From NCBI RefSeq assembly GCF_964213995.1, contig NW_027590138.1, positions 620,001 through 684,000 of the forward strand: DNA of 64,000 nucleotides, in the 5' to 3' direction. This document shows positions 1-64,000 of the stretch, one piece after another. The notes beneath the pieces are model-generated. The model searched no databases. It worked only from the letters and a program-made list of their open reading frames with translations, and was not told where the DNA came from. Position numbers and translations under genes: made by a program. Numbering within the stretch: position 1 is the stretch's first letter; each line of letters starts with the position of its first letter. This DNA comes from Mustelus asterias (Eukaryota).

Positions 1-139
1 AGGTTGTCTAGGAAACAGGGGGTGAATGTGAGAAGCTGAAGTTTCCACTTGAAGACATTCCCAGTGTCTCTGAGCAGCTGAACTGGGGAAGCCTTTGGGC
101 AGAGACTGTGCTGCTGCTATTGCCCTTCCTGGCCACCAG

Positions 140-450
140 GTGTCGCTGTGACGCTCCCGGGGGCTGCTCCTCCCAGTGTCACCTCTTGCCCACTCCGGCC
201 CATGCTCGTTGGCGGGACAGCAGGGGGGTCTGTCGAGGGGGCCGGGCGACCTGTGCGCATGTGCGGGACGGGAATGCTCCCAGAGGTCAGCGCGCGGGAC
301 GCCGCCGCATTGATGCCGTCTCCCCTGGCAACGCAAGATGGTCGCCGCCGCCGTAGCCCTTGGCAACGGAATATGGCCGCTGGCCGTCTCCCTTGGCAAC
401 GCAAAATGGCCGCCGGCGGTGGGTGTCATTGCGGCGCACGCGCAGTGAGG
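140..450. promoter_or_regulatory. CpG-island-like promoter region with three tandem RFX X-box + YY1-like units
   Basis: GC/CpG-rich stretch; GTCTCCCCTGGCAAC, GTAGCCCTTGGCAAC and GTCTCCCTTGGCAAC are each followed by AAGATGGTCGCC, AATATGGCCGC or AAAATGGCCGCC; target gene not identifiable. Confidence 0.6.
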
Positions 451-644
451 TCTGTCTGCAGCCATTGTCCAGGTTGCCCCCAGTGGATGGGGTTGGGATT
501 GTGCAGCAGATGGAGCAACAATCCCAGTTTCAATAGGGGGACAGAAGCTGCAATGCTGCCCCCTGTTGGTCACTTCTCCCAGTCTCAGCATTGCAGAGTG
601 TTTAAACAAGAGTGCATTGTCACAGCAGCACCTTGACCTTCAGT

Positions 645-850
645 TTCAGTTTATTTATTAGTGTCAGAAGTAGGCTTACATTAACACTGCAATGAAGTTA
701 CTGTGAGAATCCCCTAGTCGCCACACTCCGGCGCCTGTTCAGGTTACACTGAGGGAGAATTTAGCACGGCCAATGCACCCTAACCAGCACATCTTTCAGA
801 CTGTGGGAGGAAACCGGAGCACCCGGAGGAAACCCACGCAGACACGGGGA
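645..850 (-). mobile_element. tRNA-derived SINE fragment
   Basis: Shares GGAGGAAACCGGAGCACCCGGAGGAAACCCACGCAGACAC core with the 19730-20072 copy and its tail with the 25140-25430 and 26545-26790 copies. Confidence 0.8.
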
Positions 851-1758
851 GGGGACAGCCCGGGGGAAAGCTCCATTCCAACTGTCCCTGGAGTGTCAGA
901 TTAACCTGGGTCACTCACGCCCCCCCCCCGGCTAAGACTCACCTCCCTCAGACAGTGAGACCCTCCTGTATCACTCACCTTACTGTAGTCACATACCCTC
1001 AGACTCAGCACTGGGCCCTGGGCGTGTTCTTTAAATGCTGCGACCTATCGTGGAGGAAAGAATTGGGAGGATTTTGATTTGATTTGATTTATTATTGTCG
1101 CATGTATTGGGATACAGTGAAAAGTATTGTTTCTTGTATGCTGTACAGACAAAACATACCGTTCATAGAGTACATTGGGGAGAAGTAAAAGAGAGGGTGC
1201 AGAATGTAGTGTTGCAGTCATAGGTAGGGTGTAGAGAGACATTCCCAAAGCAGCCACAGAAAAGTGACTGGTTATTTTAAACATTGAACCTGAACTATTT
1301 GAGCTGATGATTCACTCACATTGTACAGAAATGTTGATCCTGTTTTGATGAGAGTGATCAGATTAACATTGTAACATGAAGACAGCCTCCGTACTGAGAT
1401 TAACCACATTTACAACAATTCCGCAATATCAGATCCATTGCTGTGTGTATTGTGTGAATTCAGCTGTGAAATATCTGGACATTTGGAGCTTCCACTGTTT
1501 CTGTCATTTCATCATTTATTAAAGTACGTTGTTCTATCCCTTTTAAATCTAAGTTGTGTCAGTTTACATTTCCCTGCACTGAAACCTCTCCACCAGTTTT
1601 GTCCATGTACAAAATATGAATAACTCTTTGCAATGTGATGTTTCCAGCCACGCTGCTTACAATGCTGTCTAATGTTTTGTGTCATCGGCAAACCAGGATG
1701 TGTAGCATTCAGTCACATTAAATGGTCAATAAATATGTCAATACTGTGTATATCTTTC

Positions 1759-2245
1759 TGTGTGTGTGTGTGTGTGTCTGTGTGTGTGTGTGTGTGTCTG
1801 TGTGTGTGTGTCTGTGTGTGTGTGTGTGTGTGAGCATGCATGTGTGTCAATGTATTTGAATCTCAAATATGTGCAGTTGGAGGCCATTTGACCCATCGAG
1901 CCTGCTCCCCCACTCAAACAGATCATGACAAACACACACACACACACACACACACTCATAGACACACACACACACAGACGCACTCACAGAGATACAGACA
2001 CACACACACACTCATAGACACACACACATAGACAAAGAGAGAGACACACAGACACACACGCAGAGAGACACAAACACACACTCACAGACACACATGCACA
2101 AAGACCCAGAGAGAGACACACACACAGACACACACTCACAGACACACGCAGAGAAACACAATCACACACACAGAAACACACATTGAAATAGACACTTGCA
2201 CACACTTAGAAACTGTCTCTCTCTCTCACACACACACACACAGAA
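1759..2245. repeat. (TG)n followed by (CA)n/(CAGA)n-rich microsatellites
   Basis: Directly visible low-complexity dinucleotide repeats. Confidence 0.95.
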
Positions 2246-2490
2246 ATACAAAAACATAAGCGCACCGACACTCTCATTCCTATTTCTGTTTTACTCCTCA
2301 ATCCCCCAACTAAAAAGTACTGGGATCTGAACTTGAAATGCTGGAACTGATCATGGAGGAACGAGTGGGGCCTAATAGACACTGAGAAGTTAACTTGTGT
2401 ATGAATCATAGAATGGGGACAGCACAGGAGGCCATTCAGCCCGTCAAGCCTGGATCGACACACTGCAAGAGCAGTTTCACTATTCCCAAT

Positions 2491-2992
2491 CAAAGAACAA
2501 AGAACAATACAGCACAGGAACAGGCCCTTCGGCCCTCCAAGCCCGTGCCGCTCCCCGGTCCAGGATTGAATCCTGAATCCAGGATCCCCGCCCAATTTTC
2601 CAGCCTATCTACATCCTAATATCCTATCCACCGAGCTGTCCCTCACAGCTACGATGCTTTGTTCATCACAACCTATTAACTCACCCCCACCCCCCCATTC
2701 CAGACCATGTGATCTCCAGGGAGAGGCGAAAACCCAGAGTGAAAAACCCCAGGGCCAATATGGGGAAAAAAAATCTGGGAAATTCCTCTCCGACCCCCTG
2801 AGGCGATCGAAACGAGTCCAGGAGATCACACTGGCCCTGATCAGAAACTGCTTCCCAACCCTAGTCATTTCCACTTCTGCTTTACGAACACCATCTGAAT
2901 TCCCTGCCCCCGAGACAGGTTCCCAACTATCCGCAGTCTCGCTCTGTACTGGCACCAGCAAGATGATCATAGAATGAAGCCTTGAAACGAGA
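2491..2992 (-). mobile_element. ~500-bp non-coding element with CR1-type 3' tail (copy 1)
   Basis: Near-identical reverse complement of 19075-19577; carries the GGGCCGAAGGGCCTGTT...GTGCTGTA tail seen on CR1 copies here. Confidence 0.75.
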
Positions 2993-3421
2993 CCCAACAT
3001 CTGCAGTGGGGGGGGGTGAAGACCCCGTGGCCTTTTTGAACAGCGTACGCCCAACAGGGCCAGAAAGCCGAAGTCCCCTTTGGGGGGGTTACAAAATAGC
3101 GCAGAGGGAAACATCACCTCAGAGTGGTAACAATATTTATAATCCCACAATCACACCCCCACCCGAAGCCGAAGTCCCCCACCCACTGCTGCTGCCCCCG
3201 GGACCGGCACCCCCTCCCCTTTTTCCCTCCTGACTGGGGCACCGGCCTTGTGCCTCATCTCCCTCCTGCTCCTCCAACCTCCTCTCTCCCTCTCTCGCTC
3301 CGGGGAGAGAGCACCTACACCCTTCCCCGCCTACCCCACCCTGCCTTATCTTCCCCATCCCACATACGCCCTGCCGTACATCTGGGCAGTCTCGGGGTGG
3401 GTGTAGCACTCCCTTGATACG

Positions 3422-5491
3422 ATGGCGACATCACCAGCGTCGCCGGTGGCAGGGCCTTCTCGGCCCACCTATGCGGGCGTGGCGGCTGCCAGAGCCCCCG
3501 CCGCTCCCAAGGCCCTGCCGCCATTCTCCCTAATCACGCGGCAGCTCGGGGTGAAGTGCTACGCCCACCCCGACATGTCTATCGAGGCCTGCGTCAAGGC
3601 AATGGCTGGGGTTGTCGGCCCCTCAGCCATTGTCGCGGCCTCAAAGATGTACGGCCGGGCCGTATTTTTCCTGAAGGCCGAGCGGGCGGTTCGCCTCGCC
3701 CTGGAAAAGGGGCTCACGGTGGGCGGGACGTTCCTGGCGGTGGACCCTTTGGAGGCCACCGCCCACAAGATAGTAATATCGAACGTCCCGCCCTTCCTAC
3801 CGAGTGAGCTCCTCCTCCCCCACCTCCATCTACTGGGGGAGGTCAGGTCCGGGGTGCAGCCGATCCCGCTCGGCCTTCGGGACCCCTCCCTCCGCCACAT
3901 ATACTCCTTCCGGCGCCAGGTTTTTGTCCGCCTGGCCCGGGAGGAGGAACTGGAGGGAGGGTTCAATGTCCCCCACGAGGGGAGCACGTACCGGGTCTTT
4001 TGGTCCGCGGACGGTGTGCGGTGCCATGCCTGTAAGGAGGCGGGGCACGTGCGGAAAAACTGCCCCGTCTCCAAGGCCGCCGACCACCAACCCAAGGCGG
4101 CCACAGCTGGCACCGCAGCCCCCTCTCCCCCCAAGCGAGTACCATCTGGCGAGGGGAGGCCACGCCGGCAGCAGCTGCCACCTCAGCTGCCGGCGGGGGG
4201 GGGAGCGGAGCCCCCGCGCGGCCAAAAGGCCCAGAAGGGACCTACAAAAAAGAAGGGGGGTACCGGAACCCCGGCCCCCACGAAAGACACCCCAACCACC
4301 CCGGCAGCCGGCTCGGGCACCACCCCCCCCCCCCCCCCACCATCTGCCGGGCCCGTGGGCTCTCCGGGGCCTAGTGCTGGGTCCGGCACCCGGGATCATG
4401 GGCCCGAGCATGGGGGGGTAAGCGACCCCGAGCCGGCAAAACTGGCGACGCCGCCACCTCGGGGGGAAGTGACGGGAGAGCAGGGGGGGCGCGGCAAGGC
4501 GAAGAGGGGCGGAGGGCGAGGGGCCTCGCCTGCCCGAGGGCAGGTTAACAAAAAGAGGCGGGGCCCCTCGGGCACCGTGGAGTTCGAGGTCTGCGTGCCC
4601 CTCCCCCCTTGTGAGTCATCTCCTGCCGTGCCCCCACCTGTCTTTGTGCCTTGTCCCCTGAAAAAAGGGGGCAAGGCACCCTGTAAATCCAAGCATGTGT
4701 TGCCTCAGTCCCCCGGCGAGGAGTCTCCGGGGCCGGGTGGCAGCGGGGCCCCCACGGTTCCGTTCCACCCGGCCGGTTACAACCCGGAGTTCTTCTTCAG
4801 TCTGTCGGGGGACTGGGGCGACACTCCAATGTTCATGTCCTCGTGCAGCGGCGGCGAAGAGACGATCCACTCGTCCTCTCCGTCCCGACCTTGGACGCTG
4901 GACATCCCCAACCTCAGTCCGAAGGATACACCGGACCTGGGGGGTGTCCAAGCGTCTGGGGCGGGGGGGGGGGCTGGGCCGCCGTCGCACGGGGGCCCGC
5001 AATCCGGGAAAGGTGAGCCCGGGGGGAACCCCTCCTCCACCGATCCTGGGGGTGGGATCGGGGAGGGGCTAGGGCTAGTTGGTGGCTCCGTGCCGCCCGC
5101 CGTACGTCCTGCGGCGGGGGACTCGGAGTCGAGGGGCGACCGCCCTGAGGAGGTCAGCGGCTCGGTGGAGGGCACGGGGACACTTTCAGAGTCTGCCCAG
5201 AGCGAGGCGGGGGACTCCCTCGTGCCCCCCACCGAGTCGTCCCTCATCCCCTCCAAGGACCTCAGGGTCTTTATCCGTAACCATTCCGGTCGCTCCGACA
5301 TAATCCGGCTGGCCCTCGGCCACTGGCCGGACCTGGCGCAGCTCGTCCGGTCCGTGAAGGCATGCTCGCATGCCTCCGCGGGCCTGGAGAAAATAGAGCG
5401 GCGCTGGGTACTGCGGTTCCTCCACAGGCTCGAAAAGGTGGGGGGTGGACTGGTGAGAATTGCGCCAGCGCCCCCCCACACACCTAGTTAA
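3422..5491 (+). CDS. Tx1-like ORF1, nucleic-acid-binding protein with CCHC zinc knuckle
   Basis: 689-aa open frame; ISNVPPF motif and CHACKEAGHVRKNC knuckle; Pro/Gly-rich tail. Confidence 0.88.
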   Translation: MATSPASPVAGPSRPTYAGVAAARAPAAPKALPPFSLITRQLGVKCYAHPDMSIEACVKAMAGVVGPSAIVAASKMYGRAVFFLKAERAVRLALEKGLTVGGTFLAVDPLEATAHKIVISNVPPFLPSELLLPHLHLLGEVRSGVQPIPLGLRDPSLRHIYSFRRQVFVRLAREEELEGGFNVPHEGSTYRVFWSADGVRCHACKEAGHVRKNCPVSKAADHQPKAATAGTAAPSPPKRVPSGEGRPRRQQLPPQLPAGGGAEPPRGQKAQKGPTKKKGGTGTPAPTKDTPTTPAAGSGTTPPPPPPSAGPVGSPGPSAGSGTRDHGPEHGGVSDPEPAKLATPPPRGEVTGEQGGRGKAKRGGGRGASPARGQVNKKRRGPSGTVEFEVCVPLPPCESSPAVPPPVFVPCPLKKGGKAPCKSKHVLPQSPGEESPGPGGSGAPTVPFHPAGYNPEFFFSLSGDWGDTPMFMSSCSGGEETIHSSSPSRPWTLDIPNLSPKDTPDLGGVQASGAGGGAGPPSHGGPQSGKGEPGGNPSSTDPGGGIGEGLGLVGGSVPPAVRPAAGDSESRGDRPEEVSGSVEGTGTLSESAQSEAGDSLVPPTESSLIPSKDLRVFIRNHSGRSDIIRLALGHWPDLAQLVRSVKACSHASAGLEKIERRWVLRFLHRLEKVGGGLVRIAPAPPHTPS

Positions 5492-5519
5492 GTGGTGACG
5501 GTGGCACAAAGCTGCTGAC

Positions 5520-8500
5520 ATGAAGGTGACCATAGCCAGCCTCAACATCAACGGCAGCAGTGGGCCACACCGCAGGTTCCAGAACTTCTCGGTCCTCCGT
5601 GACGGGAAGTATGCGGTGTGTTTCCTGCAGGAAACCCACACCGTTCCGGGAGACGAAGCCCAATGGCTCCTGGAGTGGCGAGGGGGGGTCTACATGAGCC
5701 ACCTCACGCTCGCTTCTTGCGGGGTGGCTATCTTGTTGGCCCCGCGTTATAAGCCGGAGATCTTGGGGGTCGAGGAGCCGGTGCCAGGCCGGTTGCTGCA
5801 CTTGACGGTCCGTGAGGGGGGCGTGGTCATTCACTTGCTGAATGTCTACGCCCCGACCGCCGGACCGCAGCAAACGACTTTCTACGAGAAAGTGTCCGCT
5901 CACATCGACACCATCGCGGGGGGCGAATGCATTATCCTCGGGGGAGATTTCAACTGCCTCCTCGAGGCACGGGACCGCACCGGCCCCTGGCTGCGCACTC
6001 CGGCGGTGGTGAAGTTGCGGGACCTGATCGGGTCCCACGACTTGGTGGACGTCTGGAGACATCTCCATCCTGGCTCCAGCGCCTTCACTTTCGTGAGGCC
6101 TGGAGTCGGAGCGTCCAGGCTCGACCGCCTTTACATTTCGAAGGCGCACGTGTCCGGCGTGTCCTCGGTCTCCATGCGGCCGGTGTCGAGCACGGACCAC
6201 AGCCTGGTGTGGGCGGACTTTGCGCCGTCTCGCATCCGGCGGGGGTCCGCGTACTGGCACTTTAACAACACGCTGCTGGAGGACGAGCGCTTCCTGGACT
6301 CGTTCCGTCGATTCTGGGCCGGCTGGAGAAGGAAGCGGGGAGGCTTCCCCTCCTTGAGGCTCTGGTGGGATGTGGGCAAGACTCACGTCCGTACCTTCTG
6401 TCAGGGGTACGCGAGGGGGTCGACAAAGAGGCGGAAATCCAGGCTCGAGGAGTTGGAGAAGGAGGTGCTCGACCTGGAGGCACGTCTCAGTCGGCCTGAC
6501 GCGGACCCGGCCCTGCGTTCGGAGTACAGGGAGAAGAAGGACGCGCTGCGAGACCTGCAGCTTGCCAGGTCTCGCGGCGCGTACGTGAGGTCGCGGCTCC
6601 AGTTCCAGGTGGACCTGGACCGCGGCTCCCCCTTCTTCTACTCGCTGGAAAGAGGGCGGGCTAACCGTCAGCAGCTCCTTACGCTGCTGGCCGACGACGG
6701 TTCCCCCGTCTCGGATCCGGAGGGCATCCGGGCCATTGCCCGGGAGTATTACACCTCGCTCTTCTCTCCGGATCCGTCCAGCGAGGATGCCCGCAGACTT
6801 CTGTGGGAGGACCTGCCGCAGGTCGGCCCGGAGGGCGTCGGCAGGCTCGAGGCCCCTACCACCATGGCCGAGCTGACCGGCGCCCTAAATGGCCTCAGCC
6901 GGGGCAAGGCCCCTGGGCTGGACGGGCTGACAGTAGAGTTCTTCAGGGCGTTCTGGGACGTCCTGGGGAGCGACTACGCGGGGGTCCTGGGGGAGAGCGT
7001 CGCTACCGGGGAGATGCCCCTTTCGTGGCGCAGGGCCGTCATTGCCCTGCTGCCCAAGAAGGGGGATCTCCACCTGCTCAAGAACTGGCGCCCGGTCTCC
7101 CTCCTCAGCACGGATTATAAAATCTTTGCCAGGGCTATGGCTTCACGCCTTGGATCCGTGCTGGACCACTTGATCCACCCTGACCAGTCCTACACGGTCC
7201 CGGGCCGTTGCATACATGACAATCTCCACCTGGTCCGGGACCTAATCCATCACACCCAGAGGGCTGGTCTGTCGGGCGCCTTCCTGTCATTAGATCAGGA
7301 GAAGGCGTTCGACAGGGTGGAGCACGAGTATTTACTCGGGACTCTGCGGGCATTCGGGTTCGGGACGCATTTTGTCGCCCGGATCCGATTACTGTACTCT
7401 GCCGCAGAGTGTCTGATTAAGGTTAACGGGTCCCTGACGGCGCCCCTTCGCTTCGGGAGAGGAGTACGGCAGGGCTGCCCCTTGTCCGGCCAACTGTATT
7501 CCGTATGCGTGGAGCCATTCCTGCGCCTCTTGCGGAGGAGGTTGTCAGGTTTGGTCCTGCGCGGACCGGACGTAGGGGTGGTCCTGTCAGCTTACGCCGA
7601 CGACGTGCTCCTCATGTTCACGGACCCGGCTGACCTGCGGAGGATGCGAGAATGCCAGGCGGTGTACTCCGCCGCGTCCTCCGCCAGGATCAACTGGGCC
7701 AAGTGCTCCGGACTCCTTGTCGGTCCTTGGGAGACGGACCCCCTTCCGGAGGAGCTCAGGCCTTTCACCTGGAGCAGGACCAACCTCCTCTACTTGGGGG
7801 CCCATCTCTGCCCAGCCGAGGAATCCTGGCCGGCGAACTGGCGGGAGCTGGAGGCCAAAGTCTCTGCCCGCCTGAGTCGCTGGACAGGACTGCTCCGTGT
7901 GCTGTCCTATGGGGCATGAGTTCACGTCATAAACCAGCTGGTCGCCTCCATGCTGTGGTACGGGCTGGTCCCTTTGACCCCTCCCCTGGCTTTGTCGCCG
8001 ATATCCAGAGAGCCCTCCTGCGGTTCTTCTGGGGCAATCGACTGCACTGGGTCCCTGCTGCGGTTCTGCATCTCCCGCTTGAGGAGGACAAACAAGGTCT
8101 CGTGTGCCTCCACACTCAGATAGCGACCTTCCGCCTCCAGGCCCTGCAGAGGTACCTTTACGTTGAGCCCCCTCCACAGTGGTGTGCCATGGCGACACAT
8201 TTCTTCCGCCAGTGGCACGGCCTCAATTATGACGTGCAGCTCCTGCATATCGAACTGGGGCATCTTTCGACCGCCCTGCAGGAGTTGCTCGTCTTTTACC
8301 AGGACCTCCTCACTGTCTGGAACACGGTCGCCTCGCGACGCAGCTCTCCCCCGTCAGGAGTAGCAGCTCTCGTGCGAGAGCCGCTGCTCAGGAATCCGCT
8401 CCTCCAGCCGTATGACTTCAGGTGGCTGGCAGAGAGGAGGGCTGTGGACGCCGGGGTGACCAGAATCGGGGACGTGCTCGATGGCGGAGGAGCGGGCTGG

Positions 8501-9411
8501 ATGAGTCCCCGCGTGCTGGCTGAGCGCGCGGGGACGACTGTCCGGCACGCGGCCAAAGCCATCCTAGCCCTTAGGACGGTCGTGCTCGGCCCGGAAACTG
8601 CACGCAAACTCGAGGCGGTGCAGGTGTGCGGTGGGATCCTGCCCGAGCGTTCCCCTGTTCAGACGGAATTCCACATTGGACAAAACCTCAAACCCCCTTC
8701 CTGGGTGAGGTGCCCCACAGCATGAGCCACCTCGCGGGAATGTCCTCCGTGCCTTTTTCTACCATGCGGAGGCGTTTCCTGTGCGGGCTGCTGCTGCACA
8801 CCTTCCACTACCGCCTCCTCGCCTGTCGCCCGGATACACCTTGGCGGGCCTTGTTGCCGCCGGGCGGTGGAGATCCCCGCTGGAGGTCCCTCTACGGAGG
8901 GATCTCCCCCAATTACGTCGGGGACCTGGGGTGGAGGGTGATGCATGCAGCAGTGCCGCACCCCCGTAGGATTCACTGATTCACGGGCTCCGAAGACTGC
9001 CCTTTCTGTGGCCTTGTGGAGTCCGTGGACCATGTCTATGTTGTGTGTCTTAGGCTGCACTCCCTTTATGTTTTCCTAAAGAACCTTTTGTTGATGTTTA
9101 GTCTGCACTTCAGTCCCATGCTCCTGATCCACGGACACCCGGTGCGGAGAGGGGAGGGTCGGGATGGTGACCTCCTTGTGAACCTGCTCCTAAGCCTGGC
9201 GAAACGCGCCATTTACCGGTCCAGGCAGCGGGCGATCGAGGGGGCCGTCCATCCTGACTGTCTTCCCCTCTACCGCGGCTACGTTCGCATCCAGGTCTCC
9301 ATGGAGAGGGAGCATGCGGTGTCCATGGGCGCGGTTGATGCCTTCCACGCCCGTTGGGCACCGCAGGGGTTGGGGTGCGTTATCGACCCTAATAATCACA
9401 TTTTAATTTGA
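5520..9411 (+). pseudogene. Tx1-like ORF2 (AP endonuclease + reverse transcriptase), disrupted after aa 799
   Basis: SLNING, FLQETH, GGDFN, SRLD, TDH endonuclease motifs; GVRQGCPLS and AYADD RT motifs; stop at 7917-7919, remainder split over frames to 9411. Confidence 0.9.
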
Positions 9412-10199
9412 TCTTTTTAAGTTTCCTTTGTACTTTGATTTCTGTTCGGGCTGTTCCCCCTCCTTTTGGGGAGCTGCCCCTTTTACTTTGTCCTGACTTA
9501 ATCTGAGTTTGTTTATTTGATTTGGCCTAAAAAGAGGGCAACATCTGGGAGGAAATCAATGTTTCCCCCTTTCCATTTCTTTTCTCATTCTGGGGGAAAT
9601 TGGGGACTTGCACCATCTGAAGGGAATGAAGTGAATTCGGTCTGTATATTCCACACATTTTTCCTCCAGTAATGTAGACATATATCTGTCTGGCCGCCTG
9701 CATGGAGATTTGCAGGTCTCTCTGTGTCCAGGACAGGAAGCAGTGAGCATGGATCTGTCAATCAGCCTCAATCAGCACCTTCAGGAGAATTGGGAGGGTG
9801 AATATTAGATACAGCAGAGTGAGAATGGAGGGAGATTGTGTGGGATGGAGATTTACAGCTTTGGGGAATGAGAGAGGAAGGAATGTTCCATAGAAATTAG
9901 AATGATAATATGGCGGTTGGTCCCGCCTCCGTCTTGGATTTAGCTCGAGCTTGCTCTCCAGCAGAACCAGTCGTGGTGCCACAGGCCTGGTTGCTGCTGG
10001 TATTTTCCCCTGAGCGGCTATTTCAACCCCCCCCCCCCCACCCCCCGCAACAGTATCCAAAACGGTATACCTGTTTGAGAGGGGAATCGCCACAGGAGAC
10101 TCCTGCATTACATACCTGCCTGACCTGGCAGTCACCCATCTATCTGTCAGGACTTGTGGTTTGACACCTTCTTGAAGCTATTCTCTATAGACTCACCTG

Positions 10200-11520
10200 G
10201 TCATAAAGGTTTACAGCATGGAAACGGGCCCTTCGGCCCAAATTGGCATGCCGTCCCTTTTTTTAAAAGCCCTTCAGCTAATCCCAATTGCCCGCATTTG
10301 GCCCATATCCCTCTATACCCATCGTACACATGTAACTATCTAAATGTTTTTTAAAAGATAACTATCACACTCTCCATCACACTTACTTCCCCCTGTATAC
10401 TCCACCGTCATAGAGTCATAGAGGTTTGCAGCATGGAAACAGACCCTTTGACCCAACTTGTCCATGTCGCCCTTTTAATAACCACTAAGCTATTCCCAAA
10501 TGCCTATGTTTGGCCCATATCCCTCCAGACTCATTTTACACATGTAACTGTCCAAAATCTTTTTCGAAGACAAAATTGTATCCGCCTCTACTACTACCTC
10601 TGGCAGCTTGTCCCAGGCATTCACCACCCTCTTAGTGGAAGAATTGCCCTTCTGTACCCTCTTGTAGCTCTCCTCTCTCACCTTAAACTTACCCACTCTA
10701 GTTGTAGACTCCCCGACCTTCTGGTAAAGATGTTGACCATCAAACTGACTATGCCCCTCATTATTTTATAGATCTCTATAAGTTCACCCCTAAGTCTGAT
10801 ACCATCCAGGGAAAAATGTCCCTGTATATCCAGTCTCTACTTATAACTCAAACCATCTAGTCCTAGTAGCATCCTAGTAAATCTTTTCTGCACTCTTTCT
10901 CGTTTAATAATATCCTTTCTATAATAAGTTGACAAGAACTGTACACAGTCTTCCTAATGTGGTCTTACCAATGTCTTGTGCAACTTGAACAAGACGTCCC
11001 AACTCCTGTATTCAATGTTCTGAACAATGAAACCAAGCATGCCGAATGCCTTCTTCACCATTCTGTCCACCTGTGACTCCACTTTCAAGGAGCTATGAAC
11101 ATGTACCCTCAGATCTCTTTGTTCTGTAACTCTCTGCAACACCCTCCCATTAAATGATTAAGTCCTGTCCTGGTTCGATCGATAAAAATGGATCACCTTG
11201 CATTCATCTGAATAAAATTCCATCTTCCATTCATCAGTCCACTGGCTCAATTGACTATGATCCCGTTGCAATCCTTGATAACCATCTTCACTGTCCACTA
11301 TGCCTCCAATCTTGGTGTCATCTGCAAACTTATCAACCATGCCACCTAAATTCTCATCCAAATCATGAATATACGTGACAAATAACAGTGGACCCAGCCC
11401 TGAAGCACACCGCTGGTCACAGGCCTCTAGTTTGAAAAACAACCCTCTACAACCACCCTCTGTCTTCTGTCATCAAGCCAATTTTGTATCCATTTAGCTA
11501 CCTCACCCTGGATCCGGTGA
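10200..11520 (-). mobile_element. CR1-type LINE 3' fragments (degenerate)
   Basis: Minus-strand KFADDTKIGG, LVRPH and RVVNAWDKLPEVVVEA motifs; (CATAGAGT)n tail. Confidence 0.85.
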
Positions 11521-12019
11521 GAGTATTTCCAGCTGCTGCTCCAACCGAACCATGGGGTCTGTGAGGAGCTGCAGCTGGTCACACTTCCAGCAGACATAGA
11601 CGCAGGGACACGAGAAATTTCCCTAATCTCCCACATCTGGCAGGAGGAGCATATCATTGTCATTACTGCCATCTCTGCACTTGGACGCTGAAAAAAAGAA
11701 AAGTATAAGAATCTTACTTGCTTTTGACAAAGAGGGACATTCACAAACTCTGGGTGGCAACACCCAGAGGGGTCGCAGAACGAGATTCTGGGGTCGGGAG
11801 CTCCGAGGCAGCGATAACTGTGGAGCCTCAACTGAATGTTCACAGCTTTCTGTCACCTTTAGATTCTCGAGATTTATTTTAAACAATGGGCGTGGCCTAA
11901 ATTGACGCCGTTCGGGTCTGAGATATTTCAGTTCAGCTGAGATCCAGTGTCCCAGAGCAGTCCAGCTCTGCAGTCTCCAGCTCCCCGTCATTTAAACCAT
12001 CAGCTCCGGCAGCAGAGCG

Positions 12020-12062
12020 ATGGGAATCCTTCTTGTTTTCAGCCTGTGTGTCTGTTTACCCC
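12020..12062 (+). CDS. Leader exon of NAR-TCR V
   Basis: ATG at 12020, MGILLVFSLCVCLP + 1 nt, GTGAGT donor at 12063; phase matches the V exon. Confidence 0.88.
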
Positions 12063-12211
12063 GTGAGTACGAATCGCACTAACCCACATTGTGTGGATTG
12101 AATATAAAGCTGCCCCAGTCCATCCCAATTACAGACACTGTCTGGGGTTTTAAGCCTCGCTGTGTGGTTCAGCTCTGATGGTCCAGTAAACTCTCTGTGT
12201 TTAATTTCCAG

Positions 12212-12491
12212 GGTCTTTCAGTCAGTCAGTGATACAGAGCCCGGAAGCGGTGACCAGGAAGGAATGTCAGTCTCTCACCATCACCTGCGTTTTCCATGGT
12301 TCTGACTCCTTAGAAAATGGACATTTCTTCAAACAAACCCAGACCGGGACGGAGTGGGAGCGGATCTCCAGCGGAGGGAGATTTGTTGTGTCTGTGAACA
12401 AAGCAGAAAAGACATTTTCGCTGGAAATTCGGGATGTGAGAGTTGAAGACACCGCCACCTATTACTGTAAAGCTCAGTACTGGTACTGGCA
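12212..12491 (+). CDS. IgNAR-like variable segment (NAR-TCR V)
   Basis: TTTCCAG acceptor; QSVIQSPEAVTRKECQSLTITC...ERISSGGRFVVSVNKAEKTFSLEIRDVRVEDTATYYCKAQYWYW; short domain lacking a CDR2 region as in IgNAR V; extra Cys in FR1. Confidence 0.92.
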
Positions 12492-12529
12492 CACCGTGAT
12501 GGGCCTCGACTTCCAGCGATACAAAAACT
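12492..12529 (+). other. RSS, 22-bp spacer (NAR V)
   Basis: CACCGTG-22-ACAAAAACT. Confidence 0.9.
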
Positions 12530-12893
12530 CTCCCTGCAGATTCTCACGGAATAAAATGAAAAACCGGAGTTCATCTGCCCTGAATACCGCCCCCCCCCAC
12601 CCCCTCCCACCCGCCCCCCGCCAATCCCCACAGTTGCACCTCAGACTCTCGGTGCCGCATTCTCGTTTTTAATGAGACCTGATTACTCCCGTTAACAATT
12701 TCAGTTTCATAAATATGGAGTGTGAGTGGATGGCGGTGTCATTTCTGGGAGTGTTGTCCGTGAATGGAGAATGGAAATGACTGATCCCAGTTACAAACCC
12801 ACACACCAGATGGGATCCTGGGCTCACAACCGGAGCTGGCAGCCACATTCCCCGCGGTTTAATTCATGTTCCAACATTCCACCCAGTACCCGA

Positions 12894-12964
12894 GGTTTTG
12901 ATGCTGAATTATAACACTGTGTAACTTTGGGAGAGTCACAGTGGAAGGAAGCTGAGCAAATACC
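12894..12964 (+). other. NAR-TCR D segment (coding 12922-12936) with 12/12 RSS
   Basis: GGTTTTGAT-12-CACTGTG / TAACTTTGGGAGAGT / CACAGTG-12-GCAAATACC. Confidence 0.88.
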
Positions 12965-13276
12965 TGTGCACAATTACAATATACATTCTCAGGGCACAGA
13001 CAGTGAATCATTGGTTTGACGATATTATCGCTGTAATCTGGATTACTTCTACTGTAATCTCCACCACTCACATCTTTCTTTGATTTTTTTTTGCTATTTA
13101 TGAAGTTAATATTTCCTCCCTGTGGCCATTTACTGAGAGCTTGGGCCTCACAAAGTACAATTTGAACCGACAGAGACGTTGAAACGTTGAATATTGTTTA
13201 TTAATTTTAAATCCCCCGAATAATTGGACACTTCCGAATGACTGCTGATGGTTTCCCGGCAGATTGAGATGTCGGT

Positions 13277-13368
13277 GATTCTTGTACCGGGGAGACTGAG
13301 AGAGGTGCCACTGTGTACTGCATCGAAATATGTGGATGGATCCGGGACGGTGGTGACTGTCATAGCCG
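13277..13368 (+). CDS. NAR-TCR J segment (coding 13316-13368) with 23-RSS
   Basis: GATTCTTGT-23-CACTGTG; TASKYVDGSGTVVTVIA; GTAAGT donor at 13369, phase 1. Confidence 0.9.
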
Positions 13369-14419
13369 GTAAGTGACTCCAAACCCCGCCGTGTTACAGA
13401 CTGTCTCGTTTGATGTTCCCCATCACTTTATCATTGTGACCTGTCTCGTTTCAATCCAATCGGATCTTCCAATGGAAAATCATCCGTTACAGATATCGAG
13501 TTGGGAGCAGGATGTGATTCTGAGTCGGGTCCAGGTCAGTCCCGGGGAAATGTGTGTGTGTGAGAGAAGCCTGATGGAGTCAGCGGTCAGTGGGGCAGGG
13601 ATAGTGGGTTGAGGCTTGTGGGTGGGGGTGGTGGTGGGGGGCGGGGGGGGGGGGTGGTGGGGGGTGGCGAGGCGCGGGATGCGGGTACTAGTGTTAGGTG
13701 TGATGTGGGAGTTGACAGCATCTGGGCGATTATTGGTTTAAGGGGCACATCAACATCAAGAACTCTGACACTCCTCATAGTTTTTAACAAACTCAAATTG
13801 ACAACACTCCGGAATCCACTCTGGATGTGAAATGTGACTGGGAGAGGTTTGTCTCTCGCTTACAACCCGGCAGCGGGGTCTCAGAGCTCTCTCCTGGGCA
13901 GTAGATTGCAGTCCCAGCCGTGCAATGTCAAGAAACTACCAGCTGAATGAGATCGATGTCACTGCGGCCAGTCCATTTAACTGCAGTGACTCACTCAATA
14001 CCTGACCCGGGAGGCAAACAGAAAATTAAACCACGGGCTTCAGGTATAAGGGATCTTGTTGTAGGTCCAAAGGAATTTTGTAATAAAGAAATCAGTGACT
14101 GAAATTAGTGACATTGGGCCTGATATTTCTTTAAATATCCTCCTTATAAACAATAACTTTACCCATTTTCCACTGTTAGTGGTTAGTTCTGGACCACAGG
14201 TCTTCAGTAAATTGCTGGGATATTTCCAGAGCCCATAGCCTTTGCAGCATCCTGTGCCTTCAGCCGGTCCTGAAGTCACGTGGAGTGAATCAAATTGGAT
14301 GAAAACTGACATCAGTGGTGCTGGGGACCTCCGGAGGAGATTGAGATGGATCATCCACTCGATATCTCTGGATGGGGATTCTTGCCAAGGCTTCAGCTTT
14401 ATCTTCACCGGATTGACAA

Positions 14420-15190
14420 ATCAGTTATAGGGATGTCTGGTGTTGCTGCCGGCATTGCCTCCTGCAGTCTTCATTGAACCAGTGTTAATCCCTCGTTTGC
14501 TAATGTCAATGCAGGGGACACGCCGGACCATGAGGTTACAGATTGTGTTTGAGTGAAAATCTGCTGCTGCTGATGGCCCATAGTGCTTCATGGATGCCTA
14601 GTGATGAGTTGCTGGATCTGCTCGAAAACTATCCGATTTAGCACGGCGACTGTGCCATACTACACGATGGAGTGAAGCTCAATGTGAAGACAATAATTTG
14701 TGTCCACATGGACTGCATGTGGTCACTTCTACTGATACTTCTCTGGTGATGCATCTGCGGCAGTAAGGTTGCTGAGGCTGAGGTCAAATATGCTTTATTC
14801 CCTATTGGTAGTTTCCTCGCTACCTACCGCAGTCCCAGTCTGGCAGTTATGTCCAGCTATGTGCTACCGAGCCAGTCGTGGTGATAGATATTGAAGCCCC
14901 CTAACCAGTATACGTTATGCACGCTTGACATCCTCAGTGCTTCATCCAGATGTTGTTCAACATGGAGGAGTGTAGATATATCAGCAGAGGCACGTTGTAA
15001 TCAGCAGGCCGCTTCCTTGCCCATGTCTGACCTGGTGTCATGAGACTTCATGCGGTCCAGAGACAGTATTGTGGACTCGCAGGGCAAGTCGCTCCCGACA
15101 ATATCGTGCCGCCAGCTCTGCTGAGTCTGTCCTGCCAATGGGTCAGGACATACCGGATTTGTGATGGTTGTTTGTGGGCGATTGCTGTAA
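14420..15190 (-). mobile_element. Old non-LTR retrotransposon fragment (endonuclease region)
   Basis: Degenerate GxFN-like motif on the minus strand near 14890; no open frame. Confidence 0.4.
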
Positions 15191-16699
15191 TGTATTTGTA
15201 GCCCTGATCAGTGTTAACTGAAATCACACAATGCAGTAAGAGAGGAGGATGATGTGGTAATCATATCAAGGAGAACAGGAACAATAGGAAACAATTGTGA
15301 AGGGAATATTCATTTAGAACAAGCGATAGAGAATTAATCGGCATGGAGAGAAAGATTGGATTATTATTTCTGGAGAATACTGAAAATCAATAAAACTCAA
15401 GGATTGAAAACGAGATTTGCGGAGATTCGAACTGAACTGGAATACTATGTGAGATTTGATCTCCTTTAGTTTGGAAGGATGTACATACTTCGGAGGGAAT
15501 TTAACTAATATTCACAAAACAGAGTCTTGGGATAAAATGATTGTCCTTTGAGAAGTGATTGAAGACCCATTGCCTATTTTCCCTCGACTGATATTAGAGG
15601 AGTGAGGAGTGATCTCAGTAGAATTTGTTATATTCTCAAAGGACTTGAAAGGCAAATTCTGGGTGGTAGTTTTTCCAATCAGGGAAGTCTATAATTTGGA
15701 GTCACATTTTCAGAATAACGGTTCAGCAATTTGGACTGCGGAGAGGAGACATTTCTTCAGTCAAAGCCATTGTGGTGAATCTGCGAATTCCAGACCACAG
15801 AGAGCCGTGGATAGTTAGTGTTGAACGCATTCAAGGCAGCGTTTGTTATATATTTGTACACTAAAATGGTCAGGGCAAATGTGGGCAACACAGGAGATAA
15901 GCTGCAACATAACTGAGTGATGGAGCAGCTTTGAAATGTGGAACAGGAGTTTCTATACAATGTACAATTTAGAGAAAACTCTGCCCAGAGAACCCGGGAG
16001 AGAATCAGTTAATGAGCAGAAAAAAATGAAATTGAGAGAGATCCAAAAGAGGCAGTTCCCAGTGAGTAACAGTAAAACCACTGCGGAAACTGAACAGGAT
16101 GAACGCAACTGACAACTACGAGACTTTGGGACGCGTTCCCACGACTCAGGAAAACCAAATAGCACAAAGTAAATGAAATGAAAATGACTAGATATCTCAA
16201 TGTAAAGAGAAGGGGAGAAAAATGATACCAATAGATAGAAAATAAACAAATAGATTAAAAAGCAAACATTGACTGCCGGGAGGTGTTAAACTGAAATAAA
16301 TAAATGACATTTGGCCACCGATAGTCAACATGGTTCGGCCCCATCGGAGCTGATGAATCGCAATCACTCTGTTGGATCTTGCTGTGCGCTGTGATGTGAC
16401 GCAGCTGGGTTGTTCTTCGGCAATCATCTCCAGAAAAGGATTGCGTCACTGATAATAAAATGTTCCCTTCGATATCTCTCTCAAAAAGGAAAATAGAAAC
16501 TAAAACCTGACATATATCATAGAATAAGTTAGCGTGGAAGGGCGACATTCGGCCCCTCGGGTAGATGGTGCCACTTGATAAATGAAATCCAATTCTTCCA
16601 CGAGCCATGAATTTTCCCCATAAACCTGTTATTTACCTGTTCAGGGATGTGATCATTGCTCATTCATAATTCATTGTTAAACCAGCTCCTACTAAGCTG

Positions 16700-17185
16700 A
16701 CAGTGTATTCATGGATTCACAGAATTTACGGCAGAAAGACTTCGATCCAAACTGATCCATGCCGATCAAAATGCCCATCTAAGCTCAGCCATTCGCCTGC
16801 ATTTGGCCCATATCTCTCTAAAACTTCCCTATCCATGTATCTGTCCAAAAGACTTTTAAATGTTGTCAATGTCCCTGCCTCAACCACTCCCTCCGGCAGC
16901 TCATTCCACATACGTAGCACCCTCTGTGTAAAAAAAAGTTGCTCTGCAGGTTCCTGTTACTTCTTTCCCTATTCCCTCTTGCTCTCGACTCCCAAAACCT
17001 GGAAGAAAGACTGAGTTCATTCGCCCTATCCGTGCCTGTCATGATCTTATACACTTCTATAAGATCACCCCTCTATCTCCTATGACCAAAGGAAAAAGTC
17101 CAAACTCTCCCTATAACTCAGTCCCTTGAGTCCTGGCAACATCCTTGTAAATCTCTTCTGCATTCCCTCCAGTTTAATAACATCG
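16700..17185 (-). mobile_element. CR1-type LINE 3' fragment
   Basis: WNELPEGVVEAGTLTTFK and YKIM motifs on the minus strand. Confidence 0.85.
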
Positions 17186-17216
17186 TTACAGATCATTAGA
17201 ACTTGTGCAAAATAAC

Positions 17217-17245
17217 ATGTACCTCATTGTACACTGGTTTATAGC
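17217..17245 (+). pseudogene. Possible relic leader exon of the supporting V-delta (wrong phase)
   Basis: ATG-YLIVHWFI + 2 nt then GTAAGT, 133 bp before the V acceptor; splicing would be out of frame. Confidence 0.5.
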
Positions 17246-17378
17246 GTAAGTCAATATCGTTCCATTAGAAATAAAATAATAATAACTCCGCATAAAACTG
17301 AGCTACTCCTGCGACTGACACAATCTCTGACTAAAAAATGGCAAAACCTAAACAAACGTTTTTTTTCTAATCCTGCAG

Positions 17379-17684
17379 GTTCCTCTTCCCTGGTATCCAA
17401 GAATCCGTCTCTACAAATCTCTGCTGCCGATGACACGGTTACATTAAGCTGTGAATATTCAGGAATCTGTCAGTACACAGTACACTGGTACAGTCAGCCC
17501 CCAGGGCAGGCTCTGAAATACTTGCTGCAGAAACACACTTCAGGAGGGGGCAATAAAGAAAACGCTGCCGGGGAGAGAATTTCTGCTTCTATCGATTCTG
17601 TCCAGAAAATCAGCCGGTTAAAGATCTCCAAACTGCAACTAAGCGACTCGGCTGTCTATTACTGTGGACTGAGTCGGCACATAG
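17379..17684 (+). CDS. Supporting TCR delta V segment of NAR-TCR (no usable leader)
   Basis: TCCTGCAG acceptor, phase 1; SSSLVSKNPSLQISAADDTVTLSCEYSGICQYTVHWYSQPPGQALKYLL...LQLSDSAVYYCGLSRHI; Cys in CDR1; absent from the ORF track because it has no start codon. Confidence 0.92.
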
Positions 17685-17967
17685 CACAGTGATACAGACC
17701 ACGGAGAGAGCTGTACAAAAACCTAAACATGGTGAGGATTACAGACACAGTGATACAGAACACGGAGAGAGCTGTACAAAAACCTAAACATGGTGAGGAT
17801 TACAGACACAGTGATACAGAACACGGAGAGAGCTGTACAAAAACCTAAACATGGTGAGGATTACAGACACAGTGATACAGAACACGGAGAGAGCTGCACA
17901 AAAACCTGAACATGGTGAGGATTACAGACACAGTGATACAGAACACGGAGAGAGATGTGCTGAAAAC
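17685..17967 (+). repeat. Tandem array of 23-bp-spacer RSSs, 61-bp period
   Basis: CACAGTG at 17685, 17746, 17807, 17868, 17929; the first four have ACAAAAACC after 23 bp, the fifth has GCTGAAAAC. Confidence 0.95.
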
Positions 17968-18249
17968 TTAGTCCTACTCCTTGTCCAACAGGTTCAACAT
18001 TCTTGCTCCTGCTGTTGACGAGAGCGAGGACTGTAGGACAGATGAGCGAACTGGCCACAGTACCGTGGGCTAGGGAGCCATTCAAGTGGGGTAGAAAGGA
18101 GGAATCTAGTCGTAATCGGCGATCGTATAGTTAGGGGCACAGGCAATGTTCTCTGTGACCAGGAGCGATAGTCCTGTAGATTGTGTTGCCCCCTGGTGCC
18201 AGGTTTCGGATCACCTCCTCTGGACTGGTAGGACTTGCAGATAGTGAGG

Positions 18250-19060
18250 AACATTGTCAGAGGCTACAGAAGGATATAGATAGGCTGGAAATTTGGGCAA
18301 GGAAATGGCAGATGGAGTTCAATCCTGATTAATGCGAAGTGATGCATTTTGGTGGGAATAATGTAGGGAGGAGCTACACGATAAATGGAAGAACCATAAA
18401 GGGTGTAGAGACGCAGAGGGACCTGGGTGTGCAAGTCCACAGATCTTTGAAGGTGACGTCACAGGTGGAGAAGGTGGTGAAGAAGGCATATGGCATGCTT
18501 GCCTTTATAGGACAGGGCATAGCGTATAAAAGTTGGGGTCTGATGTTGCAGATGTATAGAACGTTGGTTCGGCCGCATTTGGAGTACTGCGTCCAGTTCT
18601 GGTCGCCACACTACCAGAAGGACGTGGAGGCTTTGGAGAGAGTACAGAGGAGGTTTACCAGGATGTTGCCTGGTATGGAGGGGCTTGGTTATGAGGAGAG
18701 ATTGGGGAAACTGGGGTTGTTCTCCTTGGAAAGACGGAGGATGAGGGGAGACTTAATAGAGGTGTATAAAATTATGAAAGGCATAGATAGGGTGAACGGT
18801 GGGAAGCTTTTCCCCGGGTCGGTGGTGACGTTCACGAGGGGTCATAGGTTCAAGGTGAAGGGGAGGAGGTTTAACACAGATATCAGAAGGACATATTTCA
18901 CACAGAGGGTCGTGGGGGCCTGGAATGTATTGCCGGGCAAGGTGGTGGAGGCGGACACACTGGGAACGTTTAAGACTTATCTAGACAGCTATATGAACGG
19001 AGTGGGAATGGAGGGATACAAAAGAGTGGTCTAGTTTGGACCAGGGAGCGGCGCGGGCTA
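18250..19060 (+). mobile_element. CR1-type LINE 3' part
   Basis: 231-aa ORF 18339-19034 with LVRPHLEYCVQFWSP and LERVQRRFTRMLPG. Confidence 0.9.
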
Positions 19061-19074
19061 ATTGTTCTTTGTTT

Positions 19075-19577
19075 CTCGTTTCAAGGCTTCATTCTATGAT
19101 CATCTTGCTGGTGCCAGTACAGAGCGAGACTGCGGATAGTTGGGAACCTGTCTCGGCGGCAGGGAATTCAGATGGTGTTCGTAAAGCAGAAGTAGAAATG
19201 AATAGGGTTGGGAAGCATTTTCTGATCAGGGCCAGTGTGATCTCCTGGACTCGTTTCGATCGCCTCAGGGGGTCGGAGAGGAATTTCCCGGATTTTTTTT
19301 CCCCATATTGGCCCTGGGGTTTTCCCTCTGGGTTTTCGCCTCTCCCTGGAGATCACATGGTCTGGAATGGGGGGGTGGGGGTGAGGTAATAGGTTGTGAT
19401 GAACAAAGCATCGTAGCTGTGAGGGACAGCTCGGTGGAAAAGATATTAGGATGTAGATAGGCTGGAAAATTGGTCGGGGATCCTGGATTCAGGATTCAAT
19501 CCTGGACCGGGGAGCGGCGCGGGCTTGGAGGGCCGAAGGGCCTGTTCCTGTGCTGTATTGTTCTTTGTTTGTTCTTT
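19075..19577 (+). mobile_element. ~500-bp non-coding element with CR1-type 3' tail (copy 2)
   Basis: Reverse complement of 2491-2992. Confidence 0.75.
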
Positions 19578-19729
19578 GGCTGCAGAGAATTCGGAATGGG
19601 AGGGGGAAAATCCAGTTGTCATTTTTGACGTATGTACGAATGACATAGGCAGAGCAAGGATGCACATTCTGCTAAGGGAAGATGAATAGCCAAATTGTAA
19701 ACTCAAAGTCATAACCATAGAATCATACA

Positions 19730-20072
19730 ATCATAGAAACCCTACAGTACAGAAAGAGGCCATTCGGCCCATCGAGTCTGCACCGACCACAATCCCACCC
19801 AGGCCCTACCCCCATATCCCTACATATTTTACCCACTAATCCCTCTAACCTATGCATCTCAGGACACTAAGGGGCAATTTTTTTTTAACATGGCCAATCA
19901 ACCTAACCCGCACATCTTTGGACTGTGGGAGGAAACCGGAGCACCCGGAGGAAACCCACGCAGACACGAGGAGAATGTGCAAACTCCACACAGACAGTGA
20001 CCCAAGCCGGGAATCGAACCCAGGTCCCTGGAGCTGTGAAGCAGCAGTGCTAACCACTGTGCTACCGTGCCG
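19730..20072 (-). mobile_element. Full-length tRNA-derived SINE with CR1-like tail (HE1-like)
   Basis: Minus strand begins GGGCGGCACGGTAGCACAGTGGTTAGCAC with B-box GGTTCGATTCC; ends in (CTATGATT)n-type tail; family name from recall only. Confidence 0.85.
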
Positions 20073-20164
20073 CCCTTTACCAAAAACGTAATAATCTCTG
20101 GATTAATATCTGAGCCATGAGCTAACTGGGACACGATTAATGAGATTAAAGAGGTAAACGTGTG

Positions 20165-21082
20165 TGTACGGGGAAAAATTCTAATAGGTTAGTAAAGATT
20201 TTTAGACATTTAGAAATTAGGACACTGACAGAACTACCAACATTAAGTTAAATGACTTTAAAACACATTTATAAAGTAACACGAAAGCAGTTTGCACACA
20301 TATGAAATGCAGTAAGAGATTTAAACAAGTGATTATGATTTAAAGATTTGAATGTATTAATATATTTTTAAGAATCATTGTTCACTTTAGCCAAAGGCAG
20401 TATGCTACGAAGCATTATGGTAAAGGGTATTAGGGCAGAGCCATATTCTAAAAACATATTAAAGTCTTGAGAATATGCAAGTTTCATCAGTAGAGCTTCG
20501 AATGGAAAGAACATTCAGAACACTTAAACAACTTTTATGAATAGGGTATATTCACTGTCCAGATAAAATGGATGCATGCCCAAACGTGGAGTCAAGTGTT
20601 AATCTGGTTTGGCAGTGACCTGTAGAGGAACTCATTGGAACGTGCCCTTTGAACTTTGGGGCTGGTGTCTGGTTACTATGGGATACAGAAATCTGGGTTA
20701 GCCAAGGCACGAGTTTGCGTCTGAATTCTAAGGACTAAGGAACTGCCATTTTGCCAGAAGATAAGATGTGATTGGCAAAGGCATCTAACATAAATTATTT
20801 CTGGTTTAAGTATATTGAAGATGATTGATTTAAAGCTCATGAAAGGCGGGAGTAATCAATAAGGAAAACTATAATTGGCCTGATTTGAATTGCATACGTC
20901 AGATTTCATTGGAGAGGACTAGATGCTCTATATCAGAGCCGCCCTGACCCTTTAATTATTTCTCTTGGTGGACGCTGATCAAAATAAAGGTTACGTCTTT
21001 AAACTGAGACACTGGCTTCGTCGGTCCTGTATTGTCTGAGATTTACTGACGGTATCTGGCCACCTCGAAAAACCAACCAACA
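20165..21082 (+). mobile_element. Putative solo LTR inserted in an old CR1
   Basis: TGT...ACA termini, GTGTG at 20160-20164 and 21083-21087 as target duplication, AATAAA near 20982; CR1 ORF1-like sequence on both sides. Confidence 0.65.
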
Positions 21083-21087
21083 GTGTG

Positions 21088-24000
21088 GCTCATAGTTTCA
21101 TGTGGGAGAAATGTGTTCGAATTCATGGAACATTAGCACCAGTATTTGTGCAGGAAGGAGCTGTTGCATCGGTGCGGACTCAATCTGAATCATGCTGGCG
21201 AATAACTAGGGCTGTAAATAGGGCTTTAAACTAAACAGTGGGGTCAGGAGGAATCAGTGTTCAGTTCCATGTAATAATAAAAAATATCGAAGTTAAAGGA
21301 GAAGGTTGGAGTGAAGGTTAACGATGAAACTGATTGTTACCAGAAAATAAAAGGAAGGGACAGAACGTGTGGACATCATAGGACACCAGGAAATCGTGCA
21401 AGAATAGGGAAATTTGATAACAGAACAAACTTAAAGGCTTTGTACCTCACTGCACGAAACTTTGGGAATAAAATTAATGAGTTAATTGTACAAATTTAGA
21501 GAAATGTGTATGAATTAATGGCGGTTACCGAGACATGGTTGCAGGCAAAACTAGATTTGGGAATTGAATATCCAAAGGTACTCAATATTTCGGACGGATA
21601 GACAGAAACGAAATGAGATGCTGTAGTAATATTTAGGTCCCCAATCAGTCGTTTGGCAGTGAAGGATAGTATAAATGAGGAAATATTGGGGGCTTGTAAG
21701 AAAGGTACGTCAATAATCATGGATGATTTTAATATGCATGTAGAGTGGATTTATCAAATTGGCCAGGGTAGCCTCGAGGGAAAGTTCATTGAATGTATTA
21801 CAGATTGTTTCTTGCAGAAATATATTGTGGAACCAACGAAAGAGCAGACCAATCTTGATTTTCCACCCAATGTGGTGGACACGGCTCTCAACCGTGTCCC
21901 ACACATCTCCCAGGCTACTGCTCTCACACTTTCTCCTCCCTCCCAAAACCAGGATAGCATCCGCTTTATACTCACTTTCCAGCTCACACGCCTCCGCATT
22001 AAAAGAATCATCCTCCACCATTTCTGCCAACACCTGCATAATGTTACCTTTCAACCCAATTTCCCCTCACTCCCCCTGCCAGTATTTCACAGGGATCATT
22101 CCCTCCAGGGCACCCTTTTCCACTTCTTCATCACACCTAGCAACTCACCCGCCGCCAGTGGCACTTTTCCATGCTACCATAGAAAATGCTATACCTGCCC
22201 CTTCTTCTGCTCCCTCCTCAGCATCTTAGGCACCCAAAAACTCTTTCCCGGTGAAGGAGCGCTTCACGTGCATCTCTTTTAATCTCGTCTATGGCATTCG
22301 CTGCTCGCGATGCTGCCTAATCTACATGGTAGAGAACAATGCAGAGTGATTTGCAGAATAATTCTGGTCTGTCCGCAAGCAGGACCCAGATCTTCCTGCA
22401 GCTTCGACACACCACCCTGTTCTCCTATCCACACGTCTGTCCTTGCCCTCTTCCAATGTTCCAGTGAAGCCCAACGTAAAATGAAGGAACAGCACTTCAT
22501 CTTCAGATTAGACAAATTACAACCTTCCGGACAGAGGATTGAGTTCAACAATTTCAGAGCATGAACTCTCTACTCCACCTCCACGCCATCTTCTTTTCAT
22601 CGCATTCGTCCATTTTTAAAATTATTTTCTACTTTTATTTCTATTTATCAACATCTAAAATATCGCTTTTCATTTTACTTCACCTACTCACCCCCAACCC
22701 CATTCCACGAAGGACAACTGCCACATTCATAGACTGTGCACTTTCAGTTCTGCCATTTACACATTCCAATCTCTTAATGGACGCGCTTAGCAACATTCTC
22801 AGCCTTGATCATCACCATTTACATTCCCTTTGTCGTTTTGTCTATGCTATTTGTTTCAATTATAGTTCCCCACCCCCAGAAAAAACCCACGCTCACAGTA
22901 TAAATCTTGTCCAACTTTCCTTGTCTTCAGCTCTGAGGAAGGGTCACCCTGACTCGAAATATTGGCTCGATTCTCCCTCCACAGATGCTGTAAGATCTGC
23001 TGAGATCTTTTGAGCATTTTCTGTGTTTCTTTCAGATCCCAGCATCAGCAGTATTTTTTTTATTATAGGGAGCATACTATTGTGGATTTGGCATTCTGTA
23101 ATCAGCAGGGATTAAATAATGATCTAATAGTTAAGGATCCTCTAGCCAAGAGTGATCATAGTTAGATAGAATTCCAAATTCAGTTTGAGGACGAGAAACT
23201 CGAGTCCCACACTAGACTTCTGCAGCTAAACACAGGGAACTACGAAGACATGAGGACAAAATTGGCCCGAGTGGACTGGGAAAGAAGACTAAAAGGCAGG
23301 ACAGTTGATGATCAGTGGCAAATGCTGAAGGGGACAATTAATTCCTCCCAACTAAAATACATTCACATGAGGAATACAGACAGTAAGAGGGGGAGAAATA
23401 TCCATGGCTAAGCAAGGAAACTAAAGATAGCATGAAAAGAAAAGCTAATGCATATCATATTGCAAAGGCCTGTGGCAGACTGGAGGATTGGGAAACTTGT
23501 AATGATCAACAATGGGTTACTGAAAAGTAACAAAAAGATCAAAGGTAAATTATGAAAGAAAACACGCACAACATTTAAAGAAGTACTGCAAAAGCATCTT
23601 AAATAGCTAAAAGTGAAGAGTGGAGCGAATGTGATTGTTGGACCCTTGGAGGATTCGACTAGGGAATTAATCGTGGGGGAAATAGAAATGGTGGAAACTC
23701 TCAATCAATAGCTTGCCTCAGTTATCACGCTGGGCAAATCGAGTACCATCACAATAGCAACAGGAAATGCAGAGGTAATAGAAAGGAAGGAACTGAGAAA
23801 AATCATGATCAATAGTGAAAAAGTGTTAAGCAAACAGTTGGGATTGAAGACAGTCAAGTCCCCAGGGGCGAATCGCCTACAGCTTATGGTCTTAAAGAAA
23901 GTGAGAGTAGGCACATTGGTTATAATCTTCCAAAATTTCCTGGATGTGGGAACGGGTTCCAGTGGGTTGGAAAAAAGACAATATAATGCCCATATTCAAA

Positions 24001-24270
24001 GCGGGAAGGAGACAGAAGGTATAAAACCAGACACCAGCTAGTTTGACACCTGTCGTTCTAAAGTTATTAGAATCCATTTTTAAGATGGGACAATTAGAAT
24101 GCCAAAATGCAATCCATTCGGGTCAGCGTGGTTTTACGAAGGGCAAATCGTTTTGACTAATTTGCTAGGGTTCTTCGAAGATGTAACAAGCAAAGTGGAC
24201 TCTGGGGATCCTGTAGATATGGTATATCTATACTTTCAGAGGGCATTTGTTAAGGTACCATACCTTGAAA
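21088..24270 (+). mobile_element. Old degenerate CR1-type LINE, interrupted by a Penelope-like element
   Basis: AVTETW, DFN, KSPG and LTNLLGFFEDVT motifs in broken frames. Confidence 0.75.
21860..23060 (+). mobile_element. Penelope-like element 3' part (GIY-YIG endonuclease, decayed)
   Basis: FPCYHRKCYTCP, LVYGIRCSRCCLIY and EQHFIFRLDKLQPSG motifs; hammerhead-like core at 22933-22959. Confidence 0.75.
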
Positions 24271-24962
24271 TGCAAAAGATAGTGTGTGTATGCGTGCGTG
24301 CGCGCGTCCGAGTGTGTGTGTGTGAGTATGCATGTGAAATAAGAAGAGAGTCCAACAGAGGGAGATTGCTGGAAGTGAGAGACTCTGTGTGTATCTGTGT
24401 CTGTGAGCTTGTGTTTGGGTATGACTGCCTTCTTGCGAGTCTTGCCTTTTCGATGCAATTAATCTTTTACACCGTGCCGCTATTTAATGATCACAGCCGT
24501 GTTTCTGCAACGCCCTTCTGAAAAGATTTCAGAAGTAACTACTGTGTTCCAAAGCAAAGCAGGAGATTGCTGATGGAGAAATTCTTATTTCTTCCATCAG
24601 GTGGCAGGAAAGCCAACAAAATGTCGACCCCCCACCTCTTGGTGTCTCTGTTTCACTGTCCTCTATCACACTCTTATCTCTCAATTCCAATGCCTGTATC
24701 AATGTGTTCGGTCTCACTTTCATTACAGTGGACACAGTGACAACGCAGTCTAAGACGCTGCTCCTAATTGTCGCATTCTCCATTGACTCCACTCTTGTTA
24801 CAGATGTTTTGGTAATACATCGTGTACAAACAAGCTGGCTTCATAGTTCCTATTTCGGTGGAAGCCTAATAACTGCACTTCCTCTTCAGGCCTGTTCCTC
24901 ACCATAAAGAAGCGAGTCAAGATATATTGTACTATTCTACCCATTGCAAATACAACTTGCAG

Positions 24963-25014
24963 ATGGATCACCCACGAGGGTTAAAAGCTTTCATTCTAGC
25001 AGCAATCATATCAG
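24963..25014 (+). CDS. Leader exon of TCR alpha/delta-type V
   Basis: MDHPRGLKAFILAAIIS + 1 nt, GTGAGT donor; phase matches the acceptor at 25717. Confidence 0.78.
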
Positions 25015-25139
25015 GTGAGTTACACTTCACATTCTCATTGATTACCTCTCAAGAAAGCCTTTTATTCTTCCACATTTAATGTTGCTTTTAGAGAAAAAGT
25101 AGAGCAATATTCGCAGTGGTTGGATTTAATTAATTATTA

Positions 25140-25430
25140 GGGGCGGCATTTTGGCACAATGTTTAGCATTGCTGCCTCACAGCGCCAGGGACCCGGATTC
25201 GATTACCGGCTTGGGTCACTGTGCAGAGTCTGCACGTTCCCCCCATGTCTGCGTGAGTTTCCTCCGGGTGCTATGTTTTCCTCCTGCAGTCCGAAACAAG
25301 TGCTGATTAGGTGCATTGGCCGTGCTATTCTCTCCCTCAGTGTAATAGAACAGGCGCTGGAGCGTGGCGACAGTAACTTCATTGCAGTGTTAATGTAAGC
25401 CCACTTGTGACACTGATAAATCAACTTAAT
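25140..25430 (+). mobile_element. tRNA-derived SINE in the leader-V intron
   Basis: GGGCGGCA head, GGATTCGATTACC B-box-like, tail shared with 645-850. Confidence 0.8.
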
Positions 25431-25717
25431 TTAGTTATTCTCATTGATTTCCTTTCAATAAATTATTTTATATTCTTATATTTAATGTTGATCTTTCGAG
25501 ATAAGTACACAGCAATATTACTGGTGACTGAGTTTATTTAATGATTGGAATTTTACAAATAGTTATTTAAAAGCTTCAGTAGTGAGAAAAGGCAGTGGGA
25601 ACTGGGGCCAACCTCCATTGGGCACACCCCATCCTCCCCCTTCCCCGCAGCTCCCCAGTTTCAAATCGATAGAGTGCCTGGAACCTCCACTTAATTCTAA
25701 TTTTCTCTATCCTTCAG

Positions 25718-26037
25718 GTAGCCTGGCTGCATCCGCAGTCATCCACCAGCCGGAGGCAGAGGTGAGGGTCCAACAGGGAGCCACCACGACAATCACCTGC
25801 TCATACACAGAGGTGGAGAGAGCTTGCTTGGTCTGGTACCGGGAACCTCTCCACCCAGCCATGGGGGGAAGTCCCGAGTATACTGTCGTCCGCTGCACCG
25901 ATGGTTTCAGCGACAGCGCCACATTTTCCAGGCGTCGCTTTTCCTCCTCCCTGAGCAAAACTTACAGAATCATCAGTCTGACAGTTGCACCAGTGACAGC
26001 TGAGGACTCCAGGAAATACTTCTGCATCTTAAACACA
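25718..26037 (+). CDS. TCR alpha/delta-type V segment with two extra cysteines
   Basis: CCTTCAG acceptor; VIHQPEAEVRVQQGATTTITCSY...ACLVWYRE...VVRCTDG...SLTVAPVTAEDSRKYFCILN; open frame. Confidence 0.85.
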
Positions 26038-26076
26038 CACACTCGCACATTCCAGGCAGCAGTCTCTGCATAAACT
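26038..26076 (+). other. RSS, 23-bp spacer, non-consensus
   Basis: CACACTC-23-GCATAAACT directly after the V. Confidence 0.7.
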
Positions 26077-26544
26077 GTAGGTTCCTCTCCCAGGCAATGG
26101 GGACGCTGGGCATGATTTGTAGCCCCATTGTCCAATGTCGGTGTTGTAGAATTGCAGCATCAACACAGGGATGGACAGGCAGACAGATGTGAATTAGATT
26201 CTTAGACACATCAGCTGATTCAGTAACACACAAAACAGATATATGGCCACTAGACAGCTAGATAAATAGAGTGGTAAACACAGGAATTGATGCATTCACA
26301 TACAAAGCAGATATATGGTCACTGGACAGTTAGGTAGATAGAGTTATAGACACGCGAACTGATGACTTAAAGAAGACAAATATATGGTCACTGGACAGTT
26401 TAGTGGATAGTTTCATCGACAGATTGACTAACACACAAAGATATATGGACACCAGAGAGTTAGATAGATTAGCAGCCACATCAACTGCTGGACTAGCACG
26501 CAAAGTGGATGTATGGTTACCAGAGACTGATTTACAGGTGATGG

Positions 26545-26790
26545 ACGGCTTGGGGTCACAGTCTGTGCAGAGTTTGCACGTTCCTATCGTGTCTGCATGG
26601 GTTTCCTCGTGATGCTCCAGTTTACATCCACTGTCCAAAAGACATACTGGTTGGGTGCTTTGACCATGCTAACTTCTCCCTCAGTGTGCCCGGGACAGGC
26701 GCCGCAATGTGGCAACTAGGGGATTTCCATAGTAACTTCATTGCAGTGTTAATGTAAGCCTACTTGTGACACTAACAAATAAACTTTATG
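26545..26790 (+). mobile_element. SINE fragment
   Basis: Same family as 25140-25430. Confidence 0.75.
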
Positions 26791-26859
26791 AATAAATAAG
26801 CAGGAAGGCACAGTGTGATCAGTTCTGAACAAGAGATGGGTACACGCTGACTTTTATAC

Positions 26860-27310
26860 ATGAAGAGAGACTTTGAAGAATGTGATTACACCAGAGAGGG
26901 TGCAGAGGAGGCTGACAAGGATGCTGCCTGGGCTGGAGCGTTTCAGCGATGAAGAGAGGCTGGTTAGTCTGGAGGTACTTTCCTTACAGCAGAGAAAATG
27001 AGGAGGGGGGTGGAACTGATTGAGGTGTACAAAATTAGGAGGGATATAGATATTGTGAATAGGAAGGGACATTTCCCCTTCGTGGAGAGGTCAATAACAA
27101 GGCGACATAAATTTAAGGTAATGGTCAGCAGATTTAGAGTGGATTTGGGATCAAAACACTTTCACCCAGTGGGTGGTGGGAATCTGGAACTGACTGCTTG
27201 AAAGGGTGGTACAGGCGGTAACCCCTCAACACATTTAGGAAGCATTCAGATGAGCATTTGAAACGCTATAGCATGCAAGGCTACGGACCAAGTGCTGGGA
27301 AATTGGACCA
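26860..27310 (+). mobile_element. CR1-type LINE 3' fragment
   Basis: ERVQRRLTRMLPG and LIEVYKI motifs. Confidence 0.8.
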
Positions 27311-27892
27311 TTGTCCATTTCCACTTGTGCTCACAGTCCAGCTGCAGCCAATGTGTTTGGGGTCTCTCACACCAGGACCAGAGCCTTTCTGATTTCACCA
27401 GGGCTAGTGCATTCGGTTGCACTTTGTCCCTTAGAATATTATTGTTCTAACTGAGTGACACTATTGCTAAGGAAAGGGGCGAATCTCGAGATGAATGAGA
27501 CAGTAATCACAATTTGCTGCAAAAATGAACATTTGTGACATTGGAATTATTCAATATTTGGCCCTTGCTGCTTTAAGAAAAAGACAATTATTATTGGCTC
27601 TAAAGAATGTGTTATCGGTTGCAAATTCTGGGTATGTTCTTGCAGAAACTGCTATTGTTGTGCAAAGGGACCTTGGTGTCCCAACACACCAATAACTGAA
27701 AGCAAGCTTGCAGCGACAGCAAGCAGTTTGAAATGCAGCTTGTTCCTCCTGTTCTTGACCATGAGGTTAACAATGTTACTCGGACTATTGGAGGGTTCCT
27801 TCTGCAGTGAGCTGCTTGACATTTCCCCAAATTCCTGCTGTGTGTGTTTGCTGAACCTCACCTTTCAGTGGTGTGTTACAGGGGAAGGAATC

Positions 27893-28172
27893 ATCATAGA
27901 ATCCCTACAGTGAGAAGGAGGCTATTTCACCATTGAGTTTGCACTCAGGCCCACTCTGCCATGTCCCCGTAACCCCTGCTAATCACCTAATCGAGACATC
28001 TACCGATATTTAGGAACACGTTAGCATGATAAATCCACCTAGCGTGCATATCTTTGGACTGTGGAAGGAAATTGGAGCATTCAGAGGAAACCCACGCAGG
28101 CACGGGGAGAACGTCTAAACTCCACACAGATAGTACTCAGGCCTGGAATAAAAACCACTGTGCCACCGATCC
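27893..28172 (-). mobile_element. Degenerate tRNA-derived SINE
   Basis: Similar to 19730-20072. Confidence 0.7.
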
Positions 28173-30012
28173 GCCCATCACAATAATGGATGTCTTTTGA
28201 CTTAAACAGGTGTCCAGTCGGAAGTAGTTCTGACGCAGCCAGAGGCAGAGAAGTGGTTCCCAGTGTAGTCCCTGTCCCTGACCTGCAATACCAGCGGCTT
28301 CGACTTCAGTGGCTATTGGCTGTACTGGTACTGTCATGGTCCCTGAAAGAGGCCAGACTGGCTAGTTTCCTACTATGATGAAGACTTCCACTGATACTGT
28401 GGGGAGACTCGAGGACGATTCACTGTTTCCAAAGAGCTTGCACACAATATATTTGCTTTGGATGTCAGGTTTCTGACGATGGAGGAAACAGCTGCTTATT
28501 AGAGTACACAGTTAACTCAGTGAGGCGGGTCAGCCCCAGATTTGTAAAAAAAACCCAAACTAGAGGAACTGCACACAGTTTGTCCCCTTCATCAAACTCC
28601 AATAGATTCATTGCTGACAACAATCCATGGAACCATAGTGTTACTCTACCACACAGAATAAGGCCATCCATCTAATGTACGGATAATATCACACCCGGAC
28701 AGTCACTTCCTCATAAATCTCATGTGGTTTAAGTTTGCTAAGTGGAATGAAATTTTTGTAATATCACTCAAACTTTTCAAATCCTGACAGGGCTGGTCAG
28801 ACTGGATTCAGGAATGTTGCTTCCTCTAGCTCCGGGGTTTGGGGAGGGGGGGGGGGGGGCGGTGGACGGAGGGGGGGGGGGGGGGTGGAGCGTCTAGAAC
28901 AGATTGTCAGCGTTTCAAAATATGTGATAGGTCATTTATGAGAAATGTCTTCACTCAGAAGCTGTGTAACTCTCCACCTCAGGAAGTTGCGGAGGCCAAG
29001 TATCTGAATATATTTAAAAATAAAATAGATAGATTTCTAGACTCTAAAGTGTGAAGGGTTGTAGGGAGAAAGGAGTATTGCAATAGAAGATCAGCCATGA
29101 TCATAATGAATGATGGAGCAGGCTCTAAGGGCCGAATGATCTATTCCCGCTCCTATTTTCTGTGATTCAATGCTAAAAAGTCGACCATGTGGTGCTTTAA
29201 CAAGTACTATTGGAAAGTGTACAGCCGCAGCATGGAACATATTATCATGATCCAAGATATTAGGCTTAATCGCCTATAAAAGCTACCTGGATCTGCACCG
29301 GATGTTCTCTAACCTCCAAGACGACGGACCAGATGCCACTGTGCTACTGCGGCCCGTTGACTGAATGAATGAAGCTCCAACAACACTCAAGAAGCTCGAC
29401 ACTATTTAGTACAAAGCAATTCAGTTGATGGCAACCAATTCCACAAATACTCACACATTGGCAGACGTGGCACAGTGGCAAACATTTAGACATGCACGAA
29501 CTCGCTAAGGCTCTTTAGGCAGCACTTTCCAAACCTACAAACACTGCCATCTAGGGGATAAGAGCAGCAGATACCTGGGACCACCACGACCTGGAGGTTC
29601 ACCTCCAAATCACTCCCATCCAAACTGGGAAAGATTCTCCAGACTACACACGTAACTACAGAATAATGGATTATTCTTTACACAGCTGGGATCTGGAATG
29701 CATTGTCTGGATGAAGATTCAACAACAAATTTCCTTGAGCATTGGATATATTGCTTGAATTGGAATATGAAGCGATCTGTGGAATGTACAGGGGAGATTA
29801 TCGGTGTTGTTATGTCAGTGAATTGAATGGGCAGTTTGGACAGCATGTGACGGTCATGCTAAGAGCCTACCTTATTAAATCATTCTGCTAAAGCAACATG
29901 GAATCAGTCCCCTAATGAAAATAATGTTCCAGACGGTACTGTTAACGGAAACATGAGGAATATGATTCAATTCGCCCTGAGTAACAATGAATCTTTGCAG
30001 CTTTATTTAACA

Positions 30013-30020
30013 ATGCAAAT
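30013..30020 (+). promoter_or_regulatory. Octamer motif upstream of the IgH-like V
   Basis: Perfect ATGCAAAT about 210 bp 5' of the leader ATG. Confidence 0.45.
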
Positions 30021-30230
30021 TCGTTGGCGCCCATTCTGTATTGATATGGATATATTGTCACGTGTTGACAGTGTCTTCTATTCTAATTGGTGTCTTGTCA
30101 AAACCCTCCCCCTGCCCTTGTACAAACCGTTGTGACTAACGATCAGAAGTTAAAGATCGGCCCAGTGCTCTGTTCAGTGAATGACTGGAGGGAGTCCCGG
30201 GAGGAGGGTGTCTAAGTTAACACAAGCTCC

Positions 30231-30282
30231 ATGAGCATGGCGCTAGCAATATCTCTCGGTCTGTTTATTGGCTTCTTATCCT
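30231..30282 (+). CDS. Leader exon of IgH-like V
   Basis: MSMALAISLGLFIGFLS + 1 nt, GTGAGT donor. Confidence 0.88.
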
Positions 30283-30401
30283 GTGAGTAGTTGGATATTC
30301 TCAGAAAGCTCCCATAGTCTCTGTTTAACATTAATCATTCCCTGTGGCGTGACACAAACTGGATTCACCTCACCATAATTATTGTTTCTTTCGGTTAGCA
30401 G

Positions 30402-30706
30402 GCGTCCAGTCGGATGTGGTGTTGATCCAGCCAGAGGCAGAGATAGGGATAGTCGGGCAAACCCTGACCCTAACCTGTAAAACCAGTGGATTTGATCTTG
30501 GGAGATACACCATGCTTTGGTACCGACACAGTCTCGGGAAGGGACCGGGCTGGCTCCTTTGGTACTACAATGAAAATAGCAAGAATTACAATCCGGAGTT
30601 TGGTGAACGAATCACTGCAACCAAATACCTTTCCAACAGTGTATTCGTGCTCTCTATTAGGACTTTAACAATGGGAGACAGCTCTACATATCACTGTGCA
30701 CAACGG
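30402..30706 (+). CDS. IgM-VH-like V segment in a TCR locus (TAILV / VH-delta-like)
   Basis: TAGCAG acceptor; VQSDVVLIQPEAE...LTLTCKTSGFDLGRYTMLWYR...ITATKYLSNSVFVLSIRTLTMGDSSTYHCAQR; FR1 and CKTSGFDLG resemble shark IgM VH. Confidence 0.88.
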
Positions 30707-30745
30707 CACAGTGATATAGATCACACCCAGCCCTGTACAAAAATC
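30707..30745 (+). other. RSS, 23-bp spacer (IgH-like V)
   Basis: CACAGTG-23-ACAAAAATC. Confidence 0.92.
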
Positions 30746-31944
30746 CACAAGAGGAATTGCAGCCATTTCCCTGCTTTCATTTTCATTCTTTGGATGTCCA
30801 CCCTTAATTTTCCTTGAATTAAATGGTTTGTTCGGCCATATCAAATGGTGTTTGAGAGTCAATCGCATTGTTGTGTGGATATGCCGTCACAGGTAGGCCA
30901 GGTCAAGTAAGGAAGGTAGATTTCTTTCCTTAAAGGGTATCCGTGAATCAGATCAGTCTTTACAACAATCGACAATTGTTTCATAGAACATAGAACAGTA
31001 CAGCACAGTAGAGGCCCTTTGGCCCTCGATGTGGTGCCGAGCTTTGTCCGAAACCAAGATCAAGCTATCCCACTCCCTATCATTCTGGTGTGCTCCATGT
31101 GCATATCAAATCACCCCTTGAAAGTTCCTAAAGTTTCCGACTCCACTATCACAGCAGACAGTCCATTCCACACCCCAACCACTCTCTGAGTAAAGAACCT
31201 ACCTCGGACATCCCTCCTATATCTCCCACCGTGAACCTTATAGTTATGCCCCCCAGTAACAGCTACATCCACCCAAGGAAATAGTCTTTGACCGTCCACT
31301 CTATCTATCCCCCTCATCATCTGATCAACCTCTATTAATTCGCCTCTCATCCTCCTCCGCTCCAATGAGAAAAAGCCCTAGCTCCCTCAACCTTTCCTCA
31401 TAATACCTACCCTCCAAACCAGGCAGCATCCTGGTAAATCTCCTGTGCACTCTCTCCAATGCTTCCACAACCTTCTTATAGTGAGGTGACCAGAACTGCA
31501 TACAATATTCCAAATGAGGTCTCACCAAGGTCCTGTACAGTTGCAGCATAAGCCCATGGCTCTTAAACTCAAACCCCCTGTTAATAAACGCTAACACACT
31601 ATAGGCCTTCTTCACGGCTCTATCCACTTGAGGGGCAACCTTCAGAGATCTGTGGATATGAACCCCAAGATCTCTCTGTTCCTCCACGTTCCTCAGAACC
31701 CTGCCGTTGACTCTGTACTCCGCATTCAAATTTGTCCTACCAAAATGAATCACCTCGCACTGATTAGGGTTAAACTCCATCTGCCATTTTTCGGCCCAGC
31801 TCTGCTTTGCAGCCTACAACAGCCCTCCACCTCATCCACTACTCCACCAATCTTGGTGTCATCAGCAAATTTACTGACCCCCTTTCAGCCCCCTCCTCCA
31901 AGTCATTGATAAAAATTACAAATAGCAGAGGACACAGCACTGAA

Positions 31945-32360
31945 CGGCCTTCACGACACACGACGGCGCAGAGTCGCTGAGCAGAAACTGATAGCCAAGT
32001 TCCGCACACATGAGGACGGCCTAAACCGGGATATTGGGTTCATATCACACTATCTGTAATCCCCACAGCTTGCCTGGACTCGCAATGTCTCACTAGCTGT
32101 CCTGTCTGGAGACAATACACATTTCTTTAACCTGTCTTAATGCTCTCTCCACTCACATTGTTTGTACCTTTAAGACATGATTAGCTGTAAGTATTCGCAT
32201 TCCAACCATTATTCTGTAAATTGAGTTTGTGTCTTTATATGCCCTTTTGTGATTAGAATTCCCACTCACCTGAAGAAGGAGCTTAAGGCTCCGAAAGCCT
32301 GTGGCTTTTGCTACCAAATAAGCCTGTTGGACTTTGACCTGCTGTTGTTAAACTTCTTTC
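31945..32360 (+). mobile_element. Penelope-like element 3' end
   Basis: RRVAEQKLIAKFRTHEDGLNRD-type C-terminus; hammerhead-like core at 32270-32296. Confidence 0.7.
32262..32304 (+). ncRNA. Minimal hammerhead-ribozyme-like motif
   Basis: CTGAAGA-A-GGAGC-ttaag-GCTCC-GAAA; stem III imperfect. Confidence 0.55.
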
Positions 32361-34419
32361 TATGAGATAGCCAGTTACTTATCCAATTGGCCAAATTTCC
32401 CTCTATCCACACCTCCCTTACTTTCTTCATGAGCCGACCTTAGGGAGCCTTATCAAACGCCTTACGATAATCCATGTATACGACACCAACTGTTCTACCT
32501 TCATCTACATACTTAGTTGACTCCTCAAAGAATTCAATCAAATTTGTGAGGCAAGACTTACCCTTCACGGATCTGTGCTGACTATCCCGGATTAAGCGGC
32601 ATCCTTCCAAATGGTCGTAAATCCTATCCCTCAGGACCTTTTCCATTAACTTACCAACCAGCGAAGTAAGACTAACCGGTCTATAATTACGAGGGTCATT
32701 TCTATTCCCTTTCTTGAACAGAGGAACAACATTCGCCACTCTCCAGTCCTCTGGCACTATCCCCGTGGACAGTGAGAACCCAAAGATCAAAGCCAAACAC
32801 TCTGCAATCTCATCCCTTCCTCCCAAAGAATCCTACGATATATCCCATCTGGCCCAGGGGACTTATCGACCCTCAGGTTTTTCAAAATTGCGAATACATC
32901 TTCCCTCAGAACATCTACCTCCTCCAGCCTATCAGTCTGTATCACACCCTCATCTTCAAAAACATGGCCCCTCTCCGTGGTGAACACTGAAGGAAAGTAT
33001 TCATTCATCACCTCTCCTATTTCTTCTGACTCCATGCACAAGTTCCCACTACTATCCTTGACCGGCCCTAACCTCACCCTGGTCATTCTTTTATTTCTTA
33101 CATAAGAGTAAAAAGCCTTGGGGTTTTCCTTGATCCGACCCGCCAAGGACTTCTCATGCCCCCTCCTAGCTCTCCTAAGCCCTTTTTTAAACTCATTCCT
33201 TGCTACCTTGTAACCCTCAAGCGACCCAACTGAACCTTGTTTTCTCATCTTACATACGCTTCCTTTTTCCTCTTGACAAGACATTCAACCTCTTTTATGA
33301 ACCATGGTTCCCTCACTCGGCCATTTCCTCCCTGCCTGACAGGGACATACCTATCAAGGACACGCAATATTTGTTCCTTGAACAAGCTCCAATTTTCATT
33401 TGTGCCTTTCCCTGACAGTTTCTGTACCCATCATATGCTGCCTAATTCTTGCCTAATCGCATCATAATTACCCCTCCCCCAATTATAAACCTTGCCCTGC
33501 CGTATGGCCCTATCCCTCTCCATTGCAATAAGGAAATACACCGAATTGTGGTCACTATCTTCAAAGTGCTCTCCCACAAACAAATCTAATACTTGGCCCG
33601 GTTCATTACCCAGTACCAAGTCCAACGTGGCCACACCTCTTGTCGGCCTATCCACATATTGTGTCAGGAAACCCTCCTGCACACTCTGTACAAAAACTGC
33701 CCCATCCGAACTGTTCGACCTATAAAGGTTCCAATCAATATTTGGAAAGTTAAAGTCACCCATGACAACTAACCTGTGACCTCCACACCTATCCATAATC
33801 TGCTTTGCAATGGTAGTCATTAGATTTTTGATTCCAGATTTTTACTTCATTCAAAGTTCAGTAACAATCTTTGTGGGATTCGAGTCCCCTTTGCACAGTA
33901 GTTATTCCATTGATCTATGTTCTTACGTGGAACACCACCCCCGACTGAACATCTGGAAAAGTGAAGAAGCACTGATTATGGAGAGGGGGGGGGGGCGTTG
34001 AATCCAGTTCCACCAATTTCACTAGGGAGGGGGAACACCGAGATGGAGACTTTGCAAAACTTCTGAAACTGTCGAGTTTCTTACAGGATCTGAAAGCAGG
34101 AAACACATCCAAGAGATACCATTGAAAATATTCTCCAGGAGCCTGTGTTGATTTAGACACAAACCAGATTCCTGGTCATTCACTGAACAAAGAACCGGGG
34201 AGTTTTCAGATGCTTTTACTCAGTATACTTTTATGCCGTTAACAATACTGTCCCAGCATAAATGCCAATCGGTGACTGATACCCAGGATGATTTTTGAGT
34301 ATGTCTTAATCAGATACGATTGTAGAGTTATATCCATCACATTCCATTGAAACCACTGATTCGATTGAGAACAATCCAAATGGTCTCACTGCCCCACTTA
34401 CTCCACAAATCCTGGAGAT

Positions 34420-37400
34420 TTGTGGAATACGTCTGTTGTTCCCAATGTAGGATGTGGGAGGTCCTGGAGGCTCCTGGTCTCCCGGACGTCCATATCTGTG
34501 ATGGGTGTGTTGAGCTGTGGTTCCGAAGGGACCGTGTTAGAGAACTGGAAGTGCAGCTCGAGGATCTTCGTCTGGTTAGGGAAAATGAGGAGGTGATAGA
34601 CAGGAGCTATCATCAGGTGGTCACACCAGGGCCATGGGAGGCAGGCAAGTGGGTAACGGCCAGGAGGAGGAAAGCTCAGGTGATAGAGAGCACCCCGGTG
34701 GATGTGCCCCTTCACAATACGTACTCCTGTCTGAATACTGCTGTGGGGGACAGCCCACCTGGGGGAAGCAGCAGTGGCTGTGTCTCTGGAGCAGGGTCCG
34801 GCCCTGTAACTCAGAGGGCTAAAGAAAGGAGAAGGAAGGCAGTATTAATCGGGGACTCAACAGTAAGGGGGTCGGACAGGTGTTTTTGCGGAGGCTGACT
34901 GGAGTCTCGGATGATTGTCTGCCTCCCGGGTGCCGGGATCCGCGATGTCTCTGGTCACGTCCCAGAAATCCTGAGGAGGGAGGGAGAGGAGCCAGAGGTC
35001 GTGGTACATATTGGTACCGCTGACATAGGTAGGAAGAGGGAAGGGGTCATGAAAAGAGAATATAGGGAGTTAGGTAGACAATTGAGAAGGAGGAACGCAA
35101 AGGTAGTAATCTGAGTATTACTGCCTGTGCCACGGGAAAGTGAGAGCAGGAATGGAGTGAGGTGGAGGATGAATGCGTGGCTGAGGGATTAGAGCAGGGG
35201 GCAGGGATTCGGGTTCCTGGATCATTGGGACCTCTTTAGGGGCAGGTGTGACCTGTATAAAAAAGACGGGTGGCACTTGAATCCCAGGGGGACCAATATC
35301 CTGGCAGGAAGGTTGGCTAAGGCTACTGGAGAGACATTAAACTAGAAAGGTTGGGGGAGGGAATCGAGATGAGGTGACTGGGAGCGAGGAGGGTATCCCA
35401 CAAATAGAGAGGGATTGTAGACAGCGGAAGAGGGAGAATAGACGGGTGATAGAGAACGGGAGAGCTCAGACCAATGGTTTGAGATATGTCTATTTTAATG
35501 CCAGGAGTGTAGTAAATAAAGTGGATGAGCTTAGAGTGTGGATCGATGCTTGGAAGTGTGATGTGGTGGCCATTACGGAGACTTGGGAACAGGGACAGGA
35601 CTGGACACTTCAGGTGCCGGGTTTCAGATGTTTCAGAAAGGGCAGAGAGGGAGGCAGAAGAGCGGGGGGAGTGGCACTGCTGATCAGGGATATTGTCACA
35701 GCTGTAGAGAAGGTGGACGCCGTGGAGGGGTTGTCTACGGAGTCTCTGTGGGTGGAAGTTCGGAGCGGGAAGGGGTTGATAACTTTGCTGGATGTTTTCT
35801 ATAGGCCGCCCAATAGTGACAGGGCTGCTGAGGAGCAGATAGGGAAACAGATCCTGGAGAGATGTAGGAATAACGGTTGTCGTGTTGGGAGAGTTTAATT
35901 TCCCAAACATTGATTGGAATATCCCTAGGGTAAGGGGCTTGGATGGGGAGGAGTTTGTGAGTTGTGTACAGGAGGGTTTCCTGACACAGCATGTGGATAA
36001 GCCTACAAGAGGAGAGGCTGTACTCGATCTGGTACTGGCTAATGAGCCTGGACAGGTGTCGGATCTCTCAGTGGGGGAGCATCTTGGGGATAGTGATCAT
36101 AACTCTATCTCCTTTATGCTAACATTGGAAAGAGATAGGATCAGGCAAGCTAGGAAAGTGTTTATTTGGAGTAAGGGGAAATATGAAGCCATCAGGCAGG
36201 AGATAAGCGACATAAATTTGAAGGAGGTACTCTCGAGGGAAAGTACCGAAGTAAGGTGGCAGATTTTCAAGGAATGTTTGTCTGGAGTTCGACATCACAA
36301 CGTTCCGATGAGACAGGGAGATTTTGGTAGGTTACGGGAACCGTGGTGCACGAAAGCTATGCTGAACCTAGTCAAAAGGAAAAGGAAAGCGTACAATAGG
36401 TTCAGAGAGTTGGCGATGATGGGGATCTAGATGAGTATACGGCTTGTAGGAAGGGACTGAAGAAGGAAATTAGGAGAGCCAGAAGGGGTCACGAGAAGGC
36501 CTTGGCAGGTAAGATTAAGGAGAACCTTAAGGCGTTCTATAAATATGTGAAGAGTTAAAGGATGAGATGTGAAGGAATAGAACCTATAAAAGCTGAAGGT
36601 GAGAAAGTCTGTATGGAACCGGAAGAAATAGCAGAGGTGCTTAATGAATGCTTTACCTCGGTATTCACGTGGAAAAAGACCTGGGTGGTTGTACTACAGG
36701 ATTGCGGCGGACTGAGAAGATTGAGTTTGTCGACATTAAGAAAGAAGATGTGTTGGAAATTTTGAATAAAATCAAGTTAGATAAGTCGCCGGGACCGGAT
36801 GGGATGTACCCCAGGTTACCGTGGGAGGCGAGGGAAGAGATTGCAGAGCCTCTGTCGATGATCTTTGCGTCGTCGATGGAGACGCGAGAGGTTCCGGAGG
36901 ATTGGAGGATTGTAGATGTGGTTCCTTTATTCAAGAAAGGGAATAGGGATAGACCACGAAATTACCGACCGGCGAGTCTAACCTCAGTGTTTGGTAAGTT
37001 GATGGAGAAGATCCTGAGGGACAGGATTTATGAACATTTAGAGAAGTTTAGTATGCTCAGAAGTAGTCAGCACGGCTTTGTCAAAGGCAAATCGTGCCTT
37101 ACGAGCCTGGTGGAGTTCTTTGAAAATGTGACTAAACACGTTGACGAAGGAAAAGCGGTAGATGTAGTTTACATGGACTTCAGCAAGGCGTTCGATAAGG
37201 TCCCCCATGCAAGACTTCTTGAGAAAGTGAGAGGGCATGGGATCCAAGGGGCTGTTGCCTTGTGGATCCAGAACTGGCTTGCCTGCAGAAGGCAGAGAGT
37301 GGTTGTAGATAGGTCTTTTTCTGAATGGAGGTCGGTCACCAGTGGAGTGCCCCAGAGATCTGTTCTGGGACCCTTGCTGTTTGTCATTTTCATAAATGAC

Positions 37401-38298
37401 CTGGATGAGGAAGTGGAGGGATGGGTTGGTAAGTTTGCCGACGACACGAAGGTTGGTGGTGTTGTGGATAGTTTGGAGGGATGTCAGAAGCTGCAGTGTG
37501 ACATAGATAGGATGCAAGACTGGGCGGAGAAGTGGCAGATGGACTTCAATCCGGATAAATGTGTAGTGGTACACTTTGGCAGGTCAAATGGAATGAAGGA
37601 GTATAATATCAAGGGTAAGACTCTTAGCAGTGTCGAGGCTCAGAAGGACCTTGGAGTCCGGGTCCATAGGGCTCTTAAATCGGCCTCACAGATAGAGGAG
37701 GTGGTTAAGAAGGCGTATGGTGTGCTGGCCTACATCACTTGAGGGATTGAGTTTAGGAGTCGGGAGATAATGATGCAGTTTTATAAGACCCTCGTCAGAT
37801 GTAGAAATTATTGAAAGGGTGCGCAGAAGATTTACAAGGATGTTGCCTGGATTGGGTGGCATGCCTTATGAGGATAGGTGGAGAGAGCTCGGTATTTTCT
37901 CGTTGGAGAGACGAAGGATGAGAGGTGACCTGATAAAGGTGTACAAGATGTTGAGAGGTATAGATCGGGTGGATTCTCAGAGGCTTTTTCCCAGGGCTGA
38001 AATGGCTGCTACGAGAGGACACAGGTTTAAGCTGCTGGGGAGCAGGTACAGAGGAGATGTCAGGGGTAAGTTTTTCACTCAGAGGATGGTGGGTGAGTGG
38101 AATCGGCTACCGTCAATGGTGGTGGAGGCAAGCTCGATAGGGTCTTTTAAGAGACTTCTGGATGAGTACATGGGACTTAATAGGATTGAGGGTTGTAGGT
38201 AAGCCTATATATAGGCCAAGGTAGGTAGGGACATGACCGGCGCAACTTGTGGGCCGAAGGGCCTATTTGTGCTGTAGTTTTTCTATGTTCTATGTTCT
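34420..38298 (+). mobile_element. Near full-length CR1-type LINE (ORF1 with Zn-finger/GDS esterase-like region, ORF2 APE-RT), inactivated
   Basis: CSQCRMW and LIGDSTVR in ORF1; NARS, AITETW, FADDTK in ORF2; multiple stops/frameshifts; (CTATGTT)n tail. Confidence 0.9.
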
Positions 38299-39331
38299 AA
38301 ATACATTTATGTTCCCGCTGAAACCGTCTATTCCATCCTCAACGGAAGTTATCACTCAGAATGCATCCAGCACCCATCCAGGCTTGCCTTTCGGATTACC
38401 CTGGATATCATTGATATAAAATATCCAAGGAGAGGCAGTTGTATTGGCGGGAAGAAAAATGTTTAAATGGCTCAGGTTTAAGATGATTTGCTCCAGTTTA
38501 GAGTGGCCCCGGAGTAGCGTCAGTGTTACCTGGCAAGTTGCAATGTTTCAGGAGCTGCCCATTAATTAGGGCGGGGGAACTGGTTCCATAGTGATTTTCA
38601 AAGGAGAGACAGTTCAGTGTTGGCAATGTCTGCATTGTAAATGCTTTGTGCCAATTGTGGGAAGGTGGGAACAAGTCGGGAAAGACTTTGACTGATAAAA
38701 TCTCCCAACTAGGTAAAACAGAAGGTTTATAGGATTATCACGACATCGGACTTCTTCTCCATGGTCGCTCCTATCCTGCTCGAACAGTATATGTTGAATT
38801 ATTAGTGGTTGACGGAAGTCGATGCTGGACTATGGGGAGATGGTGGCCCACTGTATTGTCACTGGATCAATAATTTAAAGACCCAGGTTACTGATTCGGG
38901 GAAGAAATGTCAAATCTGATCAAGGCAGTTGGTGAAATTTGAAAACAATAAAATAAAATCTAATGACGACCATTGTCGATGGCTCTAAAACCCCATCTTG
39001 TTCATTAATGCGGCTTTGCGGAAGGAAATGTGCCGTCCTTACCTGGCCTGGAATAGACGTGACTCAAGATACAGAGTAATGTGGTTGAAACTGCAATGTT
39101 TCTGGTCAATGGCAACACTCAGAATTTTTCAGGTATGAAAGCAGCATTTTAGAAGCATCTAGATGAACTCTTCAAATCTTTTATATACAAGGCAATGGAC
39201 CAAGTGCTGGAACACGTAGCTGTTTGATGGCGAAGACAGACAAAAATGGATGAAGGGCTGTAAAATTCCATGGCCTAATGACTAACTCACCAGCTCCCCT
39301 TTCAATTCGGCCATGGGACATTAAACGCCTA

Positions 39332-40698
39332 ACATAGAACATAGAACATAGAAAGCCACAGCACAAACAGGCCCTTCGGCCCACAAGTTGCGCTGATCAT
39401 ATCCCTACCTCTAGGCCTATCTATAGCCCTCAATCCCATTAAATCCCATGTACTCATCCAGAAGTCTCTTAAAAGACCCCAACGAGTTTGCCTCCACCAC
39501 CACCGACGTCAGCCGATTCCACTCACCCACCACCATCTGAGTGAAAAACTTACCCCTGACATCTCCTCTGTACCTACCCCCCAGCACCTTAAACCTGTGT
39601 CCTCTTGTAGCAACCATTTCAGCCCTTGGAAATAGCCTCTGAGAGTCTACCCTATCCAGACCTCTCAACATCTTGTAAACCTCTATCAGGTCACCTCTCA
39701 TCCTTCGTCTCTCCAGGGAGAAGAGACCAAGCTCCCTCAACCTATCCTCATAAGGCATGCCCCCCAATCCAGGCAACATCCTTGTAAATCTCCTCTGCAC
39801 CCTTTCAATGGCTTCAACATCTTTCCTGTAATGAGATGACCAGAACTGCGCGCAGTACTCCAAGTGGGGTCTAACCAGGGTCCTATAAAGCTGCAGCATT
39901 ATCTCCCGACTCCTAAACTCAATCCCTCGATTAATGAAGGCTAGTACGCCGTACGCCTTCTTGACCGCATCCTCCACCTGCGAGGCCGATTTAAGAGTCC
40001 TATGGACCCGGACCCCAAGGTCCTTCTGATCCTCTACCCTGCTAAGAATGGTACCCTTCATATTATACTGCTGCTTCATCCCATTGGATCTGCCAAAATG
40101 GATCACTACACACTTATCCGGGTTGAAGTCCATCTGCCACTTCTCCGCCCAGTCTTGCATTCTATCTATGTCTCGCTGCAACTTCTGACATCCCTCCAAA
40201 CTATCCACAACACCACCTACCTTGGTGTCGTCAGCAAACTTACCAAACCATCCCTCCACTTCCTCATCCAGGTCATTTATGAAAATGACAAACAGCAAGG
40301 GTCCCAGAACAGATCCCTGGGGCACTCCACTGGTCACTGACCTCCATGCAGAGAAAGACCCCTCCACAGCCACTCTCTGCCTTCTGCAGGCAAGCCAGTT
40401 CTGGATCCACAAGGCAACAGCCCCTTGGATCCCATGCCCTCTCACTTTCTCAAGAAGTCTTGCGTGGGGGACCTTATCGAACGCCTTGCTGAAGTCCATA
40501 TAGACCACATCCACCGCTCTTCCTTCGTCAATGTGTTTGGTCACATTTTCAAAGAACTCAACCAGGCTCGTAAGGCACGACCTGCCCTTGACAAAGCCGT
40601 GCTGACTACTTTTGATCATACTAAACTTCTCTAGATGATCATAAATCCTGTCTCTCAGGATCCTCTCCATCAACTTACCAACCACTGAGGTTAGACTA
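39332..40698 (-). mobile_element. CR1-type LINE 3' part with an uninterrupted 422-aa RT frame
   Basis: ORF 39417-40685 with [10 protein letters not shown] and FADDTK; closely similar to 36990-38298 in inverted orientation. Confidence 0.92.
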
Positions 40699-41729
40699 AC
40701 AGAGAAGACAAACTATTTTGTATCATATCTAAAAGTGGATGTGTGAGATTGTATAAGTTCCTCAGTTTTGTCATTGGAGCAGTGGGATTGGGCTGGAATC
40801 CCCAACGATTTCGAGATGATAACCTTACACAAAATTAACCAGGAGAAATGAGGTGCGGAAGTTGATCATTACTGAGACAGAAGACAGCTGAAACCTGCCA
40901 TGTGTACAGAAAAACATGCATTGTCGCCACTTCTCAAACCTCCCTCGACAGTATTTTAAATCCCACGAGCTCTACCTTCTTGAAGGCCAGGGCCAGCAGC
41001 CACATTGGAATCACCATCGCCTGGAAGTTGTTAAGGTGTCAGAGAAAACAAAACAAGTATGTTACGAATCCCATATGTTAGGTTATGACTAGACCTCAAC
41101 CGTGTTTCAATTTTGACATTAGTGTGAGGATAAGGTGTTTCGCTCCAGGTCTGATTCCATTGACACACAAGGAAGCGCTTATCAAAACTAACTTCATTTA
41201 ACAGTACAGTTTGACCATAACGAACGAATTAGTTTCACTTTTCCCAATTGAAATGCTTAGCTTAACAACATGCAATTCATAGCCGCTAATTCATCCCTAT
41301 CAGTTCAAATTCAAGCAATATTCCTCTGATCGACTTGGACTCCTCTTCAAAATCAGTAACAATCCCCTGCTTATGCGCTTGGACTTGTTAAAAGTCCTAA
41401 AACACCTCTGGAGAGAGAGGCAGACAGAGAGACTCCTGTCTTCTGCCAGCCCCACACAGCAGCCTTCAGAGAGAGAGAGAGATAGACAGAGAGGGAAAGA
41501 CCTCTTTCTTCTTTCAGGACCAAGCAGAAACTGACTGTTTAAAAATAAAATAAAGCATTGTGTTTTCCTTGCAAGCCCATTCACATGACCCTGCCTCTGC
41601 CAATCAACCCAATCAAAGCCCTACTCTGAAACCACAGGGGAAAAACCAAAATAAACAAAAATGCATTAACTCAGATTAAAATAAACACATACTTAGCTAA
41701 AATGAATCATTTGCCTGTATTAACAGTAT

Positions 41730-42807
41730 TCTCTGGGTTGGCCATAGAAGAGCGAGGATAGCGGTGGAAGGGTGTTTCTTTCCGAATGGAGGTCTGTAGC
41801 TAGTGGTGTTCTGCAGTGATCAGTGCTGGGACCTCTGCTGTTCGTAATATATATCTAAATGGCTTGGAAGTAAACGTAGCTGCTCTGATTAGCAAATTTG
41901 CGGATGATACTAAGATTGGCAGAGTTGTGGATAGTGATGAAGATTGTCAGGGAACACCACAGGATATAGACAACCTGGAAAAATGGGTGGCGATCTGGCA
42001 GATGGAATTTAACCTGAACAAATGCGAGGTGATGCATTTTGGTTGATCCAATTGAGGTGGGAGCCATGAAATAAATGGCAGAACCATCAGGAGCATAGAC
42101 ACACAGACAGATTTGAGAGTAAGGTCCACAGATCCTTAGAAGTGGGAGTACAGGTGGAAAAGGTGGTAAAGAAAGCATATGGCATGCTTGCCTTCATCGG
42201 ACGGGGCATCGAGTATAAAAGTTGGCAAATTATGTTACAGTTGGATGAAACTTTGGTTCGGCCACATTTTGAATAGTGTGTCCAATTCTGGTCACCACAC
42301 TACCAGAAGGATGTGGAGGCTTTGGAGGGAGTGCAGAAAAGGTTTACCAGGATGTTGCCTGGTATGGACGGTATTAGCTATGAGGAGAGATTGAATAAAC
42401 TGGGATTGTTCTCCCTGGAAAGACGCAGGCTGAGGGGCGATCTGATAGAAGTTTATAAAGTTATGGAAGCTATAGATAGAGTGAACAGTTGGAAGCTTTT
42501 TCCCAGGGCAGAAATGACAATTACAAGGGGGCAGCAAGTGCAAGATAAGGGGGGAAAGGTTCAGTGCAGATGCGTGGAGGAAGTTTCTTACACAGAGGGC
42601 GGTGGGGGTCTGGAATGCATTGCCATGTGAGGTGATTGAGGCAGTCACTTTAATAACATTTGAGACATATCTTGATAGGCATATGAAGAAACGGGGAACA
42701 GAACGATATAAGCGGTTGGTCTAGATAAGACAACAGGATCGGCACAGGCTCAGAGGGCCGAAGGGCCGATTGCTGTGCTGTACTGTCGTTTGTTATTTGT
42801 TCTTTGT
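41730..42807 (+). mobile_element. CR1-type LINE 3' fragment (possibly nested in an LTR-like element 41060-42908)
   Basis: KFADDTKIG and VQKRFTRMLPG motifs; flanks begin TGTTACGA and end TCGTTAC. Confidence 0.8.
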
Positions 42808-44754
42808 GCAGACAAATCGGCCCCCGTAAAACAGAGTTGAATTTTAAACATACCTCTTACAAGAAACATGATAGAAATTAATTTCTTAAAGGCACAGTAT
42901 CGTTACTTGTTCCCCTCCAAATCGCTCACCATTCCAACTTCTAAATGTATCACTGTTTCTTAACTGTCGCGGGACGAAAATCCTGGAATTCTCTCCCTAA
43001 CAGCACTGTGGGTGTAAACATCAGAAAATTAAATCTAATGGTGACCCAATTTGATTGCTACCAAAACCCACCACTTTCACGGATGACCCTGTGGGGAAGG
43101 AGACCTGCTATCTCTACTTAATTTATCCTGCTCGTGACTCAATATCCACAGCAAGTGATTGACTCTGGAATAGCCTCGCAAAACATTTATTTGAAGTGAT
43201 GGGTAACAGGTAAGAAATCCAGAGAGTTTTTCAGGAGAAACTATATTGCACAATGAGTGTTGAAAACGTGGAACTTCCTCTCACAAAACGTAATTTTGGC
43301 CAATTCCATGAATATATTCAGGGGAAGTAAGAAGCACAGAAGGGCAAGTGAAGATTAGAATGATATAGGTGTGAGAGAAAGGCGGGCGAGAAGCGGCTCT
43401 TGTGGGGCATCGACAGCAGCATAATATTTAGTACCTGCCCTTACCCTTTCAGCGCGTCGAGGCTGCTGCGCCATTTAACATGAGTGTGGTTGATCCGTGA
43501 CTTCAAGCCTACCGCCCTGTTCGTTACTATATCTCTGAATCCACCTAAAACACATTGATTTACGTTTCAGATGCATTCAACAACTGAACAGGCATAGTTC
43601 CCTGGCGGTGGACAATAGAAAGCGCTGTACATCCCCTTCTAGCTTCTATGTGCCCCCTCACAGCTTGTATTCCCATCTGTCCTTGTAAAATGTACAAACC
43701 CAGATATATTATCATCTCGCTTTTCGTGTAGCTCATTGATGGAGAATGCAACTAGCCTTAGCCATGAGCCTTAATGCACACTGACTAGCAGCAATGACCA
43801 ATGTTAACATCTCCCGTTCAAGGGGAGGTGGACACGTCGCGGTAAAGTTACTGGTTTAATAATCCTGGGACCCCAGATCATTCTCAGGGGACTTGGGTTC
43901 GAGCCTCAACATGGAAGCAGATGGCGAAATTTCAGTTCAATAAAAATCTGGAATTAGAAGTTTAATGATGACCATGAAAGCATTGTTGATTTCCTTTTTT
44001 AAAAAAAAAGCAATCTGCATTTTAGAGAAGAGTATCTGACATCCTTCCATCGCTTGGGCAACATGGGACTCCAAAAAATGCCCCGACAGGGTCTTGAAAG
44101 GCATCCTGTTAAAAGGGAGGGGGGGGGGAGCAACAGGTGATGGGCAATAAATGTTAGCCCAGACAGCGACGTCCACATTCCATTAATGAGTTAAAAATAT
44201 CCATGCTCTGATTCTGCCCATTACCCTCGCCGTGCTAATATTTGGCTGCCAACTGTACTGTCACTTGTCTTGCCTATTGACATCGTGTTTGCTTGTTTAT
44301 TGAATGTATTTTTGGAAATTCAAGTCTACTGCCTCCACTTGATCTATTTTGCGACTTGCAAACTCAAAGGTATTAATGCGTTCCTCAAAGTGAATTGCTT
44401 TTCGTAAAACCTGATGGACCAATCTATGATTTTCGAGGTGCTTTATTTAGACTGCCTCAATAACAGATTGCAGCTCTTTCCCGCCGGCTGACGTGAGGCT
44501 GAAGGAAAAAAGTTGTACAGTAGTTCCCTGTTTCCTCCCTTTCCCCCTTCATTCTTTACGAGGAGTTTCAATAGCTGCATGAGTAAGAAAGAGACAAATA
44601 TAACGTTGTGTTGGACGGTTTGATGAAGGAGGTTCAGAAATGTCCGTTGGCCTTTAACAATGATATGGATCAGCTAGTTCGAATGTCATGTACAATTTAT
44701 GCAATTGTCTGGAAAGTACAATGTATTTAAGTGAACTTGTAACTTGTAGGTTTT

Positions 44755-44925
44755 TGTAGCCTAGATTCTGGGTTCCATTGAAATAGGTAACACAAACATG
44801 ACTTTGCATTTCAGACAGGTTCCTAACATTCGAATAGAACACAGCAATGGATTCATTTGCACACTGAAGTAATACTTTTAATATTCTCTGGTCGTAACCT
44901 GGCGACAAAGATTCATGGAGTCAGA
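44755..44925. repeat. Inverted repeat, left arm
   Basis: Reverse complement of 47638-47810; 44765-44823 is an exact 59-bp match to 47741-47799. Confidence 0.9.
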
Positions 44926-45619
44926 CTCTGTCATTGTGAAATCTATTGGTGGGTTATGTAGCTCCTCAGCCTGGTGTTAAGTGTAATTCTACTGTGACGC
45001 TTTTATATCGCAAGTATCCATTTAATTATGACGAATGGAATTTTCAATGGAAAGTAGGACAGGAAGTAGCACATCTTGCATTTAGAATTTCTGCATCCCC
45101 AGTATCTCGAAGGGGATGGCAAAAATAAATTTTGCATCGGTTTGTCACATTACGTGTAAAAAGAGATTTTTAACAATCCTCTATTTTGTCCGCTATTCAA
45201 CTTCATTTGTGTGTGGAGATATCCCCATGCCTTTGTTACCTCTGGATTCGCCTTTCAAGTTTTATATCCCACATTCCTCACTGCATTAACTTCAGTTGGT
45301 CCAAACTATAATATCCAGAACTTCACTCCCTCCAAGTCTGGCTGATCTCGGGCAGGAGGTGCCGTAGTGTCACGGTCAGGTTGCTGTATTAGCGATTAGC
45401 CAGAGCCACGGGCTCTCTGCACGTGGGTTCAAATCTCACCATGGCAAGTTATTTGAATTGCAACTCAAGTCATAAACTTGGAAGGGAAGGTTTTGTACTC
45501 AGTCATGTTCACTGTGAATCTGGTTCAATTATTCCTTTTAACGTTATCTACCAACCTTACGTGGTCTGACTGCACATCGACAGCAATGGACAGACCTCTG
45601 GATTGACGTAACAATCCGA

Positions 45620-46030
45620 TTTGATTTGATTTAATTTGCTTTATTATTGTCACAGATATTAGTACACAGTGAAAAGTATTGTTTCATGCATCATATGCAA
45701 ACAAAGCATACAGTTCATAGAGAAGGAAAGGAGACAGTGCAGAATGTATTGTTACAGTCATAGCTAGGGTGGAAAGAAAGTTCAACTTAGTGCGAGGTAA
45801 GTCCATTCAAAAGTCTGATGGTGGCAGGAAAGAAGCTGTTCTTGAGTCTGTTGGTATGTGTCCTCAAACTTTTGAATTTTTTTCCCGACGGAAGAAATTG
45901 GAAGAGTGTACATCCGGGGTGTGTGGGGTTCTTGATTTTTGCTGGCTGCTTTTTCGAAGCAGCGGGAAGTGTTTCAATGGATGGGAGGCTGGTTTGCTTG
46001 TCCGACTGGGCTTCGTTCACGGACCTTTGT
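45620..46030 (-). mobile_element. Rex1/Babar-like LINE 3' end
   Basis: RTHTNRLKNSFFPATIRLLN C-terminal motif; the same tail also occurs at ~1075-1240. Confidence 0.6.
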
Positions 46031-46581
46031 AGTTCGAATCCATTCAGTTCAGTGCAATTAGGGATGTCATACTAAGTAAAAACAAAACTATATTGGCTTC
46101 TGGGTAAACATCAGAGTTCCCGTCATTCTCATAGTTGCTCTTTTCTCCATCTTTGTAACCTTCTCCAACCTGTATGCCTTTCAGTCTGTTGTTGCTCCAG
46201 TTTTGGCCTTTTGAAAGTGCCCCAAATTCCTTTGGGCCCCTCAATCCGCGAGCGTGCCTTTAAGAGCCTTGTTCCTGAGCTGGAGAATTCTCTACGTTAA
46301 CCACTCACCGCCGCCCCCGTCCACCCACTCTGTTTACCTACCTCCATTCCTTTAATAATGTTCCTGAAAACTTACCTCACCTTCAGCACATCCTGCTGGT
46401 CATCTAACCCCACAGTTTTTCTGTGCAAAACATATTTTTCGCCAGCGCTCGTGTGAAATCCCATGGACCGTTTTACTCGGGCTTTATCGGAGTGGAATTG
46501 ATAGCTGCATTTATCAGCGAGATTCTGCTCTAGCAGCTGAAGTTATACATCTGACAGCAGCAGCAGCAACAGCTGCTGACG

Positions 46582-46665
46582 AGTTTTTGTACTGGCATGT
46601 ATCACTGTGGGGGAGCTACGTGGGACCACAGTAGCTGAATCTCCCTCAACGCCCGTACAATAACC
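46582..46665 (+). other. TCR delta-type D segment (coding 46610-46626) with 12/23 RSS
   Basis: AGTTTTTGT-12-CACTGTG / GGGGAGCTACGTGGGAC / CACAGTA-23-ACAATAACC; open in all three frames. Confidence 0.93.
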
Positions 46666-46847
46666 TCCCAGCCTCACAGGAGTTCACCAACCTCTCTCAA
46701 TAGCACCCCTCTCAGCCCACTCCCCGCCGCTGACTCCCAACCCCACCGTGATGTTGACCGAGTTTATCCTATTACTGGTCTGACCCAGCCCTAATCAAAT
46801 CAGTCGGACACACGACAGAGAGAAAGAGTGGTGAACGGGACCCCAGT

Positions 46848-46935
46848 GGATCTTGTTACGGGATCAAACTCTGTGCAACATATGAAAAGGCTAAGCTCAT
46901 CTTTGGCAACGGGACCAGGCTGATTGTGGAACCCA
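46848..46935 (+). CDS. TCR J segment J1 (coding 46876-46935)
   Basis: GGATCTTGT-12-CTCTGTG; TYEKAKLIFGNGTRLIVEP; GTAAGT donor. Confidence 0.92.
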
Positions 46936-47637
46936 GTAAGTAACTAATCCTGGATAATGTTCTCTCTTCATGTTATTTTGCCCCCTGTGACTTAATTGAG
47001 ACATACAATTATTTTAATGATCATTGTTGTTTTATGGATGAGCAGGGATCTTTGGGAATTTGAAGCGTAGCTTGACTGGGCATTGAGATTTTCCGAAGTA
47101 TTTTCTTTAAACATTTAACTGGCCTCTATCATGACAACACAAGTGTGCTGCCAACAGGGAGATATGTCAATGATCTGGCTGTGTGTAGTACAAGTAAGTG
47201 ACACCTCGATAGATAGCTGGAAGATACTCACCACGATAGAGTCATAGGGTCATAGAAGGAGACAGCACTGGAAAAAGCCCTTCAGCATAATGAGGGGCAT
47301 AGATAGAGAAGACAGGAAGATAATTTTCCCTTTACTTGAGAGAGCAGAGAGCAGCCAGGGGCATAGATTTAAGGTAGGGGCAGGAGATTTAGAGGGGATG
47401 TGAAGAAACCATTTTGACCCAAAGGGTGATGAGCGTCTGGGACTCACTGCCTGAAATGGTGATGGAGGCCGAGACCCTCACAACATTTAAGAAGTATTTA
47501 GATATACATTTGTGATGTCATATCATACACGGCAATGGGCCAAGTGCTGGAAAATGGGATTAGAATAGTTATTTGGTTTGTCTTTGACTGGCGGAGACAT
47601 GATAGGCCGAAAGGCGTTTTCTGTGCAGTGGACTTCT

Positions 47638-47810
47638 CTGACTTTATGAATCTTTGCCCTCAGACTATGAATAAAGAATATTTCAAATATCACTTCAGTG
47701 TGCAAATGAATCCATTATTGTGTATGAATTCTAGTGGTAGGGAACCTGTCTGAAATGCAAAGTCATGTTTGTGTTACCTATTTCAATGGAACCCAGAATT
47801 AGGACTACAA
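47638..47810. repeat. Inverted repeat, right arm
   Basis: Reverse complement of 44755-44925. Confidence 0.9.
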
Positions 47811-48245
47811 TCATCTATGCAGCCTTCTGGCATCAAAATCACAGTTCTAAGTTACACTTATAAAGGTGGGGTGAGTTGGGATTGGGGGGAGGGGGTGGGT
47901 TGGGGCTCAATGGTGTAGATTTCCTTTAGTTCCAATTCTGAACGAAATCCCAAAAGCAGCATTTTTGTATGGATTTGAAAATTCCGTTCGAAAGTGAGCC
48001 ATGGAATTCTCGACACGTGTTACCTCGCTTGGATGTGTACATTGAGAACTCCCAGCCAGTCACGCTCTGACTTATTTTCCTGGGAAATTAAGAGATGGAT
48101 GACTTGGAAGATTGTAAAAGTTTCTGATTAACTTTTGATCCAAACAAACTGCAGGAAATAGTATTCTGTAGCGAGACCTGCTTAACTGCCCTGAGCAATG
48201 ACTAAAGCCCTTTTTGAATTTTGGCATGCATGCTCCCTGTCTTTG

Positions 48246-48337
48246 GGTTCTGACATGGAGAGTAATCGCAGTGTACGCTCGTGCTTCTTACAGACCATTA
48301 ATATGCGGTGGTGGAACCAAATTGAGCGTGGAGCCAA
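48246..48337 (+). CDS. TCR J segment J2 (coding 48274-48337), CGGG in place of FGXG
   Basis: GGTTCTGAC-12-CGCAGTG; YARASYRPLICGGGTKLSVEP; GTGAGT donor. Confidence 0.8.
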
Positions 48338-48366
48338 GTGAGTAGAATCTATTGGCATCAATTACG

Positions 48367-48700
48367 GGTGGCACGGTGGCACAGTGGTTAGCACTGCTGC
48401 GTCACAGCTCCAGCAATCCAGGTTCGAATCCAGGCTTGGGTTACTGTCTGTGTGGAGGTTGCACGTTCTCCCCGTGTCTGCGTGGGTTTCCGCCAGATTC
48501 TCTGGTTCCTCTCACAGTCCAAAGATGTGCGGGCTATGTTTATTGGTCATGCTGAATTGCCCATTAGTGTCAGGGAATGTGTAGGTTAGAGGGATTAGTG
48601 GGATAAATTTGTGGGGATAGGTCCTGGGGTGGGATTGTTGTCAGTGCAGACTCGATGGGCCGAATGGCCTCCTTCTACACTGTAGGGATTCTATGATCTA
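48367..48700 (+). mobile_element. tRNA-derived SINE (HE1-like)
   Basis: GGGTGGCACGGTGGCACAGTGGTTAGCAC head, GGTTCGAATCC B-box, CR1-like tail. Confidence 0.85.
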
Positions 48701-49167
48701 TGAATTTGAGAAGATTCATTTTGCACTCAGAAGTTTTTGGCCTCATTGCAAAAGTGGGGAGAAAATTTGCCATTGTGACAAACGAACCTGATGAATTATA
48801 CAGTGATGAAGGAATGTGTCCTTTTCCACTTGCACATAAAGAAGTTCCTCACACAACTAAGTATCTCACACGTACCAACTATTGATACCACAATACTTCA
48901 AAGAATAGTGATCCAACTTTTTTTAAAAAAAGAAAACAATATTTCCTAATGCCAGACTGATTCCGGGATAGCAGGATTATTAGCTTTGTTTCTCTCTCTA
49001 CACGTGCTGCCAGACGTACACAGTTTATCCAGAATTGTCTCTTTCTAATTTGCTATTTAATCGGTCGCACCTGTTTTGAGGGCAGATCGGTCATAAAATT
49101 ATGCTAAGAGCATGTACTCCCCAGGGTTTTGAAATAGCTGAAGTCTCTGTGGCCTGCCCCAGTGGAA

Positions 49168-49258
49168 GCTTTCTGCTTGGGCAATAGTCACTGTGTGTAT
49201 ATTGCTGATAATGAAAAACTGATATTCGGCAGCGGCACCCGACTGCAGGTTGTGCCAA
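49168..49258 (+). CDS. TCR J segment J3 (coding 49196-49258)
   Basis: GCTTTCTGC-12-CACTGTG; YIADNEKLIFGSGTRLQVVP; GTAAGT donor. Confidence 0.92.
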
Positions 49259-50799
49259 GTAAGTGCGAGTCCACCTTCATTTCCTCCCATTAGATACAGA
49301 TTTCTGCTGAATGGTGTCGGGTGAAAGGCCGGTAAAGAGCCAAGGCAGTGCTTGGAATGAAGGAGAAGCCATTGCACCAATCAATTAAGCTATTAGGCAC
49401 CGAGTATCGAGTTCAGCTCACTGTTCATTAAGCCGTGTCATCAACACCAGTTGAAACATTAGGCATCAGTGATGTGACATCGAACTGAAATTGGGTTACT
49501 AATAGGATAGAAAATGCCCATTTAGCAGGTTGAGTCAAATGCCCACTGATTTGAGTAATTATCTACATATATTTCATTTTCAAGCTTGTCTTTGTTAAAA
49601 CTAATAATCTTGCTAAAACTATACAAGGTACGATTTAGACCACATCTGGAACACTGTCCCCTTACATTAGGAAACCTATACTGGCATTGGAGGCAGTTCA
49701 GGGAAGGCCACTACTTTGATCCCAGGTATGGATATGTTTTTTCGGAGAGTTTGAGTATGTTGGGCCTCTACTTAGTGGAGTTTAGAAGCATGCGATGTGA
49801 CCTTATTGAGACTTATTGGATTCTCAGGGGACATGACAAGGTTAGATGCTGAGACGTTATTACCTCTTGTAGGACCAGAGGTCATAATCCCAAAGTATGA
49901 GGTTGCCCATTTATATGATGAAGATTTTCTTATTTCAAGCCAGCAGTGAATCTGTGGAATCATTTACCGCAGAGAGCTGTACAGGTTGAATGTTCAGATT
50001 TTTAACCCACAGGGCAATCGAGGGTTACGAGGATACAACGGGAAAGAGGTATTCAGAATTATCACATCAGCTAATTCATGATCTCATTGAATGACCGATG
50101 GGCCAAATGGCATCCTTCTGCCCCGTCGTCCTATGGTCTCCGGTCTTTGTTAAACTGCTGACACGAATGCATGCTTGAAATAAGGCTTCAAAGTGAAATG
50201 TTGGTCAACGATTATCAAGAACAGGTTGATGTTTTGAACCAGGTGTTATAGTTCAAATTAAAGGGTCACTCCTTTAAAGACAGATATGAGGAGACTTTTT
50301 TCTCTCTTAAAGAGTAGTGAGTCTCGTCATCTCTCTTCTTCAAACATCAAGGGGAACAGGGCCTTTGATTATTTTAAACACAGCTAGATAGATTCTTGAT
50401 TAACAAGGGATAAACGGTGATCGGGAGTAGGCAGGAATGTGGGGGTGAGGTTACAATCAGATCAGTCATGATCTTACTGAATAGCGGTTAGGCTGGAGTG
50501 GCCAGTGCCTTACTCCGACTCCCACTTTGCATGTTCGTATGTGTTGATGTCAAACTTTTTTCCCAGGATTTGTGTCTCCTGGGTGTTCAGGGAGAAGTAC
50601 CGGTGAAGATGGAAATTGTGAAACACAGTCAATTCATTATCCAAATATTGTTCCCTGATATAGTCAAAAAAACAGTGGGAGCTAAGTGTGAGGGAGAGGG
50701 AGGGAACGGTTATATTTGGTTCAGGAGAGAAGCTAATTAAAAGAAGTGACACGAAACAAACTGAATGTGAGCTAGTCCTGTGTTCATATGGCTGGGTCG

Positions 50800-50875
50800 A
50801 TATTTTGTTGTAGCTGTTACTACCGAACTGAGAAGCTTGTCTTTGGCAAAGGGACCAAACTCACTGTGGAGCCCA
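50800..50875 (+). pseudogene. TCR J segment J4, intact coding/donor but no valid heptamer
   Basis: TEKLVFGKGTKLTVEP + GTAAGT; ATATTTTGT-12-TACCGAA. Confidence 0.78.
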
Positions 50876-51510
50876 GTAAGTCCTCAACTATCTTCCATCA
50901 TGATCTGCTTACATTAGGATGACAATCAATATTTACAGTTCCAAACATATCACCAAGTCGTGTTTTTAAAAAAAATCAGTACACGCTTAAAGGGAGGAGA
51001 TGCAATATAATGGCCATTCATAACTTGGGGAGGTCTTGTGGTGCAATGGGCTAGAATCCCTACCTCTGAGCTAGAAACGCCGGGTCCGAGTCCCTACCCT
51101 TGGACTTGATGAACAAGAAAGGTGAGAAAGCAACGCTGCCAAAGATTGGGAGTGAGAGGGAGACTCCTGCTCAGCCACGCTTGATGTGTAGTATGGCTCT
51201 CTCAAGCTCTAAACCCTTCGCAAAAGCCGAGCGACGTGTTGCAGCAATAGCTATCACTGAAGGCAGAAGAATTCTGCCTAAATGCACCACTCGGTGCGGA
51301 GAGGCAACTTGGCTTTAAATTTGGCCTTGGATGTGCTTAGCTTTGTAGAATGTTATCAGATGTATTGTTCATCTCTTGGCGATAGATAATTTTTAAGGTT
51401 TACCATTCGCACATCATGGCAGTTGTTGAGGCTCCCACTGACATCAGTGAATATGCCAGTGTCCTTGCTGTGTATACTGGATGGAATCTGAATGAGCTGA
51501 TGCACTGGTA

Positions 51511-51603
51511 GCTTTCTGCTGGTAACTAGTCACGGTGCTCATTACTATGACGGTACTTATAAACTCGTCTTTGGCTACGGGAAACAACTGAATGTTGTGC
51601 CAA
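51511..51603 (+). pseudogene. TCR J segment J5, splice donor mutated
   Basis: GCTTTCTGC-11-CACGGTG; HYYDGTYKLVFGYGKQLNVVP; donor reads ATAAGT. Confidence 0.82.
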
Positions 51604-52204
51604 ATAAGTGCCAGGTGATTTCTCTTTACCCTTCGATGGATATTTCTGCAGAATCCATGTCTGGCGAATGGTGACAAAGAGGGGAAGTAACGCTTAAAAT
51701 TAAAAACAAGCTGTTAGATGGATTTATGTATCATTAGATAATTAATTAGAACGATAGAGATCCAGAGGATATAATCAGTAAATTCGTAGATGATACACAA
51801 ATTGGTGGTGTGGTAAATAGCGAGGAGGAAAGCCTTACATTACAGGTCGATATTGAAGGACTGGTCAAATGGGCAGAGCAGTGGAAAATTGAAATTTAAC
51901 TCTAAAAAGTGTAAGCTGATGTATTTTGGGAGGACTAACAGGGCCAGGGAATATACAGAAGTTAATTGAAACTGCATGGAAGGAAAGTTAAACTGCTAGC
52001 TATGTCTTGTACTTTTTGAAATAGAGTACAGCAAATAAAGCAAAAGGGTTAAATGGGGATGGATTTCAGGGAGAGGAATAGTTCTATTTTTGCTTTGGAG
52101 ATCACCTGGCATTACAATTTGAATCCCAATCTATGGTCAAATCACCAGGTCAAGCAGGTCAAAAACAACCTCTTGCAATACTGTCAGCACGGGAGTTACG
52201 GATT

Positions 52205-52838
52205 TGTGTAGCATCTTCCATGATTGGCCAGAACATTGAATACAGGAGTTGGGACGTTTTGTTGAAGTTGTACAAGACATTGGTAAGGCCACATTTGGAA
52301 TACTGTGTACAATTCTGGTCACCCGATTATAGAAAGTATATTATTAAACTAGAAAGAGTGCAGAAAAGATTTACGAGGATGCGACCGGGACTTGATGGTT
52401 TGAGGCTGGATAGACTGGGACTTTTTTATCTGGAGTGTAGAAGATTGAGGTGTGATCTTTAGCGGTTAATAAAATAATGAGGGGTATAGATCAGCTCGAT
52501 AGTCAGTTTCTTTCCCCAAAGGTAGGGACGTCTAAAACTAGAGGGCATAGGTTTATGGTGAGAGGGGCGAGATACAAATGTGTCCAGAGCGGCAATTATT
52601 TCACGCAGAGGGTGGTGAATGTCTGGAACAAGCTGCCAGAGGTAGTAGTAGAGGCGGGTACAATTTTGTCTTTTAGAAAGCATTTAGACAGTTATATTGG
52701 TAAGATGGGTACAGAGGAATATGGGCCAAATGCAGGCAATTGGGATTAGCTTAGGGGTTTAAAAAAAGGCTTCATAGACAAGTTAGGCCGAAGGGCCTGT
52801 TTCCATGCTGTAAACCTCTATGAATCTCTGACTCTATG
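52205..52838 (+). mobile_element. CR1-type LINE 3' fragment
   Basis: LVRPHLEYCVQFWSP and RVVNVWNKLPEVVVEA motifs. Confidence 0.85.
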
Positions 52839-52844
52839 ATTGTA

Positions 52845-52904
52845 TCATCCCCACATCTGAAAGGCCGATCCTTGGTACTTGAACAAAACTCACTGTGGAA
52901 CCTC
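52845..52904 (+). pseudogene. Relic J segment J6
   Basis: TSERPILGT*TKLTVEP; donor GCATGC; RSS position occupied by the CR1 tail. Confidence 0.65.
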
Positions 52905-53174
52905 GCATGCATCCTCACAAAGTGCAATGGTCTCACCCAGCATTTACAGAAAATCTGAACCATATTTGCTGAGATTGTAAAGTGGATAGAAATATATGAC
53001 ATATGGAGCTAACAGGCAAGGAGTGGGAATTAAATGTAAATTGGTGGATGGGGCGAACATATTTATTTCAGGATATAACCTGCCCTGGCTATTGAAGTCA
53101 GCAGAATCTGAAATTGAACTCAAAACTCAAACTCAGGATAAATAAAATATAAATGAATCTTATATTTCTGCTCA

Positions 53175-53271
53175 GGTGTTTGTACTTTTTGCCGCATTAT
53201 GTACACATGTACTAGCACCAGAACTTTGAATCTTATCTTTGGCAGAGGAAACAAATTCACTGCGCAATCCA
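53175..53271 (+). pseudogene. Pseudo-J segment J7
   Basis: STRTLNLIFGRGNKFTAQS; degenerate RSS GGTGTTTGT-11-CATTATG; donor ATAAGT. Confidence 0.72.
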
Positions 53272-53798
53272 ATAAGTGGTTTTAAATTTTCAGTTTGGAC
53301 CTGGTTAGAGTATGAGTAACTGAAGTTACCTCGTTTTTTTGTTGCGTAGGAAATGGGCATTGCTGGCTAGGCCAGCACTTACATAGCCTGTCCCTCAATG
53401 TGGAAGGCAGTGGTGAGCTGCCTTCTTGAACCTGCTGCACTCGTCCATGTGTTGTGTGTATCATTCCATTCCTGCCTACAAAACATTTCCATTCTGTACA
53501 GAGATTGTGGGGAGTGTGGTGGCCAATGGCTACTTGAAGTTAGCAAGTGCATTAAGTTTCTGACCATTCTTTCCCTCAAAGTTCCTTTTTGCACGATGCA
53601 AGTAAATAATTTATTGACCTATTACGTTCAAATGGGTGGGAAGTGAGGGGGGAGACATTTATATTTTTCGCTGGATATAACCTGCCCTGGCTATTGAAGT
53701 CAGCAAAATCTGAAATTGAATTCAAACTCAAACTTAGGAGACATATAATATAAATAAATCATTCTTCTGCTCATGTGGTTGGGTTTCGTTTTTTGTCC

Positions 53799-53875
53799 CA
53801 TTGTGTACAGATGTGCTGGCACCAGAACTTTGTAACTTGTCTTTGGCAGAGGCAACAGATTCACTTTGCGACCCA
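53799..53875 (+). pseudogene. Pseudo-J segment J8 (duplicate of J7)
   Basis: CATTGTG heptamer; GTRTL*LVFGRGNRFTLRP; donor ATAAG; flanks similar to J7. Confidence 0.72.
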
Positions 53876-54048
53876 ATAAGACATTTGAAAACGTCAGTTT
53901 GGATCTGGTTGGAACATAAGTAATTGACCTTTCCTTAAAGGTTCTCAAGGGCTCACCCTCATGTGAACTTTGTATATTCCCCTACCTCCGAATTAATGAG
54001 TATGCTTCATCATTACTAAAGGACATCTGCAACTTCACTCCAATGGAA

Positions 54049-54126
54049 GGTCTATGTCTGTGCCCTTTATACTATACATTATGACTATACTGTGAAGCTG
54101 CGGCACCCAGTTGACAGTTGTGCCAA
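54049..54126 (+). pseudogene. Pseudo-J segment J9 (FG motif deleted)
   Basis: GTQLTVVP + GTGAGT; aligns to J10 with an internal deletion; degenerate RSS. Confidence 0.68.
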
Positions 54127-54276
54127 GTGAGTACGATTGGAAGTTACTCTCATTCTGTTTCATGTCGATTATTTTTTCGCTATATTGTGTCTGACAAATA
54201 GCAACCAGGGCAACGATACAAAGTATTACATGAAATACAAGTGAAGGCATTCTGTCCGTAAAATGAACTTCAGAAA

Positions 54277-57212
54277 GATAGAACATGGAACATTACATCG
54301 CAGTACAGGCCCTTCGGCCTTCGATGTTGCGCCGACCAGTGAAACCAATCTAAAGCCCATCTATCCTCCACTATTCCAAAATCATCCATATGTTTATCCA
54401 ATGACCATTTAAATGCCCTTAATGTTGGCGAGTCCACTACTGCTGCAGGCAGGGCATTCCATGCCCTCACTAATCTCTGAGTGAAGAACCTACCTCTGAC
54501 ATCTGTCCTAAATCTATCACCCCTCAATTTAAAGCTATGTGCCCTCGTGCTAGCTATCACCATCCGAGGAAAAAGGCTCTCACTATCCACCCTATCTAAT
54601 CCTCTGATCATTTTGTATGCCTCTATTAAGTCACCTCTTAACCTTCTTCTCTCTAACGAATACAACCTCAAGTCCCTCAGCCTTTCCTCATAAGACCTTC
54701 CCACCATACCAGGCAACATCCTAGTAAATCTCCTCTGCACCCTTTCCAATGCTTCCACATCCCTCCTACAATGCGGCGACCAGAACTGTACGCAATACTC
54801 CAAGTGCGGACGCACCAGAGTTTTGTACAGCTGCAACATGACCTCCTGGCTACGAAACTCAATCCCTCTACCAATAAAAGCGAACACTCTGTACACCTAC
54901 TTAACAACCCTATCAACCTGGGTGCCAACTTTCAGGGATCTATGCACATGCACACCGAGATTTCTCTGCTCATCCACACTACCAAGTATTTACCATTAGC
55001 CCAGTACTCTGTAATCCTGTTACTCCTTCCAAAGTGAATCACCTCACACTTTTCCGCATTGACCTCCATTTGCCACCTCTCAGCCCAGCACTGCAGCTTA
55101 TCTATGTCCCTCTGTAACCTGCAACAACCTTCTGCACTGTCCACAACTCCACTGACTTTAGTGTCATCCGCAAATTTACTAACCCATCCTTCTTCGCCCT
55201 CATCCAGGTCATTTATAAAAATGACAAACAGCAGTGGCCCCAAAACAGACCCTTGCGGTACACCACTAGTAACTGAACTCCAGGATAAACATTTCCCATC
55301 AACGACCACCCTCTGTCTTCTTACAACTCGCCAATTCCTGATCCAAACTGCTAAATCACCCTCAAATCTTCTGCAATAGCTTACAGTGGGGAAACTTATC
55401 AAACGCTTTACTGAAATCCATATACACCACATCAATTGCTTAACCCTCATCCACCTCTTTGGTCACCTTCTCAAAGAACTCAGCAAGGTTTGTGAGGCAC
55501 GACCTACCCTTCATAAAACCGTGTTGACTATCCCTAATCAAATTATTCCTTTCTAGATTATTATAAATCCTATCTCTTATAATCCTTTCCAAAACTTTGC
55601 CCACAACAGAAGTAAGGCTCACTGGTCTATAATTACCAGGGTTGCCTCTACTCCCCTTCTTGTTGTGGTGTATATGGATTTCAGCAAAGCGTTTGATAAG
55701 GTTCCCCGTAGTAAGCTTTTGCAGAAAATACGGACACATGGGATTGAGGGTGATTGAGTGGTTTGGATCAGGAATTGGCTAGCTGTAAGAAAACAGAGGG
55801 TGGTGGTTGATGGGAAATATTCATCCTGGAGTTCAGTTACTAGTGGTGTACCGCAAGGATCTGTTTTGGGGCCACTGCTGTTTGTCATTTTTATTAATGA
55901 CTTGGGTGAGGGCGTGGAAGGATGGATTAGTAAATTTGCGGATGACACTAAAGTCGGTGGAGTTGTAGACAGTGCGGAGGGAAGTGACAGGTGACAGAGG
56001 GATATAGATAAGCTGCAGAGCTGGGCTGAGAGGTGGCAAATGGAGTTTAATGCGGAAAAGTGTGAGGTGATTCACTTTGGAAGGAGTAACAGGAATACAG
56101 AGTACTGGGCTAATGGTAAGATACTTGGTAGTGTGGATGAACAGAGGGATCTGGGTGTCCATGTGCATAGATCCCTGAAAGTTGGCACCCAGGTTGATAG
56201 GGTTGTTAAGAAGGCGTATGGTGTGTTAGCTTTTATTGGTAGAGGGATTGAGTTTCTGAGCCAGGAGCTCATGCTGCAACTGTACAAAACTCTGGTGCGG
56301 CCGCATTTGGAGTATTGCGTACAGTTCTGGTCGCCATATTATAGGAAAGATGTGGAAGTGTTGGAAAGGGTGCAGAGGAGATTTACCAGGATGTTGCCTG
56401 GTATGGTGGGAAAATCGTATGAGGAAAGGCTGAGGGGCTTGAGGTTGTTTTCGTTAGAGAGAAGAAGGTTAAGAGGTGACTTAATAGAGGCATGCAAGAT
56501 GATCAGAGGATTAGATAGGGTGGATAGTGAGAGCCTTTTTCTTCGGATGGTGTTGGCTAGCACGAGGGGACATAGCTTTAAATTGAGGGGTGAGAGATAT
56601 AGGACAGATGTTAGAGGTAGGTTCTTTACTCAGAGAGTAGTAAGGGCGTGGAATGCCCTGCCTGCAGCAGTGGTGGACTCGTCAACGTTGAGAGCGTTCA
56701 AGTGGTTAGTGGATAAACATATGGATGATATTGGAATAGTGTAGATTAGAGGGGCTTTAGATTGGTACCACTGGTCGGCGCAACATCGAGGGCCGAAGGG
56801 CCTGTACTGCACTGTAATGTTCTATGTTCTATATTCTTGAACAAGGGGACAACATTCGCTATCCTCCAGTCTTCTGGCACTATTCCTGTAGTCAATGACG
56901 ACATAAAGGTCAAAGCCAAAGGCTCTGCAATCTCCTCCCTAGCCTCCCAGAGAATCCTGGGATAAATCCTATCCGGCCCAGGGGACTTATCTATTTTCAC
57001 ACTGCCCAGAATTGCTAACGCCTCCTCCTTATTAACCTCAATCCCGTCTAGTCCAATAGCCTGTATCTCAGTATTCTCCTCGACAACATTGTCTTTTTCC
57101 TGCGTGAATACTGACGAAAAATATTCATTTAGCGCCTCTCCTATCTCTTCAGGCTCCACGCACAACTTCCCATTACTGTCCTTGACTGGCCCTAATCTTA
57201 CCCTTGTCATTC
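54277..57212 (-). mobile_element. CR1-type LINE (-) with a same-family (+) copy nested at ~55663-56833
   Basis: Minus-strand RT frame breaks at 55662 and resumes at 56834; TTCTTG at 55657-55662 and 56834-56839 as target duplication. Confidence 0.85.
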
Positions 57213-57579
57213 CCTAGTCATTACCCTCGATAGATGGATAGCGAGCTCAGATCTCAATGCTTAGTTAGACATGCCGCAGGTGGCAGACCAATCTCTGGGC
57301 CTCAGCAATGTGACAGACATGGATGTGCGACTCACTGGGTGACCTTGCATCCTGGTGAAGTTATGTAACTGGAGGGAAGCGATGTCCTGCTCGTATTACC
57401 GCAAAATTATTAACTCCGAAACTCAGCGAATATGCGAGGGACCTGGGTTCGAATCCCGTCATGGCAGATAGTGGAATTTGAATTCAATAATCTGGAATTA
57501 AGAATCTACTGGTGACCAGGAAAACCATTGTCGATTGTCGGAAAAACCCATCTCGTTCATTAATTTCCTCTCGGGAAGG

Positions 57580-58860
57580 AAACATAGGAACATTGAAAAT
57601 GGGAGCAGGAAGGGGCGTTTGGCCTTTCAAGCATGATCTGCCATTTATTATGATCATGGTTGATCATCCACTCAATAGCCTAATCCTGCTTTCTCCCCAT
57701 TAACCTTTGATCCCATTCGCTTCAAGTGCTATATCCAGCCGCTTCTTGAATACATTCAATCTTTTGGCAACAACTACTTCCTGTGGTAATAAATTTCACA
57801 GGCTCACCACTCTTTGGGTTAAGAAATGTCTCCTCACCTCCGTCCTAAATGGTCTACCCGGAATCCTCAGACCCCTGGTTCTGGACTCCCGCACCATCGG
57901 GAATATCCTCTCTTCATCTACTATGCCTTGTCCTGTTCGAATTTTATAAGTCTCTATGAGATCCATTGTCATCCCTTTAAGTAAGTCTCCCTAATCTATG
58001 AAGGCCAAATCACGCCTCATATCTTCATAGTCTCCTTGATTAAGATTCAGCACAGTAGTCTCCGAGTCAACTACTTCACTCTCCACCTTGATAAAAAATT
58101 CTCTCATGTTTTGTTCACTCATCCCCAAGGGGTCTTGCACAGCTCGATTGGCAATTATTACCTTCTCACGACACAGTACCCAGTCTAAGGTGACCTGCTC
58201 CCTCGTTGGTTCCTTCACATATTGGTCAGGGAAACTATCCCGTATCCGGTCCAGGAAATCCTTCTCTACAGCATTGTGGCTAATTTGATTTACTCAATCA
58301 ACGTGCGGATTAAAATCACCCTTGATCACATGTATTTCTAATTTCGTGTTTAATGCTATTTCCAACATCACCACTGCAGTTTCGCGGTCTGTATATGACA
58401 CCCACTGATGTTTTCTGCCCCTTGGTATCTCTCAACTCTACCCATATAGACTCCACATTATCAGAGCTAATATCGGTTCTCACCAGTTTGTTAATTTCCT
58501 CTTTAACCAGCAGTGCCGCTCCACCACCTTTTCCTTTATGCCTGTCCTTCCTAAATACTGAATACCCTGGGACATTCAGTTCCCATTCTTGGGAACCCTG
58601 CAGCCGTGTCTCCATAATTCCAATTATAGCATGCCCATTTATATCTATCTGCAAGATTAGTTCATCCACTCTATTGCCAATGCTCCGCGCATTAAGGCAC
58701 AGAGCCTTTCAGCTTGTCTTTTTAACATTAATTGTCTCGTTTTTGAATTTTGTCCTTGGTTTCTCTGTATATCATTTTTCGTATTCCCTTTTCCACCTCT
58801 TGATTTTATCCTTGTTCCCTCCTTCTCTGACTCCTTACATAATTTCCCAACCACCTGGCA
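57580..58860 (-). mobile_element. Degenerate CR1-type LINE fragments
   Basis: GVIYRP and EPTREQVTLD endonuclease-region motifs; CR1 tail. Confidence 0.75.
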
Positions 58861-59818
58861 TATTAGTTTCATTGGGTGACCTTGCAGTATTGTGAGGTGG
58901 TGAAACTGGGGGTAGACGATAGCCTAGTGGCGTTATCGCTAGATTATTAATCCAGGAAATCAACTAGTGTTCTGGGGACCCTGTATTCAAATCCCGCCAC
59001 GGCAGATGGTGGAATTTGAATTCAATAATCTGGAATTAAGAATCTACTGTTGACGATGCAAACCACTGTTGGAAAAACCCATCTCGTTGAGTAATGTCCT
59101 TTAGAGAAAGAAATCTGCCATTCTTATTAGATCTGGCCAACATGTGCAATTTGATTGACACTCAAGGGCAATTGGGAATGGATAATAAACTCTGGCCAGC
59201 CAACGGTGCCCATGTCCCACGAATGGACAAAAAATATCTCTCTTTTGGAAAATGAGCTCGAGTAACTGTTGATTCAAGTAAACATAAACGCATCTTTCAG
59301 ACTCAACATGTCTGTTTACCTCTTCGAAATATAACAGGATTATGACAATAAGAACAGATAATGCTGGGAAAAACCACAGCAGATCAGGCAGCATCTGTAA
59401 GGAGAGAAAGCTTAGCTAACAAATTAAAGACTATCCGTTGAATTGTATTTCTTTTCTGCCAGGTTTTGAGGCGTCACTGGCAAAGCCATGTTGCAAATTT
59501 CTGTTAAGCCATTTCAGAGATTGGCAGTGCAGGCAGAACCTTGTTCCTATGTTACCTAACAAAGTTTCAGAGGCAAAATATACTTCTTGCAGGGGGAGGA
59601 CGTGGGTGGCTATATTTGACCAGTGGCTGCCTTGGCTCAGAAATTCTTCACGTTGATAGAATCTTAGAGAATCCAAGGAGGCTATTCGGCCCATTTAGCC
59701 TGTGATGGTGGGGAGGGGGAAGATATGCAATATCTGTTTCCTGCAGCGAATCAGTGACTGTTCCAGCTTTGTCTTTGCCGTGAATTGTCTGAAATCTGAA
59801 ACAGCTATCTCAATAGAA

Positions 59819-59896
59819 GGTTTCTGTCTGAGAAATTGTTACTGTGCTAAGTTAAGCTAACGTTCGGCAGCGGCACCCAGGTGACAGTTGTACCAA
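59819..59896 (+). CDS. TCR J segment J10 (coding 59847-59896), 5' in-frame stop
   Basis: GGTTTCTGT-12-TACTGTG; *VKLTFGSGTQVTVVP; GTGAGT donor. Confidence 0.85.
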
Positions 59897-60655
59897 GTGA
59901 GTGTGAAGTCAGTGTGTTTCTATTCTTTCACTCCACATCTCCTCTGTGATCTAGTTTTCTGTTGTAAGTAGTCTAGTCAAGTTGGGCAGAGTGCCAATAT
60001 AATATGTGGCATGCAGGCGAAGAGATTGCACAGTTTTGAGTCAGTTTTGATCTAGCTCAGCCTACCCAGTCATTGAGGTACATGGGACAGGAGTTGGGAC
60101 TGCACGCCTCAGTAATATGGTATTGAACTGAGAAGCAGATTTGTGTACTGTGAACGGGATAGGAAGATTCCACCCAGAGTGTTGATCAAAAAGAAAGAGG
60201 GGAGACGAATAAGCACCATTGTTCTGTTTAAACCTTTGTAATTGTGAATTACACAGGCTTTTCATTTTGTTGTTGAAAAATAAATTCTCCTCATATCAGT
60301 CCCATATTCTTTGACTATGAACCCCGGTTCTGGACCCTGCTGCCATCCTGCATTTCTCGTGTCGAATCCTGCATTATGGGTTTTAATGAGATCTTCTGCT
60401 CCTGCCTCCCTTCTTCTGAACCACAGACAATAAAATCCTAACCTACTCAATCTCTCCTCATATGTCAGTCCTGCCACTCCAGAATCTGTCCGGTGAACCT
60501 TCGGTGCACTCCCTCTTTAGCCAGAACATCTTTTCTTGGATATTGTTTTGCATTTATTTCTGGACGAAATAATGAACCAGCTGTGGAAGCAAATCGAATC
60601 TCAAAAACCTTAGCATGAAAAGCAATCCTTACATTGCTATTCATGTGGGTTATGT

Positions 60656-60743
60656 CGATTTTGTACCATCTGGAATCACTGTGCAAACTATGCAACCAGA
60701 AAGCTTACCTTTGGCAGTGGAACCAAACTCACTGTAGAACCCA
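60656..60743 (+). CDS. TCR J segment J11 (coding 60684-60743)
   Basis: CGATTTTGT-12-CACTGTG; NYATRKLTFGSGTKLTVEP; GTAAGT donor. Confidence 0.92.
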
Positions 60744-62449
60744 GTAAGTGAAACTATTCTCTGCATTTTGTGTCTGGTTATAGTTTACGAAAGGAATGTC
60801 CGATTCTCATACACCTGTAAAGAATCTTTATCCTGTAATTGCTGCTGTTGAGTTGATTAGGAGGAGCAGGAGGCGAGAGGGTGGAGTGAAAAATTAAAAC
60901 GTCCTCTGACAACTCTGTGTTAGAATTTACAAACAGCAAATTATTAGACTCCTGCAACGATGGAGGAGACCATTAAGCCCATCGCTCTTGCTTTGGGGAC
61001 AGTAGAATCATCGTCATTGAATTTTACAGAACAGGAAGAGGTCCTGCGGCCCATTGTGCCTGCTCCAGCCATTATAACCATATCTATTCCAGTCGCATTT
61101 TTCAGCACTTGGTTGTAGCCTTGAATGCTACAGCATAAATGATCTTTGGACTTGCATGCCAAGGTCCCTCTGGTCCTCTGCACTTTCTCGCGTCCTGCAG
61201 TTCATGGCGTATTCCCATGCCTTCAAAATGCATCACCTCACACTTTTCAGGTTTAAATTCCGTTTGGCACTGCTCTACCTGTCTGACCATCTCACCCATA
61301 TCGTCCTGTAATCTTTGCAAGTCAGTGACACTTAACCTCACACGAAAAACATGTGTGCATCCTTGGCTTGACTTTGTGTGAAATTTGTATACAGCGCTCC
61401 CGAAATAATGCAAATTAAATGTCTTTCTTCTGTCCTCTGTGAGGTAAATATGACTCAGCTGCTGCAATGCGAAGTTTCTGTCTTGGAAATTTTTCCTGCA
61501 TATTTATTAATCACAGTGAGACACCCACATTCAGCAGTGAAATATGTGACCAGTAAGGATAAGCTTACTTAATGTCATTATCTGTGATAGACAGGGAGCC
61601 AGCATCATGTGGGAAGGTAATTGAGGACATTGCACTGATATAATGAATTTGCGCAGCTGAATATCCACCTCAGCTCGTCCTAAATTGCAGTGTCCAGTCT
61701 TTGTAGCTCCAGTCCTTAGTAATGTCATATTGGACTAAAAAAATCATAATTTTACTTTTACTTCTTGGATGTGGGCATTAAATCAAAACAAATCAAATCA
61801 AATCCGAATTGCCCTCTGGGCAATTTCAGGTTCCATGACATTGCTTCTTGGATCCAAACCACTGGACGACATATTTCCTTCTCCAAAGGACATTGTTGAT
61901 CTAAATGGGCATTTACAACCCATGGCAGAAGTCCTGTTTTCATTCGCAAACTTGGCAATAATAAATTCACTTCCCTCGTCCAAGTCATTATGTATATTGT
62001 AAATAATTGTGGCCCGAGCATTGATCGCTGAGGCACTCCACTTGTAACAGATTGTCACCCTGAAAATGCTCCTCTTATCCCAACTCTCTGTATCCTATCG
62101 ATTGGCGAATCCTCTTTCCATGCGAATATATTACCCCAAACGCATAAACTCTGAATTAGCCCTCTGGCCGAGATCTTATTCAAAGCTTTTTTCTGCAAAG
62201 ATAAGATGCCAACCATTGAACGGCAATGTTTTTTTACGGCAATCGTCGATAGTTGCCGGAGTTTTTACTGGAGGCTACACTTCGATCAATTTATTTGAAA
62301 TTACTCCGAGTGCTGGGGTGGGAATTGAACCCATTCCTTCAGAGAAATTAGCCCGGGGTTCTGCACTACTAATCCAATGACATTGCCATTTCGCTGCAAC
62401 CATCCCACAATGTTGCATGAAGAATGTTTAGTGATAGTTTCAATCAAAA

Positions 62450-62540
62450 GTTTGTTACAGAGTCAGATATCACTGTGATTAATTTCGTCTTGTGAGTTTT
62501 ATGAAAGAATTAATATTCAGCGCTATCACCCAGCACTTTC
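62450..62540 (+). pseudogene. Possible relic J segment J12
   Basis: GTTTGTTAC-12-CACTGTG, then KELIFSAITQH resembling LIFGxGTQL; no donor found. Confidence 0.45.
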
Positions 62541-63909
62541 CTTCATGGACATATATAATATAGAGAAAGATAGAAAATAGGAGCACGAGTGGATCAGTCG
62601 ACACTTAAACCCTGCTCTGCCATTCGATACGAACGTGGCTGACCCTGTAACTCAACATCATACTAGCCCTCTCCTCATAATTCTTGACACCTTTAGAGTA
62701 TAGAAATATATATCATTTTAAAATATATTCACTGATTTCGCATCCACAAACTTCTGGGGTAGAGAATTACAGTTCTCCAGCCTCTGAGTCAAGACAAAAT
62801 GTCCTCATCTCAGAATTAAATGTCCAACCCTGAACACTGAAACTTTGCTCCCTTTTTCTGGACCCCACCCCGCCAAAGGAAACAATATCCCTGCATCCAG
62901 TCTGCTCATCACTGCTAAAATTCTGTATATTTCAATGACATCGCCTCTCATGTTCTAAACTCCAAGTGAATACAGATGCAGTCGCCTCTCCTGAAACGAC
63001 AATCCTGCCATCCTAATAATCAGTCTGGTGTACTTTTTCTGCACTCTTTCTATTGCAAGTGTATTTTTTCTTCGAAAGGGGACCAAAACTGCACACGATA
63101 TTAGATTTCATCAAAAAAGGATTGGATTTAGGAAATGTCTTAATGGAGGAAAGTGAGGTATTAAGTTGAAAAATGTTTCCTGATTTCGCTCCTGAAAGTC
63201 TTAAACATTAAACATCGTCAAAAATCCAATTTGCTTGAATCTTGAACTCCCCAACCAGCAGCAAATGTTCCTGTTTATCAACCCTCTCCGTTTGGGAATG
63301 ATTAAGTCACTCCTTAACTAAATTCCAGCGTTTTAGAGTTAAACATCATCTCCACTGTTAATCGGGTACTCTGAACATACATACAGCTTACAGAGTAAAA
63401 TTTCTTCTCCTCCTGCTCTGTTCAAGGAATTCTTAAATGCTGATTTTTAATTTTATGAAAACCAGAACAAAAATGTTGCCGGTTCTGATTGCGGACTCTT
63501 CTTTATTTCAATCCTGATCTCAGATCTTCACATTCAAACATGAATATTAAGCTCCGAATATATTTTTCGGTCTCTCAGTGTTTATGCATTCTGTCTTCTT
63601 TACCTGTCTAAAGAATTTGAATAAAGACATTCGTTGATCAATGCTTAGTCTTAGCATATGGACAATTATAAACAACATGGTTCATTGATTTTTAATTCTA
63701 AGGTGCGTTAACTTACATTTCCCTGCACTGAAAACATCCATTAGTTTTATCCATTCACAAAATATTAATATTTCTTTGCAATTTGATGCTTCCAGCTACG
63801 CTGCTTACAATGCTGTTTATTGTGTCATTTGCATATTCAGCATTCTATCACATTTTATCACATTGTCTTAATAAACACGACTACACTGCATATCATTCTG
63901 TATAGATAT

Positions 63910-63985
63910 ATATGTGCGTGCGTATTTGTGCGTGCATGTGCGCGTGCGTGTGTGTGTGTGTGTGTTTATGTGTGAGTGTGTTTGT
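63910..63985. repeat. (TG)n/(TGCG)n microsatellite
   Basis: Directly visible. Confidence 0.9.
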
Positions 63986-64000
63986 ACGTCTGTATGTCCA

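Follow-up and report, generated by a model that had tools for sequence, protein, structure and literature searches.

Criscitiello and colleagues reportedly described, in 2006, the NAR-TCR as a doubly rearranging TCR-delta of cartilaginous fish. The window, i.e. the whole stretch of 64,000 nucleotides of M. asterias DNA analysed here, contains a candidate cassette of this class, and this raises the question whether it belongs to one TCR alpha/delta translocon, where the accessible parts of PMC1845163, PMC5931798, PMC3457774 and PMC12227049 place NAR-TCR cassettes, or heads a delta unit of its own.

Structure of the cassette

The cassette and the repeat that follows it consist of these features:

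12020..12062, + strand: leader exon of the NAR V, ending on a phase-1 GT donor
12212..12491, + strand: NAR-TCR V exon, open, with FR1 Cys (RKECQS) and Phe replacing the canonical Trp (GHFFKQ)
12492..12529, + strand: 22-spacer RSS of the NAR V, CACCGTG-22-ACAAAAACT
12894..12964, + strand: NAR D (12922-12936) and its two flanking 12-spacer RSS
13277..13368, + strand: 23-RSS (13277-13315) and NAR J (13316-13368; DGSGTVVTV) with phase-1 donor
13369..17378, + strand: intron from NAR J to supporting V, 4010 bp, GT..AG, phase 1, giving GCC G|GT TCC
17379..17684, + strand: leaderless supporting V-delta exon, open, with CDR1 Cys (GICQY)
17685..17958, + strand: 61-bp tandem repeat, 4.5 copies, with four perfect 23-RSS, the first being the supporting V's own

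The leader is spliced in frame to the NAR V exon at 12212, and FHGSDSLENG in CDR1 is diagnostic for the window's copy. The initial annotation had claimed a layout of L-V(22)-D(12/12)-J(23), a phase-1 intron with an in-frame J-to-V join, a second V with its own 23-RSS and an extra cysteine in each V; each part of the layout was found in its place, base for base, and the intron, the second V and both cysteines were present as described. Over the window, we detected 15 RSS matches (at most one heptamer and at most two nonamer mismatches), whereas 100 sequences simulated with the dinucleotide frequencies of the window contained 0.76 on average and never more than 4; perfect RSS numbered four in the window and zero in the simulated sequences. 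The RSS set of the window is not due to chance.

Assignment to the NAR-TCR class

The NAR V falls in a clade of 11 NAR-TCR V's (SH-aLRT 95) with three IgNAR V's as sister group, in a tree that holds no nurse-shark cDNA and is anchored by a white-shark model labelled NARTCRdV. It is 90% identical over 88 columns to this model, listed as NARTCRdV in Table S1 of PMC12227049, and its best matches among solved structures are VNARs. The supporting V was placed in the supporting-V clade, and the phylogeny previously proposed as a check groups both V's with published NAR-TCR V's. The available text of PMC1845163 characterizes NAR-TCR by a Cys in the a-b loop, the lack of the WYRK Trp and a leaderless delta V with a CDR1 Cys; all of these, together with the leader, were found in the window cassette. 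In 39 aligned database models, the NAR V invariably has the a-b loop Cys (39/39) and Phe in place of Trp (39/39), and the CDR1 Cys of the supporting V is present in 35/39 models and in 14/15 cassettes of the units described below. The supporting V on C90 aligns from residue 14 only and may be broken. Moreover, both V(D)J sets of the window cassette carry 12/23-compatible RSS, and RAG-type joints occur in sister copies. In total, these observations support that the window cassette is a NAR-TCR cassette. Taken on its own, it is an ordinary copy of the known shark type, as the initial annotation had recognized in calling the class not new. The accompanying claim that automated calling misses most of the cassette holds for the names given, which are wrong or uninformative, but not for the models of close sister copies, which hold leader, NAR V, J and supporting V.

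An inter-domain disulfide between the FR1 and CDR1 cysteines has been proposed for NAR-TCR in the literature. A single-domain model has a V-type strand pattern; a two-domain model of the sister protein P0004 has a pTM of 0.51, with pLDDT <50 at residues 28-31 and 127-141, and a fold search with it returned generic scFv-type matches (TM <0.4).

Tandem RSS behind the supporting V

The supporting V's own RSS, a perfect 23-RSS at 17685-17723, is followed at a spacing of 61 bp by three further perfect 23-RSS at 17746, 17807 and 17868. The first had been noted before, but the fourfold head-to-tail repeat had been overlooked, and such an array is not mentioned in the available portions of the same four NAR-TCR papers. 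The frame of the supporting V meets a TGA where the first heptamer ends, and joins at RSS copies 2-4 would be unproductive because this in-frame stop stays in place. Together with the lack of a transcript of the window copy, this would fit a copy that is intact but silent or inefficient, e.g. with the three spare perfect RSS diverting RAG into dead joins. However, all 11 unjoined supporting V's among the 15 units carry at least two RSS copies, and RSS 1 would still be available to a later J after a failed join. Also, the junctions in C850 and in the sister cassette C122 sit at the V end itself, and thus the first RSS was used there. We consider a silent window copy quite improbable and the spare RSS copies likely passengers. 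A 'second-chance' role for the spare copies was considered and not adopted.

The cassette heads a unit with its own C-delta

The cassette heads a 62-kb unit with a V-like exon, an IgH-like V, one D-delta, six J-delta and its own C-delta:

25718..26073, + strand: open V-set exon that has a splice acceptor but lacks an RSS; its counterparts in the long units are 94-99% identical
28212..28500, + strand: broken IgH-like V relic with 3 stop codons; its end is approximate
30231..30745, + strand: intact IgH-like V (leader 30231-30282, V 30402-30706, 23-RSS 30707-30745)
46582..46665, + strand: D-delta (46610-46626) with 5' 12-RSS and 3' 23-RSS, all three frames open
46848..46935, + strand: J-delta 1 with 12-RSS
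48274..48337, + strand: J-delta 2 with CGGG motif; its RSS is poor and the segment probably weak or dead
49196..49258, + strand: J-delta 3 with 12-RSS
50810..50875, + strand: J-delta 4, likely dead; no RSS was detected, and the start is approximate
59819..59896, + strand: J-delta 5 with 12-RSS, in-frame stop at the 5' edge, needs trimming for use
60656..60743, + strand: J-delta 6 with 12-RSS
G000:C106:688169-688480, ~691207-691269 and from 693810: C-delta exons of the unit, outside the window

The intact C-delta starts 4 kb beyond the window. In two of the six J-delta, the RSS is poor or absent. The intact IgH-like V is 60% identical to the V of a catshark model labelled IgWVTCRD. The initial inventory was correct for the cassette but had overlooked the D-delta and J-delta of the window, which the supporting V needs; similarly, the NAR-TCR identity stands, but the reading was incomplete because the cassette was treated as a lone unit, without the cluster that it heads downstream.

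Because database models carry the name 'alpha chain-like', we weighed whether the six J's and the C are alpha. Using P0064, which is 97% identical to the C exon of the window unit, as query, the best matches among solved structures were TCR-delta chains (E 1e-14), with alpha at 1e-7. The C contains CLxxxFxP, which is a trdc signature (PMC10322711), and in a constant-domain tree that included 8/19 C-delta copies it clustered with skate and stingray TRDC, away from alpha (support 100/100). The alpha reading was rejected; judged from its sequence, the constant region downstream of the window cassette is delta and intact.

Copies across the assembly

Genome-wide, we identified 19 C-delta exons and 19 matching TM exons, and none of the 19 C exons contains a stop codon. 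For fifteen of the 19 C-delta, all three cassette parts (NAR V, NAR J, supporting V) lie upstream in the same orientation, with 16-58 kb between cassette and C-delta. D-delta is present for 18/19; the contig of the 19th ends too soon. The D-to-C blocks are 84-99.9% alike, and the 18 compared form 11 single-linkage groups at 99%; cassette-block identities were tabulated for 5/15 units. Three C-delta lie on scaffold C71, at 7.1, 11.0 and 12.3 Mb. The count of 19 overstates the number of loci because the other 16 lie on contigs other than this long scaffold and some pairs are 99.3-99.9% alike.

If the window held an ordinary cassette in a translocon with a single C-delta, the extra C-delta would be uncollapsed haplotypes or mis-assembly, in line with the fragmented assembly (5313 contigs), the several near-identical pairs and the low summed depth that runs X1 and X2 show in part of the C region. 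In run X1, summed depth was ~120 over the 5' part of the C region (one contig), 475-508 in the exon core and 45-60 on many single intron pieces, and this depth is not a copy number. By contrast, a diploid has at most two alleles, and we found 14 distinct C-exon proteins among the 19 copies; moreover, blocks are only 84-89% alike, one scaffold carries three copies separated by megabases, and variant letters marking different assembled copies were found in runs X1-X4, which come from one study and whose kind is not on record. We conclude that this explanation is largely refuted and highly improbable.

The assembly contains two C-alpha genes, neither of which is adjoined by a C-delta. On C71, the 106 kb upstream of the first J-alpha are free of gaps and contain no C-delta, and the nearest is 6.1 Mb away; on C546, no C-delta was found, and an assembly gap (129550-129749) precedes the J-alpha array. 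The 150 kb after the window's C-delta contain V's and no J-alpha, and comparison of the C-delta 3' flank with the DNA before J-alpha gave only short dispersed repeat-like matches. The canonical translocon order is 5'-trdc-traj-trac-3' (PMC10322711); a C-delta nested 5' of a J-alpha array and C-alpha was not found in the assembly.

Many NAR cassettes lie without a nearby C-delta, and for three of these no D, J or C was found over the 50-60 kb followed. Some units break off after the IgH-like V.

Joined copies and transcripts

In four units (C119, C96, C436 and C850), the supporting V is already fused to D-delta. One junction is common to C119, C96 and C436, and this joined supporting V/D is likely inherited. 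On C122, the supporting-V 23-RSS and the NAR-D 12-RSS have been joined, and both the perfect signal joint and the coding joint are present; therefore, RAG cuts RSS of these types. The C173 join of NAR D to J was found again in run X2. In C850, the cassette is 99.4% like that of C154 and the D-C block is 99.9% like that of C71b, a mix that suggests cross-unit joining or a captured somatic event. D-delta is also fed by conventional and IgH-like V's (C71c junction; C138 flagged).

The copies could be real without being independent clusters: either one dispersed array would allow any V to join any D-J-C, or a few blocks would be used and the rest would be passengers of recent segmental duplication. 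C850, which resembles a join between two different units, the feeding of D-delta by conventional and IgH-like V's, the many cassettes and V arrays without C, and the units truncated after the IgH-like V all fit this explanation. On the other hand, 19/19 C exons have an open frame and lead into a TM exon that hardly varies; three deep unit types that are 84-89% alike have each retained the full series of cassette, D, J and C; and the junction shared by C119, C96 and C436 fuses a cassette to its own D-J-C block. We consider non-independence of the copies unlikely and favour clusters that rearrange locally.

In run X3, a contig connects 13368 with 17383 and has four variant letters in between, marking a sister copy's splice; a second, spliced-looking contig spans the C exon. 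The J-to-V splice proposed earlier was therefore recovered in an independent run for a sister copy, but not for the window copy. In runs X1-X4, no transcript was traced to the window copy, none extended across supporting V-D-J-C, and none joined a supporting V to C-delta; the earlier description 'apparently functional' is upheld by the intact sequence but not by a transcript.

Proposed mechanism

The intact cassette fronts one of 15 delta units, and we consider it probable that each of these acts as an antibody-style cluster and builds a three-domain delta chain locally. RAG would make two sets of joins: one would assemble NAR V, D and J (22/12, 12/23), and the other would connect the supporting V with D-delta and J-delta, which lie 29-43 kb further downstream (23/12, 23/12). 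The leader, the NAR VDJ, the supporting VDJ and C-delta would then be spliced together, with every junction in phase 1. In the predicted chain, the NAR domain would be unpaired and outermost, likely held in place by the FR1-CDR1 disulfide that others have proposed. Because the unit is present in many copies, the shark likely builds its delta chains from clusters and not from a single locus.

Comparison with known systems

The unit shares with NAR-TCR a leader-bearing IgNAR-like V with its own D and J and a leaderless V-delta, with a C-delta downstream that it would use; it differs from the published descriptions, as far as these are accessible, in that 15 cassettes each head their own D-J-C-delta unit. 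According to the available parts of PMC12227049, elasmobranch TCR alpha/delta is a translocon and IgH forms miniclusters, the catshark and stingray have one C-delta model directly before TCR-alpha (table), and a germline-joined NAR-TCR V of the white shark is flagged 'gj'. As in that complex, cassettes and alpha/delta V's extend over a long region and an IgH-like V lies just 5' of D-J-C-delta, as in the catshark; by contrast, the M. asterias assembly has 19 C-delta, none beside either C-alpha. We found no relevant literature on multiple shark C-delta or tandem RSS in a scope outside which most subscription papers fall, and the nurse-shark locus map may bear on both and the supplements of PMC12227049, PMC3964593 and PMC10322711 on C-delta numbers.

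In their working, the units are similar to TCR-mu (TRM) of marsupials and monotremes, for which the accessible text of PMC7615758 and PMC3457774 describes tandem (V-D-J)-(V-[D]-J)-C clusters, a three-domain chain and a pre-joined or low-diversity supporting V. The two are not homologous: instead of the VH-related V's and C-mu of TRM, the units have a NAR-type top V, delta-type supporting V's and a C that groups with shark C-delta. Moreover, most supporting V's here still rearrange, and the joined ones are V-D with J free. The arrangement resembles marsupial TCR-mu clusters and differs from the shark translocon as published. Shark IgH/IgL miniclusters, too, consist of V-D-J-C units in repeated copies, some of which are passed on already joined (PMC3149040, PMC2193156, available parts); however, the units here belong to a T-cell receptor, and each includes several J's and additional V's. 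Newt TRD likewise lies apart from TRA and includes a germline-joined gene, but the accessible portion of PMC12698447 mentions neither a NAR cassette nor a many-fold cluster repeat.

Altogether, we lean towards the view that a shark lineage has replaced a single TCR-delta translocon by at least 9-11 antibody-style clusters that lie apart from TCR-alpha, the majority headed by NAR-TCR and several with a supporting V inherited pre-joined to D-delta, as an independent and ongoing repeat of the mammalian TCR-mu path. That shark Ig genes lie in clusters and TCR genes in translocons is the standard statement (PMC12227049 and PMC6795676, available sections); NAR-TCR-headed delta clusters, if true, would break this split. 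A single genome would then supply intermediates for the proposed origin of TCR-mu, i.e. TRD duplication, clustering and pre-joining of the supporting V. Moreover, since C-delta and V sequences vary from unit to unit, local rearrangement, allelic exclusion with many delta loci, and whether or not a fixed supporting V is favoured become testable.

Sequence identity of the cassette

The initial annotation had described a leader, a V with a 22-spacer RSS, a D with 12-spacer RSS on both sides and a J with a 23-RSS, followed by an intron to a second V with its own 23-RSS, and every named element was found. Matching with the RSS consensus gave 15 RSS matches in the window; 100 simulated sequences averaged 0.76, and none had more than 4.

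Features of the cassette and of the downstream unit in the window
12020-12062, +, leader exon, phase-1 splice to NAR V
12212-12491, +, NAR-type V, open, 22-spacer RSS
12922-12936, +, NAR D, 12-spacer RSS on both sides
13316-13368, +, NAR J, 23-RSS
13369-17378, +, intron of 4010 bp, in frame from J to supporting V
17379-17684, +, supporting V, open, leaderless, perfect 23-RSS
from 25718, +, RSS-less V-like exon, same strand as cassette
from 28212, +, IgH-like V, broken
from 30231, +, IgH-like V, intact
from 46610, +, D-delta, 12/23 RSS
46876-60743, +, six J's

Upstream of the leader, window 11889-11997 contains putative GC-box-like, CRE-like and AT-rich motifs.

The best structural matches of the first V are solved VNAR domains. 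Moreover, the first V has the a-b loop cysteine and lacks the WYRK tryptophan, while the second V has the CDR1 cysteine and lacks a leader; these are the marks given for NAR-TCR in PMC1845163. The FR1 and CDR1 cysteines noted initially are both present, and among database models they occur in 39/39 and 35/39, respectively; for NAR-TCR, a disulfide between these two residues is a published proposal. In a 36-row tree, the two V's group as had been anticipated: the first falls among 11 NAR-TCR V's in one clade (support 95), to which three IgNAR V's of this genome are sister, and the second in a clade of 11 supporting V's. Nearest to the first V in the tree, at 90% identity, is LOC121270138 of white shark, for which PMC12227049 Table S1 gives the label NARTCRdV. 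In total, the VNAR matches, the published marks and the V tree uphold the assignment to a class already known, and we conclude that the cassette is, as judged from sequence, a real and intact NAR-TCR member.

The cassette heads a TCR-delta unit

Among the six J's downstream, J2 and J4 have a poor RSS or none. At 4 kb beyond the window end lies a constant gene whose three exons are phase 1 and have open frames. This gene is C-delta: delta chains are its best solved-structure matches, the trdc signature described in PMC10322711 is present, and in a tree with 8 of the 19 copies it joins the TRDC of skate and stingray, separate from alpha (100/100).

The V-set exon at 25718-26073 is open, has a splice acceptor and two extra cysteines but no RSS, and forms a long branch in the V tree; it stays open at 94-99% identity in long units, and no leader was found for it. 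LINE-type reverse-transcriptase remnants (Pfam RVT_1) lie at window 5499-7916, also with an endonuclease domain, 36648-37739, 39420-40712 and 54935-55462. A lone reverse-strand RSS-like site with a 13-bp spacer (45488-45516), ~1.1 kb before D-delta, is possibly a relic of a second D.

The unit is repeated and lies apart from TCR-alpha

A genome-wide search of the assembly gave 19 C exons with 19 matching TM exons, and the DNA around all 19 C-delta copies was examined. NAR V, NAR J and supporting V lie 16-58 kb upstream on the same strand in 15 of the 19; the copies without a full cassette upstream are C71c (on the long scaffold C71), C401, C138 and the short contig C3311. D-delta was found with 18/19 copies, and each copy has two to six J's by J pattern. 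Among 18 copies, the D-to-C blocks share 84-99.9% identity and sort into 11 groups when cut at 99%, and the 19 copies encode 14 distinct C-exon proteins.

Three copies lie on C71, at 7.1, 11.0 and 12.3 Mb, and 16/19 lie off it. Some pairs of copies may be alleles; because a diploid permits two alleles per locus, there are at least 9-10 C-delta loci if every copy is so paired, unless contigs are plain duplicates. Variant letters marking different assembled copies are present in sequencing runs X1-X4, all from one study. Depth in X1 was ~120 on the 5' part of the C exon, 475-508 in its core and 45-60 on many single intron pieces, figures that are no measure of copy number.

Along 50-60 kb followed from three further cassettes, D, J and C were all absent. 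Where a cassette lacks C-delta, there is often another supporting V, broken and on the opposite strand, ~1 kb off and facing the first (L161-L173; contigs C447, C786, C90, C157, C160, C115, C88, C71, C87, C108 and C138).

Two diverged TM matches mark two C-alpha genes, each lying behind a long J-alpha array of its own. These genes (G000:C71:18419464 and C546:240219) have clearly different C exons, and the array of C546 is much enlarged by tandem repeats. On C71, the 106 kb ahead of the first J-alpha is free of gaps and holds no C-delta; on C546 none was found in the DNA covered, all but 90-100 kb, and a gap precedes the J-alpha array.

Splicing and joining

A contig from run X3, in which listed pieces end at exon edges and the kind of run is not on record, connects 13368 with 17383, four variant letters lying in between. 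This contig shows the predicted J-to-supporting-V splice in a sister copy; no transcript was traced to the window copy.

The supporting V is followed by a 61-bp repeat of 4.5 copies, the first being its RSS, and four copies are perfect. At least two RSS copies follow 11/11 unjoined supporting V's (15 units examined), and models of whale shark, zebra shark and epaulette shark read through into tails that resemble the repeat (judged on protein only). The supporting V frame meets a stop at the end of the first heptamer, so that joining to one of the spare copies would not be productive; the spare copies are likely passengers.

The 5' RSS is absent from 7/18 D-delta, and V-D junctions were inspected in the joined copies except C138. 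In C119, C96, C436 and C850, the supporting V is intact and already fused to D; in C401 a broken supporting V, and in C71c a conventional V, is joined to D. C119, C96 and C436 have one junction in common although their blocks differ by 0.7-3%; this fits one inherited join, duplicated later. C173 and C90 carry a joined NAR D-J, and the C173 junction was found again in run X2. Moreover, 17/20 NAR V's in 19 regions holding cassettes without nearby C-delta have no RSS and run into a D-type tail.

In C122, an inversion (G000:C122:393141-398935; L176, L181) between the NAR-D 3' RSS and the supporting-V RSS has left both joints, coding and signal, the latter perfect, and destroys the cassette. Joins seen once, as in C850 and C122, may be somatic events that the assembly captured. 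Since the C850 unit combines parts nearest to two different units, joining may cross units. A pre-joined IgH-like VDJ with an open frame (G000:C71:10999006-10999300; L034) lies 24 kb before a joined D-delta and J-C block.

Comparison with known systems

PMC12227049 describes TCR alpha/delta as a translocon, and its Table S1, which covers chosen scaffolds only, places a single C-delta model immediately ahead of TCR-alpha in catshark and in stingray and has none for white shark. A profile search, word-limited and missing known members such as stingray's, gave one C-delta-like cluster each in catshark, sawshark, skate and bamboo shark, two in sevengill shark and 10 in Mustelus asterias, models of which match the window unit's C exon at 84-99%. 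The basking shark database model P0014 runs from NAR V and supporting V through a J and IgH-like V's to another J and C-delta, a hint of a comparable neighbourhood in a different order of sharks.

Marsupial and platypus TCR-mu genes come in clusters in which the supporting V is pre-joined or of low diversity, and the layout here works alike (PMC7615758, PMC3457774) but is not homologous. TRA/TRD separation and germline joining, each alone, are not new, because newt TRD is separate from TRA and includes a germline-joined gene (PMC12698447), and Table S1 of PMC12227049 already marks NAR-TCR V's of white shark as germline-joined. A literature search, with the primary nurse-shark papers outside it, returned no paper on the RSS array or on many shark C-delta genes. 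Altogether, what is new is the setting of the cassette, a complete NAR-TCR-headed TCR-delta unit that is repeated many times and detached from TCR-alpha.
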